Assembly (NCBI GenBank): GCA_048538275.1
Contig: JBLYPW010000001.1
Coordinates: 113,248 to 177,247 of the forward strand
Direction: 5' to 3'
Length of the DNA stretch: 64,000 nt
Source of the DNA: Candidatus Komeilibacteria bacterium
GTDB lineage: Bacteria > Patescibacteriota > Patescibacteriia > UBA1558
The notes beneath the pieces were generated by a model. It was not told where the DNA came from, made no database searches, and saw only the letters and a list, made by a program, of their open reading frames with translations. Shown in pieces: positions 1 through 64,000 of this stretch. The position numbers and the translations under genes are program-made. Each line of letters begins with the position of its first letter. Position 1 is the stretch's first letter.

Positions 1-44
1 GACCACATCGTAAGTGCATAAAAAATCCAAAAATTTTGAAATTG

Positions 45-215
45 TAAATTGGCGGTGTTTTTTGATTGATGTTCGAACTTTTTTTGAGCAAAATCCGAAC
101 TCCGAATTTTAAAATCCAATCGCTCGGGCGGGCAAAAAGGAAGGGGGTTGGGGGGAAGGAATTTTTGCCCGCCCTCGCTTTCCGATTCCAATTTGTTTCC
201 GCCGCCGAATTTCGT
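45..215. repeat. att-like site: 10-bp core aaattggcgg (46-55) followed by ~160-bp arm A (56-215); inverted copy of 4277-4446
   Basis: The reverse complement of 56-215 matches 4277-4436 almost base for base. The core decamer recurs at 4437-4446 (rc) and 6177-6186. Confidence 0.8.
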
Positions 216-238
216 GCCAACGAAGTTGGCGCGCCACA

Positions 239-1540
239 TTATTTCTCTTTCTGAATAAAATCTACCAATGCTTCCCTATCTACAATTTTTTCATTTCTCA
301 TAGCAAGATTCTTTAATTTGAACATTTTTGTCTTCACTTCTTCATCGCCAATACAAATGATAAAAGGTATACTTTGCTTTTCTGCGGTTTTAATTTGTGC
401 AGGAATTTTTCTGTTGGTGTAATCAACAGCAACATTTATACCTTGTTTTCGAAGATAACCTACCAGTTCATCTGTAAACTGATCAAATTCCTCTTTCAGA
501 CGACAAATGTAAAGCTTGGTAGTGGATTGATATTTTGGTAGCAAGTCATAAGTTTCTATATAATCACGAATGGTTACATCGCCCATACCAAATCCAACGC
601 CCGGAACTTTTTCAGCACCGAAAATTGCCACCAAATCATCATAACGTCCACCGCCAAATAGTGAACGGTTATTTATAGGATTTGTATCAAACACTTCAAA
701 AACTGTTCCAGTATAGTAATCAAAACCGCGTATCAACGAAGGATCAAAAATATAATTTTTGATTTTCTTTTCTAAAAGAAGTTTTTGAAGTGTTTGTAAT
801 TCTTTTACCCCAATATTTTCTGAAAATTCCTTTGGTATTTCAGAAATTTTTTTGCAATCCAAAAACTTGATCAATTTGTTAGTTCTATCACCCAAAAATT
901 TTTCGGCTTGTAAAATAAATTCTTTTGCTTCGATTTTTTCTTTCTTATCAATCAGCTTGGTTAATTGATAACCGCTTTCTTTTTCTAAACCAAAATAATC
1001 ATTAACTAAGTAATTAATTAGTTTTCTACTATTAAGGCGAATAATGAAGTTTTCATCTTTTGCGCCAAAAGTCCGCATAACATCATAAGCGACAGAAATA
1101 ATTTCTGCGTCCGCTTCAACATTATCAATGCCAAAAAGATCAACATTAAGTTGCCAATGTTCGCGCAATCGTCCGCGTTGCGGTCTTTCATAACGAAAAA
1201 GATTTGGTATTGAATACCACCGCAAAGGAAATGATAATCCTTTTCTTTTATGAGCAATCATACGGGCGATTGTTGGGGTCATTTCTGGTCGTATGGTTAC
1301 ATCTCTGTTGCCTCGATCAATGAAAGAATAAGTTTGTTCGTTTACTATTTCCGAGCCAGTTTTTGCACGATAAATTGCGGTTTCTTCCAAAATTGAAGCT
1401 CCGTATTCAACATAGCCATATTGCTCAACCACTTTTCGCATTGTTGAGAAAATATAGTTTTGCACACCCATATCTTCTGGATAAAAATCCCTCGTTCCAC
1501 GATATGGTTCTGTTGATAGTTTTTGAGAATTATTTTTCAT
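239..1540 (-). CDS. hisS: histidyl-tRNA synthetase (class II aaRS)
   Basis: Motif 2 FRYERPQRGRLREHWQ, motif 3 GGGRYDDL, N-terminal RGTRDFYPED, C-terminal anticodon-binding region; 433 aa. Confidence 0.9.
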   Translation of the reverse strand: MKNNSQKLSTEPYRGTRDFYPEDMGVQNYIFSTMRKVVEQYGYVEYGASILEETAIYRAKTGSEIVNEQTYSFIDRGNRDVTIRPEMTPTIARMIAHKRKGLSFPLRWYSIPNLFRYERPQRGRLREHWQLNVDLFGIDNVEADAEIISVAYDVMRTFGAKDENFIIRLNSRKLINYLVNDYFGLEKESGYQLTKLIDKKEKIEAKEFILQAEKFLGDRTNKLIKFLDCKKISEIPKEFSENIGVKELQTLQKLLLEKKIKNYIFDPSLIRGFDYYTGTVFEVFDTNPINNRSLFGGGRYDDLVAIFGAEKVPGVGFGMGDVTIRDYIETYDLLPKYQSTTKLYICRLKEEFDQFTDELVGYLRKQGINVAVDYTNRKIPAQIKTAEKQSIPFIICIGDEEVKTKMFKLKNLAMRNEKIVDREALVDFIQKEK

Positions 1541-1550
1541 ATAAAATCTT

Positions 1551-2867
1551 TTAACCCTGATGTGTTTTTAATTTTTTGGAAAAAGAATAAAAGTCATCTA
1601 TTTTTATTATATTTTTCTTTCGTCCAATATTAATTTCAGCCATGTAATTGTTATAAAAATTATTTTTAAGAAGAATAAAAACCTTAAATTTTTTTATATT
1701 ATCAGGTTTTTCTCTTATATCTATTTCCGCGACATGTCCTTCTTTCCTTAAAGCATTAACTAATTTTATCACCATTTTATAATCTTTCTTCGGGTTCTCG
1801 CAAGAAACGAATACGCCAGGTTTTTTGGAGGGTAAATTTAAAAGTTTACATTCTTTCAGTTTTTCCATAGTCCCCATATAACCAAATCCAAAACCTATCG
1901 CTGGCAAATTCCTTTCCCCATACATGCTTATTAACCAATCATATCTTCCTCCCCCTGATAACGCACCTAGTTTTTTATTTTTATCAGAAACCTCAAATAT
2001 TATTCCCGTGTAAAAAGAGCCTCGAGCTATTGATAAATCAAGTCTACACATATCGTAAATACCATACCATTTTAAAATCTTTGAAATCTGGGTGAATCTT
2101 TTTAAAATTTGATCGGATTGTTTTGCTATATTTTTATTAACTTGCTTTATCTTTTGTATACAATTGATAATTGACCCGTTTAAGGAAATCATCTTGTATA
2201 TAAAAACAATTTGTTTTTTGGTTAAACCAATGTATTCAAATCTGCTATAAAATTCTTTTTTGCTAATTTTTTCTTTATCATCCACTATTTTAACCGCAGT
2301 ATAACAATCATCTGGTTTCACGCCTGCGAAGAATAAGATATTTTCTAAGAGTTTCCTGTCATTAATACTTATTTCCACTTCTTTGCCCAAACCAAGATTT
2401 TTATAAAGATTTGCGGCACACGCCAATATCTCGGCATCTGCCTCAACGGTATCACGTCCTATTATATCTATATCTGTCTGCCAAAATTCTTTTGCTCTAT
2501 CATTTTTAATTTTATCTTCCTGTCTCCATCGTTTAGATGTATCGTACCAACGAATCGGTAATTCAATTTTTTTTAATTCTTGCACCATCCTAGCTCTCGT
2601 TGGAGTTTGTTCCGGGATAAGTGTAAGATAGTTTTTTTGATTATCAAAAAAACTAAATGTCTGGCTGATTAACCCCTCCGACCAAGGAGGTTTAACTTCA
2701 TACAAACTCCTTCTTTCTATAGATGGGGCACTTATCCTTTCAAAACCGAAGCTCTCTATAGTTTTTTCAACTATATTTTGAACATGCTGCCATTTTATCC
2801 ATTCATCAGGATATATACTTTTAAAACCGTTAATTGATTTTAGATTATTATTACTATTCATGCTCAT
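1551..2867 (-). CDS. HisRS-like paralog with degenerate catalytic motif 2
   Basis: The HisRS fold is recognisable (GGGRYDWL, TLIPEQTPTRARM), but motif 2 reads RWRQEDKIKNDRAKEFWQ rather than the FRYERPQ.GR consensus. Sits tandem to hisS. Confidence 0.7.
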   Translation of the reverse strand: MSMNSNNNLKSINGFKSIYPDEWIKWQHVQNIVEKTIESFGFERISAPSIERRSLYEVKPPWSEGLISQTFSFFDNQKNYLTLIPEQTPTRARMVQELKKIELPIRWYDTSKRWRQEDKIKNDRAKEFWQTDIDIIGRDTVEADAEILACAANLYKNLGLGKEVEISINDRKLLENILFFAGVKPDDCYTAVKIVDDKEKISKKEFYSRFEYIGLTKKQIVFIYKMISLNGSIINCIQKIKQVNKNIAKQSDQILKRFTQISKILKWYGIYDMCRLDLSIARGSFYTGIIFEVSDKNKKLGALSGGGRYDWLISMYGERNLPAIGFGFGYMGTMEKLKECKLLNLPSKKPGVFVSCENPKKDYKMVIKLVNALRKEGHVAEIDIREKPDNIKKFKVFILLKNNFYNNYMAEINIGRKKNIIKIDDFYSFSKKLKTHQG

Positions 2868-3882
2868 GGAATAACTTGATTTTTTTCATAAAATTAACAA
2901 TTTTTTCGTTATTCTCTTTTTTAATTAAGTACCGACCAATAAGAGAAACGATAATCATGCCGGTTACAACTTTCCATCTATAACCAGCATATATATTCCA
3001 AATTTTTGCCATACCAAGCTCCATAAGATATGGCCAAGTAATAATGGCTGTAAGGGCGATAATTAATCCTGTCGTTTTTCCAGCACCAATTTTTTTGGTT
3101 AGGTATTGCATAGCGACAGTCGCACTTCCTATAGTAGAAACTGCTAATGCAAAAATAACAACTAAAAGTAAGATGCCTAAAAACAAAGTTGGTTTAAAAA
3201 ATAAGCCAGTTAGTACAACAAAAGTCATGTATAATCCAAACCAAAAACCACCCCAAAGACTGAGTCTTATTTGGTTTTCTTTTTGCTCAAACCTTTGCCA
3301 CATCATAGGATCGGTGAACACTCCGGTTATAATACCTAATAATCCTAAGGGGAATACCCACTTAATCCCAGCTTCTGTTATGAGCTGTAAATTGGGGTTA
3401 ATCGTAAAATTACTTATTATAATAGAAGAAACTGCCAGCAAGACAACCGCAGAAATTTGTAAAGAATAGTATCCTAAATCAGATAAAACACTTCCTCTTA
3501 AGCCATATTTATAAATAAATAATAAAATAGCTAAAGATAAAAATATAATGGAAGGCACGCTAAAACTATTATCTATAAAATGAAAAGACGCCACATCATG
3601 ACCGCCCCCTAATCCTATAAGTAGGGCCTGCATATTCATAATGATGGCCATCGCCGCAATAAATAATGAAAATAAAATTAAAGGAATAAAATTGATCCAT
3701 TTCTCAAACCCTCTAATTTTTACTTTCATGTAGCCAAATAATGGCATAGCCAAGATATTACCAATAACCCAAACAAGGGCTGGAACTATACCATAAGTAT
3801 ACATAAAAGCTATTGTTGCTATCATGCTTACACCCCAAGACCACGAAGCGCCAAGGCTTATTCCAACTCTGCGGTAACTCAT
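2854..3882 (-). CDS. polytopic integral membrane protein, unknown function
   Basis: About 9-10 hydrophobic helices in the translation; overlaps the upstream gene by 14 nt. Confidence 0.5.
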   Translation of the reverse strand: MSYRRVGISLGASWSWGVSMIATIAFMYTYGIVPALVWVIGNILAMPLFGYMKVKIRGFEKWINFIPLILFSLFIAAMAIIMNMQALLIGLGGGHDVASFHFIDNSFSVPSIIFLSLAILLFIYKYGLRGSVLSDLGYYSLQISAVVLLAVSSIIISNFTINPNLQLITEAGIKWVFPLGLLGIITGVFTDPMMWQRFEQKENQIRLSLWGGFWFGLYMTFVVLTGLFFKPTLFLGILLLVVIFALAVSTIGSATVAMQYLTKKIGAGKTTGLIIALTAIITWPYLMELGMAKIWNIYAGYRWKVVTGMIIVSLIGRYLIKKENNEKIVNFMKKIKLFHEHE

Positions 3883-3951
3883 TTCTGTTATGTTGTCTTG
3901 ACTGTCTTTTCTTTTAAAAAGCTTTTCTAAAATTATATTTTTTTAAAATTA

Positions 3952-4158
3952 TTATTTTATTAAGTCCTCAATTGAAACGCCCAGCGCTTTGGCAATTTCT
4001 GCCATAGTTTGAACACTCGGCTTATTAACTGTTCCACTTTCGACCTTCATAAGCGTTGTATATTTAATATCCGCTTTCTTGGCTAAATCATCTTGGGTTA
4101 AGCCAAGTTTGACACGCATTTTTTTGATATTTTCACTAATTATTTTTCCACTTGTCAT
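3952..4158 (-). CDS. XRE-family helix-turn-helix transcriptional regulator
   Basis: LGLTQDDLAKKADIKYTTLMKVESG...IAKALGVSIEDL is a typical Cro/C1 HTH; 68 aa. Confidence 0.75.
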   Translation of the reverse strand: MTSGKIISENIKKMRVKLGLTQDDLAKKADIKYTTLMKVESGTVNKPSVQTMAEIAKALGVSIEDLIK

Positions 4159-4276
4159 ATAAATAAAGTTTTGGTAGTATTATAGTATATAAGGTTATTA
4201 CCCTTATTGTTATACTACCAAATAAAATGAAAATAATCAAACAAATTTATTGGCGGCGCATTTCGCAAAGCGAAAT

Positions 4277-4566
4277 ACGAAATTCGGCGGCGGAAACAAA
4301 TTGGAATCGGAAAGCGAGGGCGGGCAAAAATTCCTTCCCCCCAACCCCCTTCCTTTTTGCCCGCCCGAGCGATTGGATTTTAAAATTCGGAGTTCGGATT
4401 TTGCTCAAAAAAAGTTCGAACATCAATCAAAAAACACCGCCAATTTTCACTTTTTGTGAAATCGTAAGAAACAGCCTCGGCGCAAAGCGCCTCGGCATGG
4501 TATTTTTCCGCAATTTTGAAGTCATTTTTGAAATCCAAAACCAAAGTGCGGTCGGCAATACGGAAA
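4277..4566. repeat. internal inverted att-like site: arm A (4277-4436) - core (4437-4446) - arm B (4447-4566)
   Basis: Arm A is the reverse complement of 56-215. Arm B is the reverse complement of 6058-6177 and, on the minus strand, encodes the recombinase C-terminal peptide SNFRIADRTLVLDFKNDFKIAEKYHAEALCAEAVSYDFTKSENW. Confidence 0.8.
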
Positions 4567-4684
4567 TTCGCCGTGCAAAGCACGGGCAAAATGAAATTTT
4601 GCAAACCAATCTTTTTTCTTTCGCTTTCAGCGAAAGGTTGAGCGTATTTTTCTTTGATTGCCCAAAAACTAATTTCAAAACAAT

Positions 4685-6250
4685 ATGGACAACATAAATT
4701 TACAAACCAAAAAGATTTTTCTCTATGCTCGTAAATCCACGGACGAACCCGAAAGGCAGGTTTTGAGCATTGAAGCGCAAATGTTTGAGTTGCGGGAATT
4801 TGCCAAAAAAGAGGGTTTGAATATCGTCCGTGAATTTGTGGAAAGCAAAACCGCCAAAGAACCAGGCAGAGAGATTTTTAATGACATGATCGCAAGCATA
4901 GAGAAAAATGAAGCCGAAGGAATTTTAGCGTGGCACCCTGACCGCCTTGCTCGTAATTCCATAGACGGCGGACGAATAATTTATTTGGTGGATACTGGAA
5001 AAATTACCACGCTAAAATTTCCCACTTTTTGGTTTGATCCGACACCGCAGGGAAAATTTATGTTATCCATTGCTTTTGGGCAATCAAAATATTATGTGGA
5101 TAATCTTTCGGAAAACATAAAGAGGGGTATTCGCCAGAAATTGCGAAATGGAATATGGCCCGCTTGGGCGCCACTTGGCTATATAAACGACAAAAACGCC
5201 CGCTGTATCGCCGTGGATAAAGAAAATGCAAAGTATATCAAGCGGGCATTTGAAATGTACGCGACTGGCGAATACCCCCTCGCTCAAATCCGAAAGATTA
5301 TCAATTCCTTGGGCTTGGTTGGCAAGAAAGGCAAAAAGCTTTCCGTCTCAAATTATCAGTATATGCTCAAGAATAAAATCTATTATGGAATGATTGAATA
5401 TAACGGTGAAATGTATGACGGAAAGCATGAACCGATTATCACAAAGAAACTTTTTGATTCCGTTCAAGAAGTGATGGCGAACAAGAGCAAACCAAAATCG
5501 CCAAAACTCAAACCTTATGTTTTTAGAGGATTTTTCCGTTGTGGAGAGTGCGGTTGTTTCATTACTACCGAAACACAAAAAGGACACAATTATTTGCGTT
5601 GCACCAAACGGAAAAATCCTTGCACACAAAAATATGTCCGCGAGGAAATCATCACTTCTCAAATAAAGGAAGAAATCAAAAAAGTTTCTTTGTCTTCCGC
5701 TTGGGCAAACGCTTCAATCAATTATTTTGAAAATGAAAAAATGAAAATTGCCCAAGCGGAAAGCTCTTTCGCCCAAAAAGCGAGAGATGAGCTTGTGGAA
5801 ATAGAAACAAAGCTTGATCGTTTGCTTGATTTACAACTGGACGGCAATTTGTCGCAAGCGGAATATACCGCTAAAAAGCACAAGCTCATTCTCGCTAAAA
5901 AAGATATGGAAGAAAAAATCACCGCTTTTGGGCGAAAGAGCAATAATCGGTTCGAACTTGCCATTGCCTTTCTAAAAGAAGCCAATCAAGCCGAAAAATA
6001 CGCTCAACAAGAAAATCCCGAAAGGATTCGGGATTTTCTCAAAAAGATTGGTTCGAACTTCCGTATTGCCGACCGCACTTTGGTTTTGGATTTCAAAAAT
6101 GACTTCAAAATTGCGGAAAAATACCATGCCGAGGCGCTTTGCGCCGAGGCTGTTTCTTACGATTTCACAAAAAGTGAAAATTGGCGGAGGAGGCGGGATT
6201 CGAACCCGCGATACCTTGCGGTATGCCTGCACTCCAAGCAGGTGCACTAG
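4685..6250 (+). CDS. large serine recombinase (resolvase/invertase N-domain + recombinase domain + zinc ribbon)
   Basis: N-terminal YARKSTDEPERQVLSIEAQ (catalytic Ser region), recombinase domain, CGECG..C zinc ribbon. The 3' end runs through repeat B into tRNA-Ser antisense. Confidence 0.85.
   Translation: MDNINLQTKKIFLYARKSTDEPERQVLSIEAQMFELREFAKKEGLNIVREFVESKTAKEPGREIFNDMIASIEKNEAEGILAWHPDRLARNSIDGGRIIYLVDTGKITTLKFPTFWFDPTPQGKFMLSIAFGQSKYYVDNLSENIKRGIRQKLRNGIWPAWAPLGYINDKNARCIAVDKENAKYIKRAFEMYATGEYPLAQIRKIINSLGLVGKKGKKLSVSNYQYMLKNKIYYGMIEYNGEMYDGKHEPIITKKLFDSVQEVMANKSKPKSPKLKPYVFRGFFRCGECGCFITTETQKGHNYLRCTKRKNPCTQKYVREEIITSQIKEEIKKVSLSSAWANASINYFENEKMKIAQAESSFAQKARDELVEIETKLDRLLDLQLDGNLSQAEYTAKKHKLILAKKDMEEKITAFGRKSNNRFELAIAFLKEANQAEKYAQQENPERIRDFLKKIGSNFRIADRTLVLDFKNDFKIAEKYHAEALCAEAVSYDFTKSENWRRRRDSNPRYLAVCLHSKQVH
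6058..6186. repeat. arm B plus core aaattggcgg directly abutting the tRNA-Ser 3' end (attR-like)
   Basis: Reverse complement of 4437-4566; the core overlaps the tRNA acceptor 3' strand. Confidence 0.8.
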
Positions 6251-6269
6251 ACCACTATGCGACCCCTCC
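6182..6269 (-). tRNA. tRNA-Ser (anticodon GGA), class II with long variable arm, CCA encoded
   Basis: rc = GGAGGGGTCGCATAGTGGTCTAGTGCACCTGCTTGGAGTGCAGG...GCGGGTTCGAATCCCGCCTCCTCCGCCA. Manual fold gives a 7-bp acceptor stem, anticodon loop TTGGAGT, variable hairpin and T-loop TTCGAAT. Confidence 0.85.
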
Positions 6270-6333
6270 GCAGGGAATAATACTTTTAAAAACGTTAGAA
6301 TTATAGCAAAATGCGAAGAAAAATCAAGTCTTA

Positions 6334-7020
6334 TTAATTCTTCGCCAGTACCAGCGCCCAGACTGCTCGGGCGTTGTTTTGTTTGAGTAGTTTAGCTTGT
6401 TCATCAAGCGTGGCGCCGGTGGTAATAACGTCGTCTATTAAAATGATAGTTTGATCGGCTAGGTCAATATTTTTACTAATACTAAAGCTATTAGCGACAT
6501 TGATCAGGCGTTGCTGGCGATTGAGGTTGGCCTGATGATCATTGTATTTTTTACGGTGGAGAATATTTGTTTTGACTGGTATTTTCAGCGCTAAACCAAA
6601 ATGATTTGCCAGTAGCTCAGCTTGGTTAAAGCCGCGTTCATTATAACGTCGGCGATGTAAGGGTGTAGGGATAATCAAACAATTATCTGGCATGTCTATA
6701 TTTTGGTATCGTTGGATTAATAATTGTGCCAGCGGCACGGCCAACTGAGAATGGTATTGGTATTTGAAGGCGTGAATCACTTTATCTAAACCACCATCCA
6801 GATAAGTAGCGCTGACTAGAATTTTGTCCAACGATGTTTGGTTGGCACAGGCAGTGCATAAAATTTGTTGATCTTGAGCTTTATCGCAGAGCGGGCAGAT
6901 AAGGGGGCGTTTTTTAATTTTATACTGACAATCATCACACCAATTGGTATTGTTTTGTCCACAAACAGCGCAAGTAGGCGGAAATAGCCAGTGAATAAGG
7001 TAAGCGAGTGGATTGAACAT
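6334..7020 (-). CDS. comF: ComF-family protein (zinc finger + phosphoribosyltransferase domain)
   Basis: N-terminal CAVCG...CDDC and CPLC..C cysteine pairs; PRTase motif IILIDDVITTGATL. Confidence 0.8.
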   Translation of the reverse strand: MFNPLAYLIHWLFPPTCAVCGQNNTNWCDDCQYKIKKRPLICPLCDKAQDQQILCTACANQTSLDKILVSATYLDGGLDKVIHAFKYQYHSQLAVPLAQLLIQRYQNIDMPDNCLIIPTPLHRRRYNERGFNQAELLANHFGLALKIPVKTNILHRKKYNDHQANLNRQQRLINVANSFSISKNIDLADQTIILIDDVITTGATLDEQAKLLKQNNARAVWALVLAKN

Positions 7021-7093
7021 AAGATTATATTAATAATAAAAAAAACAGAGTCGCATAATCAACGACCCTGTTTTAATAAATGTAAAAATTAAC

Positions 7094-9622
7094 TTAGGTA
7101 ATGGATATTTTGTTTTTTTGTACGCCGATTTTTAAAAGTTTGGCTGCGGTCATTTCTTCACTTAATAATTTATCAGCCAAAGGCGCTTCTACGTATTCTT
7201 GGATGGCGCGACGGATGCCACGTGCTCCCTGATCAGGAGAGAAGCCTTTACGGACAATGAATTCAAAAGTATTTTTGGTAACTTGTGCTTTCAGGTTTTG
7301 TGCATGCAGGCGGGCTAACAACTCTTCTACTTGTAGCTTGGCAATCTTTTGTAAGGCTACTTTATCCAGTGGTTGGAATATAATAACATCATCAATGCGA
7401 TTTAAGAATTCAGGACGAAACTGATCGTGTAGGCTATGCTCAATGCGTCGGCTAAGCTCTCGCCAAGCGGTCGCTTGTTTTTGTTGCTGATCATCATCGC
7501 TGCTAAAACCAAGGGCAGCCTGTTTGTTGAATTCTTCTAAACCAATATTGGAGGTCATTATAATAATAGTGTTTTTAAAATTGATAGTTTTACCGGTGGC
7601 ATCAGTTAACTGGCCGTCTTCTAATACTGGTAATAGTAAATTATAGACATCGGGATGAGCTTTTTCTATTTCATCAAAAAGAACAACGGAGTATGGCTGA
7701 TGTTTGACTGAATCGGTCAAAGTGCCTTGCTCTTTATAGCCAACATAACCGGCTGGCGCGCCAATCAGTTTAGAGATATTAAAGCGTTCGGAAAATTCAG
7801 ACATATCTACGCGAATCAAAGCATCTTCACGACCAAAAAATTGGCGCGCTAGTACTTTGGCGGTTTCGGTTTTACCAACGCCAGATGGCCCTAAGAATAT
7901 AAAAGAGCCAATCGGACGGTGTGGGTTGGACAGACCAGTACGCGAACGGCGTATGCTTTGCGCAATGGCTTTTAAGGCCGGATCTTGCCCGATAATATCT
8001 TTGCGCAGTTCGTCTTCCAAGTGTAGCAGACGTTCTTTTTCTGATAAAGCTAGGTCTTTGACAGGTATGCGAGTCATGCGAGATATTACATCAGCAATAT
8101 CGTGCTTGGTGATGGTGCCTAAACTTTTTTTATTAATCAATTCGCTTTGGTTTTTGAGTTGTTCTAGTTTTTTTAGATATTCGCTTTCTTTTTCTTTGAG
8201 AGCTAAGGCATGACTGAATTCTTCTTGCATGATAGCCTGTTCTTTTTCTTTAATAATTTTATTGAGTTTTTGTTCGTAGTTACGGATGGTTTTGGCACGA
8301 CCATCTTTAGTTGCTTCTACTTTAAGTTTGGAAGCAGCTTCGTCAATCAAATCAATTGCCTTATCTGGTAAATATTTATCTTGCAAATAGCGCATGCTCA
8401 TATCCACGGCGGCTGTTAAAGCCGCGTCATCAATTTTGACATGATGATATTTCTCATAATTTTTGCGCAAGCCACGTAAGATTTCTATAGTTTCGTCGCG
8501 AGTAGATTCAATGACCATGATGGGCTGAAAGCGACGTTCAAAGGCGGCATCACTGGCGATGTATTTTTTATATTCTTCTGGTGTGGTCGCGCCTACGCAA
8601 CGCAGATGACCTCGTGCTAATTCCGGTTTTAGCAAATTAGCAGCGTCAAGCGTGCCACCGGCCGAGCCAGCACCCATGAGGTTATGAATTTCGTCAATAA
8701 AGAGAATAATATTTTTATCTTTTTTAACTTCTTTAATAATTTTCTTGATGCGGTTTTCAAATTCACCCCGATAGATAGTGCCAGCGATAGCCGAACCCAA
8801 GTCTAAACTAAGAATACGTTTGTTCACCAGTACATCTGGTACTTTACCTTCACTAATACGCTTGGCCAGACCTTCAATGATGGCTGTCTTACCAACGCCG
8901 GGGTCACCCAGTAGAATGGGGTTATTTTTAGTGCGACGGGAAAGGATCTGAATAAGGCGTTCAATCTCCCTGTCGCGACCAATGACCGGATCAATTTCGT
9001 CTTGTATTTTTTCATCAGTCAGGTCTATAGCATAAGTGTTGAGAGCAGATTCTTGGTTATTATTGTTACCGGCCATTATTTTTTCTAGTTCATTGGCTGC
9101 AAAATCATTATCGTCATATTCTTCTTCACTATTTGTTTTATTGCCAGATAGGTCAGGGAATTTGGAAGTACTTTTTAGTACAGCTTCTAGATGAGTGCGT
9201 AATTGACTAGGCTGAACATTTTTACTACCTAAAAATTTTAGTAAATTCCCATCTTGACTATCTATTAGACTATAGAGTAAATGTTCGGTACCGATATAGC
9301 GGTGATTGAAACGATAGGCGGTAGTAGCAGCGTTTTCTATAATTTTTTGGGTATTGTTGGTTAGGGTAGGCACGATACCTTCGTCTAATTCTCCTTTATT
9401 ATTGAGTATAGTTAAAATATCCTTGGCTTCTTCACCAGAAAATTTATTTTTAGCCAGAATATCCGCGCCAATAGAGCCTTGTTCTACTGTTATGGCATAG
9501 AGTAAATGAAGCGGCTCAACATTTTTATTGCGTAGACTAATAGCTAATTCTTGTGCTGTTATAAGGATTTTTTTGAAATGAGAAGTGAATTTCTCAAAAG
9601 CGTCATTCAAATCGTTTTCCAT
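7094..9622 (-). CDS. clpC: Clp/Hsp100 ATPase with two AAA+ modules (ClpC-type, short middle domain)
   Basis: Clp_N repeats; Walker A sites GDPGVGKTAI and GPSGVGKTETAK; sensor and R-finger regions; 842 aa. Confidence 0.85.
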   Translation of the reverse strand: MENDLNDAFEKFTSHFKKILITAQELAISLRNKNVEPLHLLYAITVEQGSIGADILAKNKFSGEEAKDILTILNNKGELDEGIVPTLTNNTQKIIENAATTAYRFNHRYIGTEHLLYSLIDSQDGNLLKFLGSKNVQPSQLRTHLEAVLKSTSKFPDLSGNKTNSEEEYDDNDFAANELEKIMAGNNNNQESALNTYAIDLTDEKIQDEIDPVIGRDREIERLIQILSRRTKNNPILLGDPGVGKTAIIEGLAKRISEGKVPDVLVNKRILSLDLGSAIAGTIYRGEFENRIKKIIKEVKKDKNIILFIDEIHNLMGAGSAGGTLDAANLLKPELARGHLRCVGATTPEEYKKYIASDAAFERRFQPIMVIESTRDETIEILRGLRKNYEKYHHVKIDDAALTAAVDMSMRYLQDKYLPDKAIDLIDEAASKLKVEATKDGRAKTIRNYEQKLNKIIKEKEQAIMQEEFSHALALKEKESEYLKKLEQLKNQSELINKKSLGTITKHDIADVISRMTRIPVKDLALSEKERLLHLEDELRKDIIGQDPALKAIAQSIRRSRTGLSNPHRPIGSFIFLGPSGVGKTETAKVLARQFFGREDALIRVDMSEFSERFNISKLIGAPAGYVGYKEQGTLTDSVKHQPYSVVLFDEIEKAHPDVYNLLLPVLEDGQLTDATGKTINFKNTIIIMTSNIGLEEFNKQAALGFSSDDDQQQKQATAWRELSRRIEHSLHDQFRPEFLNRIDDVIIFQPLDKVALQKIAKLQVEELLARLHAQNLKAQVTKNTFEFIVRKGFSPDQGARGIRRAIQEYVEAPLADKLLSEEMTAAKLLKIGVQKNKISIT

Positions 9623-9870
9623 AGATAAAGTTTATTATAGTCTTATTAAAAAAGTATATTATATTATCAAGAATTGTCAATTTTAGCAAGTCAGAATAGA
9701 TAAAAAAACCTCCTCGGGAGTGATCCCGAGAAAGTATGGCGAATAAAGATTAAGCAGAGGAGGGTCACTAGATTTAAAAATGGTGGTAACGAACAAAGCT
9801 TGCAATCGTATTCAAGACTTTTGAGTCACGGCAATGCTTATAAGTTAAGGTAAAAACTTGTTGGATAAAT

Positions 9871-11130
9871 ATGTTTAATATCGACTATTGTGAGGATAGA
9901 TTGTATAATAGTTCTATGAATCAACGATATTTTTTTATTTTTGGTAATCATCCGGCTTTGGCAATGGCGGAAATTTTGGCAGTAGCTAGAGCAGATAAGA
10001 TTGACTTGACTATTGATTATAGCAATGACGAATTTGTTATTCTTTCCAGCGATAAAGATATTGGTATAGATTTTTTTGATCAGTTGGGTGGGAGTCAAAA
10101 ATATGGCGAGATCAAGGCAATGGACCATGATGTTGAAACTGATGGTTGGCCGCAGTGGTTACAGCCAAATAGTAAAGAGGAGAGATTTAATTTTGGTATA
10201 TCCCTTTATGGTCAGACAGCAAAAGCAAAACAACAGCCACTTTTCAAGCTTGGCTTAACAGAGAAGAAGCGGTGGCGTCAGGCTGGTTTTAGCGTACGCT
10301 TGGTGCAATCGCGTGAGCCGGCCTTATCCAGCGTGATTGTTAAAAAAGAAAATATTATCACTAAAGGTGCGGAGCTGGTGTGCTTATTGGCAGATGATTT
10401 GTCTTGGCTAGGGCAGACTTTGGCGGTACAAGATTTTGACAATTTTAGCCGACGTGATTATGGGAAGCCAGCACGCGATAGTCATAGTGGCATGTTGCCA
10501 CCTAAGTTGGCACGCATGATGTTAAATGTTAGCAGTGGGGATAAGGACAAAATCTTATTGGATCCTTTTTGTGGATCGGGCACTATTTTATTGGAAGCAA
10601 TGTCATTGGATTGGTATAAAATACAAGGTAGTGATCAGAGTGCCAAGGCAGTGGCTGATACCATTCAAAATACAAATTGGTATAAAGAAGATATTAATTA
10701 TCAAGGAGAATTATCCGTTAGACAATTGACAGTAGAAAATTTAGTAGAGCATTGGTCTGGTGATAGATTGCATACGGTTGTGACTGAGCCTTATTTGGGA
10801 CCGCCGCATACTCGTCCCTTGCCGGAGCAGGTAGCGGCTGATTTGGTAGCAGAGCTTACAGCTTTATATCAGCGGGCATTAGGTTCCTTGGCGCAGATTA
10901 TGCCGGCCGGCGCCGTCTTAGTGATGATAATCCCGGTTTTGTCCGGTCAGCGTAATATGCATTATTTGTCTTTGGCAAAGATTGCCTCATCTGAGCAATG
11001 GCATCTGGCTTGGCCTGGTCAAAGTCAATGGGAGCATTTATCTTCTTGGCAGGGCGAGCGACAGAGTTTTTTGTATAAACGTTCTCATCAGGTAGTGCAA
11101 AGAGAAATTGTGCGCTGGCGGCGTTTATAA
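9871..11130 (+). CDS. putative SAM-dependent RNA methyltransferase (UPF0020/RlmL-Trm11-like)
   Basis: Motif I LDPFCGSGTILLEAM and a later TEPYLGPP (DPPY-like). The true start may be the internal Met (MNQRYFF). Confidence 0.5.
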   Translation: MFNIDYCEDRLYNSSMNQRYFFIFGNHPALAMAEILAVARADKIDLTIDYSNDEFVILSSDKDIGIDFFDQLGGSQKYGEIKAMDHDVETDGWPQWLQPNSKEERFNFGISLYGQTAKAKQQPLFKLGLTEKKRWRQAGFSVRLVQSREPALSSVIVKKENIITKGAELVCLLADDLSWLGQTLAVQDFDNFSRRDYGKPARDSHSGMLPPKLARMMLNVSSGDKDKILLDPFCGSGTILLEAMSLDWYKIQGSDQSAKAVADTIQNTNWYKEDINYQGELSVRQLTVENLVEHWSGDRLHTVVTEPYLGPPHTRPLPEQVAADLVAELTALYQRALGSLAQIMPAGAVLVMIIPVLSGQRNMHYLSLAKIASSEQWHLAWPGQSQWEHLSSWQGERQSFLYKRSHQVVQREIVRWRRL

Positions 11131-11187
11131 AACTATTGTCTCTGAAGATAGTTTTGTGTTATAATTTAAGGGTTAAAACCCTTTTTT

Positions 11188-12264
11188 ATGAATGAATTTA
11201 TCGTTAAAGAATACGCCGTTAAAGATAAACAAGGTAATTTTAAAATTTGGCAAAAAGGCCGCTTGCGTGATTATCATGAATGGTTAACGGAACAAGCTAG
11301 TTTAGCCGCAGCAGAAAATAGCGATAGTCGGGCTATGCTTGATACTGGCATGGAAGAGCCGCGTTTAGCTCCGCCGCCACCTGTTATTATCGCACCCACA
11401 CCGGCGATAAAGAAGTTTAGTCTGGATAAGATTGTAGACAAACTGAATGCTAAGTACCAATGGCAGTGGGACAATGAAGATTTAGCTACTTTTAAAAAAT
11501 TATTGTTTTCTTATTTTCGCGATGTACGAGAAGCTTCTGATTTACGTCAGCTTTTAGAACGTAAATTAGCTGGCTCCGGTGGAGTTCTAGCCAATACAGA
11601 TTTGGATGATTTATTGCATAATATTAAGAAAATCAACGCCCAGATTAAAGCTGCTAAAGGCCAAGTGATAAGTTTGGATAATGAAAGTAAGCGTTTGCAG
11701 TCAGAGCCGAGTGTCCAAGCTAAAATCGCGCAAGCGCAAGCTGAAGCACGTCAGCAAATCGCCCAAGATATGAATCGTGGTCGGGCGCCGATAGAGCAGG
11801 CAGCTAAGCAGACTAATGAGCCGGAATTTGTAGTGCCAGATAAACCGGTTAAAGATCATGGTTGGCATTTGTTTAAAAAACGAGAAGCTACTGTGCCAGC
11901 TGGCAAAGTAGCAATGCAAGAAGTTGCTAGTTTTAGTAAGTTAGTGGGGCCGGTAGATGAATTACGCCAATTATCTTTGTCTGTCTGGCGACGCTTGGGA
12001 CCTGATTCCACTACCATTATTAATAAAATAAAACAGCGTATAGAAAGCTTAGGAGCAGATTCATTGGCAAAGCGTTTGGCGGCTATCAAAGCCTGGCAAG
12101 CGAGCGCAGTATATAAAGAATATGTTGATTTGGGGCGAGCTAGTTTGGAGGAAGGCTTGCCAGTAGATACTATTATACAAAGGCGTCAGAGTGCTGGACA
12201 AGAAACGCTTACGGTACAGGAATTTTCCGCCATTTCTGATCTAAATGGACAATTACGTTTTTAA
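11188..12264 (+). CDS. hypothetical soluble protein, first gene of the T4SS-like cluster
   Basis: 358-aa ORF with no TM segment and no motif I recognise; co-directional and tightly spaced with the downstream genes. Confidence 0.45.
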   Translation: MNEFIVKEYAVKDKQGNFKIWQKGRLRDYHEWLTEQASLAAAENSDSRAMLDTGMEEPRLAPPPPVIIAPTPAIKKFSLDKIVDKLNAKYQWQWDNEDLATFKKLLFSYFRDVREASDLRQLLERKLAGSGGVLANTDLDDLLHNIKKINAQIKAAKGQVISLDNESKRLQSEPSVQAKIAQAQAEARQQIAQDMNRGRAPIEQAAKQTNEPEFVVPDKPVKDHGWHLFKKREATVPAGKVAMQEVASFSKLVGPVDELRQLSLSVWRRLGPDSTTIINKIKQRIESLGADSLAKRLAAIKAWQASAVYKEYVDLGRASLEEGLPVDTIIQRRQSAGQETLTVQEFSAISDLNGQLRF

Positions 12265-12267
12265 GTT

Positions 12268-12723
12268 ATGCAAAAGTTTATTGTTCCCCAATTTATTGAT
12301 GTAGAAAGTAAAATAATCGGGCCTATCACCACTCGTCAATTTGTTATTACTCTAGTGGGCTTATTATTTGGCTTTATTGCTTATAAATTGTCAGATTTTA
12401 CTTTATTTTTTTTGGAGGCAATCATCATATTTGTTATAGTGGCAGCCTTTGCTTTTGTAAAAGTCAACGCCGCTCCTTTTCATGTTTTTTTACTAAATTT
12501 TTTAAAAACTTCTTTTGCTCCCAATTTAAGAGTATGGAAAAGAGAAAAATGGCAAGCGACCGCTAAAAAAGAAGAGGATAAAAAAGAAGATGAGCCAGAG
12601 CATCCGCCGCGTCGTAGATTAACGGCCTCACGCTTATCCGAGCTAGCTTTGATTATAGATACCGGCGGCGCTTATAGTGGTGAGGATATTATCAATTCAC
12701 AAAGTCAAGATAATGAAAAATAA
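12268..12723 (+). CDS. small 2-TM membrane protein (VirB3/PrgI-like position)
   Basis: Two hydrophobic helices. It sits 2 genes upstream of the VirB4 ATPase (13397..15253), with only the 226-aa ORF at 12713-13393 between them. Confidence 0.35.
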   Translation: MQKFIVPQFIDVESKIIGPITTRQFVITLVGLLFGFIAYKLSDFTLFFLEAIIIFVIVAAFAFVKVNAAPFHVFLLNFLKTSFAPNLRVWKREKWQATAKKEEDKKEDEPEHPPRRRLTASRLSELALIIDTGGAYSGEDIINSQSQDNEK

Positions 12724-13393
12724 AAAAGCTAAAAATCAAGGTTTGCCTAGTACGGAAAAATATTTATTTGCGGAAACGGTACGTGACGACACCGTAGTTT
12801 TGAAAAATGGCGGATTGCGAGCAATATTGATGACTTCTTCTATAAACTTTGCTTTGAAAAGCGAAGATGAACAGCAAGGTATTTTGCAAGGGTATGTTTC
12901 TTTGTTGAATTCTATTGATTTTCCTTTGCAGATTGTAGTGCAGTCTCGTCCTTTAAAGATTGATAACTATTTATCAAGCATGGATAAGCGGATGACGGAA
13001 ATTGATAATGAACTTTTACGCGTACAGCTACAGGATTATAAAAAATATATCACTGAGCTTTTAAGTCTAGGTGATATTATGAGTAAAAAGTTTTACTTGG
13101 TTGTGCCCTATGAGCCGGGAGGCGGAGGGGGAAAGAAGAATTTTTGGACACAAGTAACAGAAGTATTTTCTTCTCGTTCCATTATAAATCTTAGTCGCAA
13201 ACAGTTTAATGAATATAAAGATGAATTAGAGCGTCGTGTTAGCTTGGTCATGGCTGGCCTAAATAATATGGGCTTATCATCAGTTCGTTTGGATACGCAA
13301 GGCCTGATTGAATTACTTTATAACAGCTACAATCCATTGATATCCAATTGGCAAAAATTACCAGACATTAATGAGTTGAATTTAGAAAAATAA
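12713..13393 (+). CDS. hypothetical protein, T4SS-associated
   Basis: The ORF track starts at a GTG (12677); an ATG at 12713 (MKNKKAKNQ) is the more plausible start. The size is roughly what the short downstream VirB4 lacks at its N-terminus. That is inference only. Confidence 0.4.
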   Translation: MKNKKAKNQGLPSTEKYLFAETVRDDTVVLKNGGLRAILMTSSINFALKSEDEQQGILQGYVSLLNSIDFPLQIVVQSRPLKIDNYLSSMDKRMTEIDNELLRVQLQDYKKYITELLSLGDIMSKKFYLVVPYEPGGGGGKKNFWTQVTEVFSSRSIINLSRKQFNEYKDELERRVSLVMAGLNNMGLSSVRLDTQGLIELLYNSYNPLISNWQKLPDINELNLEK

Positions 13394-13396
13394 ATT

Positions 13397-15253
13397 ATGC
13401 GTATTCCTAACCAAACTAATAAAATAATGAGTAGTGAGGCGCCGGAAAGTCAATCTCAAGATAAGGAGCTTTTACAGGCAGAAAAAACTTTTCGGGAGGG
13501 CATGACAACGGTGCGAGAATTAGTCGCCCCTTCTAGTATGAAGGTGGATAAAGACAATTTACGATTGGGACAAAAATATGTACGCACAGTTTTTGTTATT
13601 AATTACCCGCGTTATATCAGCTTAGGGTGGTTTACACCGATTATCAATTTGAATGCAGAATTAGACATAGCTATGTATTTTTATCCGGTGGAATCAAAAG
13701 TAGTGCTTAAGCAGTTGAAAAATAAAGTTGGTGCTTTGGAGGCGGAGATAGTAGCAGATTCGGAAAAGGGCGCGCCACGAGATCCGATGAAAGAGACAGC
13801 TTTACGAGATATTGAAAGCTTACGTGATGATTTGACGCAGGGGATTGAGAAATTTTTCCAATTTGCTCTTTATGTCACAATTTATGCCGATAATGTTGAA
13901 GAATTAGATCAATTGAACGATCAAGTAGAGTCTATTATTGGTGCCAAATTAGTAATGTCAAAAAGAGCTTTGTATCAAGCAGAACAGGGTTTTAATTCTA
14001 GTTTGCCTTTGGGTAATGACGAATTGATGATATCCAATAATTTAAACTCCTCACCGGCGGCTGCTTCTTTTCCTTTTATTTCCTCTGATTTAACTTCGGA
14101 TAGCGGCATTCTTTATGGCATCAATCGTCACAATAATAGTTTGATAATTTTTGACAGATTTTCTTTACAAAACGCAAACTCTTGTGTATTTGCAACTTCT
14201 GGCGCGGGCAAAAGCTATGCCGTAAAATTGGAAGCTTTGCGCAGCTTGATGATGGGTACCGATGTTATTATTATTGATCCAGAAAGTGAGTATAAATATT
14301 TGGCCGACGCCGTGGGAGGCACTTATATTAATATTTCTTTAAACTCTGATAGCAAGTTAAATCCTTTTGATTTGCCCCGGGGAGTGGGTGGAGAATCCAA
14401 AGCGGCAGACATTATTCGTAGCGCTATTATCACTATCAAGGGTTTGTTGAAAATCATGCTGGGAGAGTTTACTCATCAGGAAGATTCTTTATTGGATAGA
14501 GCTATTTTAGAAACTTATGCCAAAAAAGATATTGGACCGGATAGTGATTTATCTAATGTGGAGCCGCCGATTTTAAGCGATTTAGAACAAATATTATCTG
14601 GTATGGAGGGTGGTGAAGACTTAGCCCTACGTTTGAAAAAATATACCGAAGGTACTTTTTCTGGTTTGCTCAACAATTTTACTAATGTGGATATGAACAA
14701 TCAGCTAGTTGTCTTTTCGGTGCGAGATTTAGAGGATGAGTTGCGTCCGATTGGGGTTTATACGATTGTAAACTATATCTGGAATATAGTACGTTCGCAA
14801 ATGAAAAAACGTATTTTAGTGATTGATGAAGCGTGGTGGTTGATGCAGCATGAAGACTCCGCCAAGTTTATTTTTGCTTTGGTTAAACGTTGTCGCAAAT
14901 ATTATTTGGGCGTTACTACTATCACTCAAGATGTTAATGATTTTTTGGGCAACAAATATGGTCGCGCCATTGTGACTAATTCGGCTTTACAAATATTATT
15001 AAAACAATCTTCGGCTGCCATTGATAATGTTCAGAAAACATTTATGTTGACGGAGGGGGAAAAATATTTACTTTTGGAGGGTGGCGTTGGTACGGGTATA
15101 TTTTTTGCCGGTAGTAAGCATGCTGCCATCCAAGTAGTGGCATCTTATGCAGAGGATCAAATTATTACTTCCGACCCACGTCAGTTATTAGAAATTGAGG
15201 AGGCAAAAAAGGAATTTGCTGCCGATCAAAAAGCTAAACAAAATAATGCTTAA
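13397..15253 (+). CDS. virB4: VirB4/TrbE/CagE-family type IV secretion ATPase
   Basis: Walker A FATSGAGKSY; Walker B ILVIDEAWW (the DEAW signature); N-terminal LGQKYVRTVFVINYPRYISLGW typical of VirB4. Confidence 0.8.
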   Translation: MRIPNQTNKIMSSEAPESQSQDKELLQAEKTFREGMTTVRELVAPSSMKVDKDNLRLGQKYVRTVFVINYPRYISLGWFTPIINLNAELDIAMYFYPVESKVVLKQLKNKVGALEAEIVADSEKGAPRDPMKETALRDIESLRDDLTQGIEKFFQFALYVTIYADNVEELDQLNDQVESIIGAKLVMSKRALYQAEQGFNSSLPLGNDELMISNNLNSSPAAASFPFISSDLTSDSGILYGINRHNNSLIIFDRFSLQNANSCVFATSGAGKSYAVKLEALRSLMMGTDVIIIDPESEYKYLADAVGGTYINISLNSDSKLNPFDLPRGVGGESKAADIIRSAIITIKGLLKIMLGEFTHQEDSLLDRAILETYAKKDIGPDSDLSNVEPPILSDLEQILSGMEGGEDLALRLKKYTEGTFSGLLNNFTNVDMNNQLVVFSVRDLEDELRPIGVYTIVNYIWNIVRSQMKKRILVIDEAWWLMQHEDSAKFIFALVKRCRKYYLGVTTITQDVNDFLGNKYGRAIVTNSALQILLKQSSAAIDNVQKTFMLTEGEKYLLLEGGVGTGIFFAGSKHAAIQVVASYAEDQIITSDPRQLLEIEEAKKEFAADQKAKQNNA

Positions 15254-15264
15254 TTTATAAATAT

Positions 15265-15834
15265 ATGTATTGGACACGTAGAAAAATGATAATAATAGGA
15301 GCGGTGATTCTTTTGGTCATTATTGTATTGATTGTATTGTGGTTTGTTTTACGTTCCAGCCAACCTAATGATAATGGTTTGAACAATGGTCCTCAAGTGT
15401 ATGACTCTAGTAATGCCGATCAGGTTGTTTTACCCAGTCTGCCCAGCAAGACAGAGGTGTCACCGCTAAGTCAGGGAGCAGCCACTTTAGCGCGTAATTT
15501 TGTTGAACGTTATCTAAGTTTTTCCAATGATGCTTGGGGCTCTAATTTGAGCATTTTGCAAAGCCAGATGTCAGTTGTGATGCAACAGACTAGTGAGCAG
15601 GATCTGCGTAATTGGCAAAACCAATACCCGGCGGGAAGTTTTTATGGGGTTAGCACTAAGGTATTAAGTCAAGAACAGCTTAGCGCGAGTGAAGATTATT
15701 ATTCTGCCCGTTTGACGGTCCAACAAGAAGAGACCGCCGGCAGCGAAGTTAGTATTAGCCGCCATCAGTATGATATTAAAATGCGGCAAGCTCAAGGAGA
15801 ATGGTATGTTAATGATTTAATTAAGGTTGACTAA
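15265..15834 (+). CDS. bitopic membrane protein (N-terminal TM + extracytoplasmic domain; VirB8-like topology)
   Basis: Single N-terminal TM helix followed by a ~150-aa soluble domain. Confidence 0.4.
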   Translation: MYWTRRKMIIIGAVILLVIIVLIVLWFVLRSSQPNDNGLNNGPQVYDSSNADQVVLPSLPSKTEVSPLSQGAATLARNFVERYLSFSNDAWGSNLSILQSQMSVVMQQTSEQDLRNWQNQYPAGSFYGVSTKVLSQEQLSASEDYYSARLTVQQEETAGSEVSISRHQYDIKMRQAQGEWYVNDLIKVD

Positions 15835-16073
15835 TGTCAGAAGATAAGGCAGAGCAATTTAGGGATGAGATGGCTAGTGCCCGGCAGGCTGCTCAGCATC
15901 AATCAGCCACTTCGGCGGCAGTTGATATTGCAAAAGATCAGATCAAGAAGCGCGCCACCCGACAAATATTGATCTGGGTCGGGGGCGTGGTGGCGGCGGT
16001 ATTGCCTTGGGTGTTATTAATATTATTTATCTTAGCTATCATAATAGGCGTGTATAATGAATATATTTCTTAA
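15834..16073 (+). CDS. small tail-anchored membrane protein
   Basis: 79 aa with a C-terminal hydrophobic helix; start codon overlaps the upstream stop. Confidence 0.35.
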   Translation: MSEDKAEQFRDEMASARQAAQHQSATSAAVDIAKDQIKKRATRQILIWVGGVVAAVLPWVLLILFILAIIIGVYNEYIS

Positions 16074-16076
16074 TAT

Positions 16077-17309
16077 ATGATGAACGATCGGACAAAAAAA
16101 ATATTATTTATTGTAGGTTTTGTTATTATTACAATTTTATTAGCTTGGGCTTTGTATAGTTTATTTTTTAGTAGTTCGGTTATTGATAATGTTCCGGTTA
16201 ACAATGCTAATCAGCCGGTTGGCGGTTTGCCTTCTATAAATAATGGTGGGACAAATCGAGTGACGCAGCCAAGTAATAATATTGCTAATCAGAGTGGTTA
16301 TTCGGGTTTGCCATCTACTGGTGTATCTGCTCAGACAGCAAAACCAATAAGCGAGATAACTGACCAACCTGTACAGTCGGTCACAGTTGGTTCACAAGGA
16401 GAGGTGGCTTGGTATGATCAAGGGGATGGCAAGTTTTATAAATTACAAAGTGGTCAGGTACAAAGCATGAGTGATAAAACATTTCCGCAGGCAGAAGCGG
16501 TTAGTTGGTCACCACAGGCTGATAAAGCAATAGTGGAATATCCCGACGGCTATAATATACTTTACGATTTTGTTAAACAAAAACAGATTAGCTTGCCTAA
16601 GGAGATGACTGATTTTACTTTTTCTGGCAGTGGTCAGCAGATTGCTGCTAAGGTAGTTACCGACAATCCTGATAATAATTGGATTGTAACTGCCAATTAT
16701 GACGGTAGCGGATTGCAGTTTATAGAGCATATCGGCGACAAGAGCCGGGATGTACAAATGGATTGGTCGCCAGCTGGCGAGATAATTGCTACTTATCGGG
16801 AGGGCGTGGATTTTGAAAGACAAGAGGTTTATCCCATTGGTCAATCAGGTTCTAATATTAAATCACTGAAAACAGATGGTAGAGGATTTGTCAGTAAGTG
16901 GTCACCGCAAGGTAATTTGATTGTTTATAGCGTGTATAATAGTTTTAGCGGTTATCGGCCGGTATTATACGTGGCGGATATGGGTGGTGATTGGACTGGT
17001 TCTTATTATTTGAATTTAGGATTGCAGAGTTGGCCGGATAAGTGCGTTTTTAATTCTACTAGTCAAAAGTTGTATTGCGCCGTACCTGATGATTTACCTG
17101 AGTTATCCGGTATTTATCCGGAACTGGCCGATGATAGTAGCGATATTTTTTATGAAATTAACTTATCTACTGGCAATAAGCGTATATTACCTCTTGCCAC
17201 TGGTTCGGATAAAGTGCAAGCAACAGATTTGCGTTTGTCTGCTAATGAGGATAAACTATATTTTATTAACAAAGAAACAGGGCGTTTGACGGAAATTAAT
17301 TTGCGTTAG
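16077..17309 (+). CDS. membrane-anchored beta-propeller (PD40/TolB-like repeat) protein
   Basis: N-terminal TM; repeated WSPxGxxI/V motifs (MDWSPAGEIIATY, KWSPQGNLIVYSV, VSWSPQADKAIVEY). Confidence 0.45.
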   Translation: MMNDRTKKILFIVGFVIITILLAWALYSLFFSSSVIDNVPVNNANQPVGGLPSINNGGTNRVTQPSNNIANQSGYSGLPSTGVSAQTAKPISEITDQPVQSVTVGSQGEVAWYDQGDGKFYKLQSGQVQSMSDKTFPQAEAVSWSPQADKAIVEYPDGYNILYDFVKQKQISLPKEMTDFTFSGSGQQIAAKVVTDNPDNNWIVTANYDGSGLQFIEHIGDKSRDVQMDWSPAGEIIATYREGVDFERQEVYPIGQSGSNIKSLKTDGRGFVSKWSPQGNLIVYSVYNSFSGYRPVLYVADMGGDWTGSYYLNLGLQSWPDKCVFNSTSQKLYCAVPDDLPELSGIYPELADDSSDIFYEINLSTGNKRILPLATGSDKVQATDLRLSANEDKLYFINKETGRLTEINLR

Positions 17310-17332
17310 ACGTTGGACCAGGGGACAGCATT

Positions 17333-18496
17333 ATGTTCAAAAAAAATAGAGCAAATAAATTTATCACAGGTGTATTAGCTGGTTTTTTATTGCTGTTTGG
17401 CTTGGTTTGGTTTAGTGCGATTGGGCAAGCCGCTAATGAAGGCATAAAATTTGTACCGCAGACTACTATACCGGGTGTTACCAAAGCTGGCGATACAAAT
17501 TTTACAGTAACGCCGGATACATTAGGAAACTATATTAATGCTATATATCAATACGGCGTGGGTGTTGTTGCAGTCTTAGCGGTGGTAATGATCATGTTGG
17601 GTGGTTTTAAGTGGATATTTTCTGGCGGTAGTGCCGAGCGCATAAGCTCTGCCAAAGGTACTATTACTAATGCAATTGTTGGTTTGATTTTGGTGTTGAC
17701 TTCTTGGTTATTGTTATCCACTATCAATCCGGCCTTAGTTGTTTTCCCTTCTTTACAAGCGCCAAAACCTAATCTTGTAGCCGGCGACTGCCCGATGTTG
17801 TTAAAAGATAATAACTTTGTTCGACAGTGTAGCGATTTTAATAATATAGGAGATTATTTGAAGACGACGGAGAGTGCTAAAACCATTCAAGACTATTGTC
17901 TTGATCAAGACGCGCAAGCGGCCTGCGGATTGCCAAAAAAGCTTTGTTATTGGGATGACGGTGAAAATTTATGCGCCTCCATAGTAGAGAAAGAATGTGC
18001 TACTGCTTCTGATTGCCAATTTAATGATGAAACCTTTATTTGTGAGAAAAAAACTAATCATTGTTCGCTCGGAGTAGAGGGGTCTTATTGTCTGAGGAAT
18101 GACGAATGTACGAGTGAATCCAATTTAATTTGTGCTTTCGGTGAGTGTGTTAAAGACGGAGATCATGGTTTTTTTAATGGAACTTGGAGACCAGAAACAG
18201 AGTGGCAAACAGGAATAGATTGTCCACCCGGTTATGTGGGGGAGACTGATTCAGATTCTCCTGATGGTGGTGGTAATTGTATAAGAAGAGCCCCTCTGTG
18301 TGATATTCAGCAGGATTGTTTTTCTAATTCTGGTGATTATATTGGTTGGACAGATAGCGCTATGACTCTTCTAAAGAATGATTGCGGGACTGAGGGCGAT
18401 GTCAAAAGATGTGATTGCGATTCAGATAAAGGATGTAGCTCAGGGAGATGTATCAATACGCGAAACGGGCAAAATGATGTATGTTATCCAGACTAG
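17333..18496 (+). CDS. T4SS pilin-like N-terminal domain fused to a cysteine-rich extracellular domain
   Basis: Signal/TM segment, then two adjacent hydrophobic helices (GVGVVAVLAVVMIMLGGFKW and AIVGLILVLTSWLLLSTI), then a ~250-aa region with more than 30 Cys. Confidence 0.4.
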   Translation: MFKKNRANKFITGVLAGFLLLFGLVWFSAIGQAANEGIKFVPQTTIPGVTKAGDTNFTVTPDTLGNYINAIYQYGVGVVAVLAVVMIMLGGFKWIFSGGSAERISSAKGTITNAIVGLILVLTSWLLLSTINPALVVFPSLQAPKPNLVAGDCPMLLKDNNFVRQCSDFNNIGDYLKTTESAKTIQDYCLDQDAQAACGLPKKLCYWDDGENLCASIVEKECATASDCQFNDETFICEKKTNHCSLGVEGSYCLRNDECTSESNLICAFGECVKDGDHGFFNGTWRPETEWQTGIDCPPGYVGETDSDSPDGGGNCIRRAPLCDIQQDCFSNSGDYIGWTDSAMTLLKNDCGTEGDVKRCDCDSDKGCSSGRCINTRNGQNDVCYPD

Positions 18497-18759
18497 CGGG
18501 AGATTATTTGATATTAATTTAGATTTGTCATCATTTATAATTTTAAGATAAAAGGGTCGTTTTTATAGGCGAGTCCCTTTTATTATGTCTAAAAAATGAC
18601 AATTTTATTAAGACCTGTATTAAAATATTTATCGTCGGAGAAGGGTGATAGATTCTATTTTTTATAGATAATGAATATTGTGTACTTTTGTTCAGTAAGT
18701 TATTAAACAAATCAAGCGTAGTTTAAGTTTAAGAAAAAATGTTGTAGCCATTATGAGAT

Positions 18760-18787
18760 TTGACAACCAGTCAATACAGCTTATAAT
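18760..18787 (+). promoter_or_regulatory. sigma-70-type promoter (TTGACA-16 nt-TATAAT) immediately upstream of radA
   Basis: Perfect -35 TTGACA (18760-18765) and -10 TATAAT (18782-18787). The radA ATG begins 7 nt after the -10 with no Shine-Dalgarno, implying a leaderless mRNA. Confidence 0.4.
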
Positions 18788-18793
18788 AGATTT

Positions 18794-20128
18794 ATGACTA
18801 ATAAGAATGTAACAATTTTTGCTTGCAGTAAATGTGGCGCCCAGTACCCAAAGTGGACCGGGCGCTGTTTGGAATGCGGCAGTTGGGGTACGGTAACGGA
18901 AGAAAATAGCAGTCCCGCCGGTAAAGTTGAGCAAAAGATAGATAATAAAAGAGCGCAAGCGCCCGTAGCTTTGTCTACTTTAACGAGTGGTGATTTGAGC
19001 AGAATTTCTAGTGGTTTTTCTGAATTAGATCGTGTTTTGGGTGGTGGCTTAATTAGTGGTAGTATGATTTTATTGGGCGGTGATCCCGGCATTGGTAAAT
19101 CCACTTTGGCTTTGCAATTAGCCGGCAATATAAAGGAAGCTTTATATGTGTCTGCTGAAGAGTCCGGTGGTCAGGTTAGTCAGCGATGGCAGCGTTTGGG
19201 AAAGGGAAAAGATATAAAATTTTTAAATAGCAATAACTTGGAGGATATTATCGCCACTATCAGTAAAGAAAAGCCATCATTGGTGGTGATAGATTCAATT
19301 CAAACGATTTATTCTGAGGTGGTTAGCGGTGAGGCGGGTAATATCAGTCAGGTGCGGGCTTGTACCGTTCAGCTATTAAGTTTCGCTAAGCAGCTGGATA
19401 TAACAATTGTTATTATTGGTCACGTCACCAAAGAAGGAGTGATGGCTGGCCCCAAGACTTTGGAGCATTTGGTGGACACGGTATTATATTTGGAAGGTGA
19501 TAAGTATCAACAGTATCGTTTATTGCGGGCAGTTAAGAACCGTTTTGGGCAGACCGGTGAAGTGGCTTTATGGGAAATGGCGGCTAAAGGTTTACAGCAA
19601 ATTACCAATCCCTCTGCTTTATTATGGTCGGATAAAAAAGTAGCCGGCGCAGTTGGCACGGCCATGGTAGAGGGTAGTCGGGTATTATTGGTGGAAGTTC
19701 AGGCCTTGGTAAATAAAACCAGTTTTGGTTATCCTCGGCGGTTGGCTTCCGGTTTTTCTAATCAGCGACTAGAGGTTATATTAGCGGTATTGGCTAAAAA
19801 GTTAAAATTACCTTTGTCCAATTATGATGTTTATATAAATATTGCCGGTGGCCTACAATTACGTGAGCCGGCACTTGATTTGGCGGTAGCAGCAGCAATT
19901 ATGTCGGCTTATTATGATAAGCCTTTTCCGTCCAGCAGTATTATATTTGGCGAAATTGGCTTGTCCGGTGAATTACGAGCAGTGGTAAAGACTAAGTCGC
20001 GTGTTAAAGAAGCTTTACGGTTGGGAGTGGAGCGGGTTTATTTACCTACCTTACCTAAAGAGGTGAGGGCCAATAAACAACTTATGAGTTTGGCGGATTT
20101 GTCAGCCGTGGTAAAGCTTTTTAAGTAA
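18794..20128 (+). CDS. radA: DNA repair protein RadA/Sms
   Basis: N-terminal C4 zinc finger CSKCG...CLECGSW; RecA-like Walker A GDPGIGKST; Lon-protease-like C-terminal domain. Confidence 0.9.
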   Translation: MTNKNVTIFACSKCGAQYPKWTGRCLECGSWGTVTEENSSPAGKVEQKIDNKRAQAPVALSTLTSGDLSRISSGFSELDRVLGGGLISGSMILLGGDPGIGKSTLALQLAGNIKEALYVSAEESGGQVSQRWQRLGKGKDIKFLNSNNLEDIIATISKEKPSLVVIDSIQTIYSEVVSGEAGNISQVRACTVQLLSFAKQLDITIVIIGHVTKEGVMAGPKTLEHLVDTVLYLEGDKYQQYRLLRAVKNRFGQTGEVALWEMAAKGLQQITNPSALLWSDKKVAGAVGTAMVEGSRVLLVEVQALVNKTSFGYPRRLASGFSNQRLEVILAVLAKKLKLPLSNYDVYINIAGGLQLREPALDLAVAAAIMSAYYDKPFPSSSIIFGEIGLSGELRAVVKTKSRVKEALRLGVERVYLPTLPKEVRANKQLMSLADLSAVVKLFK

Positions 20129-20143
20129 ATAGTTATTTAATTT

Positions 20144-20180
20144 AAAAAAACCCACCGAGTAAGACCCGGTGGGAGGTTTT
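20144..20180. terminator. bidirectional rho-independent terminator between radA and the convergent downstream gene
   Basis: Stem cccaccg/cggtggg, flanked by an A7 run on one side and a T-rich run on the other. Confidence 0.6.
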
Positions 20181-20189
20181 GTTGATTTT

Positions 20190-20618
20190 TCAGTCCTTGC
20201 GCCCATTGTTTTTGAGCTTTTCTTGCTCTTTGCAATGAGCATGCTTGGTGGCAATTGGAGTGGTAATGATCCTTTCCCACTCAATGACCTTGTTGCATTG
20301 AGTACAGATTCCGAACTTTTCGGTTTCTATACTTTCCAGGGCCACTTGTAGCCTATGCAAATATTCATATGCACGGTGCGTGGCATGAGCATTGAGCGTT
20401 TTTGAAAACGCTTGGTTTTCATCACGCTCGTTTTGGAGGACATATTCTTCTTTGGCAAAGTTTATGTCATCCTGACGGTCCTGGGCATCATCATAGATTT
20501 TCTGGCGGACCTGTTGTTTCCAATCACTGGGCCAGCCATTGGCTTCGCGAATGTCGTGAATGTCGTTGAAGTTGGACGAAGCTGTTTGCGGTGTAGCCGC
20601 TGTAATTACTTCTGACAT
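20190..20618 (-). CDS. DksA/TraR-family zinc-finger protein (putative)
   Basis: C-terminal CTQC-x19-HAHC zinc-finger-like motif after a coiled-coil region; 142 aa. Confidence 0.45.
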   Translation of the reverse strand: MSEVITAATPQTASSNFNDIHDIREANGWPSDWKQQVRQKIYDDAQDRQDDINFAKEEYVLQNERDENQAFSKTLNAHATHRAYEYLHRLQVALESIETEKFGICTQCNKVIEWERIITTPIATKHAHCKEQEKLKNNGRKD

Positions 20619-20781
20619 AAGAATTCCTCTTATTTTTTGGTGTTATTTTCTTGCCTTGTTCAATCCAGAAAATAACCTCAGTCAGTAGCAATGGAAATCA
20701 ATTCCCATAAAAGTCCCTCCTATCCTGCACAAGTTAAAAGAACAATATATATAAAGTAGCAAGAATTTATTTTTTTGTCAA

Positions 20782-22863
20782 CTACTCAAGGTGGATTGTA
20801 TTCTGTATTTGGTTTATTTTTTTTGCTATTAAAGGATGTTTTTTTAATTTCTTGTCATCGTTTAGTATATCTTGGACAGCGTTTTGGGCTTCTTTGACCA
20901 GGGTGATATTAGTAATGGCCTGGTAAAGTAAATTATTCATAAAGCCTGATTGTGTATCACCATAAAATTCACCAGCACCACGTTGCTTTAAATCGGCTTC
21001 CGCTAAAGCAAAGCCATCATTAGTGCGTACCAAAGTCTGTAATCGTTCTAGAGTGCGGGGAGAATTGTTATTACTCAATAAAAAGCAATAAGCTTGATTG
21101 TCACCTCGGCCTACGCGTCCGCGAAATTGGTGTAGTTGGGCTAAACCAAAACGGTCAGCACCTTCTATCATCATGATCGTGGCATTGGGTACGTCAACCC
21201 CAACCTCTATGACGGAAGTGGCTACTAAGATGTTAATTTTGTTAGCTTGGAAGTCAGCCATGACTTTGGCTTTGTCCTCGGCTTTTAATTTTCCATGCAG
21301 CAAAGCAACGGAACGGTGTGGGAATATTTCTTCGTTGAGATGTTTATATTCGGCAGTAACAGATTTTACGCCCAATTTATCTGATTCATCAATTAAAGGG
21401 CAAACGACAAATACCTGATGTCCGGCGTCTAGCTGTTTGTTTATAAATTCATAAGTAACTCGTCTTTGTTGATCGGTGACTAATTTTGTGATTATCGGTT
21501 TGCGGCCAGCCGGTTTGGTTTTTAGAAGTGAGATATTTAGATTGCCATAGATAGCCAATGCCAAGGTGCGGGGGATTGGCGTGGCAGTCAAGGATAGAAA
21601 GTGTGGCATAGTGTCGGGGTCACCGGATTGTTCTTGTAATTGTTGGCGTTGTTTGACGCCAAAGCGATGTTGTTCATCCACTATTACTAAGCCTAAATTG
21701 GCGAAATTTATATTTTTTTGAATGAGGGCATGAGTACCGATAATAAAGTTAATTTCTCCTTTAGATAAGGCTTTACTTATAGCGACTTTGCTGATATTTT
21801 TTGCTTTTGTTTGCCCGGCTATTAGCCGTTGATTTTGTGTTATTAGTCCGTATTGCCAAGGCACAGAGGGCCATAATTTACAAATAGTTTGCCAATGTTG
21901 TTCTGCTAAGATAGCGGTTGGCGCCATCAGAGCTACTTGATAACCGTTAATAATTGCATCATAGGCTGCCAAAGCTGCTACTACAGTTTTACCGGAGCCG
22001 ACATCACCATTGAGCAATCTGTTCATGGGTTGGCCGCTATTCATATCTTTGATGATTTCCCAGCCAGCTCTTTTTTGATCCGGAGTTAGCTGGAAGGGAA
22101 GACTATCAACAAATTCCTTTATCTCTTTTTGTTTGAATTCAATAGCTGGTGCCGTTTGTTCTGCTAGCTGATTTTTGATGAGTTGATTTTGTAATTGGAG
22201 TAAAAATATTTGATTGAATTGTAGGCGGCGGCGAGCATCTAGCATATTATCATTGTCGTCTGGAAAATGAATTTGCATTAATGCTTCTCGTAGATTCAAT
22301 AAATGATATTTTTGACGAATGTCAGCGGGCAGCCAATCTTTTATTTGTGTAATAGCTGGTAAACAGCTTTTGACTATAAAGCGTAGTTGTTTCTGGGTTA
22401 GTTTTTCTGTACTACTATAAATTGGTACTAGGCGCCCGGTGTGCGTAGTTTGTTCTTGAGCTTTTTCATAAGAAGGATTATTCATTTGGCGACCCAGTAG
22501 ATCGCCAGCTACTTTACCAGCCAATAAAATATCATCACCGATTTTGAAAGTTTTTGTTATATAAGGTTGATTAAACCACACTACTTTTAGTGAACCGCTG
22601 TCATCGTTGACTAAGGCTTCAGTGATAGTGAGTTTGCGATGACGGGCGCGACGATTGGCGAGTAGTTCAATGCGGGCACGTACTGTAGTGAGTTCATCAA
22701 TATTTAAGTCCGCTATCGGTTTTATTTGACTAAAATCGTCATAACGTACTGGCAGGTGCCAAAGCATATCTGCTACGGTATTGATGCCAATTTTTTTTAA
22801 GCGCGTGGCAATAGTTTTTCCCACGCGATTGACGGATTCTACTTTTGTTTCTAAAGTTAACAT
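20782..22863 (-). CDS. recG: ATP-dependent DNA helicase RecG
   Basis: N-terminal wedge domain; helicase motifs GDVGSGKT, DEQHRFGV, LSLTATPIPRTLA; 693 aa. Confidence 0.9.
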   Translation of the reverse strand: MLTLETKVESVNRVGKTIATRLKKIGINTVADMLWHLPVRYDDFSQIKPIADLNIDELTTVRARIELLANRRARHRKLTITEALVNDDSGSLKVVWFNQPYITKTFKIGDDILLAGKVAGDLLGRQMNNPSYEKAQEQTTHTGRLVPIYSSTEKLTQKQLRFIVKSCLPAITQIKDWLPADIRQKYHLLNLREALMQIHFPDDNDNMLDARRRLQFNQIFLLQLQNQLIKNQLAEQTAPAIEFKQKEIKEFVDSLPFQLTPDQKRAGWEIIKDMNSGQPMNRLLNGDVGSGKTVVAALAAYDAIINGYQVALMAPTAILAEQHWQTICKLWPSVPWQYGLITQNQRLIAGQTKAKNISKVAISKALSKGEINFIIGTHALIQKNINFANLGLVIVDEQHRFGVKQRQQLQEQSGDPDTMPHFLSLTATPIPRTLALAIYGNLNISLLKTKPAGRKPIITKLVTDQQRRVTYEFINKQLDAGHQVFVVCPLIDESDKLGVKSVTAEYKHLNEEIFPHRSVALLHGKLKAEDKAKVMADFQANKINILVATSVIEVGVDVPNATIMMIEGADRFGLAQLHQFRGRVGRGDNQAYCFLLSNNNSPRTLERLQTLVRTNDGFALAEADLKQRGAGEFYGDTQSGFMNNLLYQAITNITLVKEAQNAVQDILNDDKKLKKHPLIAKKINQIQNTIHLE

Positions 22864-22968
22864 ATCATAATTGTAGCAAAATAATAGGTAAAAAAATAGG
22901 CTAGCTACAGGTTTATTGTTGGATATCCAAATTTAAGGTAAACTAAATATAGTTATTAGTTTTATTTT

Positions 22969-23727
22969 ATGTATTCAACAAATATCGATTATAAAAAATT
23001 GTATGATAGGGTAGGTGGTTTGATTGGCTGGGATTTTAGTAATTTACAGGTTGAAACAGAAGACAAAAAGTGGAATTTTTATAAAGAGGTCGTAGCCAAA
23101 GCAAAATCTAATTTTCGGTTATTGGATATTGGTACAGGGGGCGGGGAGGCGGTTTTAAAAATTAGAAATAATTTTACTGAAATAATTGGTATTGATTTTT
23201 CTGTAAATATGATAATGACTGCGAAGGCAAATTTGAAAAAAAGCAAAGCGACTAATGTCATTTTCAAACTTATGGATGCTAAACAATTAGAATTTCAAGA
23301 TAATTATTTTGATATAGTATCTGATCGGCATTGTGAGTTTTCGGCTTTTGAAATAGCTAGAGTATTAAAGCCGGGCGGTTATTTTTTAACTCAACAGGTT
23401 AGCGAGGGTGATAAATTGAATATTAAGCAAGCTTTTGGTCGAGGACAGGACTGGGGGGTGAAGGAAGGCATAGCTATGAAAAAATATATTACAAAACTTA
23501 AAACTGCTGGGTTTGTTAATATCAAGGTTTATACTTATAATGTCAAGGAATGGTATAAGAGCGCAGAAGATCTAATATTTTTATTAAGGCATACTCCGAT
23601 TATTCCAAATTTTGGTAAAAAACCAGAAGATTTTGCGGTATTAGATCGCTTTATAGCAGATAATAGTAGTCAGAGCGGTATTTTGACTAACTCTAAGAGA
23701 TATATGTTAATAGCACGGCTTGCATAA
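22969..23727 (+). CDS. class I SAM-dependent methyltransferase
   Basis: Motif I LLDIGTGGGEAVL and the motif II/III spacing typical of Methyltransf_11/25. Confidence 0.7.
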   Translation: MYSTNIDYKKLYDRVGGLIGWDFSNLQVETEDKKWNFYKEVVAKAKSNFRLLDIGTGGGEAVLKIRNNFTEIIGIDFSVNMIMTAKANLKKSKATNVIFKLMDAKQLEFQDNYFDIVSDRHCEFSAFEIARVLKPGGYFLTQQVSEGDKLNIKQAFGRGQDWGVKEGIAMKKYITKLKTAGFVNIKVYTYNVKEWYKSAEDLIFLLRHTPIIPNFGKKPEDFAVLDRFIADNSSQSGILTNSKRYMLIARLA

Positions 23728-23811
23728 GTGTGAGCAGATTGACCGGTGTTGTGCTTTTGTTGTGTTGTTGATGATTTGGTATATAGAATATTTGTTATAA
23801 AAGGCATAATT

Positions 23812-23840
23812 AAAAAAGAGAGATGCTCTCTTTTTTATTT
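23812..23840 (+). terminator. rho-independent terminator downstream of the methyltransferase gene
   Basis: Hairpin aagagag-atg-ctctctt followed by a T6 run. Confidence 0.5.
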
Positions 23841-24278
23841 TCAGTTATTTAGTCATTGAGCGGTAGTAAATGACTGACCAGGGTTGATTCATGAGTCAGC
23901 GCAGTTTGTTAGCTTGTTATTTTTTTGATATTTTTTAAAATTGTAGAAACCAGCGGGTATTATTGGAAGGCGGTTTCATGTGCTTATGTTTTGTAGTTAG
24001 TTCATCAATATTCAAGTTGTCTATTTGTTTTAATACATGAACATAATATATAAGTTTATGATTAGCACTCAATAGCTTCTATTTGCTTAATGGCCTTTAT
24101 GTTTAAGTTTTAGTGAGGGCGAATGGTGGAGAGAGATTTTTAGCGCTTCCTCTTAACTTTGTTCAGAGTTGTCTTGTTCAGGTCAGCAGCTCACTTACCA
24201 TCGGCAACTTAGCTAATATTTGCTTGGTTCGCTTCTGTCCGCCCGTCAGACGGGTCCCGTTTGAATTCCTGTTCTAAA

Positions 24279-24314
24279 AGAACGCGCCCCATACGATAGT
24301 ATGGGGCGCGTTCT
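24279..24314 (-). terminator. strong hairpin (13-bp perfect stem) immediately 3' of tRNA-Ser(GCU)
   Basis: Stem agaacgcgcccca/tggggcgcgttct directly abutting the tRNA CCA end, followed on the minus strand by TTTT. Confidence 0.6.
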
Positions 24315-24316
24315 TC

Positions 24317-24410
24317 TGGCGGAGAGAGAGGGATTCGAACCCTCGCGCCGGCTAAACACCGACCTAACGGTTTAGCAAACCGTCCCCTTCAGCCGCTTGG
24401 GTATCTCTCC
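24317..24410 (-). tRNA. tRNA-Ser (anticodon GCU), class II, CCA encoded
   Basis: rc = GGAGAGATACCCAAGCGGCTGAAGGGGACGGTTTGCTAAACCGT...GAGGGTTCGAATCCCTCTCTCTCCGCCA. Anticodon loop TTGCTAA; long variable arm. Confidence 0.85.
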
Positions 24411-24800
24411 ACGTCCTAGTCACTCTTCGCCGCTCCATGTTTCAGGTCAAGCCTGAACCATTCCGCTTAACTCAGAGTGCCTACTCCTTGCTGCTCATTC
24501 CTTACCCTTCGCTTTGCTCAGGGTCAAGCAACTCGCAGGGTTGATATACTTTGTCACTCTTCGCCGCTACGTCGTAGTCGGGTTTCGCCACTGCGTGCGA
24601 CAGATCAAGTCTGTCTCACTGCGTTTGACTCAACCACGCCTACTCCTTGCTGGTCGTGACTTAACCATTCACTTCGTTCATGGCCCAAGTCACTCCCAGT
24701 TTTTTTCAGTTTGATCGGGTTTCGCCACTGCGTGCGACAGATCAAGTCTGTCTCACTGCGTTTGACTCAACCACGCCTACTCCTTGCCTCGCACGTTTAT
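24411..24800. repeat. repeat family in the tRNA leader region: a ~104-nt unit at 24553-24656, a partial copy at 24716-24787, and a ~44-nt unit at 24500-24543
   Basis: 24553-24656 is identical to 25349-25452. The 24-nt acgtcctagtcactcttcgccgct abuts the tRNA 5' end here and again at 25341. Confidence 0.7.
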
Positions 24801-24939
24801 TTTTCGTTTTGCTTTACTTGCTTAGAACCAAGCAATGCTCGGGAGGATTATTTATATTTTTTTCCAGGCTACTTTGTTTTTTTAGCACTTTTCTTTGATT
24901 TATTCCTGGTCATTATATCAAAGCTTTAGCGCAGGTAAA

Positions 24940-25029
24940 TGGCGGAGAGGGTGGGATTCGAACCCACGGAACCCGTGAAGGTTCAACAGTTTTCAAGACT
25001 GTCGCATTCGACCACTCTGCCACCTCTCC
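24940..25029 (-). tRNA. tRNA-Ser (anticodon UGA), class II, CCA encoded
   Basis: rc = GGAGAGGTGGCAGAGTGGTCGAATGCGACAGTCTTGAAAACTGTTGAACCTTCACGGGTTCCGTGGGTTCGAATCCCACCCTCTCCGCCA. Confidence 0.85.
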
Positions 25030-25304
25030 CGAATGTATTTTCTACCTTGGCCACTTTTTAGAAATATTTCCCTTTGTCTAGCTTCTGTATAGGTGATGTA
25101 TGTTTCATAGAATAATATTTTCCATGGTCTCTTTGTTTTTGTCGATTTTGTCTTCCCGGCGTTATGAGATTTTAATCTGGTTGCAGGACTGTTTTCCCGA
25201 GATGACCCTATGTAGATATTATTATCATTATTAATTAATGTGTAAGTGCAAGGCATATTTTTGTGAATAGTTTTTCCGCCTGAGGCGGACCCGCCTCTGG
25301 CGGG

Positions 25305-25341
25305 CAAGACTGTCGCATTCGACCACTCTGCCACCTCTCCA
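25305..25341 (-). pseudogene. 5'-half fragment of tRNA-Ser(UGA) (positions 1-35), truncated inside the anticodon
   Basis: A 35/35 match to the 5' part of the 24940-25029 tRNA ends at G35. It is followed on the minus strand by two GC hairpins (cccgcc/ggcggg and tccgcc/ggcgga) instead of the rest of the tRNA. Confidence 0.6.
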
Positions 25342-25520
25342 CGTCCTAGTCACTCTTCGCCGCTACGTCGTAGTCGGGTTTCGCCACTGCGTGCGACAGA
25401 TCAAGTCTGTCTCACTGCGTTTGACTCAACCACGCCTACTCCTTGCTGGTCGCCTGGTCATATGAGGCTCGTTCCTTACCCTTCGTTCTGCTTAGGGTCA
25501 AGCAACTCGCCGGGTTTTTC
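25341..25520. repeat. second copy of the tRNA-leader repeat units (104-nt unit 25349-25452; 44-nt unit 25476-25518)
   Basis: Near-identical to 24553-24656 and 24500-24543. Confidence 0.7.
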
Positions 25521-25609
25521 TTAATTAGTCTAGATTGATTATTTTTCTAGAATGTAAAGCCTTATTAAGGGTATAAAATCTTTAGGCAGTATAATATTTT
25601 TACCCATCA

Positions 25610-26164
25610 TTGTCAATATGTGATAAAGATACTATAATAGTGATAGATAAATATATGGCAAAAGGTGAAAAACAGTATGTAGATGAACAGTATGTGGGGC
25701 AGGAGATTATGTCTTGGGCTGTTCCTGAATACCCGCGATATCAGCGTGATTTGCGCTGGTATGTTATAGCTGTCATTGTGGCTATTTTATTTTTATTATA
25801 CTCCGTGCTGACGGCCAATCTTTTATTTGGTTTGATTATAATTATGGCGGCGGTAACTATTTTCTACTTTGATCGTCATCAAGCGCCCATGGTTGATTTT
25901 GTTATTACCAATCAAGGTTTTAAATTGCATGATAAGTTTTATGAATTTAGTGGAGTTAAATCTTTTTATATAATTTTTGAACCGCCGCATGTACAAAGTT
26001 TGTTTATTGAATTTAATAATAGTTTGCGACCGCGTTTAAATATTCCTTTACAAGACCACGATCCTTCATCTGTGCGTAAAGTATTGAAAGAATATTTAAA
26101 GGAGGACTTGGAAAGAGAAGGCGAGCCTATTAGCGAGGCTTTGGGTAGAATATTTAAGTTATAA
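25610..26164 (+). CDS. hypothetical 2-TM membrane protein
   Basis: Two adjacent hydrophobic helices (VIAVIVAILFLLYSVL and LLFGLIIIMAAVTIF); no motif I recognise. Confidence 0.4.
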   Translation: MSICDKDTIIVIDKYMAKGEKQYVDEQYVGQEIMSWAVPEYPRYQRDLRWYVIAVIVAILFLLYSVLTANLLFGLIIIMAAVTIFYFDRHQAPMVDFVITNQGFKLHDKFYEFSGVKSFYIIFEPPHVQSLFIEFNNSLRPRLNIPLQDHDPSSVRKVLKEYLKEDLEREGEPISEALGRIFKL

Positions 26165-26249
26165 TCCAAATTTTTTAACGAGGTTGACAATTGCACTTTT
26201 TTATTTTACACTTCTCAAAGTTCGGGAAGTTTTTTTAATCAATATTAAT

Positions 26250-26326
26250 GTCCTCATAGCTCAACTGGATAGAGCGTCAGCTTGCGGTGCTGAAGGTTGG
26301 AGGTTCGAGTCCTCCTGAGGACGCCA
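26250..26326 (+). tRNA. tRNA-Arg with anticodon GCG, CCA encoded
   Basis: GTCCTCA acceptor pairing with TGAGGAC; anticodon stem TCAGC/GCTGA with loop TTGCGGT; T-loop TTCGAGT. C35 and G36 are consistent with Arg identity. Confidence 0.8.
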
Positions 26327-26349
26327 TTTATATATAAAAACCCGGCTCT

Positions 26350-26667
26350 TTATTGGGAGTCGAGTTTTTTTGTATTTTTTATTTGGCCATTGGGAGTGAA
26401 AATATATCTCACCCAGAGCGATTGCATGATAATAGCACCATTAGGTAAAGTGCGGATGATTTTTTTATTATCCAGATCTAGTACACGATTGTGAATTTTG
26501 GGATAATTATCATTTGGTCGATTAACCAGTTCAATGGAAAATGACCAGTGATTGCCATTTTCATAAGTTTGCCATTTTACCACCCAGCCCTCCTTGTCCG
26601 GCTCGGTATGTAGCAAATTTTTGATTTGGCAATACCAGCCGATGATATTGAGGTTTGACGGTAACAT
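26350..26667 (-). CDS. hypothetical small protein
   Basis: 105-aa ORF with no recognisable motif. Confidence 0.35.
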   Translation of the reverse strand: MLPSNLNIIGWYCQIKNLLHTEPDKEGWVVKWQTYENGNHWSFSIELVNRPNDNYPKIHNRVLDLDNKKIIRTLPNGAIIMQSLWVRYIFTPNGQIKNTKKLDSQ

Positions 26668-26819
26668 AAAGAGCTCCTTGTTTTTGTACGATTCCTCTTA
26701 TATTGTAACGAATTGAGCGAGGAAGTCAAAAATGTTATTTTATCTTTGAATTTAGTATAATAATGTTACCTTTCATGATTTTTTTCGTATTATTAAGTAG
26801 AAAGGGAATTTAAGTAATA

Positions 26820-27386
26820 ATGGTGAATTTTATGTCCGAGGCTGCCATCATCAAAGCTTGTCAGCAAGGCGATAGCGAGCAATTTACACTTTTATATGAT
26901 AAATATGTCAGCGCGATTTATAAGTTTGTTTATTATCGCGTCAGTCACCGTGAGGTGGCAGAGGATTTGACTAGCCAAATCTGGCTTAAAGTTTTAGATC
27001 GGCTGGATCAATATAAAATAAAAAATAGTAGTTTTAGCGCTTGGCTATATCGTATAGCTCGCAATGCCGTAATAGATTATTATCGTACTAGCCGTCAAGA
27101 ATTTGATATAAGTACTATGGAATTGAGTAGTAAAGAGGACTTACAAAGGGAAGCAGAAATAAAAGATAGTTTAAACAGGGTGCAAAAATATTTACAAGAG
27201 TTGCCGGACGATATGCGTGACATTGTTATTATGCGTTTGTGGGATCAGCTTTCCTATGAAGAAATTGCTGGTATTATGGATAAATCAGAAGCTAGTTGTA
27301 AAATGATGATGTCGCGTGCTTTGCAGAAAATTCGTGCTCAAGGATTATTAGTTTTATTATTTATTTCTTTATTATTAAATAATTAA
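26820..27386 (+). CDS. ECF-type sigma-70 family sigma factor
   Basis: Region 2 (YKFVYYRV...AEDLTSQIWLKV, WLYRIARNAVIDYYR) and region 4 HTH (LSYEEIAGIMDKSEASCKMMMSRALQKIR). Confidence 0.8.
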   Translation: MVNFMSEAAIIKACQQGDSEQFTLLYDKYVSAIYKFVYYRVSHREVAEDLTSQIWLKVLDRLDQYKIKNSSFSAWLYRIARNAVIDYYRTSRQEFDISTMELSSKEDLQREAEIKDSLNRVQKYLQELPDDMRDIVIMRLWDQLSYEEIAGIMDKSEASCKMMMSRALQKIRAQGLLVLLFISLLLNN

Positions 27387-27396
27387 TTTTATTTTT

Positions 27397-28938
27397 ATGA
27401 CAGATAATATAAAAAATATTTTAGAGGATCTCTATATTATTGATGATAAATTACGTCAGTATGAAAAGCAGTTAATTCCTATTGTTAAAGAGTTATTAGC
27501 TGCAAAGCCACAACTCGTAGCTGATAAGGAGTGGCAGGAGAATTTGCGTGGGCAGCTGTGGGAGCGTTTGCAAAATAAGCAATCCGGTTATTCAGTTGGT
27601 TATCGTTTTGGGTGGCAAAAAATGTTTTATGGTCTGGGTGGTTTAGCTTTATTAATATTATTGGTAGTGCCTTGGTATGGTTCCAATCAATCGGTTATTT
27701 TGGAGGAGTGGACGGCTCAGCCTCAGTTTACCGCTTTAAATGCCAAGGCATTTGGAAGTTTTGTTAGTAATGTAGATCTGAGTGCTGATGGGAGAGGTTC
27801 GGCGGCGGAGAGTGACAATAATAGTGTAGCACCAGCTGGATATGGTGGCGGTGGTGGTGATATGGCCCAGCCTATGATGGTAGAGGGAAAGATGATAATG
27901 CCACGAGAAATCAATAAATACAATTTTGTTTATGAGGGTGAAGCATTAGATTTGTCCGCACCTATGGTAAAAGTATTGCGACGAGTAAAAGGTGATCAAG
28001 TGGCCCAACAATTAGCCGGTTGGCTCGCTTCCGTTAAATTTGAGAACTTGGACTTAAGCTCTTTTAAGCAAACCAAAGTTCAGCAGTTAACATTAGTTGA
28101 AGACAGACCATTTGGTTATTCTATGAATTTGGATTTTATCAACGGTAATGTATATATTGGTCAATATTGGGAGCAATGGCAAGAAGCCAGTGTTTGTCAG
28201 GATGATGCTTGTTGGCAAGCAAGACGATTGCATGAGGAAGATGTGCCAGCCGATGATGTTTTGATTGGTTTGGCCAATAGCTGGTTAGCGCAGCGTAATA
28301 TAGATATGAGTGCTTATGGACAGCCGAGCGTGGAGAATGAATGGCGTAGGTTTTATTTACTGACTGATAATAAAGCGGATTATTATATACCGGAAGTAAT
28401 ATCAGTAATTTATCCTTTGCAGCTGGAAGGAAAGACTGTATATGATCAGGGTGGTAATGTTTATGGATTGCGCGTGCCTATCAACATCATAAATAATAAG
28501 GTGGCTGGCGTTTCTGGATTGTCTACTCAACAATATGAAAGTAGTGATTATCCGGCGATCACCGATAGCGAGGCGGTATTGCAATTGGCCGCGCGAGGCG
28601 GTATGCAACATTATTATTATCCAGATAATGCTACCACGGTGGATGTAAAATTAGGCACTCCATATGTTGGTTATGTTCAATATTGGAATTATCAAAATAA
28701 TATAAGTGAAGAATTTTATGTGCCAGCCTTGATTTTCCCAATCACAGAAATCCCAGATGACATAAATTTTTATCAGAAAAAAGTGGTAGTACCATTAGCG
28801 CAAGATATGTTTGATAGGTTTGCTTCATATCCTAAAGACGAGCCACCGGTACGTATCATGGAAATGGGTTCGGCTGATGATATTGAAGCATTGTCTCCAG
28901 CAGACTTGCCAGTAGCGGAAGAAACAATCATTGAATAA
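27397..28938 (+). CDS. putative anti-sigma factor (cytoplasmic N-terminus, one TM, large extracytoplasmic domain)
   Basis: Immediately downstream of the ECF sigma gene; single TM helix FYGLGGLALLILLVVPWYG; topology typical of anti-sigma partners. Confidence 0.45.
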   Translation: MTDNIKNILEDLYIIDDKLRQYEKQLIPIVKELLAAKPQLVADKEWQENLRGQLWERLQNKQSGYSVGYRFGWQKMFYGLGGLALLILLVVPWYGSNQSVILEEWTAQPQFTALNAKAFGSFVSNVDLSADGRGSAAESDNNSVAPAGYGGGGGDMAQPMMVEGKMIMPREINKYNFVYEGEALDLSAPMVKVLRRVKGDQVAQQLAGWLASVKFENLDLSSFKQTKVQQLTLVEDRPFGYSMNLDFINGNVYIGQYWEQWQEASVCQDDACWQARRLHEEDVPADDVLIGLANSWLAQRNIDMSAYGQPSVENEWRRFYLLTDNKADYYIPEVISVIYPLQLEGKTVYDQGGNVYGLRVPINIINNKVAGVSGLSTQQYESSDYPAITDSEAVLQLAARGGMQHYYYPDNATTVDVKLGTPYVGYVQYWNYQNNISEEFYVPALIFPITEIPDDINFYQKKVVVPLAQDMFDRFASYPKDEPPVRIMEMGSADDIEALSPADLPVAEETIIE

Positions 28939-29082
28939 ACAAAGCAAACGGTTTTAAGATGGCCCTCGTTTTTCCCCTTGTTTGCTAGTTTAGAATAAAA
29001 CAGCTCTATTTTTTTAGGGCTGTTTGTTTTATAATAAAAATGTTTTGCTAAACTTGTGTTTTTATGGTAAAAATAGAGCAGT

Positions 29083-30876
29083 ATGAATGACCAAACACAA
29101 TTAATTAAAGATCGCGTAGATATAGCTGATTTATTGCAGGAATATATCAAGTTAACTCCTGCCGGAGTTAATAATTTTAAGGCATTGTGTCCATTTCATA
29201 GTGAAAAAACACCTTCTTTAATGGTATCACGCGATAAACAAATTTGGCATTGTTTTGGTTGTGGAGAAGGGGGAGATATATTTTCTTGGGTACAAAAAAT
29301 AGAAGGGATTGATTTTCCTGAGGCTTTGCGTATATTGGCGAAAAAAGCCAATGTTCAGCTGGAATTCAGATCTGTTGATCCGCAGGTGGCTAGCAATAAA
29401 ACCAAATTATATGATATTAACAGAGCAGCTGCTGAGTATTGGCATGATTTATTACAAAAGGATAAAGCGGCTCAGCCGGTGCGAGATTATTTATCTCAAC
29501 GAGAAGTAAGTGAGGCAACGGTTGAAACTTGGCAACTAGGGTGGAGTCGGGACAGCTGGGATGACTTGTTACAGTATTTAACAGCGCAAGGGTTTGCGGA
29601 AAATGATATTTTTGACGCTGGCTTAATTACTCGTTCGGATAAAAAAAATAGCTACTATGATCGTTTTCGTAATCGTTTGCTTTTTCCCATTACTGATCAT
29701 CACGGCCAGATTGTTGGGTTTAGTGGACGAACTATGGCGGATGATACCGCTAAGTATATCAATACCCCCCAAACTCTCATTTATAATAAGAGCAGGGTAT
29801 TATATGGTTTGGATAAAACTAAAACAGCCATTCGTAAACAGCAATATGCTATTTTAGTGGAAGGTAATATGGACGTTATTAGTGTCTGGCAAGCCGGTAC
29901 GCAAAATGTAATCGGTGTTTCTGGCACTGCTTTGACAAGTGAGCAAATTGCCTTATTAAAACGTTATACTAATAATGTTATGATTGCTTTTGACGCCGAT
30001 AGTGCTGGCCAAAAAGCCGCTTTGCGTGGTTTGGATTTGGCTTGGCAGGCTGGTTTGAATGTTAAGATTATTGCCTTAAGCACTGGCAAAGATCCAGATG
30101 AGTGCATTCGGACAGATAAACAAGTGTGGTTGGACGCAATCAAAAATGCCGTGGGTATTATGGATTATTATTTTCAAGTAGTGCTGAAGGATTTGGATTT
30201 ACAGCGCAGTGATCATAAGAAACAGGCGGCAGCAGAATTATTACCTATTATTGCACGCTTGCCCGATGCTATTGATCGGGCGCATTATTTACAAAAATTG
30301 GCGGATATATTATCCGTGGGAATCAATATTTTGGAAGATAAAATCAATAATTTGCGTAACAATATAAAGACACCCGGTCAAGCAAGGCAAGAACCAGAAG
30401 CTACTCCCAAGCTGCCGGCTGACAGCATGCGACAATTGAGTGAACGCATCTTAGCCTTATTGTTGTGGCAACCGGTTAAAATAGGCGTAGTGATAGATGA
30501 TTTATTGCCGGATGATTTTTTGGATGATACTTGGCGCAATATTTACAAACAACTGGTTATTTATTATAATAAGGAAGATTCTAAGCAATCATCAGACTTG
30601 AGTAAGTTCTTAATAGCAGAGAATAATGAGTGGCAGGAGCCGATCGGGACATTAGAATTATTAGCGGCTAAGGATTTTGGTAGTTTGACAGATTTGGAGG
30701 TAGAACGTGAGCTTTCCCAGTTGGTTAAAAGATTGCGCAGAGAGGCATTGCATAGAAAAAATGAATTATTAAATCAGCAGCTAAAACAAGCGGAACAAAT
30801 GAATGATGAGGTCAAAGTTAATGAATTAACGGAGCAACTGAATAAAAATATTCAAGCTATTCATAATTTATCGTGA
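29083..30876 (+). CDS. dnaG: DNA primase
   Basis: CHC2 zinc finger CPFHSEKTPS...HCFGCGEGGD; Toprim EGNMDV...DAD; positioned upstream of rpoD in the conserved operon. Confidence 0.9.
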   Translation: MNDQTQLIKDRVDIADLLQEYIKLTPAGVNNFKALCPFHSEKTPSLMVSRDKQIWHCFGCGEGGDIFSWVQKIEGIDFPEALRILAKKANVQLEFRSVDPQVASNKTKLYDINRAAAEYWHDLLQKDKAAQPVRDYLSQREVSEATVETWQLGWSRDSWDDLLQYLTAQGFAENDIFDAGLITRSDKKNSYYDRFRNRLLFPITDHHGQIVGFSGRTMADDTAKYINTPQTLIYNKSRVLYGLDKTKTAIRKQQYAILVEGNMDVISVWQAGTQNVIGVSGTALTSEQIALLKRYTNNVMIAFDADSAGQKAALRGLDLAWQAGLNVKIIALSTGKDPDECIRTDKQVWLDAIKNAVGIMDYYFQVVLKDLDLQRSDHKKQAAAELLPIIARLPDAIDRAHYLQKLADILSVGINILEDKINNLRNNIKTPGQARQEPEATPKLPADSMRQLSERILALLLWQPVKIGVVIDDLLPDDFLDDTWRNIYKQLVIYYNKEDSKQSSDLSKFLIAENNEWQEPIGTLELLAAKDFGSLTDLEVERELSQLVKRLRREALHRKNELLNQQLKQAEQMNDEVKVNELTEQLNKNIQAIHNLS

Positions 30877-30934
30877 TTATAAATAAGAACAATTTTATTA
30901 ATTAACGGTACTTTTTAGTACCAATTTTATATTT

Positions 30935-32305
30935 ATGGCGTCCAAGAAAAAAACCGTCAAAAGCGGTGGGACAACTAAAAAAACCAAGACAGCCGCTAAG
31001 CGGAAGTCTACCAGCACAGCCCGACCAGCGCGGGGTGTGAAAAAAACTCGTGGTAAAGCTACTGCCGGCAAAACCAAACGCCGTGTCAGAGCTACCAAAA
31101 AAGTTAGTCAAGCCAAATCCAAGGCTAAAGTAAAAAAAGTAGTAAAAAAGGCAAAAGCCAAGCCCAAGGCAAAGGCCAAGCTCAGGGCAAAAGCCAAGCC
31201 CAAGGCTAAAAAAGTGATCAAAGCAGTAGCGCAAGATGAGCCAATTATTTATCCGGATCCGTCTAATTTAGAGCAGTTGGTACAGAATGGACGTTTGCGC
31301 GGTTTTGTAACGGAAGATGAGGTAGTTTATGCTTTTCGTAATGTAGAAGAGTATATTTTAGATTATGAGGATTTCCTAGATAGGTTGGACGATAATGGTG
31401 TCGGTGTTGTTATACCGGAGGGCGGTATTTTGGATATGGAGATGAATAAGGATTTGGATAAATTGGCGGATTTGATTGATTTGTCGGCCGATTCTATTCA
31501 GATGTATTTACGAGAAATTGGCCGTGTACCTTTATTGACCACGGATGAAGAAGTGCAGTTAGCTAAACGTAAGGAAAGGGGAGATGTGGAAGCGCGTGCT
31601 CGCTTGATTACTTCTAATTTACGTTTAGTAGTATCTATTGCTAAGAAATTTGTTGGTCGTAATTTATCATTATTGGATTTGATTCAAGAGGGTAATATTG
31701 GTTTATTTAGAGCGGTAGAAAAATTTGATTATCGCAAGGGTTATAAATTTTCTACTTATGCTACTTGGTGGATTCGTCAGGCTATCACGCGTGCTTTAGC
31801 AGACCAGTCTCGTACTATTCGCATCCCCGTACATATGGTAGAGACTATCAATCGTTTTCAACAAGTAGAACGGCAATTGATTCAGGATCTGGGACGAGAG
31901 CCGTTGCCGGAAGAAATTTCTGCGGAAATGGGAGAAGATATTGATAAAGTACGGCAGATTATAAAAATTTCTCAGGAAACGGTTTCCTTGGAAACTTCAG
32001 TAGGGGAAGATGATGAAGATAGCACTTTGGGTGACTTTATTGAAGATGATAAAACCATTACTCCGGATCGGGTGGCAGCCTTGCAATTGTTAAAAGACCA
32101 TGTCAAGGCTATTATCAGCGAATTGACTCCACGGGAACAAAAAATATTGGAAATGAGATTTGGTTTGGATGATGGTGTGGCCCATACTTTAGAAGAAGTA
32201 GGACAAGAATTTGGTGTAACACGTGAGCGTATTCGGCAGATTGAAGCCAAAGCTTTGGAAAAGATTCAATCGCATATTGGTATGCGTAAATTGCAGGATT
32301 ATTAG
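30935..32305 (+). CDS. rpoD: primary sigma factor RpoD with an unusual ~100-aa lysine/alanine-rich basic N-terminal extension
   Basis: Regions 1.2, 2 ([15 protein letters not shown]), 3 and 4 ([23 protein letters not shown]) are canonical. The N-terminus is [10 protein letters not shown]...[10 protein letters not shown] low-complexity sequence. Confidence 0.9.
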
Positions 32306-32330
32306 TTTAGTCATAATTATATAATAGGTA

Positions 32331-32353
32331 GCCCGCCGGGGCGGGTTTGGTTT
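32331..32353 (+). terminator. rho-independent terminator after rpoD
   Basis: Hairpin cccgcc-gg-ggcggg followed by tttggttt. Confidence 0.55.
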
Positions 32354-32360
32354 ATCAAAT

Positions 32361-32394
32361 CAAAAAAATACACCCACCGAGCATGCTCGGTGGG
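32361..32394 (-). terminator. rho-independent terminator for the convergent minus-strand gene
   Basis: Stem cccaccgagc/gctcggtggg, with a T7 run on the minus strand. Confidence 0.55.
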
Positions 32395-32416
32395 TAGATA
32401 TAAAATTATTGTTTTT

Positions 32417-33130
32417 TTAATCATCACAAATATCAAATCCCGCTTCATACATTTTTCCTAGACCGCATAATATTTGCTCTGTGCTGATATCTTGCGGATG
32501 AGACAACATGGCTGGATCAATGCATTCTGTTAACAGATAAGCATATTCTTGATCGGTCATACCATCATAAAGAAAGTTTAGCATATTTTTGACATCTTGG
32601 CGTAAGCCAGTGAGTCTATGCAGGCGCAATGCTTTATGAATGGAGGTTTGTGCAAAACTGGCCGCTAGCATATCTCTTTTTTTGATCGCTTCTGACCAGC
32701 GCTGGACCAGGCTATTGACAGCATCGGCGCCATTGAGCGCGTCAATAAAAGTCAGTAGCAAGGCTTTGACAAAGTAGAATTTTACCGGATCATTAGCTAT
32801 ATCTATCCATTCGCAGGGAATATATTCTTGCTGTAAATTGGACTGGATTTCGCTATAAAATGACCGAAACAGATTGATAATTTTCTGGCAGGTATATTCT
32901 TCATGCCAATCTATTTGCAATTCTTGGCTGACATTATAGAAAATACGCAGGTGGCCGTGCATGTGTCGCAGAATGGCGATAACATCTAAATTTGTATTCG
33001 CCTTGCTCAGGTGATAAACGGTATTATCCCTCCTCCGTTTTATTTTTTGATAAAAGAGCGTTATCAGTATTTCTGGAAAATCCTTGCTCAACGGTTTGAT
33101 TCTTATATAATCATTGCGATGAGATGACAT
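32417..33130 (-). CDS. hypothetical protein
   Basis: 237-aa ORF bracketed by terminators; no motif I recognise. Confidence 0.4.
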   Translation of the reverse strand: MSSHRNDYIRIKPLSKDFPEILITLFYQKIKRRRDNTVYHLSKANTNLDVIAILRHMHGHLRIFYNVSQELQIDWHEEYTCQKIINLFRSFYSEIQSNLQQEYIPCEWIDIANDPVKFYFVKALLLTFIDALNGADAVNSLVQRWSEAIKKRDMLAASFAQTSIHKALRLHRLTGLRQDVKNMLNFLYDGMTDQEYAYLLTECIDPAMLSHPQDISTEQILCGLGKMYEAGFDICDD

Positions 33131-33208
33131 CTTTCCCTCCTAGATTGTAATGTTCATACCTTTAATTGTAGACATTGTCTCTAGTAAAGTCAATAAAAGA
33201 AAAACCCG

Positions 33209-33655
33209 CTAAGTTTTAGCGGGTTTGGTTTCGTCTGTATTTTCATTGGTTGTGTTATCAGCATTTATAACAATGCATACAGTGGTAAGAATCGGTATAG
33301 ACCAATAACGCCAGGTCAGCAAGTAGTCGGCTGTGTCTGATAGTAGTAAATAATAATGTAGTCGTGCAATTTGTGTGATGAAGATAGGTGCTGCCATAAT
33401 CAGCAAGGGCAAAGTTAAGTTGCGCCAGCCTATTATTTTTTCCTTCATCAGTATCCATAACATTGCCAAGGTAAAACCGACTAGTAAGCTGCTCAATACC
33501 GTCCAGAAATTTAATCCAGTAAAGCGCCAGTCAATATTTGTACAGTACATGTACCCTTGTGATATTATGTAGCCAGCCATTAAGCTTGCAGCAATCAAGC
33601 TGATTATTAATGCAAGCTCCCAAGACCCCATTCCAATTCTTTTGATGGTTATCAC
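33209..33655 (-). CDS. hypothetical polytopic membrane protein
   Basis: Four predicted TM helices. Confidence 0.4.
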   Translation of the reverse strand: MITIKRIGMGSWELALIISLIAASLMAGYIISQGYMYCTNIDWRFTGLNFWTVLSSLLVGFTLAMLWILMKEKIIGWRNLTLPLLIMAAPIFITQIARLHYYLLLSDTADYLLTWRYWSIPILTTVCIVINADNTTNENTDETKPAKT

Positions 33656-33808
33656 ATTTCCCTCCCTTTATGTGAATTGTTGATATGTGCTAGAGATTAT
33701 AATTTACTGCCACAGGGCTGTTTTGTCAATGTTTATAAATAACCGGATTTATACTTGATTTTCTTTAAAGTTTATATTATACTGTCTCAAGTCAATATAT
33801 TGGCATAT

Positions 33809-33883
33809 TCCGCGGTAGCTCAGCGGTAGAGCAGTTGACTGTTAATCAATTGGTCGTCGGTTCGAATCCGACCCGCGGAGCCA
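33809..33883 (+). tRNA. tRNA-Asn (anticodon GUU), CCA encoded
   Basis: TCCGCGG acceptor pairing with CCGCGGA; anticodon stem GTTGA/TCAAT with loop CTGTTAA; T-loop TTCGAAT. Confidence 0.85.
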
Positions 33884-35431
33884 TGTGAGACGAAGCGAGT
33901 TTAATGACTCGTTTTTTCTCTTATCTAAGCCATTTTCATGTAGTTCAAAAGTGGAATTTAGACGAGGCATCCATTTAAGTAAAAATTCAAAAGACGGTGT
34001 GCATTTTGTAGCTAGTTTAAGGTCTTTTAATTCAAAGTTCAAAAATATTTCACTTAAAATTTCTCTTTTCATTTCTGTGCTTGTTTTAGGATTTAAATAA
34101 TCTTTTTTAGCATTGAAAGCCAAATCGTGAATAGCGACAGCTTCTTTGTAAAAGTCTATAGTATTGTCATTTAGTTTTTTAATCTTTTTCTTGATTAATT
34201 TTTCAGTTGCTGAATACTCCTCAAACTTTTTATTATAAAATTCAAGAGTTATGTTTTTGTCTATTTTATCCTCATAAATAGATTCTAGCCTTTGTTCTGT
34301 TTTCTTAAGTTCAATATTATAAGTTTTCATTTGTGTTTCTTTGTATTCTTTTTGATCGGCAAAACTATCTTTTAAGTTTTTTTCAAGCCAATTTAAAACC
34401 CTTTCATTTTGAGGTGAAATCTTATCAAACAAAGGTAGTATCATTTCTTCCAAATCTTCCTGTCTAATATACTTTTTTTGAGAACAAGGTTTATATCTAT
34501 TACAATAGCCATACCAATGGCCTTTTTGTTTTGCCCATGTTATTGTTCCGCCACATTCACCACATTTTATTTTACCTTTAAATACTGGTAGGTGTTTGCT
34601 ATATCGTGGAGCATTAATCTGTCTTGTGATTTTACTTTGCACTTTATCAAACAATTCCTCGGTTATTATAGCCTTTTGTTTGCCTTGATATATTTTATTA
34701 TTCCACCTTAATTTGCCACAATAGAAAGGTTCTAATAAAAAACGGTGCATAGAGCTTTTGCCAACAGCTTTACCATTTCTTGACCTCAGTCCTTTGTCAT
34801 ACATAACTTCACATAGCTTTTTAAGCGAATAATTGCCTGTAGAATAAAGTTTAAACATTATTTTGATATATGGAGCCACTTCGTCATTTATGACGTGTAT
34901 TTTGTGTCCTTTTTCGCCTATGGTTTTGTAGCCAATCGGTGGTTTTGTTGGTAGCCAGCCCTCTTCAATTTTAGCTTTTTGTCCCTTTTTAACTTCTTCA
35001 CTTAAATTGTCTATATAGTTTTTTGCAAATAAAATTCTAATACCCCAATTAAGCTTTTCTTGTGATCTGGAGTCTTTATGCATAATGAGGCTATCTTTAA
35101 CTAGGTGAACTTTTCGCTCGCCGTCTTGTTTGAGCCAACTGTCAACTGCAACCATATCTTTAAAGTTTCTAGTTAAGCGGTCAGCTTTTTCACAAACAAT
35201 AATCTTGAGTTTTTTATCTTTTATATATTTCAACATCTCACCGAATTTATCTCGTTGTTTTTCGCCGCTTGCACTTTCAGATATTTTAAAAATCTTTTCA
35301 ATTACTAATTCTTTTTTATAACAATATTCTTTCAAGTATTTTTCTTGAGCAGGCAAAGAATATCCAGTTTCTTCTTGTTCTTTACTAGATACTCGACAAA
35401 ATATTATACATTTTTGTTTATTGTTTTCCAT
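33842..35431 (-). CDS. large serine recombinase (integrase of the inovirus-like element)
   Basis: N-terminal IIFCRVSSKEQEETGYSLPAQ (catalytic Ser), recombinase domain, CGECGG..C zinc ribbon. The C-terminal SDSNRRPID is encoded antisense to the tRNA-Asn T-arm (the tRNA extends from position 33842 to 33883). Confidence 0.85.
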   Translation of the reverse strand: MENNKQKCIIFCRVSSKEQEETGYSLPAQEKYLKEYCYKKELVIEKIFKISESASGEKQRDKFGEMLKYIKDKKLKIIVCEKADRLTRNFKDMVAVDSWLKQDGERKVHLVKDSLIMHKDSRSQEKLNWGIRILFAKNYIDNLSEEVKKGQKAKIEEGWLPTKPPIGYKTIGEKGHKIHVINDEVAPYIKIMFKLYSTGNYSLKKLCEVMYDKGLRSRNGKAVGKSSMHRFLLEPFYCGKLRWNNKIYQGKQKAIITEELFDKVQSKITRQINAPRYSKHLPVFKGKIKCGECGGTITWAKQKGHWYGYCNRYKPCSQKKYIRQEDLEEMILPLFDKISPQNERVLNWLEKNLKDSFADQKEYKETQMKTYNIELKKTEQRLESIYEDKIDKNITLEFYNKKFEEYSATEKLIKKKIKKLNDNTIDFYKEAVAIHDLAFNAKKDYLNPKTSTEMKREILSEIFLNFELKDLKLATKCTPSFEFLLKWMPRLNSTFELHENGLDKRKNESLNSLRLTWLRGSDSNRRPID

Positions 35432-35753
35432 AGATTTTCTTTAATATAAAAAGGGACGGTCGTAGCAACCCAACAGAATAAAGCAAAAGCTATATTTGTC
35501 AGTACGAACCGCCCCTTAATAGGGACAAATATATAATAAAAGCCTTTGCGTTTAATATTCTTAGTTGAGTTGCATTTATATATTATCATACTCATTTATT
35601 TATGCAAATTGCGTATTCTTAATTCTTTAAGCAAACTAAAGTAATCAACAAGTCCATTAGCTATTTCAGAGGCTTCTTCAAAACTTAAATCATCATCAAA
35701 TTCTTCTTTGACGATTAATTGAAATTCAATTATTGATTCTTTAGATAACATTT

Positions 35754-36530
35754 TTATAGGTGATTAAAGAATATACTTTTATCAAAGACACCAAATCTAA
35801 AAGGTATAAACTCTAAGGAATAAGCTTTGTATTCAACTTCGCCAGTCCATTCAGATTCAAATATCTTTTCAAAGACAGGTTTTACAGTATTTAAAAACTT
35901 CTCTAAAAACCTTATAGCCCAATAGCCCATAAGTTCTATGGCTTTTTTTAATGTTTGTGAGTGAAAGAATTTCTTTTTGCCAAAAGTTCTATCATCAAAC
36001 ATATCTTTACTTAAATACTTACAAACATAAGCTCCAATATTATTTACATTATTAATTTCATTAACCCTAATAAAACCCTGTCCCCAAACAAACTCAAGTT
36101 CAGATATTTCCATAAAAGGTAGCCTGCAGAGCAAATGATAATGAACAGCTCCTCTTTTTTGAAACTCAGGTACAGCTAAATATTCAAAGTCAGGGTATTT
36201 ATACAAAATACGCTTAACAAACTGATTAAATATATAATTAGCTTCTTTTAGTGAGGTAATATTCTTAGCAAAGGTTAAAGTCATGAATTTGTTTAATTGG
36301 GGGTTGGCGTTGGTTAATCGTCTTATCTCTGTTTTTGTTCGATTAAGTGAAAATATTGCTTTTTGTTTCTTTATTTCTAATTGCTTGAAAGCATTTAATT
36401 GTATGGGCTCTTTTTGAGTATTATTATTGTTATCTTTCTTTTTATAGTCTCGCCAGACCGGTTTTTTATACTTAAATACTTCAACTTGTTTGCCAGATAC
36501 CACAATTTTGAGATTGTAGGTATTTGCCAT
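35754..36530 (-). CDS. rolling-circle replication initiator (HUH endonuclease Rep)
   Basis: Motif 1 FMTLTF, motif 2 GAVHYHLL (HuH), motif 3 GAYVCKYLSKD (catalytic Tyr-x-x-Lys). Confidence 0.75.
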   Translation of the reverse strand: MANTYNLKIVVSGKQVEVFKYKKPVWRDYKKKDNNNNTQKEPIQLNAFKQLEIKKQKAIFSLNRTKTEIRRLTNANPQLNKFMTLTFAKNITSLKEANYIFNQFVKRILYKYPDFEYLAVPEFQKRGAVHYHLLCRLPFMEISELEFVWGQGFIRVNEINNVNNIGAYVCKYLSKDMFDDRTFGKKKFFHSQTLKKAIELMGYWAIRFLEKFLNTVKPVFEKIFESEWTGEVEYKAYSLEFIPFRFGVFDKSIFFNHL

Positions 36531-36690
36531 AACTGTTTTTCGTTAGATGTGTGGTTATAATCGAGTTAAGATATTGGCGTTATTTTTATATCATTTTAAG
36601 CAATCTTTTTTGCCGTCGGTGCGGGCATTCCCGCCGGACAAAAAAGCTTGCCCTTAATAAAGTGAATTATTAAAAACATGCTTAAAATAA

Positions 36691-37359
36691 TCATTTGTCT
36701 TTTATTGGTATTAGCCCAGTATTATCATTGGAATATTCTTTATTGTATTGGCGATAATATGGGAATTCGGGATACTTGATAAAATTTACCGCTTCATGAG
36801 TGTTGTAGCAGTTGGCTTTTTGTTTATTAAATAAAAAGAACCGTCTTTTAACTGCTCGTCTACGCAGGTTATCATCTTTTAAATCTTGCAGTTCAAAATA
36901 AGAGACCATAAAAAGCTTATTAAAGAGATTTCTTACTTCGGCAAAGTGTTGCCCTAGATCTCTTATTCTTTTATCTATGTTTGAAGTATGCTGAACACCA
37001 GCCCAAATATCTAAAGGGATGATTTGCCCTTTATCATTTTTTTTAACATCATGCCTATGAGCTGAGAATTTTTGTTTAGCAGACGGTGGCATTTCTTGCC
37101 ATTCCCGAGAGTCAAAATATCCTTGGGCTTCATCAATAAATATTTGTCCGCCTTTTATGTGTAGGAGTTCTGGTATTTCAGACCAAAAGAATACCTTACC
37201 TAGTGTTTCTTTTTTTATCTTTTTCTTTTCTATATATGCTGAAAAATCTAGTTTCCAATTAGCATAAACATCATAGCCTTTTAAAAACATAGAAAGCGCC
37301 TGATAAGTCATATACAGAGTTTTACCAGCCCCGGGTTTGCCTGTAATAATAGTAATCAT
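36691..37359 (-). CDS. Zot-like P-loop NTPase (inovirus pI assembly ATPase-like)
   Basis: N-terminal Walker A MITIITGKPGAGKT; Walker B IFIDEAQ; Zot-family arrangement. Confidence 0.65.
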   Translation of the reverse strand: MITIITGKPGAGKTLYMTYQALSMFLKGYDVYANWKLDFSAYIEKKKIKKETLGKVFFWSEIPELLHIKGGQIFIDEAQGYFDSREWQEMPPSAKQKFSAHRHDVKKNDKGQIIPLDIWAGVQHTSNIDKRIRDLGQHFAEVRNLFNKLFMVSYFELQDLKDDNLRRRAVKRRFFLFNKQKANCYNTHEAVNFIKYPEFPYYRQYNKEYSNDNTGLIPIKDK

Positions 37360-37361
37360 AA

Positions 37362-37604
37362 TTATCTAATTAGAGTGGCTAGCTTCATAATCAGGGTAAT
37401 AATAAGTAGGGTCATTTCAATAATAAAGACAGCTAGTAGTATTTTAAAAAGCGTAACCACAGGAAAGATTAAATCTATCTTGGCAATAGTTGGAGTAATT
37501 ACAGCAAAAGCATTATTAACAGCAGTTAAAATACTGCTATCGGTATTTGCTTCAGGAAGTAGGTTAAATATTTTTATTAAGATTGTTTCTAAAGTATCAA
37601 GCAT
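37362..37604 (-). CDS. small hydrophobic protein (pVI-like minor coat, putative)
   Basis: 80 aa made of two or three TM helices, lying between the pIII-like and Zot-like genes. Confidence 0.35.
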   Translation of the reverse strand: MLDTLETILIKIFNLLPEANTDSSILTAVNNAFAVITPTIAKIDLIFPVVTLFKILLAVFIIEMTLLIITLIMKLATLIR

Positions 37605-37609
37605 ATTAT

Positions 37610-39280
37610 TTATTCATTATCGCTAAATAAATGAGTAATGCGAAAGATTACATACATAGCAAAGATCAGCCATAAGATAGCTACCACATAAGGTCTTATG
37701 GACTGCGTAAAGGAAATAACTCTTTCATCATCAAAGGAGAAAACAGGGACATCAAGATCATACTCGCCATTATCTGAAACAGACTTAAAAGTTATGTTTA
37801 AAGCGTCAGGCGAGGCTTGACCAAAGTCATAATTAAACAAGTTAGTAAAGCCGTCGTAAAAAGCAAAGTAATAGGCAAAAACCACCTTTGTTTTTAAAGT
37901 ATTTACGAGTCTTGGAAAGAAATAGCCGTCGCTTTCACTGTAGATAAAGTCTAAATCTGAGACACGAACAGAAAAGGGATATTGTCTTTTTACAACAGAA
38001 TCATCAAGAAGTTGCACAATATAATGATAACGAGTACTAGAGGCTTCTAAATTAACAGTGTGATTACTTGTATCTGTCATATTAGATAAATTTTCAGTGT
38101 AATAGTTTTCATCAAGTAAGGTTCCGTCATCAAGATATTGCTTAATGTTAAAGGTAAGAAAGGAAAGTCTGTCAGCAGGATAAGTAAAGTTAAAAGTAAC
38201 ATCTGTATTAGTTGTTCCGTTTGGTAAAAGAAGTGCTTGATCAAAGTCTGGGCTGGCAATTTCTATGTCATAACCGGAGTAATAATCCATATTCTGATAC
38301 CAAACTTCACCCTCATCATAAACAAGATCAAAGTCATGAACGCCCACCATATACATTAGGTCATCATAATTTACGCAATCAGTAGATATACTATCTATTT
38401 CACGAGCAATAATAAAATCTTGCCCACGAGCTTTGAATATCTCACCACTAAACTGGTTATCTACACAATCTATGTTATAGACAATACTATCAAAGCCAGT
38501 ACAAGAATTAGTAAGCCCAATCCTATTTACGCCATTAGTAGGACAATAACCCGATACTGTAGTTATGAAGTCAGCCAGTAAATACTCATCTTGCTCGGGA
38601 CTTGCAATGTAAAATGCAGGTAATGACGGATCACTATAAAGCATATAGTATAAATCTAGGAAGCTAGGTTCTGTTCTGGTACCAACTTGTGAAAAGGTAA
38701 ACTTTTCAATAGAACAAGAACCGCTACAACTATAGCCGACTATCTCTGGCGTAGTATTACCACCAATAGCTGAAATAGTGTAATAAGCCCCATAGTCATT
38801 TATTATAAGACCCCAATCACTATCATTTATTCCAGTAAGTAGAGATATTACTTGTGTTTGATCAAAGTAATAGGTTTTACCAATAACAGACAACTCGCCA
38901 CCATTGGCTTCATTAAACTCTATTAAGAATACAGTTGAATTAACATTATCTCGTATAGTCATGCGCCATGCAGACCCTGTGGCAGTTGTTTTAAAGTGTC
39001 CACCTAAATACCAAGTACTAGCATAACTGCTCAGATCTGCTGACGGATCATAACTAGCAGTATATACAGTTGAAGCAGTAGCCCAGTTATGTAAGTATTT
39101 ATCACTGCCATTTTCTACAATCAAGGCGCCATTTGAACTTGTCCAATTATTTTGGTTATTTACATTACCGGTTATATAATCTGCAAAGTCTGTATTAAAT
39201 GGATCGTGAACAGCCTGAGCATTTGGGATAAAGATAAAGAAAGCAAGACAAAGAAATATTGTTAAGTATAGTTTTTTCAT
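37610..39280 (-). CDS. pIII-like adsorption/minor coat protein (signal peptide, large exposed domain, C-terminal membrane anchor)
   Basis: N-terminal signal MKKLYLTIFLCLAFFIFIPNAQA; C-terminal TM VVAILWLIFAMYVIFRI; located directly downstream of the major coat gene. Confidence 0.45.
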   Translation of the reverse strand: MKKLYLTIFLCLAFFIFIPNAQAVHDPFNTDFADYITGNVNNQNNWTSSNGALIVENGSDKYLHNWATASTVYTASYDPSADLSSYASTWYLGGHFKTTATGSAWRMTIRDNVNSTVFLIEFNEANGGELSVIGKTYYFDQTQVISLLTGINDSDWGLIINDYGAYYTISAIGGNTTPEIVGYSCSGSCSIEKFTFSQVGTRTEPSFLDLYYMLYSDPSLPAFYIASPEQDEYLLADFITTVSGYCPTNGVNRIGLTNSCTGFDSIVYNIDCVDNQFSGEIFKARGQDFIIAREIDSISTDCVNYDDLMYMVGVHDFDLVYDEGEVWYQNMDYYSGYDIEIASPDFDQALLLPNGTTNTDVTFNFTYPADRLSFLTFNIKQYLDDGTLLDENYYTENLSNMTDTSNHTVNLEASSTRYHYIVQLLDDSVVKRQYPFSVRVSDLDFIYSESDGYFFPRLVNTLKTKVVFAYYFAFYDGFTNLFNYDFGQASPDALNITFKSVSDNGEYDLDVPVFSFDDERVISFTQSIRPYVVAILWLIFAMYVIFRITHLFSDNE

Positions 39281-39342
39281 TGTAGTTTTTATTTAATGCA
39301 AGTTAAGGGGCTAAAAGAAATAGCCCCTTTTCCTGCAATATG

Positions 39343-39616
39343 CTATCTCATGAAGCGTCGCGTTAAGCGCCACACAAAGCCGATAGAAAAGATGATCACA
39401 CCAACAATAACAATGTTTACGATATTGGCAGTTATTACACCGACAATATTTTCTTTCATTGTATCTACCACACTAGCGGTAGTTGCTGCGACATCTGTAT
39501 CGACTACGGCGAAAGCACTTGAGCCAAGTGCTAGTCCACTGGCAACAGCCAAGGACAAGGCAGTTAGCCTAGCATTGCTTTTTGAGAGAAAGCCTTTAAG
39601 TTTGGTCAACATAGTC
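39343..39616 (-). CDS. inovirus major coat protein (pVIII-like)
   Basis: From the internal Met: signal MLTKLKGFLSKSNARLTALSLAVASGLALGSSAFA, an amphipathic acidic segment, a TM helix IVGVITANIVNIVIVGVIIFSIGFV, and a basic tail WRLTRRFMR. The 39675 start in the ORF track is unlikely. Confidence 0.55.
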
Positions 39617-39622
39617 TCTTTT

Positions 39623-40042
39623 TTAAGAATTAAGTTTTTTAACGAATAACAATAGCACGCCGACCATTGTTCCAATTACCAAACCAAGTACAATCGCTTT
39701 AGCAAAGACAATGGCAATAATTAAGAAATTGTCTAAGTAGCACGAATTGTTTAGTAAGATGTAATCTGAACACATACTATTTGCCCGACATTATTGTTAA
39801 AAAAATGCTCAAGACTATGTAAAGGACAAGAGGGAAAACCAGCCCTAGGCCAATTCCTGAAAATAAATTGTTTACCATTCCGGCCATATTTAGGATTTGA
39901 AAATAATTAAGATTATGATGAGTATTAGCAGTCCGAACAAAACCGCAAATGACACGGTAAGCAGTTGGCTAAAAAAGTTGATTAAATCCAACGCATTATC
40001 TGTCAATGTATAGGTATTATCTAGGGTGGTTATAAAATCCAT
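39623..40042 (-). other. three tandem tiny hydrophobic ORFs (50, 36 and 50 aa) below the ORF-track cutoff; candidate pVII/pIX-like minor coat genes
   Basis: Minus-strand ORFs at 39890-40042 (MDFITTLDNTYT...LILIIILIIFKS), 39777-39887 (MAGMVNNLFSGIGLGLVFPLVLYIVLSIFLTIMSGK) and 39623-39775 (MCSDYILLNNS...LLLFVKKLNS). Each has one TM helix. Confidence 0.3.
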
Positions 40043-40047
40043 TGCTT

Positions 40048-40311
40048 TTACTCTTTATTGGGGATGTAATAATCCGCAAAAGCCCTTTTTCTTTTCTTGT
40101 CCTGAATGTAATAAGGGAATATTTCTACATCAAGGGTAATAAGATCGCCTTGTTTACCGATTTTAAGATTCATATCCCGAATATTTACTTTCACGGGATA
40201 TAGACTATTCTCGGGTTCTATATACACAAGACGACTTTGGCCTTGAGTTCCGTCTTTACGAGTAAAGTCCCTTATTTCCTCTCTTTTAATTTTGCCTGTA
40301 AGTTTAAACAT
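40048..40311 (-). CDS. small basic protein, possible ssDNA-binding protein (gV-like) of the filamentous phage
   Basis: 87 aa, which is the size of gV, and a position at the element edge. No motif proof. Confidence 0.3.
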   Translation of the reverse strand: MFKLTGKIKREEIRDFTRKDGTQGQSRLVYIEPENSLYPVKVNIRDMNLKIGKQGDLITLDVEIFPYYIQDKKRKRAFADYYIPNKE

Positions 40312-40324
40312 AAGTTTTGGCTTT

Positions 40325-40351
40325 TTAATTGATTTAAGTTCGCAATCGACC
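40325..40351 (+). repeat. degenerate tRNA-Asn 3'-end-like sequence; candidate distal att site of the prophage
   Basis: ttaattgatttaagttcgcaatcgacc resembles ttaatcaattggtcgtcggttcgaatccgacc of tRNA-Asn, in the same orientation, just beyond the last phage-like gene. Confidence 0.3.
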
Positions 40352-40428
40352 TTTTAATATTTTGCGATTATGTTTCTAGCTTAAACTAACAAAGTTCTGA
40401 AAAGTTCTGTAAACTTTTTTCAGAATAT

Positions 40429-40453
40429 TAAAAAAGCCCCGTGTTAAGGGGCT
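40429..40453 (-). terminator. rho-independent terminator
   Basis: Stem agcccc/ggggct with loop gtgttaa, followed on the minus strand by a T6 run. Confidence 0.5.
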
Positions 40454-40555
40454 TTAAGGGTATTATTTTTCAGAATTTTATCTTATTTTATTAACATTAA
40501 TTTTTTTTATGTAATTATTTAAATCGAATTTTTTAATTAAAAACATATTTCTATT

Positions 40556-41080
40556 TTAATTGTAGCTGTCAATTATTCCATCAATACCATCAAAATAAAA
40601 ACATGAGGGCGTCTTGTTGCTATAACACGCTTGATATTCATCACCAGACCCATAATTAGATTTATTTAAGGAGTTTGGTTCACCCATAATTTCTTTTAAC
40701 ATATCAAATGTCATTCCAATCCAGATTTTATCTTTTACAATTTTTTCACAGTCATCTTTAAGCCATTCAGTGTTTTTTTGACAAATTTTACCCGCTTCAG
40801 TATTATCATACCATTCCAAACCCTCGGTCGTTTTAAGCCATTTTAAATATTCTGCTTCCTTTTCCTGGCGTTCAACAAATTCATTATAACCACTGACGTT
40901 AAAAAGGACATTGTAAGTACCCCACCCAATTAGTCCAATAATAATTAAAACAACCCAAACGCTTGCAGGCGTTTTTTTCTTCGGTTCTTTTTTTTCTTGC
41001 TTGTTTAAAAATTCTCCGCAATATTTACACTTAATAGCATTATCATTTATTTCTTCAGCGCAATAGGGACATTTTTTCAT
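40556..41080 (-). CDS. zinc-ribbon membrane protein with extracytoplasmic domain, hypothetical
   Basis: N-terminal CPYC...CKYCG, a single TM, and a Cys-containing C-terminal domain. Confidence 0.4.
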   Translation of the reverse strand: MKKCPYCAEEINDNAIKCKYCGEFLNKQEKKEPKKKTPASVWVVLIIIGLIGWGTYNVLFNVSGYNEFVERQEKEAEYLKWLKTTEGLEWYDNTEAGKICQKNTEWLKDDCEKIVKDKIWIGMTFDMLKEIMGEPNSLNKSNYGSGDEYQACYSNKTPSCFYFDGIDGIIDSYN

Positions 41081-41117
41081 ATATTTATTGATTAATATCT
41101 GGGTTTTTATAAAAGTT

Positions 41118-41540
41118 TCAAGCTAGTTTTTTTAGACGCCTCATTATTTTGCCCATATCTTCAATATCAGCTTTGTTTAGTATTGCGCCATCTTCATACA
41201 ATGTATGTATTAATTTGGCTATTAATTCTTCCAGTTCTCCATCTACGTAAAACAATATGTCTCCTAAGTCTTTTTTTATATCAATTTCACTTTCAGCAAA
41301 ATAACGACTTGCCATTATTCCTGAATTTTTAAATAAATCTTCTGGAAACATACCTTCATTTGCCATTATTTTTCCCATGGCTATATATAATTGTTTATAT
41401 ACTCTTCTGAAAATTACTAATTTCGTTTCAAATATTTTTAACTTTTTACTTATATAATATTGAAAAATCATTCCGATGAGCACGCCAACAATAGAGCCAA
41501 TTCCAAGTTGTATAAAAAAGGCAGTAATTGTTTCTAGCAT
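41118..41540 (-). CDS. hypothetical membrane protein
   Basis: 140-aa ORF with an N-terminal TM helix (FIQLGIGSIVGVLIGMIF); no motif I recognise. Confidence 0.35.
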   Translation of the reverse strand: MLETITAFFIQLGIGSIVGVLIGMIFQYYISKKLKIFETKLVIFRRVYKQLYIAMGKIMANEGMFPEDLFKNSGIMASRYFAESEIDIKKDLGDILFYVDGELEELIAKLIHTLYEDGAILNKADIEDMGKIMRRLKKLA

Positions 41541-41595
41541 ATATTTATTGATTAATAAACTTATTTGCTTTAATCATATATAAAAATTGATGTTT

Positions 41596-42402
41596 TTATA
41601 GGTATTTTTTATTTAATTTTATTTTACCCTTTATACCGGTATTATATTTCAGAAAACTTTTTATGTCTATAATTTGTTGTATCTTGGTATTTATCTCATT
41701 ACAAGTATTGTGGTATTTTTTCCAGTTGTTTTTATCTTTGGTATATTCAAGGTCAGCAAATTCATCCTCAGCTATTTCAGCATAATAAAAGTCATCTTTC
41801 AGATTATCTTTATTGGTTATAAAGATATATTTAAGTATTTTATGAGCATTGGTAATTTTATTTTGTTTGCTAATAGGTACTTTTTTACCTTTGATATATA
41901 AAATGCTTTTAATTTCATCAAAATAGGTTTTCTCATCTTTATCGTTTGAAGTAATAAAGACTTTTTGATCAAGCTGGTCAAATACTTCACTATTTACCAC
42001 CTTAAAAGAAAGTTCAAGCATTTGTTTAGAATATGGTTTTGAGAAAAGTTTACGAAGCGAGTCAAATTCTTGCTTTTCTTTAAGACAGCAAGCTTTTACC
42101 TTTTTCATCTTGCCATGGATTATTTCAAGGTTTTTGTAATATATCCAAAACTCACTAGAAAAGAGAGCTTGTCCCTCAACATCTAGGAATTTATCCTCAT
42201 CAAGCAGTTCATCGGGTTTACCTATGAATTTAGCAGTGCTATCAAAAATATCTTGTAAAATATCTTTAATTAAGGGGTCTGAGTTTAAAAAACGAATATA
42301 CTTATACACAATAACAAAACGCTGAAAAATGTTTGTCTCAATCGAAAAAAGACGAGCAAACTCGTTCATCTTTTCTTTGATATTTCGAGCATGATTCATC
42401 AT
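41596..42402 (-). CDS. hypothetical protein (accessory island)
   Basis: 268 aa; no recognisable motifs; very AT-rich. Confidence 0.4.
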   Translation of the reverse strand: MMNHARNIKEKMNEFARLFSIETNIFQRFVIVYKYIRFLNSDPLIKDILQDIFDSTAKFIGKPDELLDEDKFLDVEGQALFSSEFWIYYKNLEIIHGKMKKVKACCLKEKQEFDSLRKLFSKPYSKQMLELSFKVVNSEVFDQLDQKVFITSNDKDEKTYFDEIKSILYIKGKKVPISKQNKITNAHKILKYIFITNKDNLKDDFYYAEIAEDEFADLEYTKDKNNWKKYHNTCNEINTKIQQIIDIKSFLKYNTGIKGKIKLNKKYL

Positions 42403-42634
42403 GATTTTGGCATGGGTCGTTTAGCATATTTCTTATCTATAAGTATAGAGGAAAATGTCTCATCTGAACAATTAGGCTATTAATAAGGAGTTTTTAAAGC
42501 ATAGCCCTTTACGGTGTGAATAAGTATTGTTTTAGCTAATTATATTTTTTGACTTTTTGGCTTATTTAAGGGATAATAAAGAGGATTTTATAATAAATAC
42601 ATTCTAACATTCAACGATAAGTTTCATATAAATT

Positions 42635-44404
42635 ATGGCAAAAAAAGATTATACAAATTGGAATAGAAAAGACTTAATCAAAGAGATTGAGCAGCTTCGC
42701 AAACGCAAAAAATATGGGCTTGTTTGGGAAAACAAACCGGAAAATGTTGTTGAGCAATGTAAAACAGAATTGCCAGTTTTGAAAGAAGTCAAAGACAAAG
42801 AAATAACTACCGACCCTGAAAAGCCAGTGAATTTATTGATTGAGGGCGACAACTATCATGCCCTTTCAGTTTTAAATTACACACACAAAGGTAAAATTGA
42901 TGTGATTTACATTGATCCGCCGTATAATACGGGAAATAAGGATTTCGTTTATAACGATCAATATGTTGATAAAGAAGATGCCTATCGACATAGTAAATGG
43001 ATCTCATTCATGGAAAAAAGACTCTCTCTCGCAAAACCATTACTGAAAACAAATGGAGCAATTTTTGTATCAATTGACGATAATGAGTACCCAAGATTAA
43101 TGATGTTAATGGAAGAAATTTTTGGAGAAAACAAACTAAAAACCGTTTGTGTGAAAATGTCAGAAGCTACTGGTGTTAAAATGGCTAGTGTAATTAAAAA
43201 TGGCAGAATCCCCAAATTAAAAGAATATTTAGTTATAGCAAAAAGAAATGGGATAAAAGATTTATATTTAGAAAAACTACCTAAAGAGCAGTGGGATAGC
43301 GAATATAAAACAATTATCCTAAATACTACAGAGAAAGAAATAAATAAAATCAAAGAAATAAGAGATGACGAGGAAAGAACCGAGGAAGATATTAATTTTT
43401 GTAATAAAAAAATAAGCAGATGGAAAACCTGCTCATTATCTGAATATTTCTCACAAAACAATATCTCAAAAAAAGAGCAGGATGATTTTAAATATAAAAA
43501 TGCGTGGAGAATACTGCAAATTGCCACACTAACAGGTGGTTCTAGAGATAAGGCTGCTGACATTAAAAATAGTTTTTCGAAAGAAGTGCCTGCTTTTTTC
43601 TGTTTAACAACACCACAAAAGAAAATGTATTTGATAAGCGGAACTTTTAATCATGAAACAAAACTTCCCCGATGCAAAGTTTTATTTGCAGATGATTATT
43701 TAACTATACACCCCGGTGATTTTTGGACAGACATAAAAACAACTGGCTTAGATAATGAGGGTGGCGTTGATTTCAGAAATGGTAAAAAGCCAATAAAATT
43801 ATTAGAAAAAGTAGTTAAAACTTACGAAAACAAAAATATTACTGTTTTAGATTTTTTTGCAGGTTCAGGAACATCTGCGGAGGCGGTCTTAAAACTAAAT
43901 AATGAAGATAAAGGAAACAGAAAGTTTATTTTATGTAGTTATAACGAAGAAAATGGAAATGGGAAAATTGTTGATGAATATTGTTATCCAAGAGTAGAAA
44001 AAGCTATCCGTGGCTATAACACCAAAAAAGGTTATGGTGGAAATCTTAAATATTACAAAACTGCTTTTGTTCCAGCCGAACCAACAGACAAAAACAAAAT
44101 TGCAATGACCGAAAAAGCAACGGAAATGCTTTGTGTAAAAGAAGATACTTTTGAAGAAGTAAAATCAACAAAGCAATATAAAATTTTTCGAAATAAGAAA
44201 CGATATACCGGGATTGTTTTCGATCATCAAGCGATAGATAATTTTAAAAAGGAAATTGTAAAAATTGACGGCAAATTCAGTCTTTATATTTTCTCGCTCG
44301 GCGATGATACTTTTGACGAGGAGTTTGAAGATATGAAGAAAAAAGTAAAATTATCACCAATACCGGAAGCGATACTACGAGTTTATCGCAGAATATTTAA
44401 ATAA
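42635..44404 (+). CDS. mod: type III restriction-modification methyltransferase (Mod; beta-class N6-adenine MTase)
   Basis: Motif IV IYIDPPYNTGNKDF lies N-terminal to motif I FFAGSGTSAEA (beta-class order). Confidence 0.8.
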   Translation: MAKKDYTNWNRKDLIKEIEQLRKRKKYGLVWENKPENVVEQCKTELPVLKEVKDKEITTDPEKPVNLLIEGDNYHALSVLNYTHKGKIDVIYIDPPYNTGNKDFVYNDQYVDKEDAYRHSKWISFMEKRLSLAKPLLKTNGAIFVSIDDNEYPRLMMLMEEIFGENKLKTVCVKMSEATGVKMASVIKNGRIPKLKEYLVIAKRNGIKDLYLEKLPKEQWDSEYKTIILNTTEKEINKIKEIRDDEERTEEDINFCNKKISRWKTCSLSEYFSQNNISKKEQDDFKYKNAWRILQIATLTGGSRDKAADIKNSFSKEVPAFFCLTTPQKKMYLISGTFNHETKLPRCKVLFADDYLTIHPGDFWTDIKTTGLDNEGGVDFRNGKKPIKLLEKVVKTYENKNITVLDFFAGSGTSAEAVLKLNNEDKGNRKFILCSYNEENGNGKIVDEYCYPRVEKAIRGYNTKKGYGGNLKYYKTAFVPAEPTDKNKIAMTEKATEMLCVKEDTFEEVKSTKQYKIFRNKKRYTGIVFDHQAIDNFKKEIVKIDGKFSLYIFSLGDDTFDEEFEDMKKKVKLSPIPEAILRVYRRIFK

Positions 44405-44415
44405 TTGGAAAAACT

Positions 44416-46629
44416 ATGCAACTAAAAGATTATCAAACTACGGCTATAAAAAAACTCCTCACCAGAAGCAAGGAATTGCTGGCACAAAGTGGCGAGAAGA
44501 AAGTTATTTTCAAAGCTCCGACTGGATCGGGCAAAACCATAATGACGGCGGAATTTTTGAAGCAACTCATTGACGACAAAGAAATCAAAACCCCCCTTTC
44601 GTTTATTTGGACTGCTCCAAGAAAATTACACACACAAAGCAAGGAAAAGCTGGAAAAGTATTATGAAGATACAAGAGCTTTGGAATGTTCCGACTTTGAA
44701 GATTTGACCGACAAACAAATTGGCGAAAATGAAATTTTGTTTTTGAATTGGGAAAGCATAAACAAAAAAGACAAAAATACAATTGTAAAAGAGAATGAGA
44801 AAGAATTTTACCTCGGCAAGATTGTTGAGAATACAAAGGAAGAAGGACGAGAAATCGTCTTGATTATTGACGAAAGTCATCACCATGCCACAAGCGAAAT
44901 CTCGCAAGATTTAATTTCAGATATCGCCCCACGACTAACGATTGAAGTTTCCGCTACTCCTGTTATTTCAAATCCAGACGAGATTGTTTCTGTGCCTTTA
45001 GAAGATGTAAAACTGGAAGGGATGATAAAAAAATCAGTTGTTCTTAATCCAAATTTTAAAAATGTTTTATCTGGCGACAGCTTAAAAACCAAGCTTGCTG
45101 ACGGAACTGATGCAATGGTGCTTGAAGAAGCACTAAAGAAACGAGAAGAAATCGCAAAAGCATACAAAGAAGCAGGAATTGATATAAACCCGCTTTTACT
45201 TATCCAGCTACCAGACCGAAAAACACAAGCGGAAGATCAAGTCAAAAATGATGTTGTGCGGATTTTGAAAGATAAATACGGAATGACAACGGAAAACGGT
45301 AGACTAGCGATTTACTTATCAGAAGAAAAAGAAAATCTTGAGAATATCGCAAAAAATAATCACGAAACTGAAGTTTTGATTTTTAAGCAAGCAATCGCCT
45401 TAGGTTGGGATTGTCCTCGCGCTCAAGTTTTGGTGCTTTTCAGAGATTGGAAAAGTCTTACATTTTCGGTCCAAACAGTCGGGCGAATTATGCGTATGCC
45501 CGAGCCAGACACAGGTCACTACAAACAAGAAATATTGAATCACGGCTTTGTGTTTACAAATCTTGCTGATATTGAAATCAAGGAAGACATGGCAAGAAGC
45601 TATGTAACGATATATACCAGCCAAAGAATTGAAAGCTACAAGCCAATCAAATTAGAATCTGTTTACCGCTTGCGACAACGAGAAAAGACTCGTTTAAGTC
45701 CGAAATTTATCAATATCTTTTTAGATGAGGCTAAAAAGTACGATCTCGAAAAGAAAATTGAAACCAAAGGACAAAAACTGGAACTGTCTTTAATTTCTGA
45801 TTACGAGGCGGAAGGCGTTGATAAATTGGCAAACGAGGAAATCAAAGGCGAAGCCAAAATCAACACTGAAAACGAAGCTGATTTACAAAAGCTATATGAC
45901 TTTTTTGTAAAGAATAATCTATCGCCTTTTTATCCCGAAGATCGCTCAATCGGCAGACTGAAAGAAGCGATTTATTACTTTTTCAGAATGCGCCTTGGCA
46001 TGGAATACACCGACCGTTTTGCTGAAATCATCAATATTGTATTAAGTCCGAAAAATAGCCAACATTTTATAAATGTTATTGATAGCACCAAAGAAAAATA
46101 TATTGCCGAAACTCAAAAACGAGAAGCAGAACTGCAAAAATCAGCTGACTGGGAATTGCCTGAAATGTTGAACTATGGCGGAAACTTTACGGAGTTTAAA
46201 ACCAAATTATCAGCAATGAAGCCGTTTTATTACGACAACAAATGGAAAACTGAAGAAGCATTTATCAAATTTCTTGAAAAATCAGATCAAATTGAATGGT
46301 GGTTTAAAAACGGCGACCGAGACGCTACATTTTTTGCCGTGCCCTATGTTGAAAATGACGAGCAAAAACCTTTTTATGTTGATTTCATTGTAAAATATAA
46401 AGACGGAAAAATTGCTTTGTTTGATACGAAAAGCGGAAACACAATCAAAGACGCACGAGAAAAAAGCGATGGTTTGCAGGAATATACAAAAAAGAACAAA
46501 AACATTACCGGTGGAATTATGGCAAACACAAATTCCAAAGATTTTTCTGGTCGCTGGATGTGCTACAAGGGACAAGGAAATGAACTTAATCCTGATGACT
46601 TTTCTAATTGGGAATTGTTGGAAGTATAA
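44416..46629 (+). CDS. res: type III restriction enzyme Res subunit (SF2 helicase + PD-(D/E)xK nuclease)
   Basis: Helicase motif I KAPTGSGKT; motif II IIDESHH; C-terminal VDFIVKYKDG...FDTK nuclease motif. Confidence 0.8.
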   Translation: MQLKDYQTTAIKKLLTRSKELLAQSGEKKVIFKAPTGSGKTIMTAEFLKQLIDDKEIKTPLSFIWTAPRKLHTQSKEKLEKYYEDTRALECSDFEDLTDKQIGENEILFLNWESINKKDKNTIVKENEKEFYLGKIVENTKEEGREIVLIIDESHHHATSEISQDLISDIAPRLTIEVSATPVISNPDEIVSVPLEDVKLEGMIKKSVVLNPNFKNVLSGDSLKTKLADGTDAMVLEEALKKREEIAKAYKEAGIDINPLLLIQLPDRKTQAEDQVKNDVVRILKDKYGMTTENGRLAIYLSEEKENLENIAKNNHETEVLIFKQAIALGWDCPRAQVLVLFRDWKSLTFSVQTVGRIMRMPEPDTGHYKQEILNHGFVFTNLADIEIKEDMARSYVTIYTSQRIESYKPIKLESVYRLRQREKTRLSPKFINIFLDEAKKYDLEKKIETKGQKLELSLISDYEAEGVDKLANEEIKGEAKINTENEADLQKLYDFFVKNNLSPFYPEDRSIGRLKEAIYYFFRMRLGMEYTDRFAEIINIVLSPKNSQHFINVIDSTKEKYIAETQKREAELQKSADWELPEMLNYGGNFTEFKTKLSAMKPFYYDNKWKTEEAFIKFLEKSDQIEWWFKNGDRDATFFAVPYVENDEQKPFYVDFIVKYKDGKIALFDTKSGNTIKDAREKSDGLQEYTKKNKNITGGIMANTNSKDFSGRWMCYKGQGNELNPDDFSNWELLEV

Positions 46630-48389
46630 TTATGAGAGTAAAATATCTTACAATTCGGAATTTTCGTGGCATAGACAAATTGGAGAATTTGGAAATTTCT
46701 AATTTGAATACTTTTGTCGGAAAAAATGATGCTGGCAAATCAGCAATCCTTAGAGCTTTAGCGTGTTTTTTTGACGTCAAGAAATTTGATATAAAAGATG
46801 TTTTTAAGGGAAAACAAGATAATGACGTAACTTCCATAGAAATATCTTTTGAACCGTCAGTTGAAATTGATGATCTTGCTTTAGACAGTAGAAAACTGAT
46901 TACGATCAAAAAAGAATTTGTCGTTGTTAATGGTAAAGCAAAATCATCTGAATACTACCTATCTAATGACTACATTGATGAAAAGTATCAAAATCTTTGG
47001 AATAAAAAGGAACAAGATTTAAATCAAATTATTTCTGATCTTGGAGAGGAACCAAACAAATCAGGACGAGGTAAGAAAAATATAATTCGAATAGATCAAA
47101 TTAAAACGGCACTCGCAAGAAATATTAGAACGGACACCTACCATGAACTTGAAGACTTTTTAAAAAACATTGAAAAAACCTACAAAATCAGTTTACCTGA
47201 ATACTCCCTTTTTGACGCCGAGCAAGATTTGAATATTGAAGCGACAAATTTTCAATCTCAATTTAAGCCGATTATTTCAGCATATTTTGAAACTACAAAG
47301 GACAAAACCGCAGAAATTGAGAAGGGTCTTAAACAAGACTTGGCGACTGAATTTGAAGAGATTAGAAAGTATATGACAAAAAATGTTTCTGGGTTGAAAA
47401 AACTTAATCCTACAACGGATTTTGATTGGTCCAAATCGTTAAAAAAGTTTGATTTAAACTTGGAATTTGAGGGTCAAAATTTTGATGTTCCAATTTCTCA
47501 TAAAGGCACCGGCTTTAAAAGATTGTTAATGGTTGCGTATTTTGAATATTTAGCAAACAAGAAAAGCATAAAAAATCAAATTTTCGCCATTGAAGAGCCG
47601 GAAACATATCTTCACCCCTCTGCACAGCAAGACCTTCTAAACTCTATTGTAAGAATTTCTGAAGATTCACAGTTTTTTCTAACAACACATTCACCGGTTT
47701 TTGCTGGAGCAACTGACGGAAAAAATTCAATTTTAGTTATAAAAGATGAACTTGGTATATCTCATTATTCAAGAGAGGAACAAGATATTATAGATCAAAT
47801 TATAAATGAACTGGGAATAAGACCAGACTACAATCTCTTAAAAGAAATTAAGTATTTAATTTTTGTCGAGGGTGTAGACGACATTCACTTTTTAAAAACA
47901 TACGCAAAAACCGTACTAAATAAAGATTTGGAAAATGACAAGATACTTTGTGTTATTGGTGGTGGCGGATCATTAAAAAATTATGCAGACCTTAATTTAT
48001 TTAAAAAACTAAAAGGCAATAATCTTTATTCCGTGATGGTTGATGGGGATGACCAGTCAAACGGAAAAGCTAAATGGTGCGAAAGAATAAAAGCTAAATG
48101 CGATGAAGATACAGCTGATTTTAAGAAATTGAGTAAGAGAGAAATTGAAAATTATTGTCATCCTCAGGCAATATGTAGAAAATGCACAGATTTAGATATT
48201 TCTAAAATTGCCATTCAAGATGACACTGACGTTGCAAAACACCTGAAAGAGATAGGTTTAGTAAAGAATTTTAAAAATGATCTAAATATTGAAGTTTTTA
48301 ATGAAATGACAAAAGAAGAGTGGGAGCAAACAGATTCAAATAATGAAGTTAAAGTTTTTATCGAAGCAATATACACAAAAATATCATGA
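46608..48389 (+). CDS. OLD-family nuclease (N-terminal ABC-type ATPase + C-terminal Toprim)
   Basis: Walker [16 protein letters not shown]; ABC signature/D-loop region [19 protein letters not shown]; Toprim-like [11 protein letters not shown] and MVDGDD. Overlaps res by 22 nt. The start may be the internal MRVKYL (46632). Confidence 0.7.
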
Positions 48390-49645
48390 ACGAAATAATA
48401 TGTCCAAAATGTAAAAAAGTTTTCAAAGTCGATGAGGCTGGTTTTGCTGATATACTAAAACAGGTGCGCGACCATAAATTTGAAGAAGAGTTACAGGAAC
48501 GATTAAGCATTGCTGAAAAAGAAAAAGAAAATGCTATTAAATTAGCTGAATCTAATCTAAAAAATACATTACAAGAGGAGTTAACGAAGAAAGATAAGGA
48601 GCTATCAGAATTAAGAGTCGAAAAGGATCGTAATCTTGCGGAACAATTGGCAAAAAAAGAAGCCGAGCTCACCCAAATGAAATCAAAGATTGATAAGGCA
48701 GAAGTAGAGCAAAAACTCAGTGTCACTCAAGCAGTTAATACAGTAGAAAAAGAACGAGATGATCTTAGGGTTAAATTGCAAAGTAAAGAACAAGAAATAC
48801 AACTTCGAGAGGTTTCATTAAAAGAAAAATATGAAAATGAATTAAAAACAAAGGACGAAGTTATTGAGAGGTATAAAGACATGAAGCTAAAGCTTTCTAC
48901 CAAAATGGTTGGCGAAACTTTAGAGCAACACTGTGAAACAGAATTCAATAAATTACGTGCTACTGCCTTTCAAAAAGCTTATTTTGAAAAAGATAATGAT
49001 GCTAGTAGTGGTAGTAAGGGGGATTATATTTATCGCGAAACTGATGAAGCAAAAAATGAAATTATCTCTATTATGTTTGAAATGAAAAATGAGGGAGATG
49101 AAACTGCTACAAAAAAACGAAATGAAGACTTTTTAAAAGAATTAGATAAAGATCGTACCGAGAAAAAATGTGAATACGCAGTTCTTGTTTCGCTTTTAGA
49201 GGCAGATAGTGAATACTATAATACTGGTATTGTTGATGTTTCTCATAAATATCCAAAGATGTATGTTGTCCGACCACAATTTTTTATTCCTATTATTACA
49301 TTGCTTCGTAATGCTTCTTTGAAATCAATGCAATATAAAACAGAGTTAGCGATAGTAAAAGCACAAAACATTGATGTAACTAATTTTGAAAATCAACTTA
49401 ATGATTTTCGTGATTCATTTGGTCGGAATTGGCGCTTAGCTTCAGAAAAATTTGCAACCGCTATTGATAGTATTGATAAATCAATTGCTCAGTTACAAAA
49501 AACAAAAGAAAACCTCTTACGATCAGAAGATAATTTAAGAATTGCAAACAACAAAGCAGACGAATTAACAGTAAAAAAATTAACAAGAGGTAATCCCACA
49601 ATGACAGCTAAATTCGCAGAGATTAATGAAATTGACAAAAAATAA
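48386..49645 (+). CDS. zinc-ribbon + long coiled-coil protein (DUF2130-like), operonic with the OLD-family gene
   Basis: N-terminal [10 protein letters not shown] zinc ribbon and extended heptad-rich sequence. Family assignment is from memory only. The start overlaps the upstream stop by 4 nt. Confidence 0.45.
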
Positions 49646-49950
49646 TATTATCTATAATTTATTTAGCTTGAATCAGCAAAAATAGTTCTAAAGTCGTCCC
49701 GGTATGCGAGCCAAGAGAAACGATGCTATTTAAGTATCGTTTTTCTTTTTTAACTTGGCTCGATTTTTTTTGTGGCTTTTTTATAGTTGCCTTTGCTCTA
49801 CCCGTCCAGCGTGCATTTCGCGCGACCAAGCTGCGTCATAAATTCTCAATGGACAATAAAAACAGCTCAACTTTTTGAGGTGTTTTTGAGTTTACATTGT
49901 GGAGGACAGGGTGTATTATGATAGGGTAAATTAATCATTTATATGCAAAT

Positions 49951-51456
49951 ATGGAACATACTAGTAGTAGTAAATTGAGCAAAAACTTAATTTTGGAACT
50001 TTTATTTAGTACGGGTTTAGCTATTTTTTGGGTTATTTTTTTATGGAATTTTTGGGATAAAGGAGTTTATGTTTTAGGTTTTAATGCCACTATTTTTGGC
50101 TTTATTTTTTTACTTTTATTTATTTGGGTCTTGTATAGAAAAAATTATTATATAAAAAATGATTTGTTTTGGATTATTCCTATCGGGTTAATTTTTTTGA
50201 GTTATTCTTTATATGATAATCCTTTTTTGAAAATGATTAGTTTAGTGGTCACGCCTATTATGTTGGTGCTTTTTTATAATCAAGCTTTCTGGCCTGATAA
50301 AAAAACCAAACTTTGGGATTTGACCTTTATTTTTAGAATTATTGGTAGGTTTTTTTCTTTTCTGCCAAAACTCAGTCAAACAGCACGGCTTTATTTAAGC
50401 TTACTCATGCCTGTTAACAAAGCTAAGCAGAGCATTATAGTTAGAATTATCGGCGGGATTATTTTATTTTTAATAATTGCCCTAACGGTTTTTATCCCGC
50501 TTTTGTCATCAGCCGATCTGATGTTTGCTGATAAAATGCAAGCTATAAATGAGTGGTTTTTGCATATATTTTCTTCGCTTTTTGTTTATAAATTATTAGT
50601 TGTTCTAGCATTGATGCTGGTATTTTTTTCCGCCTTGCAAGCCTGGGGTAGAAAATTTGATTATCAAGCCAAAGAAGAATTTGATACTAAGATTGATTCC
50701 ATTATATCCGGCATCGTCTTGGGCGGTATTCTTTGTTTATATTTATTATTCTTAGGAGTGCAAATAAACCGCTTATGGATTGGGGCGCTACCTTTTGATT
50801 TTCAAGAAACAGAAAGTTTAGTAAAGAGTGGTTTTTGGCAATTACTAGTTTTATCTATTATCAATATTTTAATATATTTTACTACCTACAGAAAAACCAC
50901 ACTATGGGTACAAAGAATATTAACGGTCTTTACAGTCGCGTCATTATTTTTATTGATTTCCGCGGGCTATCGTATGGGGCTTTATATTACTTATTATGGG
51001 CTTAGTTATGAAAAGTTTTTTGCTTCTTATACCGTCATCTATTGTGCTATTTTATTTATTTGGTTGATTATTCAGTTATTTCTCAAACGGGGAGCTAATA
51101 TATTGAAGTTTATAATAATTCTTTTTCTGTGGATGTATGCTTTAGTTAGCATTGCTCCGGTTGAACAATTTATATTACGTAGCAATATTGCCTTGAGCCA
51201 AGTTAATGGATCAAGAATTAGATTGTTTGAACTGACAATGTTATCGCCAGATATTCTTTCTTTGGTGAAAAAATATGAACAACGAGGATTATTACAAGAG
51301 AATGTTGGTTATCTTTCTCGGGAAAAAGAAAATAAAACTAATGATAAGTTTGATTGGCATCCGTGGATTGAGCGTCAAGAAAAAACAATAGCAGATAAAG
51401 TTTGGTATGAAAAAAATTTCACCAATGTTTTATACTCAATAAATAACGATCAATAA
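49951..51456 (+). CDS. polytopic membrane protein (about 12 TM), hypothetical
   Basis: 501-aa ORF with about 12 evenly spaced hydrophobic helices. Confidence 0.45.
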   Translation: MEHTSSSKLSKNLILELLFSTGLAIFWVIFLWNFWDKGVYVLGFNATIFGFIFLLLFIWVLYRKNYYIKNDLFWIIPIGLIFLSYSLYDNPFLKMISLVVTPIMLVLFYNQAFWPDKKTKLWDLTFIFRIIGRFFSFLPKLSQTARLYLSLLMPVNKAKQSIIVRIIGGIILFLIIALTVFIPLLSSADLMFADKMQAINEWFLHIFSSLFVYKLLVVLALMLVFFSALQAWGRKFDYQAKEEFDTKIDSIISGIVLGGILCLYLLFLGVQINRLWIGALPFDFQETESLVKSGFWQLLVLSIINILIYFTTYRKTTLWVQRILTVFTVASLFLLISAGYRMGLYITYYGLSYEKFFASYTVIYCAILFIWLIIQLFLKRGANILKFIIILFLWMYALVSIAPVEQFILRSNIALSQVNGSRIRLFELTMLSPDILSLVKKYEQRGLLQENVGYLSREKENKTNDKFDWHPWIERQEKTIADKVWYEKNFTNVLYSINNDQ

Positions 51457-51460
51457 TGCA

Positions 51461-52351
51461 TTGCTGCTCAATATGAAAAAACCAATCATAATTTTAATCA
51501 TTATACTTGCGTTGATTACTTTAGTTGCGTTGTATTGGTTTGTGAGAGGTGATGCCTGTTTGACTCAGCCACCATATTTTAATTGTCATATACAAAATAA
51601 GTTTGCGGAAATAGATGCCGAATTTAACAATTTATCAGGCCAAATTTTAAGTTTAAACGAGCCATCTATTTTTAATATTGATAAATATGATGGTATATTT
51701 TCTTTTGATCATATAGGAGAAGATACAGATGTTGGTGTTGGTTGGACTAGAATAATGCAAAATGAGGAGATTAGGGATTCTTTGGGGTTTTATACCAATT
51801 ATATTGATCCTATACTGACGCCTTTGACCGAAAATACATTGATAGGTTCGGCATGGCAATGGCCAAAAGATAGTAAACTGTATAATGGGCCATTTTTTAA
51901 TTATTATTTGGACTTTAGTAGACGACAAACTACTGTGCTACCCACCAAAGGCAAATTAATGGCCAAGTCATCAGATGGTAAAAAAGTTGTTTTTTTGGAG
52001 AGTGAATGTGTCAAAAATCCCGCTGTTATGGAAATAGATCATAGCTGTAATAATAAAAATTTAAGTTTAAGGTTAATTACCTTGCCTCCTGTGAATGATG
52101 GCTATTTTATTACACATTTTGAAGCGACAAAATTACTTGATTTTAATCATATTATTTTTTCTCCCGACGATACGAGATTAGTCATAGAGGCCAAAATTGA
52201 AGCCATGGACTATGACACGCCCACCGCATATTGGAATTTGTTTATCATTGATACTGAAAACGGAGAAATTATTAAACAAAATAATAGATTATCAAAGAGT
52301 AGATATGAGCATGTTTTTTGGTCTGATAATGTTAATATAATTTATTGGTAA
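51461..52351 (+). CDS. hypothetical secreted/membrane-anchored protein
   Basis: N-terminal TM; no motifs. Confidence 0.4.
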   Translation: MLLNMKKPIIILIIILALITLVALYWFVRGDACLTQPPYFNCHIQNKFAEIDAEFNNLSGQILSLNEPSIFNIDKYDGIFSFDHIGEDTDVGVGWTRIMQNEEIRDSLGFYTNYIDPILTPLTENTLIGSAWQWPKDSKLYNGPFFNYYLDFSRRQTTVLPTKGKLMAKSSDGKKVVFLESECVKNPAVMEIDHSCNNKNLSLRLITLPPVNDGYFITHFEATKLLDFNHIIFSPDDTRLVIEAKIEAMDYDTPTAYWNLFIIDTENGEIIKQNNRLSKSRYEHVFWSDNVNIIYW

Positions 52352-52448
52352 ATTGATGATTATGTCGCCTGTCAATAATGCGCTTTTTTGTTTATATTAG
52401 AAAAGTTTATTATAATGACGGTGTAGTAAATAATTAATTTATTATTTT

Positions 52449-52916
52449 ATGAAGTTAAAAGTAGGTGATCAGGCACCGGATTTTTCGGCACTTGATCAAA
52501 AAGGTGAGGAACATAAGTTGGCCGATTATAAGGGTCGGTGGCTATTATTATATTTTTATCCCAAAGATGATACGCCCGGGTGCACGACTGAGGCTTGTAC
52601 TATCAGAGACAATTATGCGGATTTTAAGAAAATTAAAGCTGTGGTATTAGGCGTGAGCGTAGATAATGTTGCCAGTCATGTTAAGTTTGTCCATAAATAT
52701 AAATTACCTTTTATTTTATTGGCGGATGAAGATAAAGTAATTGTGAAGGCTTATGGCGCTTGGGGTAAAAAGAAATTTATGGGTCGTGAATATATGGGTA
52801 CTAGCCGTATTTCTTTTTTGATTGATCCGCAGGGTAAGATTGCTAAAATTTATGATCCAGTGAAACCAGCTAAACACGCCGCAGAAGTATTGGCTGATTT
52901 AGAAGAATTGGTTTAG
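52449..52916 (+). CDS. bcp: thiol peroxidase Bcp (peroxiredoxin Q)
   Basis: FYPKDDTPGCTTEAC peroxidatic Cys motif; 155 aa. Confidence 0.85.
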   Translation: MKLKVGDQAPDFSALDQKGEEHKLADYKGRWLLLYFYPKDDTPGCTTEACTIRDNYADFKKIKAVVLGVSVDNVASHVKFVHKYKLPFILLADEDKVIVKAYGAWGKKKFMGREYMGTSRISFLIDPQGKIAKIYDPVKPAKHAAEVLADLEELV

Positions 52917-53198
52917 TGATTTTGGGGCAAGATGACAAATTGAATAAGTAAGTAGTTGCTTGCCATTATTATGACATTTTTATTTGATCTAGTTTTATTG
53001 GGTAGCAAGAGAATTGGTCTGCAATGTTTTGTGATTTATGATAATGTTTTTATTTGGTTTTTAAATTGTTAGCAGGGAGGGCAGCGTTGGGAAAGAAAAA
53101 AGAAGATCATATAATTATTGCTAAGCGATTAGTCTTCTCTTGGTTTTCAAAAACCCTTCGTCAAGGCGAAGGGTTTTTCATTTACTGATCAGTTTGAT

Positions 53199-54563
53199 TT
53201 AGGCAGCTTGGTCAATCAGCTTTTCAACTGCATCTATTAAATCGCGATCGCTATAATAAAGATAGAGCTGATCGGTCCAATCCGGATCATTGATATTGAT
53301 GGTCGGATCTACGCCTCGGCCTTCAATCGGCTGATTATCATCACGCAAGGTAACACTATTGACTAAAAACATTTTATAAGTTTCAGTGTCACTGATTTGA
53401 TTATCAATATCATAAACAGCCTCAATCGTACCCCAGCCACGTGATGTAGTGCCGACTAAAACACCCACATTATATTTTTTTAAAGTGGCGGCCATTACCT
53501 CAGCAGAAGATTGACCTAGCTCGTCTTGAAGAATGACGACTTTTTTGTAAGGCACCAAACTAGCCAACCAGGTGGTTTTGGTTTTATAGGGGGTATATTC
53601 ACCTTGATGATAGAATTCAAAAGCTAGATTATTGGGCCCGATAAATGGTCCCAGCAAATAAGGCATAATATCAATAGAGCCGCCGACATTACCGCGCAAG
53701 TCCAAAATCAGGCTGTGTAATTCTGTATGATCGGCAAAACTATCCGCCACTTGTTTTAATTCATTGGGTGTGGTGGGGGAAATTTTCTTAATGCTCAAAT
53801 GAAGTATATCCGGTTTTATTATTTTGCCGTAGACAGTCGCTTCCACGCCACTTTGATCATAAGTTTGGCGAGAAGATTCTTGTGTGAGGGTTTCTTGCGC
53901 GCGCTGCACTTTTTCCAGGTCTGTCTGGGCGGCTTGTTTGGTAGCTTCGTCTGCATTTGGATTGTTTATGGTTTGTTGTAGTGCATTGGCTTTGCTTTGG
54001 GCGGCGCTGGCGATTTGTTTTTCGTCAGCGTTTTTATCTACCCCGATAGTATCATACAGGTTGGTTTCCGGGTCAATATTTTTAACATTATTCCAAAGAG
54101 CGGTTTCTTTTTGCGTAGTATATAGACCACTGCGTCCGGTTGGTTGTAAATTGTATAATACAATAGTGGCTAAGTTAACGCTGAATTCTTGCTTGGCTTT
54201 TTTATCTGGTAATTGTTCTATAATTTGATCCAACATGATACGCAGACCGGTTTTGTCATTGGCAATAGTGACCTCTGGTTCGTGATCCAGCTTGGCCGCG
54301 CCCAGTTTATAAAGATTGAATAATTGTTCGTCACTAATTTTTTCCCAGTAGTTGGCTTGGATTTTATCATAAATCTCTGTTAAGAAGGCCACGTAGGGAT
54401 TAACTTGCTGCTCATTAATATTATGATTCCATAAATTTGTCGGCCACTGTAGCTGACGAGATAATAAAAAACCACTGCTGAGCAAGCCCAGAATGATAAG
54501 CGCGCCAATGATCCATTGCCAGTGACGAGCAATATGCCTTTGTTTATTCCAAGTTATTCGCAT
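53199..54563 (-). CDS. S41-family C-terminal processing peptidase-like protein
   Basis: N-terminal TM; LILDLRGNVGGS motif; GQSSAEVMAA (Ser region) and LVGTTSRGWG. Confidence 0.6.
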   Translation of the reverse strand: MRITWNKQRHIARHWQWIIGALIILGLLSSGFLLSRQLQWPTNLWNHNINEQQVNPYVAFLTEIYDKIQANYWEKISDEQLFNLYKLGAAKLDHEPEVTIANDKTGLRIMLDQIIEQLPDKKAKQEFSVNLATIVLYNLQPTGRSGLYTTQKETALWNNVKNIDPETNLYDTIGVDKNADEKQIASAAQSKANALQQTINNPNADEATKQAAQTDLEKVQRAQETLTQESSRQTYDQSGVEATVYGKIIKPDILHLSIKKISPTTPNELKQVADSFADHTELHSLILDLRGNVGGSIDIMPYLLGPFIGPNNLAFEFYHQGEYTPYKTKTTWLASLVPYKKVVILQDELGQSSAEVMAATLKKYNVGVLVGTTSRGWGTIEAVYDIDNQISDTETYKMFLVNSVTLRDDNQPIEGRGVDPTININDPDWTDQLYLYYSDRDLIDAVEKLIDQAA

Positions 54564-54963
54564 GGTTTATATTATAGTATAAAATAATAATCTTTGCCAT
54601 GCGTGGGCTTTTTTTGTAATCAATTGTATAATGAAAATATGAAGAAAAGATTGTTCAACTTCTGTTTTGTTTAGCCAGCTGATAAAATATTATTGGATAT
54701 GAAAAAAAGCGGTTTTGGTAGCAGTCATGGAAATGGTGGCATCGCTAAAATTAGCGAGGGATATTATCAGTATTGCTCAGCGGCAAGCAGAGGAAAGTCA
54801 GGCAATAAAGTCGCAATGGTTTTTTTGCCCGAAATTACTTGTATTCAGCTGTAATGGGATGATAAACTGTGTTTACCTTTGTATTTGCAGAGTAAAAAGT
54901 TTAGAGTTCGTTTTTAGTTTAATGATTAGGATCAGGTGGATCAATATAAAATAAAAGAAGTAG

Positions 54964-55551
54964 ATGAATTATAAAAATAAAATTGTTGATTGGCAGGAGG
55001 CGGCCGGCATTATTAAAAATGGTGGTATTGTTGTTTTACCAACGGATACTTTATACGGTGTGGTAGCCAGCGTTTGGCAGCCGGCCGCCGTAGAACGATT
55101 ATATAAAATCCGCCGGCGACCTTTGGATAAGCCGTGCATTGTATTATTGGGTGAGCAAAGGCAATTATTGGCATTTGATATTCATTTAACTGCCAAACAA
55201 GCAAATTATTTGCGACAATGGTGGCCGGGGGCTGTCAGTGTGGTTTTGCCCTGTGCTGGTGAGAAATGGCAGTATTTACATCGTGGTCAGGACAGTTTGG
55301 CTTTTCGCTGTGTGGCTGATGATAAGCTGCGCCAATGGTTGATTGAAACTGGTCCAATCATCGCGCCCACTGCTAATTTATCAAATCAATCGCCAAGCTT
55401 AACCATCGCTCAAGCAATGGACTATTTTTCTGATCAGGTAGATGGTTATGTTGATGCAGGAAGGAGAGAGGGCCATCCTTCTACTGTGATCAGTTTATTT
55501 ACTGATAAGCCTCAGATTTTAAGACCGGGGGCAATAAAATTGAATTTATGA
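54964..55551 (+). CDS. tsaC: L-threonylcarbamoyladenylate synthase (YrdC/TsaC)
   Basis: YrdC-domain motifs LPTDTLYGV, KIRRRPLDKP, GPIIAPTANLSNQ. Confidence 0.8.
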   Translation: MNYKNKIVDWQEAAGIIKNGGIVVLPTDTLYGVVASVWQPAAVERLYKIRRRPLDKPCIVLLGEQRQLLAFDIHLTAKQANYLRQWWPGAVSVVLPCAGEKWQYLHRGQDSLAFRCVADDKLRQWLIETGPIIAPTANLSNQSPSLTIAQAMDYFSDQVDGYVDAGRREGHPSTVISLFTDKPQILRPGAIKLNL

Positions 55552-56474
55552 ATAATAGACTGTGGAATATAGATTTATTGAAATTTATTGCCATTATAAT
55601 GATGGTGATTGATCATATTATGATTAGTACTGTGGGACAGCTCAGTAATCCCTGGCAATTATTATATTTTAGTTTTGTGCCTTTGTGTCAAATGGCTTTT
55701 TTATTGTCTTCTGGCTATTTATTAGCTCGTTTGTGGCAGCCGGGACGTTGGCGCTGGTATGCTTGGCGGGCAGCTGAATTAGCCTTGTTGTTTATTGGTA
55801 TGAGCTGGGCGGTAGGCGAGAGCTTACTTGGCTCTCAGTCTATTTTAATGTCCTTTGCTTTAAGTATTGTGATAGTAATGCCTTTTTTACAATGGCATAA
55901 GATACCGTGGTTGTGGTGGGTAATAGCTTTATTTATAGGTTTGGATATATTAATGTGGCAACAAGGTGGTCATGGTTGGGGTCAGGCGTGGTTATCTGAT
56001 TATAGTTATCCGGTCAATTCTTATGGTTTGTATTTTATTCTGGGCGCATTGTTGGCCCATTATCAAGATCGTTGGCGGGCTTGGTGGCATAAAAAATCGG
56101 TGGGTCTGTTAGCTTTAGCTTTATTGTGTTTTTATCCACTGTTCTTTTTTTCCGGAATTATTATCAATAAATATAATTTGTATTGGCATTTGCCTTGGTT
56201 AGTGGCAGTTAGTACTTATTTGGGGTGGTATGCCATTTATCATTGGCCGACAACTACGCCACGTGGTTGGGGCTGGATTAGCCGCGTGGCCGATGCTTTG
56301 TTGTGGATTTATGTTGTTCATTATATTGTCTTATTTGGCTGGGCCACAAAGCATGATTGGCAATGGTGGCAAGCCAGTTTGGCGGTCTTGTTCATTATTA
56401 TAGTATTATCTTATACAAAAAAAGCCTGGCTACAATGGCGCCAGGCCAGAAAACATATTTTAGCGGCTAGCTAA
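55548..56474 (+). CDS. Trp-rich polytopic membrane protein (TraX-like N-terminal motif, putative)
   Basis: N-terminal LLKFIAIIMMVIDHI resembles the TraX-family start; about 8 TM. Confidence 0.35.
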   Translation: MNNRLWNIDLLKFIAIIMMVIDHIMISTVGQLSNPWQLLYFSFVPLCQMAFLLSSGYLLARLWQPGRWRWYAWRAAELALLFIGMSWAVGESLLGSQSILMSFALSIVIVMPFLQWHKIPWLWWVIALFIGLDILMWQQGGHGWGQAWLSDYSYPVNSYGLYFILGALLAHYQDRWRAWWHKKSVGLLALALLCFYPLFFFSGIIINKYNLYWHLPWLVAVSTYLGWYAIYHWPTTTPRGWGWISRVADALLWIYVVHYIVLFGWATKHDWQWWQASLAVLFIIIVLSYTKKAWLQWRQARKHILAAS

Positions 56475-57145
56475 TCATTAATACTAGCGCGGAAGATGTC
56501 TTCGTCCGGTTTGTGTGGTAAATGACGAATGCTATTGATATAATTTACCTTGATAAATCCATCTTTATCAATCGCAACTTTGGAAACAGATGATTCATAA
56601 ATTTCCATAGAAAGAAAGCCAATTACATCGGCATTGATAATGCTGGTAAGCATAGCGCGAATCATATTGCCATGACAAAACACGGCAATTTTTTTATTGC
56701 GATGGCGGCGCCAAAGTTTAGCTAGTTCGCGGCGCATTTTGGTTTGCACTTTGTCTAGCTGTTTGTCCAGACGGCGATAGCTATGCATTGTACGGTGACG
56801 ATTATTTTCTTGTACATTAAAATATTTTATTTTTTGCCATTCCGTCCAATCAAATTCATTGAGATTTTTATTGATATTGATACGATGATGAAAATCGCGC
56901 GTGGCTATAGCAGCGGTTTCTTGAGCGCGTTGTAAATTGCTGCTATAGATGATCTGCGGGTCAACTTTTAGTAAACGCTTGCGTAGGAGGCGGCTTTGTT
57001 GCTGTCCCAATTTTGATAAGGGCATAGCTTTATCGCCGACAATATTTTTTTGGGTATAGTCAGGATGACCGTGGCGAATTAAATAGATCTCCGTATAGGG
57101 TCCGGTAGCAGCTGGTTTATTGGTTTGGCGAGAGGATGTGGGCAT
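56471..57145 (-). CDS. histidine phosphatase family protein (PGAM-like)
   Basis: N-terminal RHG motif (IYLIRHGHPDY) and QRAQETA. Confidence 0.65.
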   Translation of the reverse strand: MPTSSRQTNKPAATGPYTEIYLIRHGHPDYTQKNIVGDKAMPLSKLGQQQSRLLRKRLLKVDPQIIYSSNLQRAQETAAIATRDFHHRININKNLNEFDWTEWQKIKYFNVQENNRHRTMHSYRRLDKQLDKVQTKMRRELAKLWRRHRNKKIAVFCHGNMIRAMLTSIINADVIGFLSMEIYESSVSKVAIDKDGFIKVNYINSIRHLPHKPDEDIFRASIND

Positions 57146-57204
57146 ATGAAAATTAACATTTAACTTTTATATTATAATGTATAATAGGTAATTTGAGAAA
57201 TTTA

Positions 57205-58358
57205 TTAGGAGGTTAGAATATGTTTTATAGCTTGTTGGTAACGATTGATCGGCTCGGTATGATAATTATTCATCATAAATTCACGAATAGACTGGCTTAA
57301 TTTAGGATGATTAAGTTGATATTGTAGGCATTTTATTAAACTTTTAGCATCATTGGATGATAATAGTAATGAAGGGGCAACTTGTTTGATAATACTTGGC
57401 GTTGCGCCGACCCGAGTGCCTATCACCGGTAAACCGGCAGCCATAGCTTCTAAAGTAGCCAAGCCAAGACCCTCATAAGCCAAAGTGGGGAGAATGAAAC
57501 AGCTGGCTTGTTGGTAGTTTTTTTCAACTCTGCTTCGCTGAGAGCGCCTGTTAATTTAATATTATTATCCAGCTGTAGAGAATGGATTATTTTTTTTAAT
57601 TTATTATAGAGATAACCCTCTCCGACAATGATAAGGTGAGCTTGGGGCCAGATTTTTACCACTTCAGTCCAGGCATTGATGAGCCATTCTAGACCCATGC
57701 GCGGAACCAAACGGCGAACAGTTAAACAATTTATTTCTGAATTATCATTGGGCATAATATTGAAATATTCCGAGCTGACCGCATAAGGCATTAGTGTTAT
57801 TTTGTCCGGATTGACAGTGGGGAAGTGTTGCATTATTAAATGACGTGAGTATTCAGATAGAACCCAGATATTATTACTCTGGTTTAATAATTGTTTTTCC
57901 CAATGTTTTATTATATTAGCAAAGTGGGGCCGAGCAATGGTTGCTAAGCAGCGTTTTGTGATATTGCCGTGTTGCGCTTGATCCAATCCTTGATAGGCTA
58001 TTTCCAAAGCCGTGGAAGCGTGGAACATATAAATAAAGGGAATATTGCTTTTCAGTGATAACCAAGATTTTCCCAACACCGGGTGTTGAATTATCACCAG
58101 GTCAGGTTGCCAGTCACGGACGATTTGAATAAGTGGTTTTCTGCTATTATAAAAATGCGCCCAACTTTGATGAGAGCTAGCAGGGTAATATTGTATAGGA
58201 AAATTATGCTGGCTCGGTTTTTCATAATTAGCCACAGTCAAAACCTGAACCGTGTTGTCGGCTGCTTGCAGCCAGTCCGCCTGTTGAGCAGCTACTTTAG
58301 CCGATCCGCCCCGGCGCGCCGGCCATAATTCTTGGGTTAAAATTAAGATTTTTTTCAT
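57205..58358 (-). pseudogene. GT4-family glycosyltransferase interrupted by a +/-1 frameshift in an A7 homopolymer (57528-57534)
   Basis: The 302-aa ORF carries the N-terminal domain. The 92-aa ORF carries the C-terminal YEGLGLATLEAMAAGLPVIGT motif in another frame. Reading across the A-run restores ...EKNYQQASCFILPTLAYEGLG.... Confidence 0.65.
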
Positions 58359-58379
58359 CTTTATAGAGGGTTTTTAATA

Positions 58380-59174
58380 TTTTTAAGCGCTGGATTAGTT
58401 ACTGGTGTGTAAATTTGGGTAGTTTCTAATATTCTGATAGCCAAGCAACTCTTAAACATAGCGGATAGCAATGCCATTTTTTAATAAATGAGTGGTAAAA
58501 GAATGTCTGAGAGAATGAAAAATACCATTTTTTCTTATACCTGAATTGGGTCAGGCACTCACGAAAATTTTTTGTGCCGTTCTTGCAGTTAGTTTTTCAC
58601 CCCATTCGCTTTCAAAGACAAGATCGTTAGCTGATTTTTCAGTAATTCAATTTTTCAAACTATCAACTAAACTTTTTGGCATTATACTTATTCGGTCTTT
58701 TTGTCCTTTTGCTTATCTAATATACATTATTAGTTCTTCAAAATCTAAATCTTTTACTTTCAGTGTAATAACTTAGCTTACTCGTAATTCTGACCCGTAA
58801 GCAAGCGATAATAGAAGTTGGTGTTTAGTATTTTTGGGAGATTCTAAAATTCTGCTTAGTTCACTTTGAGATAAAACAGTAGGTAAATTTTTTGGTTTTT
58901 TCGCTGATTGAATTTCAATTTTTTGTAAATTTTTAACTATGTTGCGATAGTAAAACTTGATAGCGTTTAAAAATAAGTTTTTGCTTTGGGGTGAAATGTG
59001 TTTTTGTTCACAGTGAAGCAAAAAGTTCTTAATGTTTTCCTGATCAAGTTCCGTAAAATTATTACCTTGGAAAGAAAAATATTGCTGCAAGCCATAGAGG
59101 TAATTTTTCATGGTTTTGGGGCTGTAACTTTTGATCTTTATTTCTTGTTCAGTCTTTTGCAAGTTGGATTGCAT
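58380..59174 (-). pseudogene. decayed XerC/XerD-like tyrosine recombinase
   Basis: An intact N-terminal SAM-like domain ORF (58773-59174) ends ...LAYGSELRVS. Downstream frames carry the box II HSLRHSFTTHLLKNGIAIRYV* and LETTQIYTPV remnants in two different frames, with stops between them. Confidence 0.6.
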
Positions 59175-59597
59175 AATAGGTTTATTATAAGTATAATTAG
59201 CTTGATATTATGTAAAAGGAGCTTATCATTATTTCATATAATATACAAATTATTGCTTAATTATGAAAATAATTCGTATAATAACCAGTTAGCCAAAATT
59301 ATTAGGCAAATTTTTATTTTTTTTCGCACTAAAACAAAAATACTTAAATATGCTAAAATTATCATTTGGTATAAAGATGGTTTCTTTACTTTTGGTTTGT
59401 TAATATTTAAGAATGGTTTTTAAATAAAAAAATAAAATAAAAATTTGCCCCAATAATAACTAGCTATTGCCCAATTGTTTTAAAAAAATTTTCAAATTTC
59501 TTTAATTATTTTAAGATTTTTTTAAAATTTTTTGAAAAGAAAACGCCACCGAAGTTCCTAATGGAAAATGATGGCGTTTTTTTAGAACGAAATGATT

Positions 59598-59813
59598 TCA
59601 GTTGAAATGAGAGTTGGGTGCAACATATTTGGAAACTTTGCACTGGATGATCCCACCTGCACATAAAACCATTGCGCCAACTGTTCGCGCGATAGAAAAA
59701 AATGTTCCCTGCGGCCACGTTGGTGCGCTAAAAAGTTCAGCTTGGTGGGTTACGGCGTATGCCGATAAATATACGGTGGTGATTCCAATTAAAAATATGA
59801 GGTATCTCATTTT
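59598..59813 (-). CDS. small membrane protein
   Basis: A strong RBS AAGGAGGAAGAAAAATG precedes MRYLIFLIGITTVYL; two TM helices. The ORF-track start at 59960 is unlikely. Confidence 0.4.
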   Translation of the reverse strand, partial: KMRYLIFLIGITTVYLSAYAVTHQAELFSAPTWPQGTFFSIARTVGAMVLCAGGIIQCKVSKYVAPNSHFN

Positions 59814-60008
59814 TCTTCCTCCTTTGTTAAATGACCATGTATTGTTGAGCATTAGTGTCAACTGGTTATTATACTCCAAACTGATAAAAATGTCAATAGC
59901 ACGCGCTAAAAAATTCGAAAAAGAGCTTATAATAAGGAAATTATATAGATTTTTTGGCAATTTATTTTAGGTCGAACATAGCTTGTGATATAATTTGATC
60001 ATAAAATT

Positions 60009-60209
60009 ATGGAAAATGAACCAAGACATTTATCGCCATTAGAACTGGCGAAGTCAAGAGAGCAATCAGCATTAGAAGAACATGCGCATTTAGTTAAAGC
60101 GCTTGAAGCTAATCCAAAGGACTCGGAACTTCGCGCCAATGTAGATAGAGCTTACGATGCATGGCAAGAAGCCAAACGTCAGACAGCTCAACTTGAAGGT
60201 GAAAAATAA
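60009..60209 (+). CDS. hypothetical small charged protein
   Basis: 66-aa ORF. Confidence 0.3.
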   Translation: MENEPRHLSPLELAKSREQSALEEHAHLVKALEANPKDSELRANVDRAYDAWQEAKRQTAQLEGEK

Positions 60210-60320
60210 ATTGCCAGAAAATACATTGAAGAATAGAAATTCCTGTTTACATCATATGACGGCGTGTATCTGACTTCGCTTAAATTTTCAAATTTTTTTT
60301 ATTAATTATAGAGGTATATC

Positions 60321-61862
60321 ATGAATAAAAAGATTATATTTATATTACTTAGTACAGTTCTGATAAGTTTTATCGCTCTTATAATATTTTTTATTTTTTC
60401 AAATCAATCAGAGCAAAAAACCACTGATAATACTATTGACGTAGACTCTATTGTCACAGAAACTAAAAAAGAAAATTTGCATCCAATGTCAATTGAAAGT
60501 TTGAGAAACAGAGAATATGTTGGTGGTGATTTTATAATTGAGGAAAAATTATCAAACGGAATAAATTATAAGCAATATATCGTGTCCTATAAGTCAGAGG
60601 GCTTAAAAGTTTATGGACTGTTAATGGTACCTTTGGTAAAGAAGCCTAAAAATGGATTCCCTTCAATTGTTTTTGTGCACGGATATATTCCGCCCAAACA
60701 ATATTCTACTACTGAGAGTTATCCAACGTATCCTGCTTATTTAGCAAGGAATGGATTTATTGTTTTCAAACCTGATCTGCGGGGGCATGGCAATTCGGAA
60801 GGGGACGCCGTAGGAGCCCATTTTTCAGAAAAATATGTAGTTGATACGCTTTATGCAATCTCTTATTTAAAAAATTATACAGACGTTGATCCAAACAGAA
60901 TTGGCTATTGGGGACACTCGAATGGAGGTGAAATTGGGCTACGCATGGTTACCATTTCGTCAGATATAAAAGCAGCTTCGTTTTGGGCTGGTGTAGTTGG
61001 TAGTTATGAAGATATGCTTGAAACATATAATGATAAAATAGGCTTTTTAAGAAATGCCTTCAGCGCTAGCCTAGTTATTGAAAATGGGCTACCAAGTGAA
61101 AATCCTAATTTTTGGAATAAACTAGACCCTTATTTGTATTTAAGTGATATACAGGCGCCTATCCAGTTACAGCATGGTACAAAAGATGATAGCGTGCCGA
61201 TTGAACTTTCTTTACGCCTTAAGGAAGAATTGGAAAAATTAAATAAGTCAGTTGAATATTATGAATATATTGGAGATAATCACGATATTAGTAATAATGT
61301 TGACATTGCCTTCCAAAGAACCGTAAATTTTTATAATAAAAACTTGCCAGAAATAAATAACATAATTCATGAGCCGATTAGCAATTCCTTAAAGCGTGTC
61401 ACTAAAAAACCATTTGGCATTAAAATTGACATCGATAATTCGCCGGTGCAGCCGGAAAAATTTTCTGGATATCATACTGGAGTTGATTTTGAAATTTTTA
61501 CTGAGGAAGAAAATTTAGAAACAGATATTTTAGCCATTTGCGTTGGTCCGTTAATTTCAAAAAGACAGATGACTGGTTATGGTGGCGTAGTAGTTCAGCG
61601 GTGTGAAATTAATAATGAACCAGTTACCGTAATTTATGGACATCTCAAATTGGAAAGTATTTCGAACAACTTAGATGATAATTTAGATCAAGGTCAAAAA
61701 ATTGGTATTTTGGGTCAAAGTTTTAGCACCGAGACTGACGGTGAAAGAAAACACTTGCATTTAGGAATTCACCGCGGGGAAAATATTAATTTATTGGGTT
61801 ATGTCCAGGATCCACAAGATTTAGTCAACTGGATTGATTATCAGAGTTTAATAAATAATTAA
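60321..61862 (+). CDS. membrane-anchored fusion: alpha/beta-hydrolase (S9 peptidase-like) domain + C-terminal M23 (LytM) metallopeptidase domain
   Basis: Ser nucleophile GYWGHSNGG and downstream Asp/His regions in the hydrolase half. The M23 half has YHTGVDF, YGHL and HLHLGIHRG. Confidence 0.65.
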   Translation: MNKKIIFILLSTVLISFIALIIFFIFSNQSEQKTTDNTIDVDSIVTETKKENLHPMSIESLRNREYVGGDFIIEEKLSNGINYKQYIVSYKSEGLKVYGLLMVPLVKKPKNGFPSIVFVHGYIPPKQYSTTESYPTYPAYLARNGFIVFKPDLRGHGNSEGDAVGAHFSEKYVVDTLYAISYLKNYTDVDPNRIGYWGHSNGGEIGLRMVTISSDIKAASFWAGVVGSYEDMLETYNDKIGFLRNAFSASLVIENGLPSENPNFWNKLDPYLYLSDIQAPIQLQHGTKDDSVPIELSLRLKEELEKLNKSVEYYEYIGDNHDISNNVDIAFQRTVNFYNKNLPEINNIIHEPISNSLKRVTKKPFGIKIDIDNSPVQPEKFSGYHTGVDFEIFTEEENLETDILAICVGPLISKRQMTGYGGVVVQRCEINNEPVTVIYGHLKLESISNNLDDNLDQGQKIGILGQSFSTETDGERKHLHLGIHRGENINLLGYVQDPQDLVNWIDYQSLINN

Positions 61863-62426
61863 TCTGAAAGAAAACACTACGAGGACGCTGCGCTTTTGAT
61901 TTCTCACTTTTCATAGAACTTCGGATATGCCGAAACTTTATATTCAATTACCGCGCCTACGAAAATTTATATACTTTATATAATTAGTAAAAATATTATG
62001 ATACAAAAAAAATGGATGTTAGGTTTTTTTGGATTCATAGGTTTTCAAGGAATACCTGGAATTATAAATGGGGACTGGTCACAAGCCATTTGGATTGTTT
62101 GGTTTGCATGGTTTTTTTATTTTATACCAAAAAGCAAATAGGTTTGGCGACTTTGAAATTTACCTTCGGGAGTTTGTACTAAATTTCAGTCATTAGGAGA
62201 ATGTGGTAGGAGTTTCAAGGCTCTGTTTGGTCGCACCTTACTTCGCCCGAATTTTTACCTTTCTTTTCTTTTAGAATATAATAAGGAAGCGGAGAAAAAC
62301 ATCGCATACGCTGGAACGTTAGTTGAAATAAATTTTATCTTTAGTGATAATTTCAAGGTTATTGCTGTAAACAACGAAAAAAAATTTAATTTTTTATTTT
62401 TATTAGTTTTGAGAAATCTTCAATAA

Positions 62427-62726
62427 TTGAGCATAAAGGAAAAAAAGATGATTAAAAAAACGATCTCTACTGGTGTGGTGCATAGAGTGCCTCATGATTT
62501 AAAAAAAGTTTTACTAGCCAATCCCGGCGTGCTGCAAAAATGGAATAGCTTAACGCCTCTGGCTCGAAATGAGTGGATTTGTTGGATCACAATCGTCAAA
62601 AAGGATGAGACGAGAAAAAAACACTTAATACGTTTATGCGCAGATATGCGGCAGGGAAAGAAAAGACCATGTTGTTGGCCAGGATGTCCTCATCGCAGAA
62701 AAAATGCAAAAAAATTGTTTAAATAA
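62427..62726 (+). CDS. YdeI/OmpD-associated-like small protein (putative)
   Basis: WNSLTPLARNEWICWITIVKKDETRKKHLIR resembles that family; a Cys cluster lies at the C-terminus. Confidence 0.4.
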   Translation: MSIKEKKMIKKTISTGVVHRVPHDLKKVLLANPGVLQKWNSLTPLARNEWICWITIVKKDETRKKHLIRLCADMRQGKKRPCCWPGCPHRRKNAKKLFK

Positions 62727-63227
62727 AGGCTAAATCAAATCAAACCTTCCTTTTTATAATAAAAGACGCTGGCTATTTAGCCGGCGCCTTATTTTTAAAG
62801 TTTTTACCAAATTCCCCATGGTGGCATGGGGCAGCCAACATTGTAACCCAGAACTGACATTATAAATGGAATGGCGAACGTACCCATGAGAAGGTAGTTA
62901 TAGAGTTTCTGAAATATACCTGTTTTTTCTTTCACGAAGCGAACCTCCCTTGATTATTTTTTGACCTATCTGGTGATGTGCAGGTACCATATGAACGCTG
63001 ATATTAGCATCCTTTAAAGAAACTTAGCAAAAAAGTGTAAAGTTTTCAAGGTAGCTAGACATAACATAAAGGTTAAAGTAAAAATATCAGGGTAGTGATA
63101 TAGGCTATATAGAAAGATATGATAAACACGTTTGACAAATAAATTTCTATTCGCTAAAGTGGGTAGGCTTGTTGTGCAAGCCACATTGTTCTTTAAATAA
63201 TTTTTGTAGAAAGGAGTATTGGCTAAC

Positions 63228-63458
63228 GGGCGCATAGCTCAATGGTAGAGTGCTTTTTGCCTTGATGTGGCTATGAGCATCCATATAGCTTATTATCCGA
63301 AAGCGTCAATCTTTATAGATTGGAGAGTGAGGGAGAATTACCCTCGTGTGGCGATATGCATTCGCTGTGTATCAGTAAATAGTTGCATTGAGGACAGTTA
63401 ATTAACTGTGGTATGAATACTCGGAAAGTGGGTATCGGTTCGAATCCGATTGCGTCCA
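63228..63458 (+). tRNA. candidate tRNA gene interrupted by a ~158-nt intervening sequence at the anticodon-arm position (possible intron)
   Basis: The 5' part GGGCGCATAGCTCAATGGTAGAGTGC is a canonical acceptor + D-arm. The 3' part GAAAGTGGGTATCGGTTCGAATCCGATTGCGTCCA gives a T-arm (ATCGG/CCGAT, loop TTCGAAT) and an acceptor strand that pairs 7/7 with the 5' end. No CCA is encoded, and the anticodon is not resolvable. Confidence 0.4.
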
Positions 63459-63627
63459 CAAGTATTTAGTTGATTGCATTGTTTAAGGGGTAGAATCTTA
63501 TCTGGTCTTCAATCTTGAAGATGCGAATCTTTGAGGTTATTTTGAGTTCTAGGTTGACAATATTTGTATTTAACTGTATAATTTATTGTTGTTTTGTACT
63601 TTGTAAATTACACTAAAAGGAGGAAAA

Positions 63628-64000
63628 ATGACCAGACTGAGAAAAGATCTACTAAGTAAGCTTGGTTTCAAAATAGCTATCTTTGAAGATCAAGAGTCGG
63701 AAATGGCAGCCGCCCGTCATGCCGTAGAGGCGATGGGTTTAATCCCCGTACCCATGCACAGGTTTAATGATTTCAACGATTTCAGCATAAACAATGATTC
63801 TTTATTGATCGGAGTTTTAGCTGATATCCACATTGCTGGCGTGCCAGAAGGTCTGGGTTTGATAACCAATTGCTTGCAATATGATATACCGGTTTGTGCG
63901 GTAACATATGTAAAGGGGCACGATCTTGACAACTGGAAAGGGCCATTGGTCCAGTTATTAAAACAACAAGGCGTGATTTTCTTTACCAGCAAGGTAGATG
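63628..64000 (+). CDS. hypothetical protein, 5' partial (continues beyond the window)
   Basis: A strong RBS AAAGGAGGAAAAATG precedes an open frame running to the window end (MTRLRKDLLSKLGFKIAIFEDQ...). Confidence 0.45.
   Translation, partial: MTRLRKDLLSKLGFKIAIFEDQESEMAAARHAVEAMGLIPVPMHRFNDFNDFSINNDSLLIGVLADIHIAGVPEGLGLITNCLQYDIPVCAVTYVKGHDLDNWKGPLVQLLKQQGVIFFTSKVD

Follow-up and report, generated by a model that had tools for sequence, protein, structure and literature searches.

The tRNA-Ser operon and its nuclease cassette

The window (the whole stretch of 64,000 nucleotides analysed here) contains an island that an earlier note had described as free of credible coding sequences, holding tRNA-Ser genes of the GCU and UGA isoacceptors and a tRNA 5′-half fragment, with a third isoacceptor, GGA, at 6.2 kb. 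The three tRNA genes are all confirmed by our analysis. The whole island probably represents a single minus-strand tRNA-Ser operon in which a nuclease cassette and tRNA fossils are lodged. The likely order is a promoter near 25600, tRNA-Ser(UGA), tRNA-Ser(GCU) and a terminator hairpin at 24315-24278. The operon features, together with the third tRNA gene, are as follows:

25588-25616, minus strand: promoter-like site TTGACA-17-TATACT (11/12 in a consensus scan), upstream of the entire tRNA-Ser operon
24940-25029, minus strand: intact tRNA-Ser(UGA) (ARAGORN; Rfam tRNA model, 63 bits)
24912-24939, minus strand: second promoter-like site TTTACC-16-TG-TATAAT (10/12 in the consensus scan), directly after tRNA-Ser(UGA)
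24317-24410, minus strand: tRNA-Ser(GCU) (ARAGORN and Rfam)
24278-24315, minus strand: likely operon terminator, a perfect 17-bp GC-rich hairpin followed by TTTT (inverted repeat I1; no call in the consensus scan)
6182-6269, minus strand: tRNA-Ser(GGA)

Rfam searches returned only tRNAs and chance matches, both over the window at the gathering threshold and over 23600-25800 at E≤10, the latter without any intron match. The hairpin leader described below is not general to tRNA-Ser, since the leader of the tRNA-Ser(GGA) gene at 6.2 kb is plain and AT-rich. Comparison with relatives had been proposed in the earlier note. The relative L095 has an equivalent TTGACA-17-TATACT site upstream of its tRNA-Ser, followed by an AT-rich leader that lacks the repeat units of our island as far as the contig reaches.

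The description of the island as ORF-free does not hold. An ORF at 25256-24993 on the minus strand encodes a GIY-YIG protein under purifying selection, and it forms the last part of a cassette that runs from a copy of tRNA nt 1-36 through a 30-nt two-hairpin module and a remnant of tRNA nt 37-45 to the nuclease ORF:

25305-25340, minus strand: displaced exact copy of tRNA-Ser(UGA) nt 1-36 (blastn E=1e-15), ending in ..CUUG
25275-25304, minus strand: 30-nt module CCCGCCAGAGGCGGG-T-CCGCCTCAGGCGG plus A (covariance model, 50 bits, E=2e-11)
25266-25274, minus strand: remnant of tRNA nt 37-45, AAAACTATT versus AAAACTGTT (read from the sequence)
24993-25256, minus strand: GIY-YIG nuclease gene, 87 codons (Pfam PF01541, E=2e-14)

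The PF01541 match scores 54.1 bits against a cut-off of 22.6 and covers profile positions 2-74 of 78. The identical protein in the database is named 'GIY-YIG nuclease family protein [Candidatus Komeilibacteria bacterium]'. Residues Y15, G17, R27, H31 and E63 are invariant among 23 homologues, while Y5 and N32 are conserved in at least 90% of them. Homologues show dN/dS values of 0.04-0.14, indicating that the ORF family is under purifying selection. The AlphaFold2 model (mean pLDDT 89.8) has the element order E-E-H-H-E-H-H and displays the three-stranded sheet with flanking helices of the GIY-YIG fold; its closest folds in a Foldseek search are UPF0213 BH0048 and the nuclease domains of Slx1. 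Sequence and model together give a solid prediction that the 87-aa protein is a minimal (about 85 aa) GIY-YIG nuclease of the Slx1/UPF0213 type. It contains no DNA-binding domain for a long (14-40 bp) site of the kind that homing endonucleases use. NCBIfam has no family for the protein, and a tblastn search of 50,697 phage records gave no match. The wider family comprises about 2,000 clusters (50% identity, E≤1e-10), most of them annotated 'GIY-YIG nuclease family protein'.

The nuclease gene is fused to the tRNA gene. Residues 1-75 of the protein form the catalytic domain, and the C-terminal tail comes from tRNA sequence: the reading frame passes through its final 11 codons within the intact tRNA-Ser(UGA) and ends there at the anticodon TGA, which serves as the stop codon. 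As there is no space for a separate promoter, the tRNA is necessarily co-transcribed with the nuclease mRNA.

The tRNA 5′-half fragment reported earlier is the exact 36-nt copy at 25305-25340, and it forms the left arm of a conserved cassette of about 0.3 kb. This identity is solid; the mechanism behind it we infer below. The displaced copy stops after anticodon base 2, and the 30-nt module sits between anticodon bases 2 and 3 of the displaced tRNA, as a discrete insertion with one extra A. The covariance model finds no other module in the window, and no Rfam family matches it.

The cassette in other genomes

We collected 80 genome loci homologous to the cassette ORF, distributed over many phyla (more than 10 phyla of bacteria). 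In the first contexts examined, the ORF always entered tRNA-Ser(UGA) and was preceded by a host-specific 5′-half copy and hairpins. Over the full set, the ORF abuts or overlaps a same-strand tRNA gene at its end in 65 of the 80 loci, which is the position of a free-standing homing gene; the island studied here has no intron ribozyme in the Rfam searches. This tRNA is tRNA-Ser in 59 loci (Ser(UGA) 49, Ser(CGA) 8, Ser(GCU) 2); Gln, Arg, Pro, Met and His tRNAs are found in the others. In 39 of the 65 the ORF terminates within the tRNA. A pattern-based, non-exhaustive scan of 185,579 species genomes confirmed at least 291 stretches that encode a relative of the nuclease. In open-access papers and bioRxiv preprints we found no description of this arrangement.

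The module recurs with the ORF. Strong matches to the covariance model are present in 57 of the 80 loci, and about 68 have one when weaker matches are added; over 0.5 Mb the model identifies 81 places in total, and 74 of these share the orientation of the ORF. Compensatory changes affect 6 of its 11 pairs across 37 variants. The tRNA sequence resumes after the module and exactly one extra base in 30 of 33 anchored cases. Of these 33 insertions, 23 are in the anticodon loop, 8 in the D-loop and 2 in the T-loop, the T-loop variants carrying the module at GGTTC|GAATCC. In addition, displaced copies bear one to several modules in different loops, for example in L066, L081 and L036. Scanning viral contigs for the module yielded 3 loci and no cassette.

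Displaced and intact 5′ halves are identical in most genomes. For this match of the displaced copy to the resident tRNA, local duplication, or vertical inheritance with gene conversion, would account as well as homing does. In L029 a tRNA-Ser(UGA) can be put back together from a 5′ and a 3′ piece that now lie apart. The two pieces match in their acceptor strands (GGAGGGT/ACCCTCC) and agree there with the tRNA resident in the related L026, whereas the intact tRNA that now sits between the pieces does not match them. This locus shows an older tRNA-Ser that a cassette-type insertion has split. L029 is the single clean case, since acceptor pairing is imperfect in the tRNAs reconstructed from L046 and L068. 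Tandem cassettes are present in L001 (five copies with a 310-nt period), L023 and L072; the five copies of L001 compare with one in L003, a difference that could reflect assembly collapse. A mirror-image cassette occurs in L091 and L092, and there the copied tRNA piece is the T-arm. Among the examined loci we found no close pair of genomes with an occupied and an empty site.

Hairpin repeat units in the leader and spacer

The remainder of the island is composed largely of two kinds of hairpin unit, named here after their lengths of 104 and 44 nt:

25466-25519, minus strand: short hairpin unit 44B (90% identical to 24493-24542; -19.1 kcal/mol, z -2.6)
25341-25452, minus strand: repeat unit 104B, a 78-nt hairpin (25365-25442) plus a 24-nt tail (exact repeat, fold)
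24794-24846, minus strand: degenerate short hairpin unit 44C (alignments)
24715-24793, minus strand: partial repeat unit 104C (73 nt exact, 24715-24787)
24657-24706, minus strand: diverged short hairpin unit 44D (alignments)
24553-24656, minus strand: repeat unit 104A, identical to 104B, with a 78-nt hairpin (24569-24646)
24492-24545, minus strand: short hairpin unit 44A (repeat match, fold)
24411-24496, minus strand: diverged repeat unit 104E with a 77-nt hairpin (24411-24487), adjoining the 5′ end of tRNA-Ser(GCU)

Most of this inventory agrees with the earlier note. The 104-nt unit is 100% identical between 24553-24656 and 25349-25452, the partial third copy is exact over 24715-24787, and the internal hairpin gacagatcaagtctgtc is real and constitutes the tip of the larger 78-nt hairpin; shuffled versions of the window never produced a match. 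The diverged fourth version just upstream of tRNA-Ser(GCU) (24411-24496) had been overlooked. The reported 44-nt repeat exists but extends over about 50 nt at 90% identity (24493-24542 versus 25467-25516), and the two copies noted are joined by two degenerate ones at about 24794-24846 and 24657-24706. The 24-nt unit, said to abut each tRNA 5′ end, adjoins those of tRNA-Ser(GCU) and of the 36-nt displaced half, where it is the tail of 104B, but not that of the intact tRNA-Ser(UGA).

The 5′ arms of the 104-nt units align end to end with nt 1-37 of tRNA-Ser(UGA) (z=3.87, 0 of 2000 shuffles, p<0.0005; z=3.06, p=0.0055); this is a moderate similarity, measured on two arms that are not independent of each other. 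The resemblance is confined to the 5′ arms, with none in the 3′ arms, and the 5′ arms gave no alignment with the Ser(GCU) or Ser(GGA) halves. Conserved structure, a check raised in the earlier note, is evident from two diverged versions of the hairpin, which have 23 pairs in common, 8 of them compensatory and none broken (2 of 500 shuffles as good; slid controls 0-1), although a fold-back that arose as a DNA palindrome could show such changes too. Folding favours the tRNA-sense over the antisense strand by 3.5-6.6 kcal/mol in each of the four units tested. The four 44-nt units, few as they are, align with 5 consensus pairs. From these comparisons the 104-nt units look like hairpin-locked fossils of the front half of tRNA-Ser(UGA). 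Displaced halves are expected upstream of tRNA-Ser(UGA), yet three of the four units are found downstream of it, so that an extra segmental duplication must be assumed.

The units are confined to this one locus within the 64 kb. A blastn-short search with all repeat units found no match outside the window in 95 fetched loci, a metagenome scan for AAGGAGTAGGC-N40-70-GGCGAAGAGTGAC gave 0 matches, no Rfam family matches either unit, and no target-site duplication was seen at them. A search for close relatives through the neighbouring 169-aa gene gave a best match of 50% identity, and the contigs ended at the island. A likeness between the units and GC-rich inserts between the tRNA-Ser genes of L008 and L015 was dropped (shuffle p values of 0.05-0.99). 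The idea that the units are duplicated leader or promoter modules is borne out in part: they lie in the transcribed leader and spacer, but the consensus scan places the promoter-like sites elsewhere, at 25616-25588 and 24939-24912, and we rejected them as promoters. On a small ncRNA family, another proposal of the earlier note, the evidence is divided between real, covarying hairpins with better folding of the tRNA-sense strand and the lack of matches in Rfam or at the other loci searched.

Comparison with known systems

Phage T4 encodes SegB, a GIY-YIG homing endonuclease of the free-standing kind. It cuts tRNA-gene DNA, where it recognises GGTTCRANTCC in the T-loop, and genomes that lack SegB acquire a copy of its gene (PMC2330249). 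SegB and the cassette have in common a GIY-YIG nuclease gene located among tRNA genes and outside any intron, and the SegB motif GGTTCRANTCC can be set beside the GGTTC|GAATCC at which the T-loop variants of the cassette have their module. The two systems differ in other respects, including the absence from SegB of a two-hairpin module, a partial tRNA duplication and a tRNA-fused ORF, all three of which the cassette has. SegB is a phage protein more than twice as long as the cassette protein and includes a DNA-binding region, whereas the cassette protein is a bare catalytic domain of the Slx1/UPF0213 branch, encoded on bacterial chromosomes.

In both fold and sequence, the cassette protein is closest to Slx1 and to the UPF0213 proteins BH0048 (PDB 1ZG2) and EF2693 (PDB 1YWL), with modest similarity (Foldseek E about 6e-3 to 0.1, query TM-score 0.5-0.6, profile E=5e-6). 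Slx1, which acts together with Slx4 and has a zinc-finger domain, cleaves branched DNA in a structure-specific manner. By analogy, a branched-DNA specificity would fit a domain without a sequence-reading module and a target that forms a stem-loop. We know of no description of tRNA-gene linkage for Slx1 or UPF0213 proteins.

Group I introns interrupt bacterial tRNA genes in the anticodon loop at 35/36 or 36/37, including in Patescibacteria, and the nuclease families reported for tRNA introns are LAGLIDADG, PD-(D/E)XK and HNH, not GIY-YIG (PMC13011429). The cassette resembles them in its insertion at almost the same position of the anticodon loop, in the occasional presence of a nuclease gene in the introns, and, for the cassette studied here, in the host phylum. 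Unlike group I and group II introns, it has no ribozyme core (Rfam, 23600-25800). An intact tRNA follows the cassette, so no splicing is needed, in contrast to group I introns. Integrative elements at tRNA genes (attL/attR) resemble the cassette in that they bring a duplicate of part of the target tRNA, by which the gene stays whole when they insert. What they duplicate is the 3′ end, and they rely on an integrase of the tyrosine or serine type, whereas the cassette of about 0.3 kb contains the 5′ part (the T-arm in its mirror form) and no integrase. The 30-nt module and the 44/104 units are also similar to REP/BIME repeats in being short GC-rich hairpins in transcribed intergenic DNA with a mosaic arrangement. 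Whereas REP sequences are scattered in hundreds of copies, the module is tied to tRNA loops beside one gene family, and the 44/104 units occur at a single locus.

Origin of the island

We consider it probable that the island is a homing-type selfish nuclease cassette together with fossil displaced tRNA 5′ halves, with T4 SegB as a precedent. The nuclease would break the DNA of a tRNA gene at a loop, which it may recognise as a branched or hairpin structure and not as a long sequence. The break would be repaired by recombination with a copy that bears the cassette; the cassette would thereby be installed and a working tRNA regenerated, while a displaced partial copy, disabled by the module, would be left over. 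Two points count against this reading: the protein lacks the DNA-binding domain that homing endonucleases use, and the regenerated tRNA keeps the presumed target site, so that self-cutting would somehow have to be avoided. Tandem arrays, like orphan 5′ halves, could result when such rounds recur or when copies exchange unequally. The 104-nt units, and those related to them, would be older orphan copies of tRNA-Ser(UGA) nt 1-37, each paired with a complementary 3′ arm into a 78-nt hairpin that ends 2 nt before a tRNA 5′ end, and the leader and spacer would have been filled by recent exact duplicates of the units. Such a hairpin lock might stop an orphan 5′ half from competing for the tRNA 3′ half in the common precursor. 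In a bolder form, which we put forward tentatively, the minimal Slx1-like nuclease and the 30-nt module constitute an unrecognised structure-targeting mobile element. It would insert into tRNA-gene loops (D-loop, anticodon loop or T-loop, at T-Y-S|R-A-A), keep or bring a working tRNA, mark or kill the displaced copy by means of the module, and become undeletable through fusion to an essential single-copy tRNA; the hairpin repeats seen here would be an evolved neutralisation of orphan tRNA halves.

A contrasting view, unlikely in our judgement, regards the cassette as a fixed, domesticated part of the tRNA-Ser transcription unit that is no longer mobile and may serve as an addiction or control device. 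The nuclease or its installed module would disable other tRNA copies, the tRNA would then be expressed only with the nuclease mRNA, and the host could not lose the gene. Strong purifying selection on the ORF, its fusion to the tRNA with the stop inside it (39/65 loci), the one to several modules in different loops of displaced copies, the split resident tRNA of L029 with a different tRNA beside the ORF, and the identity of displaced and intact 5′ halves within most genomes all agree with this view. The patchy distribution in the pattern-based scan (at least 291 stretches against 185,579 species genomes) argues against it, continuing movement is suggested by the variety of tRNA targets, by the tandem arrays and by the mirror-image form, and module installation by the nuclease is itself a supposition. 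An RNA-level role is highly improbable. The upstream pseudo-tRNA and module would act as an RNA decoy or antitoxin for a nuclease that attacks tRNA-Ser RNA, in the manner of a type III toxin-antitoxin system or an anticodon nuclease, as might be suggested by a conserved structured RNA directly upstream of a small nuclease gene and by a module placed exactly in the anticodon loop. To our knowledge, however, those GIY-YIG enzymes that have been characterised act on DNA, and the protein is closest in fold to Slx1 and UPF0213. Neither partial tRNA duplication nor ORF-tRNA fusion, both of them features at the level of DNA, is needed by a toxin-antitoxin system. Moreover, a single pseudo-tRNA and module precede the ORF, without the tandem antitoxin repeats or the intervening terminator of the type III architecture.

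For the repeat units themselves, a rather improbable reading is that they are MITE-like or palindromic fold-back DNA repeats, inserted and duplicated near tRNA genes and representing neither tRNA fossils nor functional RNA, with their pairing derived from terminal inverted repeats or from palindromes formed in the DNA. It would account for the two exact 104-nt copies and the third one of 73 nt, the fold-back over the whole unit length, the absence of the units from the leader of the nearest relative (L095), the lack of an Rfam match, and the breaks in the short-read contigs of this organism and a relative at the island. It is opposed by the restriction of the units to a single locus in 64 kb, the zero matches in 95 related loci and in the metagenome scan, the lack of a visible target-site duplication, the better folding of the sense strand by 3.5-6.6 kcal/mol, as expected if G-U pairs matter, and the resemblance of the 5′ but not the 3′ arms to tRNA-Ser(UGA) nt 1-37. 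The proposal in the earlier note that came closest was scars of integration and excision: the fragment is a displaced cassette arm and the repeat 5′ arms appear to be diverged tRNA-Ser(UGA) halves, but the agent is not of the integrase type. Partial tRNA copies beside tRNA genes are a classic signature of integrase-type elements, and a GC-richer segment (24125-24270) ends in sequence like the 3′ end of tRNA-Ser(GCU), which might be taken for attachment-site scars of an island or prophage that had integrated into tRNA-Ser and been excised. The duplicated piece, however, is the 5′ part up to the anticodon and not the 3′ end, no integrase ORF is found in 22000-27500, and the fragment is followed by a conserved module and a GIY-YIG gene in dozens of unrelated genomes. 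For the 36-nt fragment the integrase explanation is effectively refuted, and for the island as a whole it is scarcely credible.

Implications for tRNA genes and annotation

If the homing-type reading is true, widespread and very small GIY-YIG genes are parasites of tRNA genes and bacterial chromosomal counterparts of phage T4 SegB, with a distinct anatomy, namely a module in a tRNA loop, a partly duplicated tRNA and an ORF that stops within the tRNA. They would then offer a testable case of a bare catalytic domain that finds its target, possibly via DNA structure. An essential tRNA and the nuclease mRNA would share one precursor, from which RNase P cleavage would remove the stop codon of the ORF. 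What had appeared to be an ORF-free repeat island would become the interpretable history of one tRNA gene.

The cassette also affects annotation and assembly. Displaced tRNA pieces and modules are translated as false N-terminal extensions of called proteins, and they break short-read assemblies. Cassette pieces can moreover hide or mimic tRNA genes, for example in L091 and L092.

Organization of the probable tRNA-Ser operon

The features of interest between positions 23750 and 25600 all lie on the minus strand, and the island reads as one operon with a selfish GIY-YIG cassette at tRNA-Ser(UGA). The region very probably holds a GIY-YIG gene and represents an instance of a conserved cassette, composed of a displaced tRNA 5' half, a two-hairpin module and an ORF running into the intact tRNA. 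The earlier note had described the stretch as ORF-free, but an 87-codon ORF is located between the tRNA fragment and the intact tRNA-Ser(UGA). Its tRNA 5'-half fragment is real, being an exact copy of the first 36 nt of tRNA-Ser(UGA), and its three tRNA-Ser isoacceptors are likewise found. The tRNA-Ser(GGA) gene has a plain leader. Judged by protein identity, the DNA comes from a MAG carrying the name Candidatus Komeilibacteria bacterium (phylum Patescibacteria).

Features of the probable tRNA-Ser operon and the third tRNA-Ser gene
25616 to 25588, minus strand: promoter-like site
Before the displaced 5' half: repeat unit I
25340 to 25305, minus strand: displaced exact copy of the first 36 nt of tRNA-Ser(UGA)
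25304 to 25276, minus strand: two-hairpin module, the only one in the window
25256 to 24993, minus strand: GIY-YIG ORF, 87 codons from ATG, with a GIY-YIG domain match
25029 to 24940, minus strand: tRNA-Ser(UGA), ARAGORN and Rfam agreeing
24939 to 24912, minus strand: second promoter-like site
Spacer between tRNA-Ser(UGA) and tRNA-Ser(GCU): filled by repeat units II, III and IV, with IV adjoining tRNA-Ser(GCU)
24410 to 24317, minus strand: tRNA-Ser(GCU), ARAGORN and Rfam agreeing
24315 to 24278, minus strand: probable terminator hairpin
6269 to 6182, minus strand: tRNA-Ser(GGA), third isoacceptor

Downstream of the tRNA-Ser(GCU) terminator, a GC-richer stretch (24125-24270, minus strand) ends in AAATCTCTCTCCACCA, which is similar to the tRNA-Ser(GCU) 3' end and may, judged from this similarity, be another orphan tRNA piece. 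Logan short-read contigs of the same organism (L094, 1-200) and of its nearest relative (L095, 1-142) both stop at the island edge, consistent with repeats breaking the assembly.

Elsewhere in the window, at 63228-63458 on the plus strand, a tRNA-Gly(GCC) is apparently split by an insertion of ~155 nt directly after the anticodon. ARAGORN and the gathering-threshold scan missed this tRNA, and the insertion has no group I intron match. The Rfam tRNA model scores 40.1 bits over the 231 nt, a match that was not reproduced when a smaller sub-window was re-scanned.

The GIY-YIG nuclease gene

The ORF product matches the GIY-YIG catalytic domain (54 bits, E=2e-14), and the motif residues are invariant or near-invariant among 23 homologues. 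Its AlphaFold2 model is confident (mean pLDDT 89.8), and among solved structures it most closely resembles UPF0213 BH0048, a bacterial protein, and the nuclease domain of the structure-specific nuclease Slx1; at the sequence level, the only PDB match is UPF0213 EF2693. The last 11 codons and the stop codon of the ORF are located within the tRNA gene, where the TGA anticodon of tRNA-Ser(UGA) serves as the stop codon. Pairs of moderately diverged homologous ORFs give dN/dS values of 0.04-0.14, indicating that the protein is kept by selection. A profile search (E<=1e-10) places the family at 1,956 clusters at 50% identity, mostly of 80-130 aa.

Gene callers often begin the homologous ORFs 25-50 codons too early (database homologues P0045-P0061 and others). 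The false N-terminal extension is the translated displaced tRNA half and module, which in the window (24993-25334, minus strand) reads MAEWSNATVLPARGGSASGG...

Conservation of the cassette

The contexts of four homologues made up a first set of 13 loci. The ORF runs into tRNA-Ser(UGA) in all of them except L007, a short contig in which the tRNA runs off the end, and is preceded by a copy of nt 1-36 of the genome's own tRNA followed by a near-invariant GC-rich sequence. Scanning the protein alignment against one genome per species yielded a larger set of 80 loci, whose hosts include Patescibacteria, Omnitrophota, Planctomycetota, Elusimicrobia, Thermodesulfobacteriota, Margulisiibacteriota, the Bacteroidota/Chlorobi group and others. 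A same-strand tRNA begins -80 to +120 nt from the ORF end at 65 of the 80 loci: Ser(UGA) in 49, Ser(CGA) in 8, Ser(GCU) and Gln in 2 each, and Arg, Pro, Met and His in 1 each. The in-frame stop lies inside the tRNA at 39 of these 65.

Neither the fusion of a small GIY-YIG gene to tRNA-Ser nor the 30-nt module was found described in open-access papers and bioRxiv preprints, and a description may exist elsewhere; a recent survey of tRNA introns in Patescibacteria (PMC13011429) does not mention the arrangement. One homologue with a module-like match 3' of the ORF (L086, 238-545) comes from a contig assigned by binning to a Thorarchaeota archaeon, which could reflect mis-binning or cross-domain transfer.

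The two-hairpin module

The GC-rich sequence forms a discrete unit in which two hairpins lie side by side (YCNGCC-nnn-GGCNGR, T, CCGCC-nnn-GGCGG). Compensatory changes occur at 6 of 11 pairs across 37 distinct versions, which were picked for perfect pairing, so that the evidence lies in the variety of pair types only. A covariance model built from these versions finds 81 module places in 0.5 Mb of fetched DNA, 74 of them in the ORF orientation. Strong matches are present at 57 of the 80 loci, and about 68 carry a module when weaker matches are included.

In 30 of the 33 cases that could be anchored on the left flank via the neighbouring tRNA, the tRNA sequence picks up again on the right flank following exactly one additional base; the module plus A thus forms a 30-nt insertion into the tRNA copy. 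Insertion between anticodon bases 2 and 3 (after position 36/37) accounts for 23 cases, insertion in the D-loop for 8 and in the T-loop for 2. The module is preceded by TTG, TCG or TTC and followed by AAAA, AGAA or AAAG. The displaced copy thus continues beyond the module, as far as roughly nt 44. At some loci, the minimum-energy fold is a three-way junction of the anticodon stem and the two hairpins.

Other inserts were also observed. A second palindromic type, CCTGCC...GGCAGG, occupies D-loop positions of orphan tRNA 5' fragments (L004/L020, 2878-2900 and 3377-3470; L045, L067, L088 and L090), and an Omnitrophota MAG has two of these fragments upstream of its tRNA-Ser(GCU). Beside tRNA-Ser(UGA) in two other Patescibacteria (L008, 3318-3463; L015, about 3355-3515), GC-rich inserts of 45-110 nt are located in the T-loop of tRNA-Ser pseudo-fragments (TTCGAA, insert, GAATCC...CTCTCCGCCA); their similarity to the window's repeat units is not significant.

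Indications of insertion and rearrangement

The cleanest insertion case among the loci is L029, in which a 5' piece and a module lead into the ORF and an intact tRNA-Ser(UGA), after which come a second module and a 3' piece. The outer pieces join up into a tRNA-Ser(UGA) with matching acceptor strands (GGAGGGT/ACCCTCC); they are near-identical to the tRNA resident in the related L026, and distinct from the one lying intact between them. L046 and L068 have the same layout with poorer pairing of the outer pieces. On a 901-kb contig (L001, 1678-3315), five tandem cassettes with a 310-nt period, each made up of a 5' half, a module and an ORF, precede one intact tRNA-Ser(UGA); one copy has acquired several substitutions towards its 3' end. 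Assembly collapse may account for the single copy on contig L003. L023 and L072 hold at least two cassettes each. A mirror-image cassette (L091, 2912-3310; L092, 692-1090) comprises, in that order, an intact tRNA-Ser(GGA), the ORF and a T-arm fragment whose T-loop holds the module. Among the loci compared, no occupied allele could be cleanly paired with an empty one.

Comparison with SegB

[quoted passage not shown] It cleaves tRNA genes at the T-loop motif and in this way is copied into genomes lacking it (PMC2330249). We lean slightly towards the cassette being, now or formerly, a homing-type mobile element. By analogy with SegB, a break in a loop of the tRNA gene would be repaired from a cassette-bearing template, regenerating a working tRNA and leaving behind the displaced partial copy with its module.

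Unlike SegB, the window protein belongs to the Slx1/UPF0213 branch and consists of the catalytic domain alone, which suggests that its target is DNA in a branched or hairpin form and not an extended sequence. Seg systems contain nothing equivalent to the module. Moreover, the cassette ORF is fused to the tRNA, implying one precursor common to the tRNA and the nuclease mRNA, from which RNase P cleavage would remove the ORF's stop codon. On this reading, the cassette would be a variant of the free-standing homing endonuclease genes that target tRNA genes.

Origin of the repeat units

The repeats listed in the earlier note are borne out and not expected by chance: the 104-nt unit occurs in two copies at 100% identity and one exact 73-nt partial copy (24715-24787), and a unit of roughly 50 nt occurs twice at 90%. 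Aligned in tRNA orientation, they form four composite units, in each of which a short hairpin ('44') precedes a long one ('104'). The latter spans 78 nt, has a CUUGA loop and stops 2 nt short of a tRNA 5' end. Its two diverged versions (A in units I/III, E in unit IV; 72% identical) share 23 pairs, of which 8 carry double compensatory changes and none is broken. This was equalled by only 2 of 500 shuffles, with slid controls at 0-1, a statistic somewhat inflated because the structure was derived from the same two sequences. In all four units tested, the tRNA-sense strand folds 3.5 to 6.6 kcal/mol better than the antisense, as expected if G-U pairs matter.

The 5' arms of the long hairpins (GGAGTAGG to CTTGA) align end to end with nt 1-37 of tRNA-Ser(UGA), at z=3.87 for version A (equalled by none of 2000 dinucleotide shuffles) and z=3.06 for version E (p=0.0055). 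The 5' halves of tRNA-Ser(GCU) and tRNA-Ser(GGA) give no alignment with either arm, and the 3' arms align with none of the tRNA 5' halves tested. The tRNA portion resembled is the one copied in the cassette's displaced half. The units match no Rfam family, and no match was found in 95 related loci or in the metagenome scan. The nearest relative found (neighbour protein 50% identical) has a homologous promoter, a leader of about 60 nt that is AT-rich and without such units, and tRNA-Ser.

The repeat units are slightly more likely than not to be tRNA-5'-half fossils. In the best explanation, they represent older, orphaned copies of the 5' half of tRNA-Ser(UGA) that would have become trapped in hairpins before being duplicated locally. 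The hairpins could have arisen through selection against orphan halves that could mispair, within the shared precursor, with the 3' half of the real tRNA, or through palindrome-forming fold-back repair with the anticodon loop at its centre. Since three of the four units are located downstream of tRNA-Ser(UGA), a fossil origin requires extra segmental duplication, with which the exact 104-nt identity is consistent.

Follow-up and report, generated by a model that had tools for sequence, protein, structure and literature searches.

Known relatives and the genes of the phage module

Inoviruses of CPR bacteria that carry serine recombinases are already known: CPR hosts, serine recombinases, DNA methylases and genomes of 5–20 kb are all found among the inoviruses of Roux et al. 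2019 (PMC6813254), and close relatives of the element described here are already held in IMG/VR. According to two reports (PMC3816273, PMC4471427), filamentous phages of Ralstonia (RSM and RSS types) integrate at tRNA genes by a phage-encoded serine recombinase, and to that extent provide a second example of an inovirus with its own serine-type enzyme. The locus considered here lies in a window of 64,000 nt from Candidatus Komeilibacteria (assembly GCA_048538275.1, contig JBLYPW010000001.1, positions 113,248–177,247). It is likely that an inovirus-like (Tubulavirales-type) temperate element of 15,830 bp occupies positions 33884–49713 of this window, at the 3' end of a tRNA-Asn gene. The Ralstonia RSM/RSS enzymes are small resolvase-type recombinases, whereas the enzyme encoded in the window is a large serine recombinase of 529 aa that includes Recombinase and zinc-ribbon domains, and the hosts are unrelated.

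A preliminary description had recognized an inovirus-like prophage in this DNA, and this identity stands: all of the listed genes are present on the minus strand and the same module was found in more than 100 related loci. Of these, 17 are viral contigs from IMG/VR and 80 are metagenome loci, with 45–100% amino-acid identity. One relative (L001) is 74–98% identical over the whole module, and IMG/VR inoviruses such as IMGVR_UViG_3300025150_000101 resemble the window element in having a pI/Zot protein, coat proteins defined by their features, an HUH Rep and a serine recombinase. The expectation of an ultra-small-genome host also held, as a 268-aa protein of the element matches an NCBI protein from a Candidatus Komeilibacteria MAG with 100% identity.

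The recombinase (33842–35431, minus strand, as are all module genes) has Resolvase (PF00239, 1e-19), Recombinase (PF07508, 3e-16) and Zn_ribbon_recom (PF13408, 9e-9) domains, an RVSSKEQ motif and a match to phrog_95 integrases (5e-74). The order of its domains is that of the phiC31, Bxb1 and TP901-1 type integrases. The remark that a serine integrase is less common in inoviruses was overstated, as serine recombinases figure among the inovirus integration genes in Roux et al. 2019 (PMC6813254). Next to the recombinase are a 63-aa ORF (35404–35595), kept in relatives by tblastn, and a 51-aa acidic ORF (35596–35751). From comparison with relatives, the acidic ORF is 88–92% identical where the recombinase is 85–88% identical, and it is a candidate excision factor. 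The HUH rolling-circle replication initiator (Rep, 258 aa, 35754–36530; PF23343, 70.6 bits, 1.4e-19; phrog_3419, 9e-28) contains the expected FMTLTF, HYH and Y..K motifs, the last within YVCKYLSK.

The pI/Zot-like morphogenesis ATPase (222 aa, 36691–37359) was matched by Pfam Zot (PF05707, 4e-9) with 36.6 bits (cut-off 20.3), by phrog_197 (5e-18) and by phrog_1675, which represents protein I of M13 (6e-8). Its Walker A motif is GKPGAGKT, and no TM segment was identified by hydropathy. An 80-aa hydrophobic protein (37362–37604) holds the pVI position by hydropathy and conserved synteny. The pIII-like protein (556 aa, 37610–39280) carries a signal-like segment at the N terminus and a TM anchor at the C terminus, and among relatives its variability is greatest in the N-terminal ~200 residues. 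The pVIII-like major coat protein is an 89-aa precursor (39343–39612) with a signal-like segment, a TM segment and a +4 C-terminal tail, and homologs in relatives are 53–91% identical. Three small TM ORFs of 50, 36 and 50 aa (39623–40042), identified by hydropathy and in relatives, occupy the place of pVII/pIX-type minor coat proteins. While the coat-like proteins have no match among the curated Pfam and PHROG families, the concern that they might lack homologs did not materialize, since homologs are present in ~100 related loci.

The last gene of this series encodes the gV-sized protein of 87 aa (40048–40311), an OB-fold ssDNA-binding protein that may be considered a functional analogue of gVp. 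It has no match to the Pfam gVp family; a profile match to archaeal RPA OB domains was obtained (E=0.004), and the AF2 model is all-beta with a pLDDT of 91.6. In a Foldseek search, RPA OB domains ranked first, followed by the Ff gene V protein and Pf3 SSB. Thus, compared to Ff gVp, the protein matches RPA-type OB domains better.

In the Ff phages (M13/fd/f1, genus Inovirus), the genes are ordered V – (VII, IX) – VIII – III – VI – I, and the order gV – small TM ORFs – VIII – III – VI – I in the window element is collinear. Further points of likeness are an OB-fold ssDNA-binding protein of 87 aa, a coat protein with a signal peptide, TM helix and basic tail, and an HUH Rep. Unlike Ff, the window element has its Rep gene after gene I and not before gene V, its pI is 222 aa with no TM segment, and it is temperate with a recombinase and 7 kb of defence cargo. 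The pIV secretin of Ff has no counterpart, as no secretin is encoded in the element; filamentous phages of single-membrane hosts likewise do without one.

Integration site and extent of the element

The integration target, tRNA-Asn(gtt), is at 33809–33883 on the plus strand (ARAGORN; Rfam, 74.2 bits). The recombinase ORF overlaps it by its last 42 nt, with the stop codon 42 nt inside the tRNA gene. The proposal that integration at tRNA-Asn involved a large serine recombinase is supported. In relatives, the recombinase ORF always ends inside or adjoining a tRNA, and the integration sites comprise tRNA-Asn, Gln(ttg/ctg), Glu(ctc/ttc), Trp and Ser(cga/tga). Since it is at different tRNAs in different genomes, the inovirus block is not conserved chromosomal sequence, an explanation that had been kept in view.

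From a comparison of attL and attR, the attL copy of the core GAGCCA is the final 6 nt of the tRNA (33878–33883) and the attR copy is at 49708–49713. On the minus strand, attL reads ...CTCGCTTCGTCTCACA|TGGCTC|CGCGGG, entering the tRNA, and attR reads ...GCATCGTTTCTCT|TGGCTC|GCATACCGGGACGAC. Just 3' of tRNA-Asn, a terminator scan identified a phage-supplied hairpin (33892–33915, plus strand) within the recombinase-side attP arm; its opposite strand codes for part of the recombinase C-terminal tail, and a counterpart is present at 19 junctions in relatives. The recombinase-distal attP arm together with the attR core spans 49670–49713 (plus strand; reverse complement GCTCGCATACCGGGACGACTTTAGAAC...) in junction alignments. 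The arm sequence is written GCTCGCATACNGGGAC or, as an arm label, GCATACCGGGAC. The terminator scan placed the displaced native terminator of tRNA-Asn at 49713–49747 (plus strand), in host DNA just outside the element.

Since the common core is only 6 bp, the junction at 49713 rests on comparative conservation rather than a long repeat. The region 48386–49718 is 86% identical to the left end of one relative (L125) and 79% identical to another (L112). Across four aligned elements at different tRNAs, the conserved block begins sharply at the junction, and on the host side there is no conservation between elements. Besides the window, five related loci have a 16-nt motif of the distal arm at their far end, and in one relative (L168), its own attL is repeated (25/30) 7.9 kb upstream of its 268-aa gene. 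The short core, non-identical arms and recombinase gene adjoining attP are also characteristic of the phiC31, Bxb1 and TP901-1 systems. In contrast to these, the window element targets the extreme 3' end of tRNA genes, its attP arm serves both to terminate the tRNA and to encode the tail of the enzyme, and recombinases of the family that are only 85% identical use different tRNAs (Asn vs Gln(ctg)).

The right end had previously been drawn at 40351, on the basis of a tRNA-3'-like repeat at 40325–40351 serving as the right att site. This segment loosely resembles a tRNA T-arm (GTTCGCAATCGACC vs GTTCGAATCCGACC); however, it overlaps a hairpin upstream of the gV-like gene, TCGCAA..AAAGGTCG..TTGCGA (40340–40367, minus strand). 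The AAAGGTCG hairpin motif, with several stem sequence types, is present upstream of gV in every one of 65 distinct sequences from relatives and is kept at Asn, Gln, Glu, Trp and Ser tRNAs alike. As the motif occurs whatever tRNA the relatives occupy, the repeat was rejected as an att site, and the hairpin is instead a candidate replication origin or packaging signal. Alignment and a terminator scan identified a terminator (40455–40433) and operator-like repeats (CAGAACTTTTCAGAAC, minus strand) in the adjoining region (40390–40455); the repeat words vary from phage to phage.

A prophage confined to 33809–40351 would leave the small ORFs, the 268-aa ORF and the restriction-modification (RM), OLD-like and DUF2130 genes to the host chromosome. 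All core inovirus genes do fall within 33842–40311. This reading is nonetheless extremely improbable and already contradicted, not only by the hairpin but also by the 268-aa gene, which goes with the module in all but one of 77 loci, spread over five tRNA species, and by the arm at 49713, which is common to elements in different hosts and at different tRNAs. The phage-linked part runs on to 42402 and the att-bounded unit to 49713, so that the size is 15.8 kb rather than 6.5 kb. Besides the phage module, the gene set comprises the 268-aa regulator, a pair of cargo ORFs, the Type III RM genes and those for an OLD-like nuclease and a DUF2130 protein.

The GC content falls from ~0.40 to ~0.30 across the inovirus block and is low throughout the att-bounded unit. 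Since low GC runs on past attR to ~52.4 kb, and a 296-aa ORF beyond attR has a homolog near another family member, further mobile DNA may lie beyond 49713.

Regulator and cargo genes

The 268-aa protein (41596–42402, minus strand) is considered a phage regulator from fold evidence for a C-terminal OmpR/PhoB-type winged-helix domain. Its gene is followed by the gV-like gene in 76 of the 77 loci that extend at least 1.5 kb downstream and by Zot in all 41 that extend at least 6.5 kb. A gene for a LexA-like repressor, beside the regulator in most cases, is present in 53 of 82 relatives; unlike most relatives, the window element does not have it.

Cargo makes up about half of the 15.83-kb element. 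The regulator is separated from the gV-like gene by an insertion of two ORFs (40556–41540, minus strand), one encoding a 174-aa protein with a zinc ribbon and TM segment and the other a 140-aa TM protein, as judged from a blastn gap (40482–41594), Pfam and hydropathy. These two ORFs are absent from this position in three close relatives (L001, L107 and L108), and none were found in the other related loci. The remaining cargo is on the plus strand. The Type III RM genes (42635–46629; Mod 42635–44404, Res 44416–46629) were identified by PADLOC (MTase_III, 1.4e-77; REase_III, 1.8e-16) and by Pfam (N6_N4_Mtase and ResIII). An OLD-family-like ATPase-TOPRIM nuclease (593 aa, 46608–48389; PF13175, 4.5e-42; OLD-like_TOPRIM, 2e-3) was matched in PADLOC by AriA (4.8e-41) and Old (4.1e-32). 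The terminal gene, adjoining the distal attP arm, encodes a 419-aa DUF2130 protein (48386–49645; PF09903, 7.6e-88) that is 90% identical in L125 and 82% in L112. The DUF2130 family has been placed in the PD-(D/E)XK nuclease superfamily (PMC3424549). The defence cargo of these two att-bounded relatives is different: L125 carries DUF2130, SMODS/AGS_C and Type III RM, and L112 carries DUF2130, Type I RM and AAA_15.

The makeup of this region might suggest a composite, with an inovirus prophage at 33884–~42600 and a separate defence island at ~42600–49713 sharing the same tRNA hotspot, and only the former being excised and packaged. The cargo between the upstream region of the 268-aa gene and DUF2130 is wholly different among close relatives, homology to L107 and L109 stops at ~42600, and two loci (L020 and L022) with an identical 271-aa regulator have different RM genes beside it. 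Moreover, some relatives have a second serine recombinase 5–9 kb upstream, and the RM genes are divergent in orientation from the phage genes. However, there is no att-like junction within 42403–42634 and no second recombinase within 42403–53000 of the window, and the only far-end sequence common to relatives lies next to the displaced tRNA terminator, outside the cargo. In elements at Asn, Gln and Trp tRNAs, the same position is taken by RM or other defence genes, which would be unlikely for independent host islands. A composite origin is therefore considered unlikely, though it deserves more weight than a 6.5-kb prophage, and a single att-bounded element is preferred.

Proposed life cycle and role of the cargo

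For the single att-bounded element, the phage recombinase would have joined attP to attB with a crossover within or adjoining GAGCCA. The attB site would consist of the acceptor/T-arm end of the tRNA and the native tRNA-Asn terminator, the latter having been pushed 15.8 kb away by integration. The recombinase-side attP arm would give the tRNA a new terminator while also encoding the recombinase tail. From knowledge of the family, the excised circle is predicted to replicate by rolling circle via the HUH Rep, the 87-aa protein to coat the ssDNA, and the Zot/pI ATPase to extrude it through the membrane with the pVI-, pIII-, pVIII-like and small coat proteins. The 268-aa protein probably controls the structural operon via the repeats upstream of the gV-like gene.

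As an alternative, the unit could be a remnant, whether defective or domesticated, or else an integrative element akin to rolling-circle plasmids; it would no longer form filamentous virions and be kept for its defence genes. Terminal repeats or a recombinase-to-regulator junction were found in 0 of 111 related loci, no excised circle or attP junction was found, and the distal attP arm had no match in viral contigs. An empty attB site was not found either, and the protein collection contains no close relative of this host. The missing LexA-like gene and the short, TM-less Zot-like protein could also be read as signs of decay; however, a TM-less Zot of 218–234 aa is the norm among relatives. 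A relation to plasmids, which the preliminary description had allowed for both proteins, applies in part to Rep, which is equally near to small rolling-circle plasmids of Bacillota (32–40% identity) and to inovirus-like genomes (37%), with weak matches in Ralstonia phage records (30%). It does not extend to the Zot-like protein, which matches inovirus records only, save one 8.7-kb Eikenella record. All phage-module ORFs are full length, with alignments to relatives running from residue 1 to the end, and across ~100 loci the family is conserved at the protein level with many synonymous differences; Zot, for example, is 75–91% identical as protein compared to ~72% DNA identity. This protein-level conservation is what selection on virion genes would predict, and a remnant is accordingly very unlikely.

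The inovirus-like temperate element may also be compared with the defence hotspots of prophages and satellites (P2/P4-type cargo loci) and the accessory defence modules of Pf phages (e.g. KKP, PMC11341870). These share a variable slot, flanked by conserved phage genes, with different anti-phage systems in close relatives; here, a CPR bacterium hosts the carrier, a small filamentous phage with ssDNA, and the predicted defence cargo is at least as large as the virus module. Packaging of the 7-kb defence cargo in virions is putative. IMG/VR records of relatives are trimmed at gene ends, have no more than a single methylase or restriction gene, or a fragment (L003, L010, L016), and do not include the recombinase-distal att arm. 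In the window, by contrast, the full att-bounded unit of the Komeilibacteria element is visible with its cargo. The cargo presumably guards the lysogen from other phages.

The inovirus-like module and its relatives

To the right of a tRNA-Asn(gtt) gene (33809-33883, plus strand), the GC content falls from approximately 0.40 to 0.30 and a run of minus-strand open reading frames begins. The first encodes a large serine recombinase of 529 aa (33842-35431, minus strand) with an N-terminal resolvase, Recombinase and zinc-ribbon architecture (Resolvase PF00239, Recombinase PF07508 and Zn_ribbon_recom PF13408, each over the Pfam cut-off), a match to the phrog_95 integrase (5e-74) and a motif with the catalytic serine at residues 11-19 (FCRVSSKEQ). 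The HUH rolling-circle replication initiator (Rep, 258 aa, 35754-36530, minus strand) scored 70.6 bits against PF23343 (Replication-associated protein ORF2/G2P, cut-off 27.8) and holds all three motifs, FMTLTF, HYH and YVCKYLSK. The pI/Zot-type morphogenesis ATPase (222 aa, 36691-37359, minus strand) presents the Walker A sequence GKPGAGKT and matched PF05707 (36.6 bits, cut-off 20.3, E = 4e-9), phrog_197 (5e-18) and phrog_1675, 'protein I of M13' (6e-8).

Support for the structural proteins was obtained from a simple hydropathy scan. An 80-aa ORF is hydrophobic, a 556-aa pIII-like protein has a hydrophobic segment at each end, three ORFs of 36-50 aa are transmembrane-like, and an 89-aa coat-like precursor has hydrophobic segments at residues 18-37 (signal-like) and 54-85 (transmembrane) and a +4 charge over its last 10 residues. 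No curated family in Pfam or PHROG matches this precursor and, as a result, its assignment as a coat protein rests on sequence features, the same criterion as that of Roux et al. 2019 (PMC6813254). The compact, one-strand gene order is Ff-like, pIII-like and small minor coat proteins included, and is kept in approximately 100 loci. The ORF list of the preliminary description is borne out by the minus-strand ORF map right of the tRNA, the domains, the hydropathy and the GC drop. Its finding is real and its central interpretation right. The pI/Zot protein, the coat-like precursor, the HUH Rep and the Ff-like array are all features of inovirus-like filamentous phages (Tubulavirales). The element is a new member of an already known type of phage.

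When searched against a phage collection, the Zot-like protein matched only inovirus records annotated as Zot (26-30% identity), and among plasmids it matched one 8.7-kb Eikenella record. The Rep resembles small rolling-circle plasmids of Bacillota (32-40%) and an inovirus-like faecal virus (37%) to the same degree, with weaker matches to Spiroplasma and Ralstonia filamentous phages; its family, PF23343, is common to rolling-circle plasmids too. Replication modules are exchanged between rolling-circle plasmids and filamentous phages. Roux et al. 2019 (PMC6813254) already described inoviruses from the Candidate Phyla Radiation (CPR), and reported that the inovirus gene repertoire includes DNA methylases as well as serine recombinases and that genomes measure 5-20 kb.

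A search with the Zot-like protein identified 17 IMG/VR viral contigs (75-91% identity) in which the whole module is collinear. In 13 of the 17, a 268-aa ORF (41596-42402 in the window, minus strand) lies directly upstream of the gene for an 87-aa gV-like protein (40048-40311, minus strand). In the window, the two genes are split by 40482-41594, a stretch with two small ORFs that is absent from the closest relatives. Over 160 homologues, each approximately 270 aa long, were found for the 268-aa protein, including one that is 100% identical (from a Candidatus Komeilibacteria MAG) and others from Magasanikbacteria. A metagenome scan with an alignment of these homologues added 80 further loci, and the gene is carried by 106 related loci in total. 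It is followed by the gV-like gene in 76 of the 77 loci with at least 1.5 kb downstream, and by Zot in all 41 loci with at least 6.5 kb downstream. At their recombinase end, the relatives adjoin tRNA-Asn, Gln(ttg), Gln(ctg), Glu(ctc), Glu(ttc), Trp, Ser(cga) or Ser(tga). That the 268-aa gene and a LexA-like gene are host flank genes was ruled out, since both accompany the phage at five tRNA species; a gene that stays with the module in this way cannot belong to the flank.

Ends of the element and its integration

The preliminary description closed the prophage with a tRNA-like att repeat at 40325-40351. This repeat overlaps a minus-strand hairpin, TCGCAA-AATATTAAAAGGTCGA-TTGCGA (40340-40367), that is conserved in the family. 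The motif AAGGTCG is present in 65/65 distinct gV-upstream sequences, and the inverted repeat around it occurs in complementary versions (TCGCAA/TTGCGA, CGCAAA/TTTGCG, CTGCC/GGCAG, CACAAA/TTTGTG and TCGTAAA/TTTACGA). Stem length was dropped as a statistic because an AT-rich shuffled control gave similar lengths with G-T pairs allowed; the case is based on the invariant motif and the several distinct complementary stems. From these comparisons, the hairpin is a cis element of the phage and not an att site. Possibly, the AAAGGTCG hairpin is the Rep nick site or a packaging signal.

Across 33000-41500, a repeat finder returned chance-level pairs only and no long direct repeats. A direct search with the junction on the tRNA side (attL) identified a look-alike at 49704-49743. 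On the minus strand, attL reads AACGAGTCATTAAACTCGCTTCGTCTCACA-TGGCTC-CGCGGGTCGG, the last part being tRNA, and the second junction reads AAAACGATACTTAAATAGCATCGTTTCTCT-TGGCTC-GCATACCGGGACGACTTTAGAAC. The 6-bp core GAGCCA is found at 33878-33883 and at 49708-49713 with flanks that are only partly similar, and a short core with dissimilar arms is the pattern of a large serine recombinase. No inverted-repeat partner of the attL arm was found when searched for; the informative match was direct.

Comparison with relatives identifies the second site as the other end of the element. The stretch 48386-49718, comprising a DUF2130 gene and the arm, shares 86% identity with the far-left end of L125, a related locus at tRNA-Gln(ctg), and 79% with L112 at tRNA-Gln(ttg). 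In a four-element alignment, conservation starts exactly at GGCTCGCATAC, the other side being unrelated except for an A-rich hairpin, and the motif GCTCGCATACNGGGAC is found in five related loci, always at the recombinase-distal end. Independent support is given by L168, where the attL of that locus recurs as a 25/30 repeat at a distance of 7.9 kb upstream of the regulator gene. On the simplest reading of the junction sequences, the element spans 33884-49713, a unit of 15,830 bp. With a second GAGCCA junction in place there, the 6.5-kb extent and right att site first proposed were wrong.

Low GC runs on past attR, the far right end, to about 52.4 kb. Just past attR (49951-52351, plus strand, GC 0.31-0.32) are genes for a DUF4153 protein and a 296-aa ORF (51461-52351); a 65% identical homologue of the latter lies in L152 (2088-2981), approximately 6 kb upstream of another member's LexA gene. 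The DNA beyond attR may be older mobile DNA, left over from an earlier island at this tRNA.

In the proposed mechanism, attB would consist of the tRNA-Asn 3' end (...GCGGAGCCA) and, behind it, the native terminator of the tRNA (AGAGAAACGATGC...GTATCGTTTTT), and attP of the recombinase 3' end, a hairpin, TGGCTC and GCATACCGGGAC. Crossover would take place in or beside the 6-bp core, and the reconstructed junctions would read ...AAACTCGCTTCGTCTCACATGGCTCGCATACCGGGACGACTTTAGAAC... for attP and ...GGTTCGAATCCGACCCGCGGAGCCAAGAGAAACGATGCTATTTAAGTATCGTTTT... for attB. A terminator scan identified plus-strand terminators at 33892-33915 and 49713-49747. The recombinase ends ...LRLTWL-RGSDSNRRPID in the prophage form and would end ...LRLTWL-AYRDDFRTIFADSS in the excised form, both C-termini having been translated by hand from the junction sequences. 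Integration may then swap the last 11-14 residues of the recombinase and give the tRNA a phage-made terminator. No displaced 3' tRNA fragment was found as attR in the window, L018, L020 or L024, consistent with a crossover at the extreme tRNA end.

An anticodon-loop crossover, an idea taken from L006 and L115, was ruled out for the window, where attR is without a tRNA 3' half. In those two loci (L115 12173-12294, L006 8990-9062), only about 45 nt of the 3' part of a tRNA-Asn-like gene lie beside the recombinase, to the anticodon loop, and the sequence is then unrelated. Either these are interrupted tRNA genes or integration was into a tRNA fragment. The window has an interrupted tRNA gene of its own (63228-63458, plus strand), with 168 nt in the anticodon-loop region in place of the model's 9 (Rfam 40.1 bits, gathering score 29, model positions 1-71), which was missed by ARAGORN and the default Rfam scan. 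Such a gene in a bacterium of this group may merit separate study.

Neither terminal repeats nor a circular contig indicative of a free circular form were found in 111 related loci, and the recombinase-distal attP arm is absent from the viral contigs. The IMG/VR relatives are gene-trimmed, without the far arm and with cargo only as fragments, whereas the window holds the full att-bounded unit. In searches for an empty site, two window proteins looked up by exact match gave no result, a 237-aa left-flank protein had no homologue beyond itself (the only other contig was 1 kb; an identical copy of the left-flank gene is present in run SRR32315888), and a contig scan with the sigma-70 gene, which is too conserved, returned unrelated phyla. 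Four independent metagenome contigs (L111, L113, L115 and L125) start approximately 100-120 nt outside the distal att arm (first 100-135 nt); this shared assembly break point could reflect populations in which occupied forms coexist with empty or excised ones.

Recombinases that are 85% identical are found at tRNA-Asn in the window and at tRNA-Gln(ctg) in L123 and L125; the hairpin arms beside the recombinase gene differ whereas the distal arm is shared. L146 (Asn) and L152 (Gln ttg) have a near-identical 60-nt hairpin arm at different tRNAs. Target choice in this CPR inovirus family seems to change easily, and the set of close enzymes with one shared attP arm and several tRNA targets could aid the study or engineering of target choice by large serine integrases.

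In five loci, a second large serine recombinase gene was seen on the same strand, 5-9 kb upstream of the LexA/regulator genes (L024 3173-4822, L124 4012-5376, L140 764-2173, L145 480-1967 and L182 11-1156), preceded in L024 by genes for a DnaG-like primase and a DUF87/TrwB-like ATPase. The arrangement suggests that different integrative elements stand in tandem at a single tRNA. Among the host genes of the window are tRNA-Ser (gct, tga) and tRNA-Arg genes at 24317-26326 and a third tRNA-Ser (gga) leftward at 6182; no element lies beside any of them, though phage relatives use tRNA-Ser(tga). A 133-aa ORF (58773-59174, minus strand, GC approximately 0.32-0.34) consists solely of the tyrosine-recombinase SAM-like N-terminal domain (PF13495, 7e-14) and resembles a truncated integrase or a remnant of Xer.

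The gV-like protein and the linked regulator

The 87-aa protein has no match in Pfam or PHROG, and by sequence it falls outside the gVp family (Pfam Phage_DNA_bind). A profile of 18 family members matched the OB-fold domain of archaeal replication protein A (RPA; 3e0e, 2k5v) with E = 0.004. The AlphaFold model, calculated with 27 homologues, is confident (pLDDT = 91.6) and all-beta. Its best PDB matches were RPA OB domains (prob 1.0 and 0.99), followed by the Ff gene V protein and the Pf3 ssDNA-binding protein, with E-values all around 0.1, a common outcome for OB folds this small; the fold match to gVp is weak (prob approximately 0.75, TM 0.35). On this evidence, the 87-aa protein is an OB-fold protein in the gV position, a functional analogue of gVp and not a sequence member of its family.

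For the 268-aa protein, no match was found in Pfam, PADLOC or the PDB sequences. Its model is confident at approximately residues 157-268 (pLDDT = 82-93) and poor in the helical N-terminal half. Its C-terminal part is a candidate winged-helix domain of the OmpR/PhoB type, and proteins with this fold usually bind direct repeats. Short repeats (CAGAAC-TTTT-CAGAAC in the window) precede the gV-like gene, and their words vary among phages; the CAGAACTTTTCAGAAC repeats fall within 40380-40460. We infer that the 268-aa protein controls the structural operon. A LexA-like gene (LexA_DNA_bind and Peptidase_S24) is found just upstream of the regulator in 53 of 82 related loci; the window is without one, having only 232 ORF-free nt between the regulator and the methyltransferase gene.

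The defence cargo and its significance

The cargo lies inside the att-bounded unit. Beyond the regulator is a Type III restriction-modification (RM) system composed of Mod (42635-44404; PADLOC MTase_III 1.4e-77, Pfam N6_N4_Mtase 1.5e-30) and Res (44416-46629; PADLOC REase_III 1.8e-16, Pfam ResIII 3.4e-21), which are adjacent on one strand and 11 nt apart. A 593-aa OLD-like protein has a clear AAA_15 match (4.5e-42) and an OLD-like_TOPRIM score of 19.0 bits, under the 23.2 cut-off; in PADLOC, AriA (4.8e-41) ranks ahead of Old (4.1e-32), and neither AriB of PARIS nor GajB of Gabija was seen as a partner. The DUF2130 protein (PF09903, 7.6e-88) is from a family listed in a survey of the PD-(D/E)XK nuclease superfamily (PMC3424549).

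The slot between the distal attP arm and the LexA/winged-helix genes contains a different anti-phage set in each lineage, with Type I, II and III RM, OLD/AAA_15 nucleases, SMODS cyclases and PD-(D/E)XK DUF2130 proteins among its contents. With the same arm, L125 has DUF2130, a SMODS/AGS_C protein, a second LexA-like gene and Type III RM, and L112 has DUF2130 and Type I RM (HsdR, HsdS, HsdM) with an AAA_15 gene. The same position is filled by an EcoRI-type methylase and a GmrSD-like gene in L018, by NmeDI, Mrr, DpnII and AAA_15 in L020, and by a C5 methylase in L003. The 271-aa regulators of L020 and L022 are identical, and different RM genes lie beside them. Between the regulator and the gV-like gene, a further variable slot of smaller size holds two membrane ORFs in the window, Fic in L024 and a reverse-transcriptase-like ORF in L003.

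A text search of the literature, which is not proof of absence, returned no description of the full att-bounded unit of this family, of integration at a tRNA end through an attP arm that carries a terminator, or of its defence cargo. The added interest of the element is an integration unit that is mostly a swappable defence island. As the first prophage call and the trimmed IMG/VR records both illustrate, gene-based calls for this family end too early; the unit bounded by att sites has more than double the length, with defence genes making up half.

As a tentative proposal, somewhat short of even odds, this CPR filamentous phage family may act as a defence shuttle, in which a variable slot is excised with the whole unit, packaged in an extensible filament and moved between ultra-small bacteria. 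The whole 12-18 kb unit would leave by means of the serine recombinase and enter the filament, and we infer that the cargo would be packaged with it and be active in defence. The phage would carry the unit between hosts that otherwise have few routes of gene exchange. Phage-host links are scarce for CPR bacteria; a prophage with both junctions defined provides an unambiguous one, here to Komeilibacteria. If such units are packaged, restriction systems and nucleases would be able to spread among minimal-genome bacteria by way of small ssDNA phages.

Follow-up and report, generated by a model that had tools for sequence, protein, structure and literature searches.

Four co-oriented genes at positions 42635-49645 of the 64-kb stretch of Candidatus Komeilibacteria bacterium DNA analysed here (the window) are best read as layered defence cargo and not as one obligate four-part machine. 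They encode a type III-like restriction-modification (R-M) pair (Mod and Res), an OLD-family ATPase-Toprim protein and a DUF2130 protein. In our judgement they probably represent three separately mobile anti-phage modules that share one promoter and sit beside the attachment site of a filamentous-phage-like element, together providing layered defence. The pairing of OLD with DUF2130 is previously undescribed, and it is found in Escherichia coli and other bacteria as well.

Organization and expression signals of the operon

All four open reading frames (ORFs) lie on the + strand, where the earlier note had placed them. Spacing is 11 nt between mod and res and 2 nt between res and OLD, and the OLD and DUF2130 genes overlap by 4 nt. 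This ATGA overlap is real, as previously described. The 22-nt res/OLD overlap that had been described alongside it depends on a TTG start at 46608 and is not retained. The Pfam match begins at residue 9 of the TTG-started ORF, and all close OLD homologs are called as 585 aa from the ATG corresponding to 46632; this ATG, 2 nt past the res stop, is therefore the likely start.

A promoter-like site (TTGACT-17-GATAAT; 42549..42577, + strand) ends 58 nt ahead of the mod ATG. It is a consensus match only (10 of 12 positions), tied for the best on the + strand of the region. The sole + strand intrinsic-terminator-like hairpin 3' of the operon (49713..49747) overlaps attR and is presumably the terminator of the host tRNA-Asn. 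The four genes appear to have a single promoter and a single terminator in common and, judging from the sequence, are probably co-transcribed. Their packing as one transcription unit preserves part of the earlier proposal of a co-translated functional unit; a single obligate four-gene unit is not upheld. As had also been proposed, no named system fits the combination, since a PADLOC run on the operon returned none spanning the four genes.

The carrier element

Sequence comparison indicates that the operon is the cargo of an inovirus-like element of about 15.8 kb, integrated at a tRNA-Asn gene of this Patescibacteria genome. The target is tRNA-Asn (GTT) (33809..33883, + strand; ARAGORN). attL lies at approximately 33878-33900, and the sequence 3' of the tRNA (GAGACGAAGCG...) matches the recombinase-side arm of an attP-like junction in L001. 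The window element is syntenic with L001, and the L001 copy looks circular or tandem, with a period of about 17.7 kb. The att arms, attR (approximately 49714-49728) included, were set by comparison with L001 and L002, homology to which stops at 49718-49726.

Core genes identified on the - strand of the element encode a large serine recombinase serving as integrase (33842..35431; Resolvase, Recombinase and Zn_ribbon_recom domains; PHROG 95 integrase, 5.4e-74), a rolling-circle replication initiator (REP_ORF2-G2P, 35754..36530; Pfam, 1.4e-19; PHROG 3419, 8.9e-28; 67% nucleotide identity to L001) and a Zot/pI-like morphogenesis ATPase, an inovirus hallmark (36691..37359; Pfam Zot, 4.2e-9; PHROG 197 and 1675; 74% nucleotide identity to L001). 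PHROG 1675 carries the annotation protein I of M13. The last core gene before the cargo (41596..42402, - strand) encodes a conserved 268-aa protein and is 70% identical in nucleotides to a gene for a 271-aa protein at the same position in L001-L008.

The restriction module

The mod gene (42635..44404, + strand) encodes a type III beta-class N6-adenine DNA methyltransferase whose central target-recognition region is variable. Mod matches PF01555 (1.5e-30) and PADLOC MTase_III (1.4e-77), and its DPPY motif (about residue 94) lies ahead of FxGxG (about residue 407), the beta-class order; the earlier assignment as a beta-class m6A methyltransferase is thereby confirmed. Homologs align only at residues 1-180 and approximately 380-589.

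The res gene (44416..46629, + strand) encodes an SF2 helicase that is compact (737 aa) and carries a PD-(D/E)xK motif in its C-terminal part. Res matches PF04851 (ResIII; 3.4e-21), and helicase motifs I (GSGKT), II (DESH) and VI (QTVGR) are invariant in the homolog alignment. D656 and D670-x-K672 likewise show no variation among 25 homologs, in an alignment that is shallow (76-97% identity). The earlier family assignment holds for Res, with the PD-ExK nuclease domain as a candidate. The full AF2 model is of low confidence (pLDDT 66), and its C-terminal region shows an alpha-beta-beta-beta-beta-alpha-beta pattern at pLDDT of about 80 to 90. Foldseek retrieved SF2 helicases, including EcoR124I HsdR and EcoP15I Res (E 4.5e-4 for the latter); for the C-terminal domain, structure search gave no domain-specific fold match.

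To cleave, type III R-M enzymes must form a Res-Mod complex and need ATP as well as two sites that are unmethylated. The window pair resembles EcoP15I and EcoP1I in its mod-then-res order, in a beta-class N6-adenine Mod with a swappable central recognition region, in a Res whose SF2 helicase motifs precede a candidate PD-(D/E)xK motif, and in matching PADLOC MTase_III and REase_III, with EcoP15I Res among the structural matches. However, Res is shorter than those of L001 and L127 (737 aa versus approximately 870-1020 aa), its match to the REase_III models is weak and partial (1.8e-16, residues 231-383), and it has no sequence match to any solved structure. It also carries a C-terminal YagJ-type domain (PF27151), according to public precomputed annotation, and Mod lacks the TypeIII_RM_meth N-terminal domain present in L001.

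The OLD protein and its relatives

The third gene (46632..48389, + strand) encodes a 585-aa OLD-family ABC ATPase with a predicted Toprim nuclease and class 1 architecture. The protein matches AAA_15 (4.5e-42) and PADLOC Old (4.1e-32, residues 9-485), and its best PDB match is 6P74, the class 1 OLD of Thermus scotoductus, in an alignment that reaches the Toprim start of that protein. G30..K36-S37, E321-E324 and H353 (Walker A, Walker B and H-loop) are invariant, as are Toprim residues E413 and D471-x-D473 in 15 homologs; against the Pfam Toprim model alone, the protein scored 19.0 bits, under the curated cut-off of 23.2. The profile search, the best structural match and the invariant Toprim residues all bear out the earlier label of a class-1-like OLD.

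Class 1 OLD proteins (P2 Old and those of T. scotoductus and Vibrio cholerae) are defined as genes that stand singly and lack conserved partners (PMC10568477, PMC12392090). The window protein resembles them as a single polypeptide of ABC ATPase and Toprim without a helicase or reverse transcriptase neighbour, in its best match to 6P74 and in its retained catalytic residues. It differs in that its clade regularly stands last in R-M operons and in that its gene here overlaps a DUF2130 nuclease gene. A single gene without conserved partner is thus not what was found: the clade provides the final gene of R-M operons, type I and type II as well as type III, in 12 of approximately 20 loci, and related OLD-DUF2130 pairs are conserved. 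Solitary members also occur (L027, L131). The published OLD scheme comprises classes 1-4 and archaeal Cran1, none with a nuclease partner.

Gabija (class 2 OLD GajA and the UvrD-like helicase GajB) is similarly a two-gene cassette in which the OLD-family ATPase-Toprim gene leads and that of a tightly coupled partner acting on DNA follows, and the window OLD matches PADLOC GajA models at 1e-20 to 1e-22. Its best PADLOC matches, however, are the Old and AriA models, and its partner is a predicted coiled-coil PD-(D/E)xK nuclease, not a helicase. Gabija membership was rejected: the downstream gene is DUF2130, in which profile searches found no helicase domain. A true Gabija pair, a separate system, lies two genes 3' of DUF2130 in three other loci (L013-L015).

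The Mod-Res-OLD cassette recurs in six further contexts (seven loci: L017-L020, L022, L023 and L025), and L021 shows it in part. The junction from Res stop to OLD start is kept as a 2-nt gap in L017-L020, and gaps of 5 to 14 nt separate the tblastn matches in L021-L025. DUF2130 is absent after Mod-Res-OLD in all six contexts, and it otherwise almost never follows members of this OLD clade; the exception (L030) has the gene order reversed. OLD proteins of 73-84% identity are also encoded 3' of a type I R-M system with Mrr-nSTAND3, an HpaII-Vsr system and a DUF4011 helicase-nuclease. Mod-Res pairs without OLD occur in four loci (L041-L044), with Res 89-95% identical to that of the window.

The DUF2130 protein

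The last gene (48386..49645, + strand) encodes a CPxC knuckle, a helix of about 150 residues, a predicted PD-(D/E)xK nuclease core and a second helix of about 100 residues. The protein matches PF09903 over profile positions 3-254 of 255 (7.6e-88; 294.5 bits against a cut-off of 26.7). Across 40 diverse homologs (43-59% identity), E180, D213 and E232-x-K234 do not vary, the AF2 core (residues 179-296) reaches pLDDT of about 75 to 90, and the top Foldseek PDB matches are PD-(D/E)xK enzymes, with weak scores (E 0.04). Alignment and model both point to an intact nuclease core of this superfamily, in a census of which the DUF2130 family is listed (PMC3424549). The proteins of the operon are likewise predicted to be enzymatically active.

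The description of this protein in the earlier note, as a DUF2130-like zinc-ribbon coiled coil, was right as to the family and the coiled coil and missed the nuclease core. A zinc ribbon has four Zn ligands in two CxxC/H knuckles on a pair of beta-hairpins, and the N terminus here has one conserved CPxC knuckle only (C6-P7-x-C9). The other conserved cysteines (C183, C262) sit inside the nuclease core, and model residues 3-14 form two short strands of low confidence. With a single CPxC instead of four ligands, the zinc-ribbon label was dropped.

The nearest characterised model for a possible role of DUF2130 is ShdA of Shield, also a PD-(D/E)xK-superfamily nuclease with variable accessory genes, which by itself can protect against phages (PMC10270631). 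ShdA is membrane-bound and has an RmuC domain, whereas DUF2130 belongs to another Pfam family and has no transmembrane segment, its sequence containing no hydrophobic N-terminal segment. Membership in RmuC/ShdA (PF02646) was rejected, as neither Pfam RmuC nor PADLOC ShdA matched; hhalign against E. coli RmuC gave a probability of 0.1%, which is not significant. DUF2130 had no match in PADLOC or PHROGs, no experimental function was found in the papers and databases searched, and a full-text literature search found no paper linking it to defence. The family comprises 3,818 clusters at 50% identity from at least 596 species, and identity across phyla (57-69%) is far above that of typical defence genes.

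Modular associations of DUF2130

Close DUF2130 homologs (76-90% nucleotide identity) trail five unrelated upstream operons, and DNA homology begins exactly at the ATG. In separate loci, DUF2130 follows type III R-M with SMODS, type I R-M with Shedu and Fic, and an EcoRI-methylase with GmrSD-HNH; it also trails PLD-SNF2 with an MmeI-like methyltransferase, HsdR, HerA and an SMC-like ATPase, and lies beside an AAA ATPase on phage-resistance plasmids such as Lactococcus pNP40. Furthermore, it is found alone: about two thirds of the genes lack a tightly linked neighbour on the upstream side, and many stand amid housekeeping genes. The window DUF2130 clade is not preceded by OLD elsewhere.

Among the two genes upstream of DUF2130, no families are commoner across 76 species-level loci than AAA_15, AAA_21 and OLD-Toprim. 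An OLD-like gene lies directly upstream in 5 of 71 loci, compared with 2 of 775 other genes at the same loci (p = 7e-5), and in 6 of 22 IMG/VR loci. The junctions are again 2-nt gaps or 4-nt overlaps. Proteobacterial pairs diverge together (OLD, 73-87% identity; DUF2130, 75-98%) in unrelated genomic contexts. The order OLD-then-DUF2130 recurs, involving three to four OLD lineages that have diverged widely (21-43% identity); as a single cassette lineage accounts for four of the five GTDB cases, the adjacency has about three or four independent origins.

In two E. coli strains (H5/H6) and on a Citrobacter plasmid, the pair also lies beside bona fide type III Mod-Res genes, and IMG/VR contig L145 likewise has it next to a type III R-M system; in all of these distant lineages, the gene order is unlike that of the window. 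Since these genes do occur together in other genomes, the suggestion that they might never do so falls away, and their co-occurrence is modular and facultative. In E. coli, SNF2-helicase/DUF4391 on one side and type III Mod-Res on the other flank the pair, in a variable slot that in other strains holds other genes or a remnant. This scaffold resembles PADLOC Hma, which we take to be a helicase-methylase scaffold with HEC genes as its embedded candidate defence genes: its helicase matches HmaA (8.6e-26), and both OLD proteins match HEC-01A. In contrast, neither an SNF2 helicase nor DUF4391 is present in the window, the HEC-01A models are ATPase-only (approximately 400 aa), unlike the OLD proteins, and DUF2130 matches no PADLOC model.

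Competing explanations and proposed function

An integrated four-protein machine, in which the type III enzyme recognises and tracks DNA, OLD and DUF2130 add or replace cleavage and none works properly alone, would agree with the very tight gene packing, with a Mod-Res-OLD junction kept across phyla and with the reunion of type III Mod-Res, OLD and DUF2130 in Enterobacteria. We regard such a machine as quite unlikely, as Res retains its own invariant PD-(D/E)xK motif, Mod-Res pairs with Res 89-95% identical exist without OLD or DUF2130, DUF2130 follows none of the six other Mod-Res-OLD contexts and the E. coli slot is interchangeable. Chance recombination on a mobile element could also have joined three modules without functional interplay. 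Each module does occur without the others, and the OLD/DUF2130 joint uses an ATGA that already ends OLD in L018, consistent with a microhomology joint. The pair in the window may be a recent chance joint, its OLD and DUF2130 clades being otherwise hardly ever found together. Plain defence-island adjacency is nevertheless very improbable, as R-M-then-OLD arose repeatedly with different R-M types and OLD-then-DUF2130 recurs across the divergent OLD lineages.

It is also conceivable, if rather unlikely, that DUF2130 is no defence gene but a conserved recombination or repair nuclease, or serves the element; variable defence cassettes would then merely collect upstream by using it as a homology arm for exchange, with OLD adjacency as a by-product. 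The onset of inter-locus homology at its ATG beneath differing upstream genes, its position next to an att site or serine recombinase in the window, L001-L008 and L155, its unusually high conservation, the monocistronic copies among housekeeping genes and its absence from PADLOC and PHROGs are in line with such a role. Pointing the other way are the enrichment of OLD at specifically the immediately upstream position, with near-abutting junctions, the co-divergence of proteobacterial pairs in unrelated contexts and the carriage on phage-resistance plasmids.

We therefore return to three separately mobile modules as the preferred reading. Mod, with its variable central region determining the sites, would methylate host adenines, and Res, as SF2 ATPase and PD-(D/E)xK nuclease, would cut unmethylated incoming DNA. 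The second module would be the class-1-type OLD ATPase-Toprim nuclease, whose clade is repeatedly appended 3' of restriction operons. The third would be DUF2130, a putative soluble coiled-coil PD-(D/E)xK nuclease that is repeatedly appended to ATP-dependent restriction or defence operons on their 3' side, with OLD as its most frequent predecessor. Restriction would act first, and OLD and DUF2130 could then form a second nuclease layer on escaped or damaged DNA, possibly as a two-protein unit comparable to GajA-GajB. This order of action, like any physical contact between the proteins, is inferred. A more tentative extension, which we hold to be possible at less than even chances, is that OLD-DUF2130 constitutes a fifth gene-context class of OLD defence in which a PD-(D/E)xK coiled-coil nuclease replaces the Gabija helicase and, more broadly, that DUF2130 is a general tail nuclease recruited by ATP-dependent DNA-tracking motors (type I/III R-M, OLD, HerA, SMC-like ATPases and DUF4011 helicase-nucleases) to finish or process DNA products.

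Both the view of class 1 OLD as solitary and the lack of a nuclease-partner class look incomplete in the current OLD classification. As E. coli H5/H6 and a Citrobacter plasmid carry the pair, the idea is within reach of ordinary coliphage assays. In many phyla, the large and highly conserved DUF2130 family places an intact predicted nuclease 3' of restriction and defence operons. For Patescibacteria, an integrative filamentous-phage-like element with about 7 kb of swappable defence cargo bears on how these organisms with small genomes acquire immunity.

The operon and its integrated element

The genes mod, res, OLD and DUF2130 occupy window positions 42635-49645 on the + strand, and the four co-oriented open reading frames described in the earlier note were confirmed there. 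A promoter-like site (10-of-12) was found on the + strand 58 nt ahead of mod, one of four with that score in the region, and the single terminator-like hairpin on the + strand lies just past DUF2130. We infer that the four genes are co-transcribed.

Upstream of the operon, on the opposite strand and adjoining tRNA-Asn, are three mobile-element genes, for a large serine recombinase, a G2P-type rolling-circle Rep and a Zot/pI-like ATPase. Over 34-53 kb the G+C content is ~0.26-0.37, whereas most of the sequence to either side is at ~0.40. Long direct repeats that could serve as att sites were not found near 33.8 and 49.7 kb, as expected because the integrase is a serine recombinase. The element ends were set by comparing the window with two contigs carrying sister elements, L001 (junction form) and L002 (integrated form). 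The right arm ends at ~49714-49728, inside the terminator hairpin, and the other arm begins directly past the tRNA-Asn 3' end, at ~33878-33900. The element core genes likewise flank close DUF2130 homologs in contigs L001-L008. Given these arm positions and syntenic core genes, window 33878-49728 is a ~15.8-kb integrated inovirus-like (filamentous-phage-like) element, and the four genes are therefore its cargo end. In contig L001 (1-21260; ENA ERZ27293386 k141_155585), Mod starts at both 2779 and 20452, and this repeat period of ~17.7 kb points to a sister element in circular or tandem form. Besides type III Mod-Res and DUF2130, the sister element has a LexA-like repressor, a 165-aa protein and a SMODS/AGS_C cyclase as cargo.

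The integrase open reading frame overlaps the tRNA gene by its final ~14 codons, suggesting a change of the integrase C-terminus upon integration. A perfect 20-nt direct repeat, CATATATTTATTGATTAATA, is present at 41078-41097 and 41538-41557. Each copy falls at the start codon of a small element gene, the two genes (174 aa and 140 aa) being neighbours on the minus strand, and a start or regulatory region may have been duplicated here. Past the right end of the element, the G+C content remains low (0.31-0.33) for ~3 kb (49900-53000), which may reflect either another insertion or just the base composition of the genes there. These encode a membrane protein with DUF4153, a protein of 296 aa without a family match and an AhpC/TSA peroxiredoxin.

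Restriction-modification genes

The assignment of mod and res to type III was borne out by Pfam and PADLOC matches. Mod (42635-44404; 589 aa) matched PF01555 (1.5e-30) and PADLOC type III methyltransferase models (up to 1.4e-77), and its motif order, DPPY then FxGxG, reads as beta-class. Res (44416-46629; 737 aa) matched PF04851 (3.4e-21) and, weakly and partially, the PADLOC type III restriction enzyme models (1.8e-16); the sequence search of Res against solved structures returned zero matches. Helicase motifs I, II and VI, D656 and D670-x-K672 are invariant in 25 Res homologs. The AlphaFold model of Res is poor overall (pLDDT 66), with residues 600-737 well predicted and showing an alpha/beta pattern that would be compatible with a PD-(D/E)xK core. 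Structure search returned SF2 helicases, EcoR124I HsdR and EcoP15I Res among them, and gave no confirmation of a nuclease fold in Res, for which the full-length model is too uncertain.

A Chlorobi genome and another Patescibacteria contig each have a Mod-Res pair without OLD (Res 95% and 89% identical), with only a small HTH gene upstream. The best-supported account of Mod-Res is a self-sufficient, compact type III-like restriction-modification (R-M) system.

OLD gene and its cassettes

The third gene, OLD (46608 or 46632 to 48389, on the + strand with mod and res), proved on profile search to belong to the family originally proposed (AAA_15, 4.5e-42; PADLOC Old, 4.1e-32), and its best PDB match is 6P74, the class 1 OLD of Thermus scotoductus. 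Walker A, Walker B, the H-loop and the Toprim residues E413 and D471-x-D473 are invariant in homologs down to 42% identity. The 22-nt overlap of res and OLD reported in the earlier note hinges on a TTG start and was not upheld. The profile match opens only at residue 9 of the open reading frame from TTG, and the likely start is the ATG 2 nt past the res stop, from which all close homologs are 585 aa long. Gene calls at the Mod-Res-OLD loci L017-L020 likewise place the OLD start 2 nt beyond the Res stop.

Mod-Res-OLD is a recurrent cassette, present in Spirochaetota, Moraniibacteriota and several metagenome contigs (Res 88-96% and OLD 84-94% identical), with a variable Mod centre. DUF2130 followed the cassette in none of the recurrent loci examined elsewhere. 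OLD homologs at 73-84% identity close other operons as the last gene, behind type I R-M with Mrr-nSTAND3, a RadC-Dcm/HpaII/Vsr set or a DUF4011 helicase-nuclease. Among these more distant homologs, one is solitary and one lies downstream of a very divergent DUF2130. By genome labels, Res homologs (protein set P0241-P0360) and OLD homologs (P0121-P0240) are 77-97% identical across Patescibacteria, Chlorobi, Flavobacterium, Spirochaetota and Delongbacteria, which points to either very recent spread of the cassette between phyla or mis-binned contigs.

DUF2130 protein

The fourth gene (48386-49645) encodes a full-length, 419-aa DUF2130 family member (7.6e-88), identical to a protein in a Candidatus Komeilibacteria genome (Patescibacteria). 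The initial description of a DUF2130-like, zinc-ribbon coiled-coil protein stands as to family and long helices; the protein has one CPxC, and a PD-(D/E)xK core has to be added. Across 40 homologs (43-59% identity), the single N-terminal CPxC and E180, D213 and E232-x-K234 are invariant, and the latter residues read as a complete PD-(D/E)xK signature. The predicted structure (pLDDT 81.6) consists of a small N-terminal hairpin, a helix (17-170), an alpha/beta core (179-296) and a second helix (297-393). Its structural matches in the PDB are weak (E 0.04), and the leading ones are nearly all PD-(D/E)xK nucleases (AspBHI, MspJI, PaqCI, NucS and Can2); sequence comparison with solved structures gave only noise. 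DUF2130 was listed with function unknown in the 2012 census of the PD-(D/E)xK superfamily (PMC3424549). No significant match was found in PADLOC (the sole hit, to LmuB, was weak at 1.6e-4), and none in PHROGs or in deposited phage genomes (INPHARED records). In a full-text literature search, no paper mentioning DUF2130 concerned defence.

Genomic neighbourhoods of DUF2130

Among close DUF2130 homologs, the upstream operons differ, and DNA similarity to the window begins exactly at the ATG. These operons are type III Mod-Res with a LexA-like gene and a SMODS cyclase, type I R-M with embedded Shedu and Fic, an EcoRI-type methylase with GmrSD-HNH, and PLD-SNF2 with an MmeI-like methyltransferase. 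In the proteobacterial clade, partners change on a fine scale, the upstream gene being OLD, HerA, an SMC-like ATPase, a 2,215-aa DUF4011 helicase-nuclease or none. In about one-third of cases, the gene preceding DUF2130 is on the same strand and no more than 60 nt away; the other DUF2130 genes look monocistronic, often amid housekeeping genes. As the census scanned pooled neighbour proteins, giving counts per family rather than a full annotation per locus, the defence-associated share of DUF2130 loci is approximate.

In three species, giant helicase-nucleases (~1,940-2,215 aa; DUF4011, AAA_11/12, MTES_1575 and DUF3320 domains) directly adjoin DUF2130, downstream in loci L057 and L061 and upstream in L089, and L028 has a related protein of 1,609 aa two genes ahead of its OLD homolog. 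In loci L013-L015 (11326-14586), a complete Gabija pair (GajA-like OLD and UvrD-like helicase) is found two genes past DUF2130, accompanied by TIR and NERD genes; the pair is missing from the otherwise identical L016, which points to rapid cargo turnover on both sides of DUF2130. The Lactococcus plasmids pNP40 (L125, 7001-10871) and pC42 (L126, 7001-10623) share a three-gene block in which DUF2130 has a divergent 377-aa gene upstream and a gene for a large TrlF-like AAA ATPase downstream; the C-terminus of the ATPase matches the PADLOC Ppl model. They are different plasmids, both with R-M genes, to which pNP40 adds an Abi gene. Judging by the domains listed in PMC11381338, the pNP40 DUF2130 is not one of the seven newly named lactococcal systems (Rhea, Aristaios, Kamadhenu and four others).

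OLD-DUF2130 pairing

Among GTDB species representatives, 76 loci carried DUF2130 at 57-90% identity, and AAA_21, SMC_N, AAA_15, AAA_23 and OLD-like Toprim were the top families in the two genes upstream. An OLD-like gene was immediately upstream of DUF2130 in 5/71 loci, compared with 2/775 of the other genes there (p = 7e-5), four of the five cases being one cassette lineage. On IMG/VR viral contigs, OLD was directly upstream in 6/22 loci, the two genes lying 2 nt apart or overlapping by 4 nt. In proteobacterial pairs, identities drop in parallel across different genomic settings (OLD 73-87%, DUF2130 75-98%), which fits a co-inherited pair.

The co-occurrence census also recovered OLD-DUF2130 with type III Mod-Res in E. 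coli H5/H6, a Citrobacter freundii plasmid and the IMG/VR contig L145, in the order HTH/WYL regulator, SNF2-like helicase, DUF4391, OLD, DUF2130, type III Mod, type III Res. In E. coli H5, the OLD-DUF2130 pair is located at 2223260-2226552 of NZ_CP010169.1. This scaffold, with a slot between DUF4391 and Mod, is present in 54/5,426 complete E. coli genomes; in two further strains examined, the slot is filled by a 900-aa ATP-binding protein or retains a 41-aa remnant (L130, L132 and L133 are E. coli H5, CFT073 and 0H25). The E. coli scaffold is housed in integrative islands and adjoins tRNA-Leu in CFT073. The OLD of the enterobacterial pair also occurs alone, in a prophage. The adjacency of OLD and DUF2130 is thus not a one-off.

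Interpretation

According to the census, mod, res, OLD and DUF2130 are three modules, not one system, and the best-supported account of the operon is layered, modular defence cargo. The earlier note was largely right in its observations and partly right in reading them as a single novel system: OLD-DUF2130 does recur, also beside type III Mod-Res, but the modules are separable. OLD and DUF2130 would be add-on nucleases, each prone to join the 3' end of ATP-dependent restriction operons and also prone to join each other. The 4-nt OLD/DUF2130 overlap noted earlier is real (ATGA). The window's pair may be a recent joint, because its OLD and DUF2130 clades are usually apart and the joint reuses the same ATGA that ends the OLD gene in L018.

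OLD as the nuclease of a nuclease-less Res was rejected, since Res retains the invariant D...DxK and occurs without OLD. The main rival explanation is that DUF2130 is a conserved recombination/repair nuclease or serves an element function, and is a mere landing arm for cassettes. Such a role fits its strong conservation and its position beside the attachment site, but not the position-specific enrichment of OLD upstream of DUF2130 or the co-divergence of the two proteins.

Published OLD classes comprise solitary proteins (class 1), those with a UvrD-like helicase (class 2, Gabija), retron (class 3) and PARIS (class 4) forms, and archaeal Cran1 (PMC10568477, PMC12392090, PMC12796447). None has a PD-(D/E)xK partner, whereas the window OLD adjoins DUF2130, a predicted member of that superfamily. 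GajA and GajB of Gabija form a complex, and OLD and DUF2130 may do likewise. The nearest functional analogue of DUF2130 may be the nuclease Shield ShdA, which has an RmuC domain and is enough for defence by itself (PMC10270631). Unlike ShdA, DUF2130 is not membrane-bound, and an RmuC-like assignment by homology was dropped, as kinship was not demonstrable (profile comparison with E. coli RmuC not significant). Overall, the novel and testable points are the pairing of OLD with DUF2130 and the broader habit of DUF2130 of tailing restriction operons.
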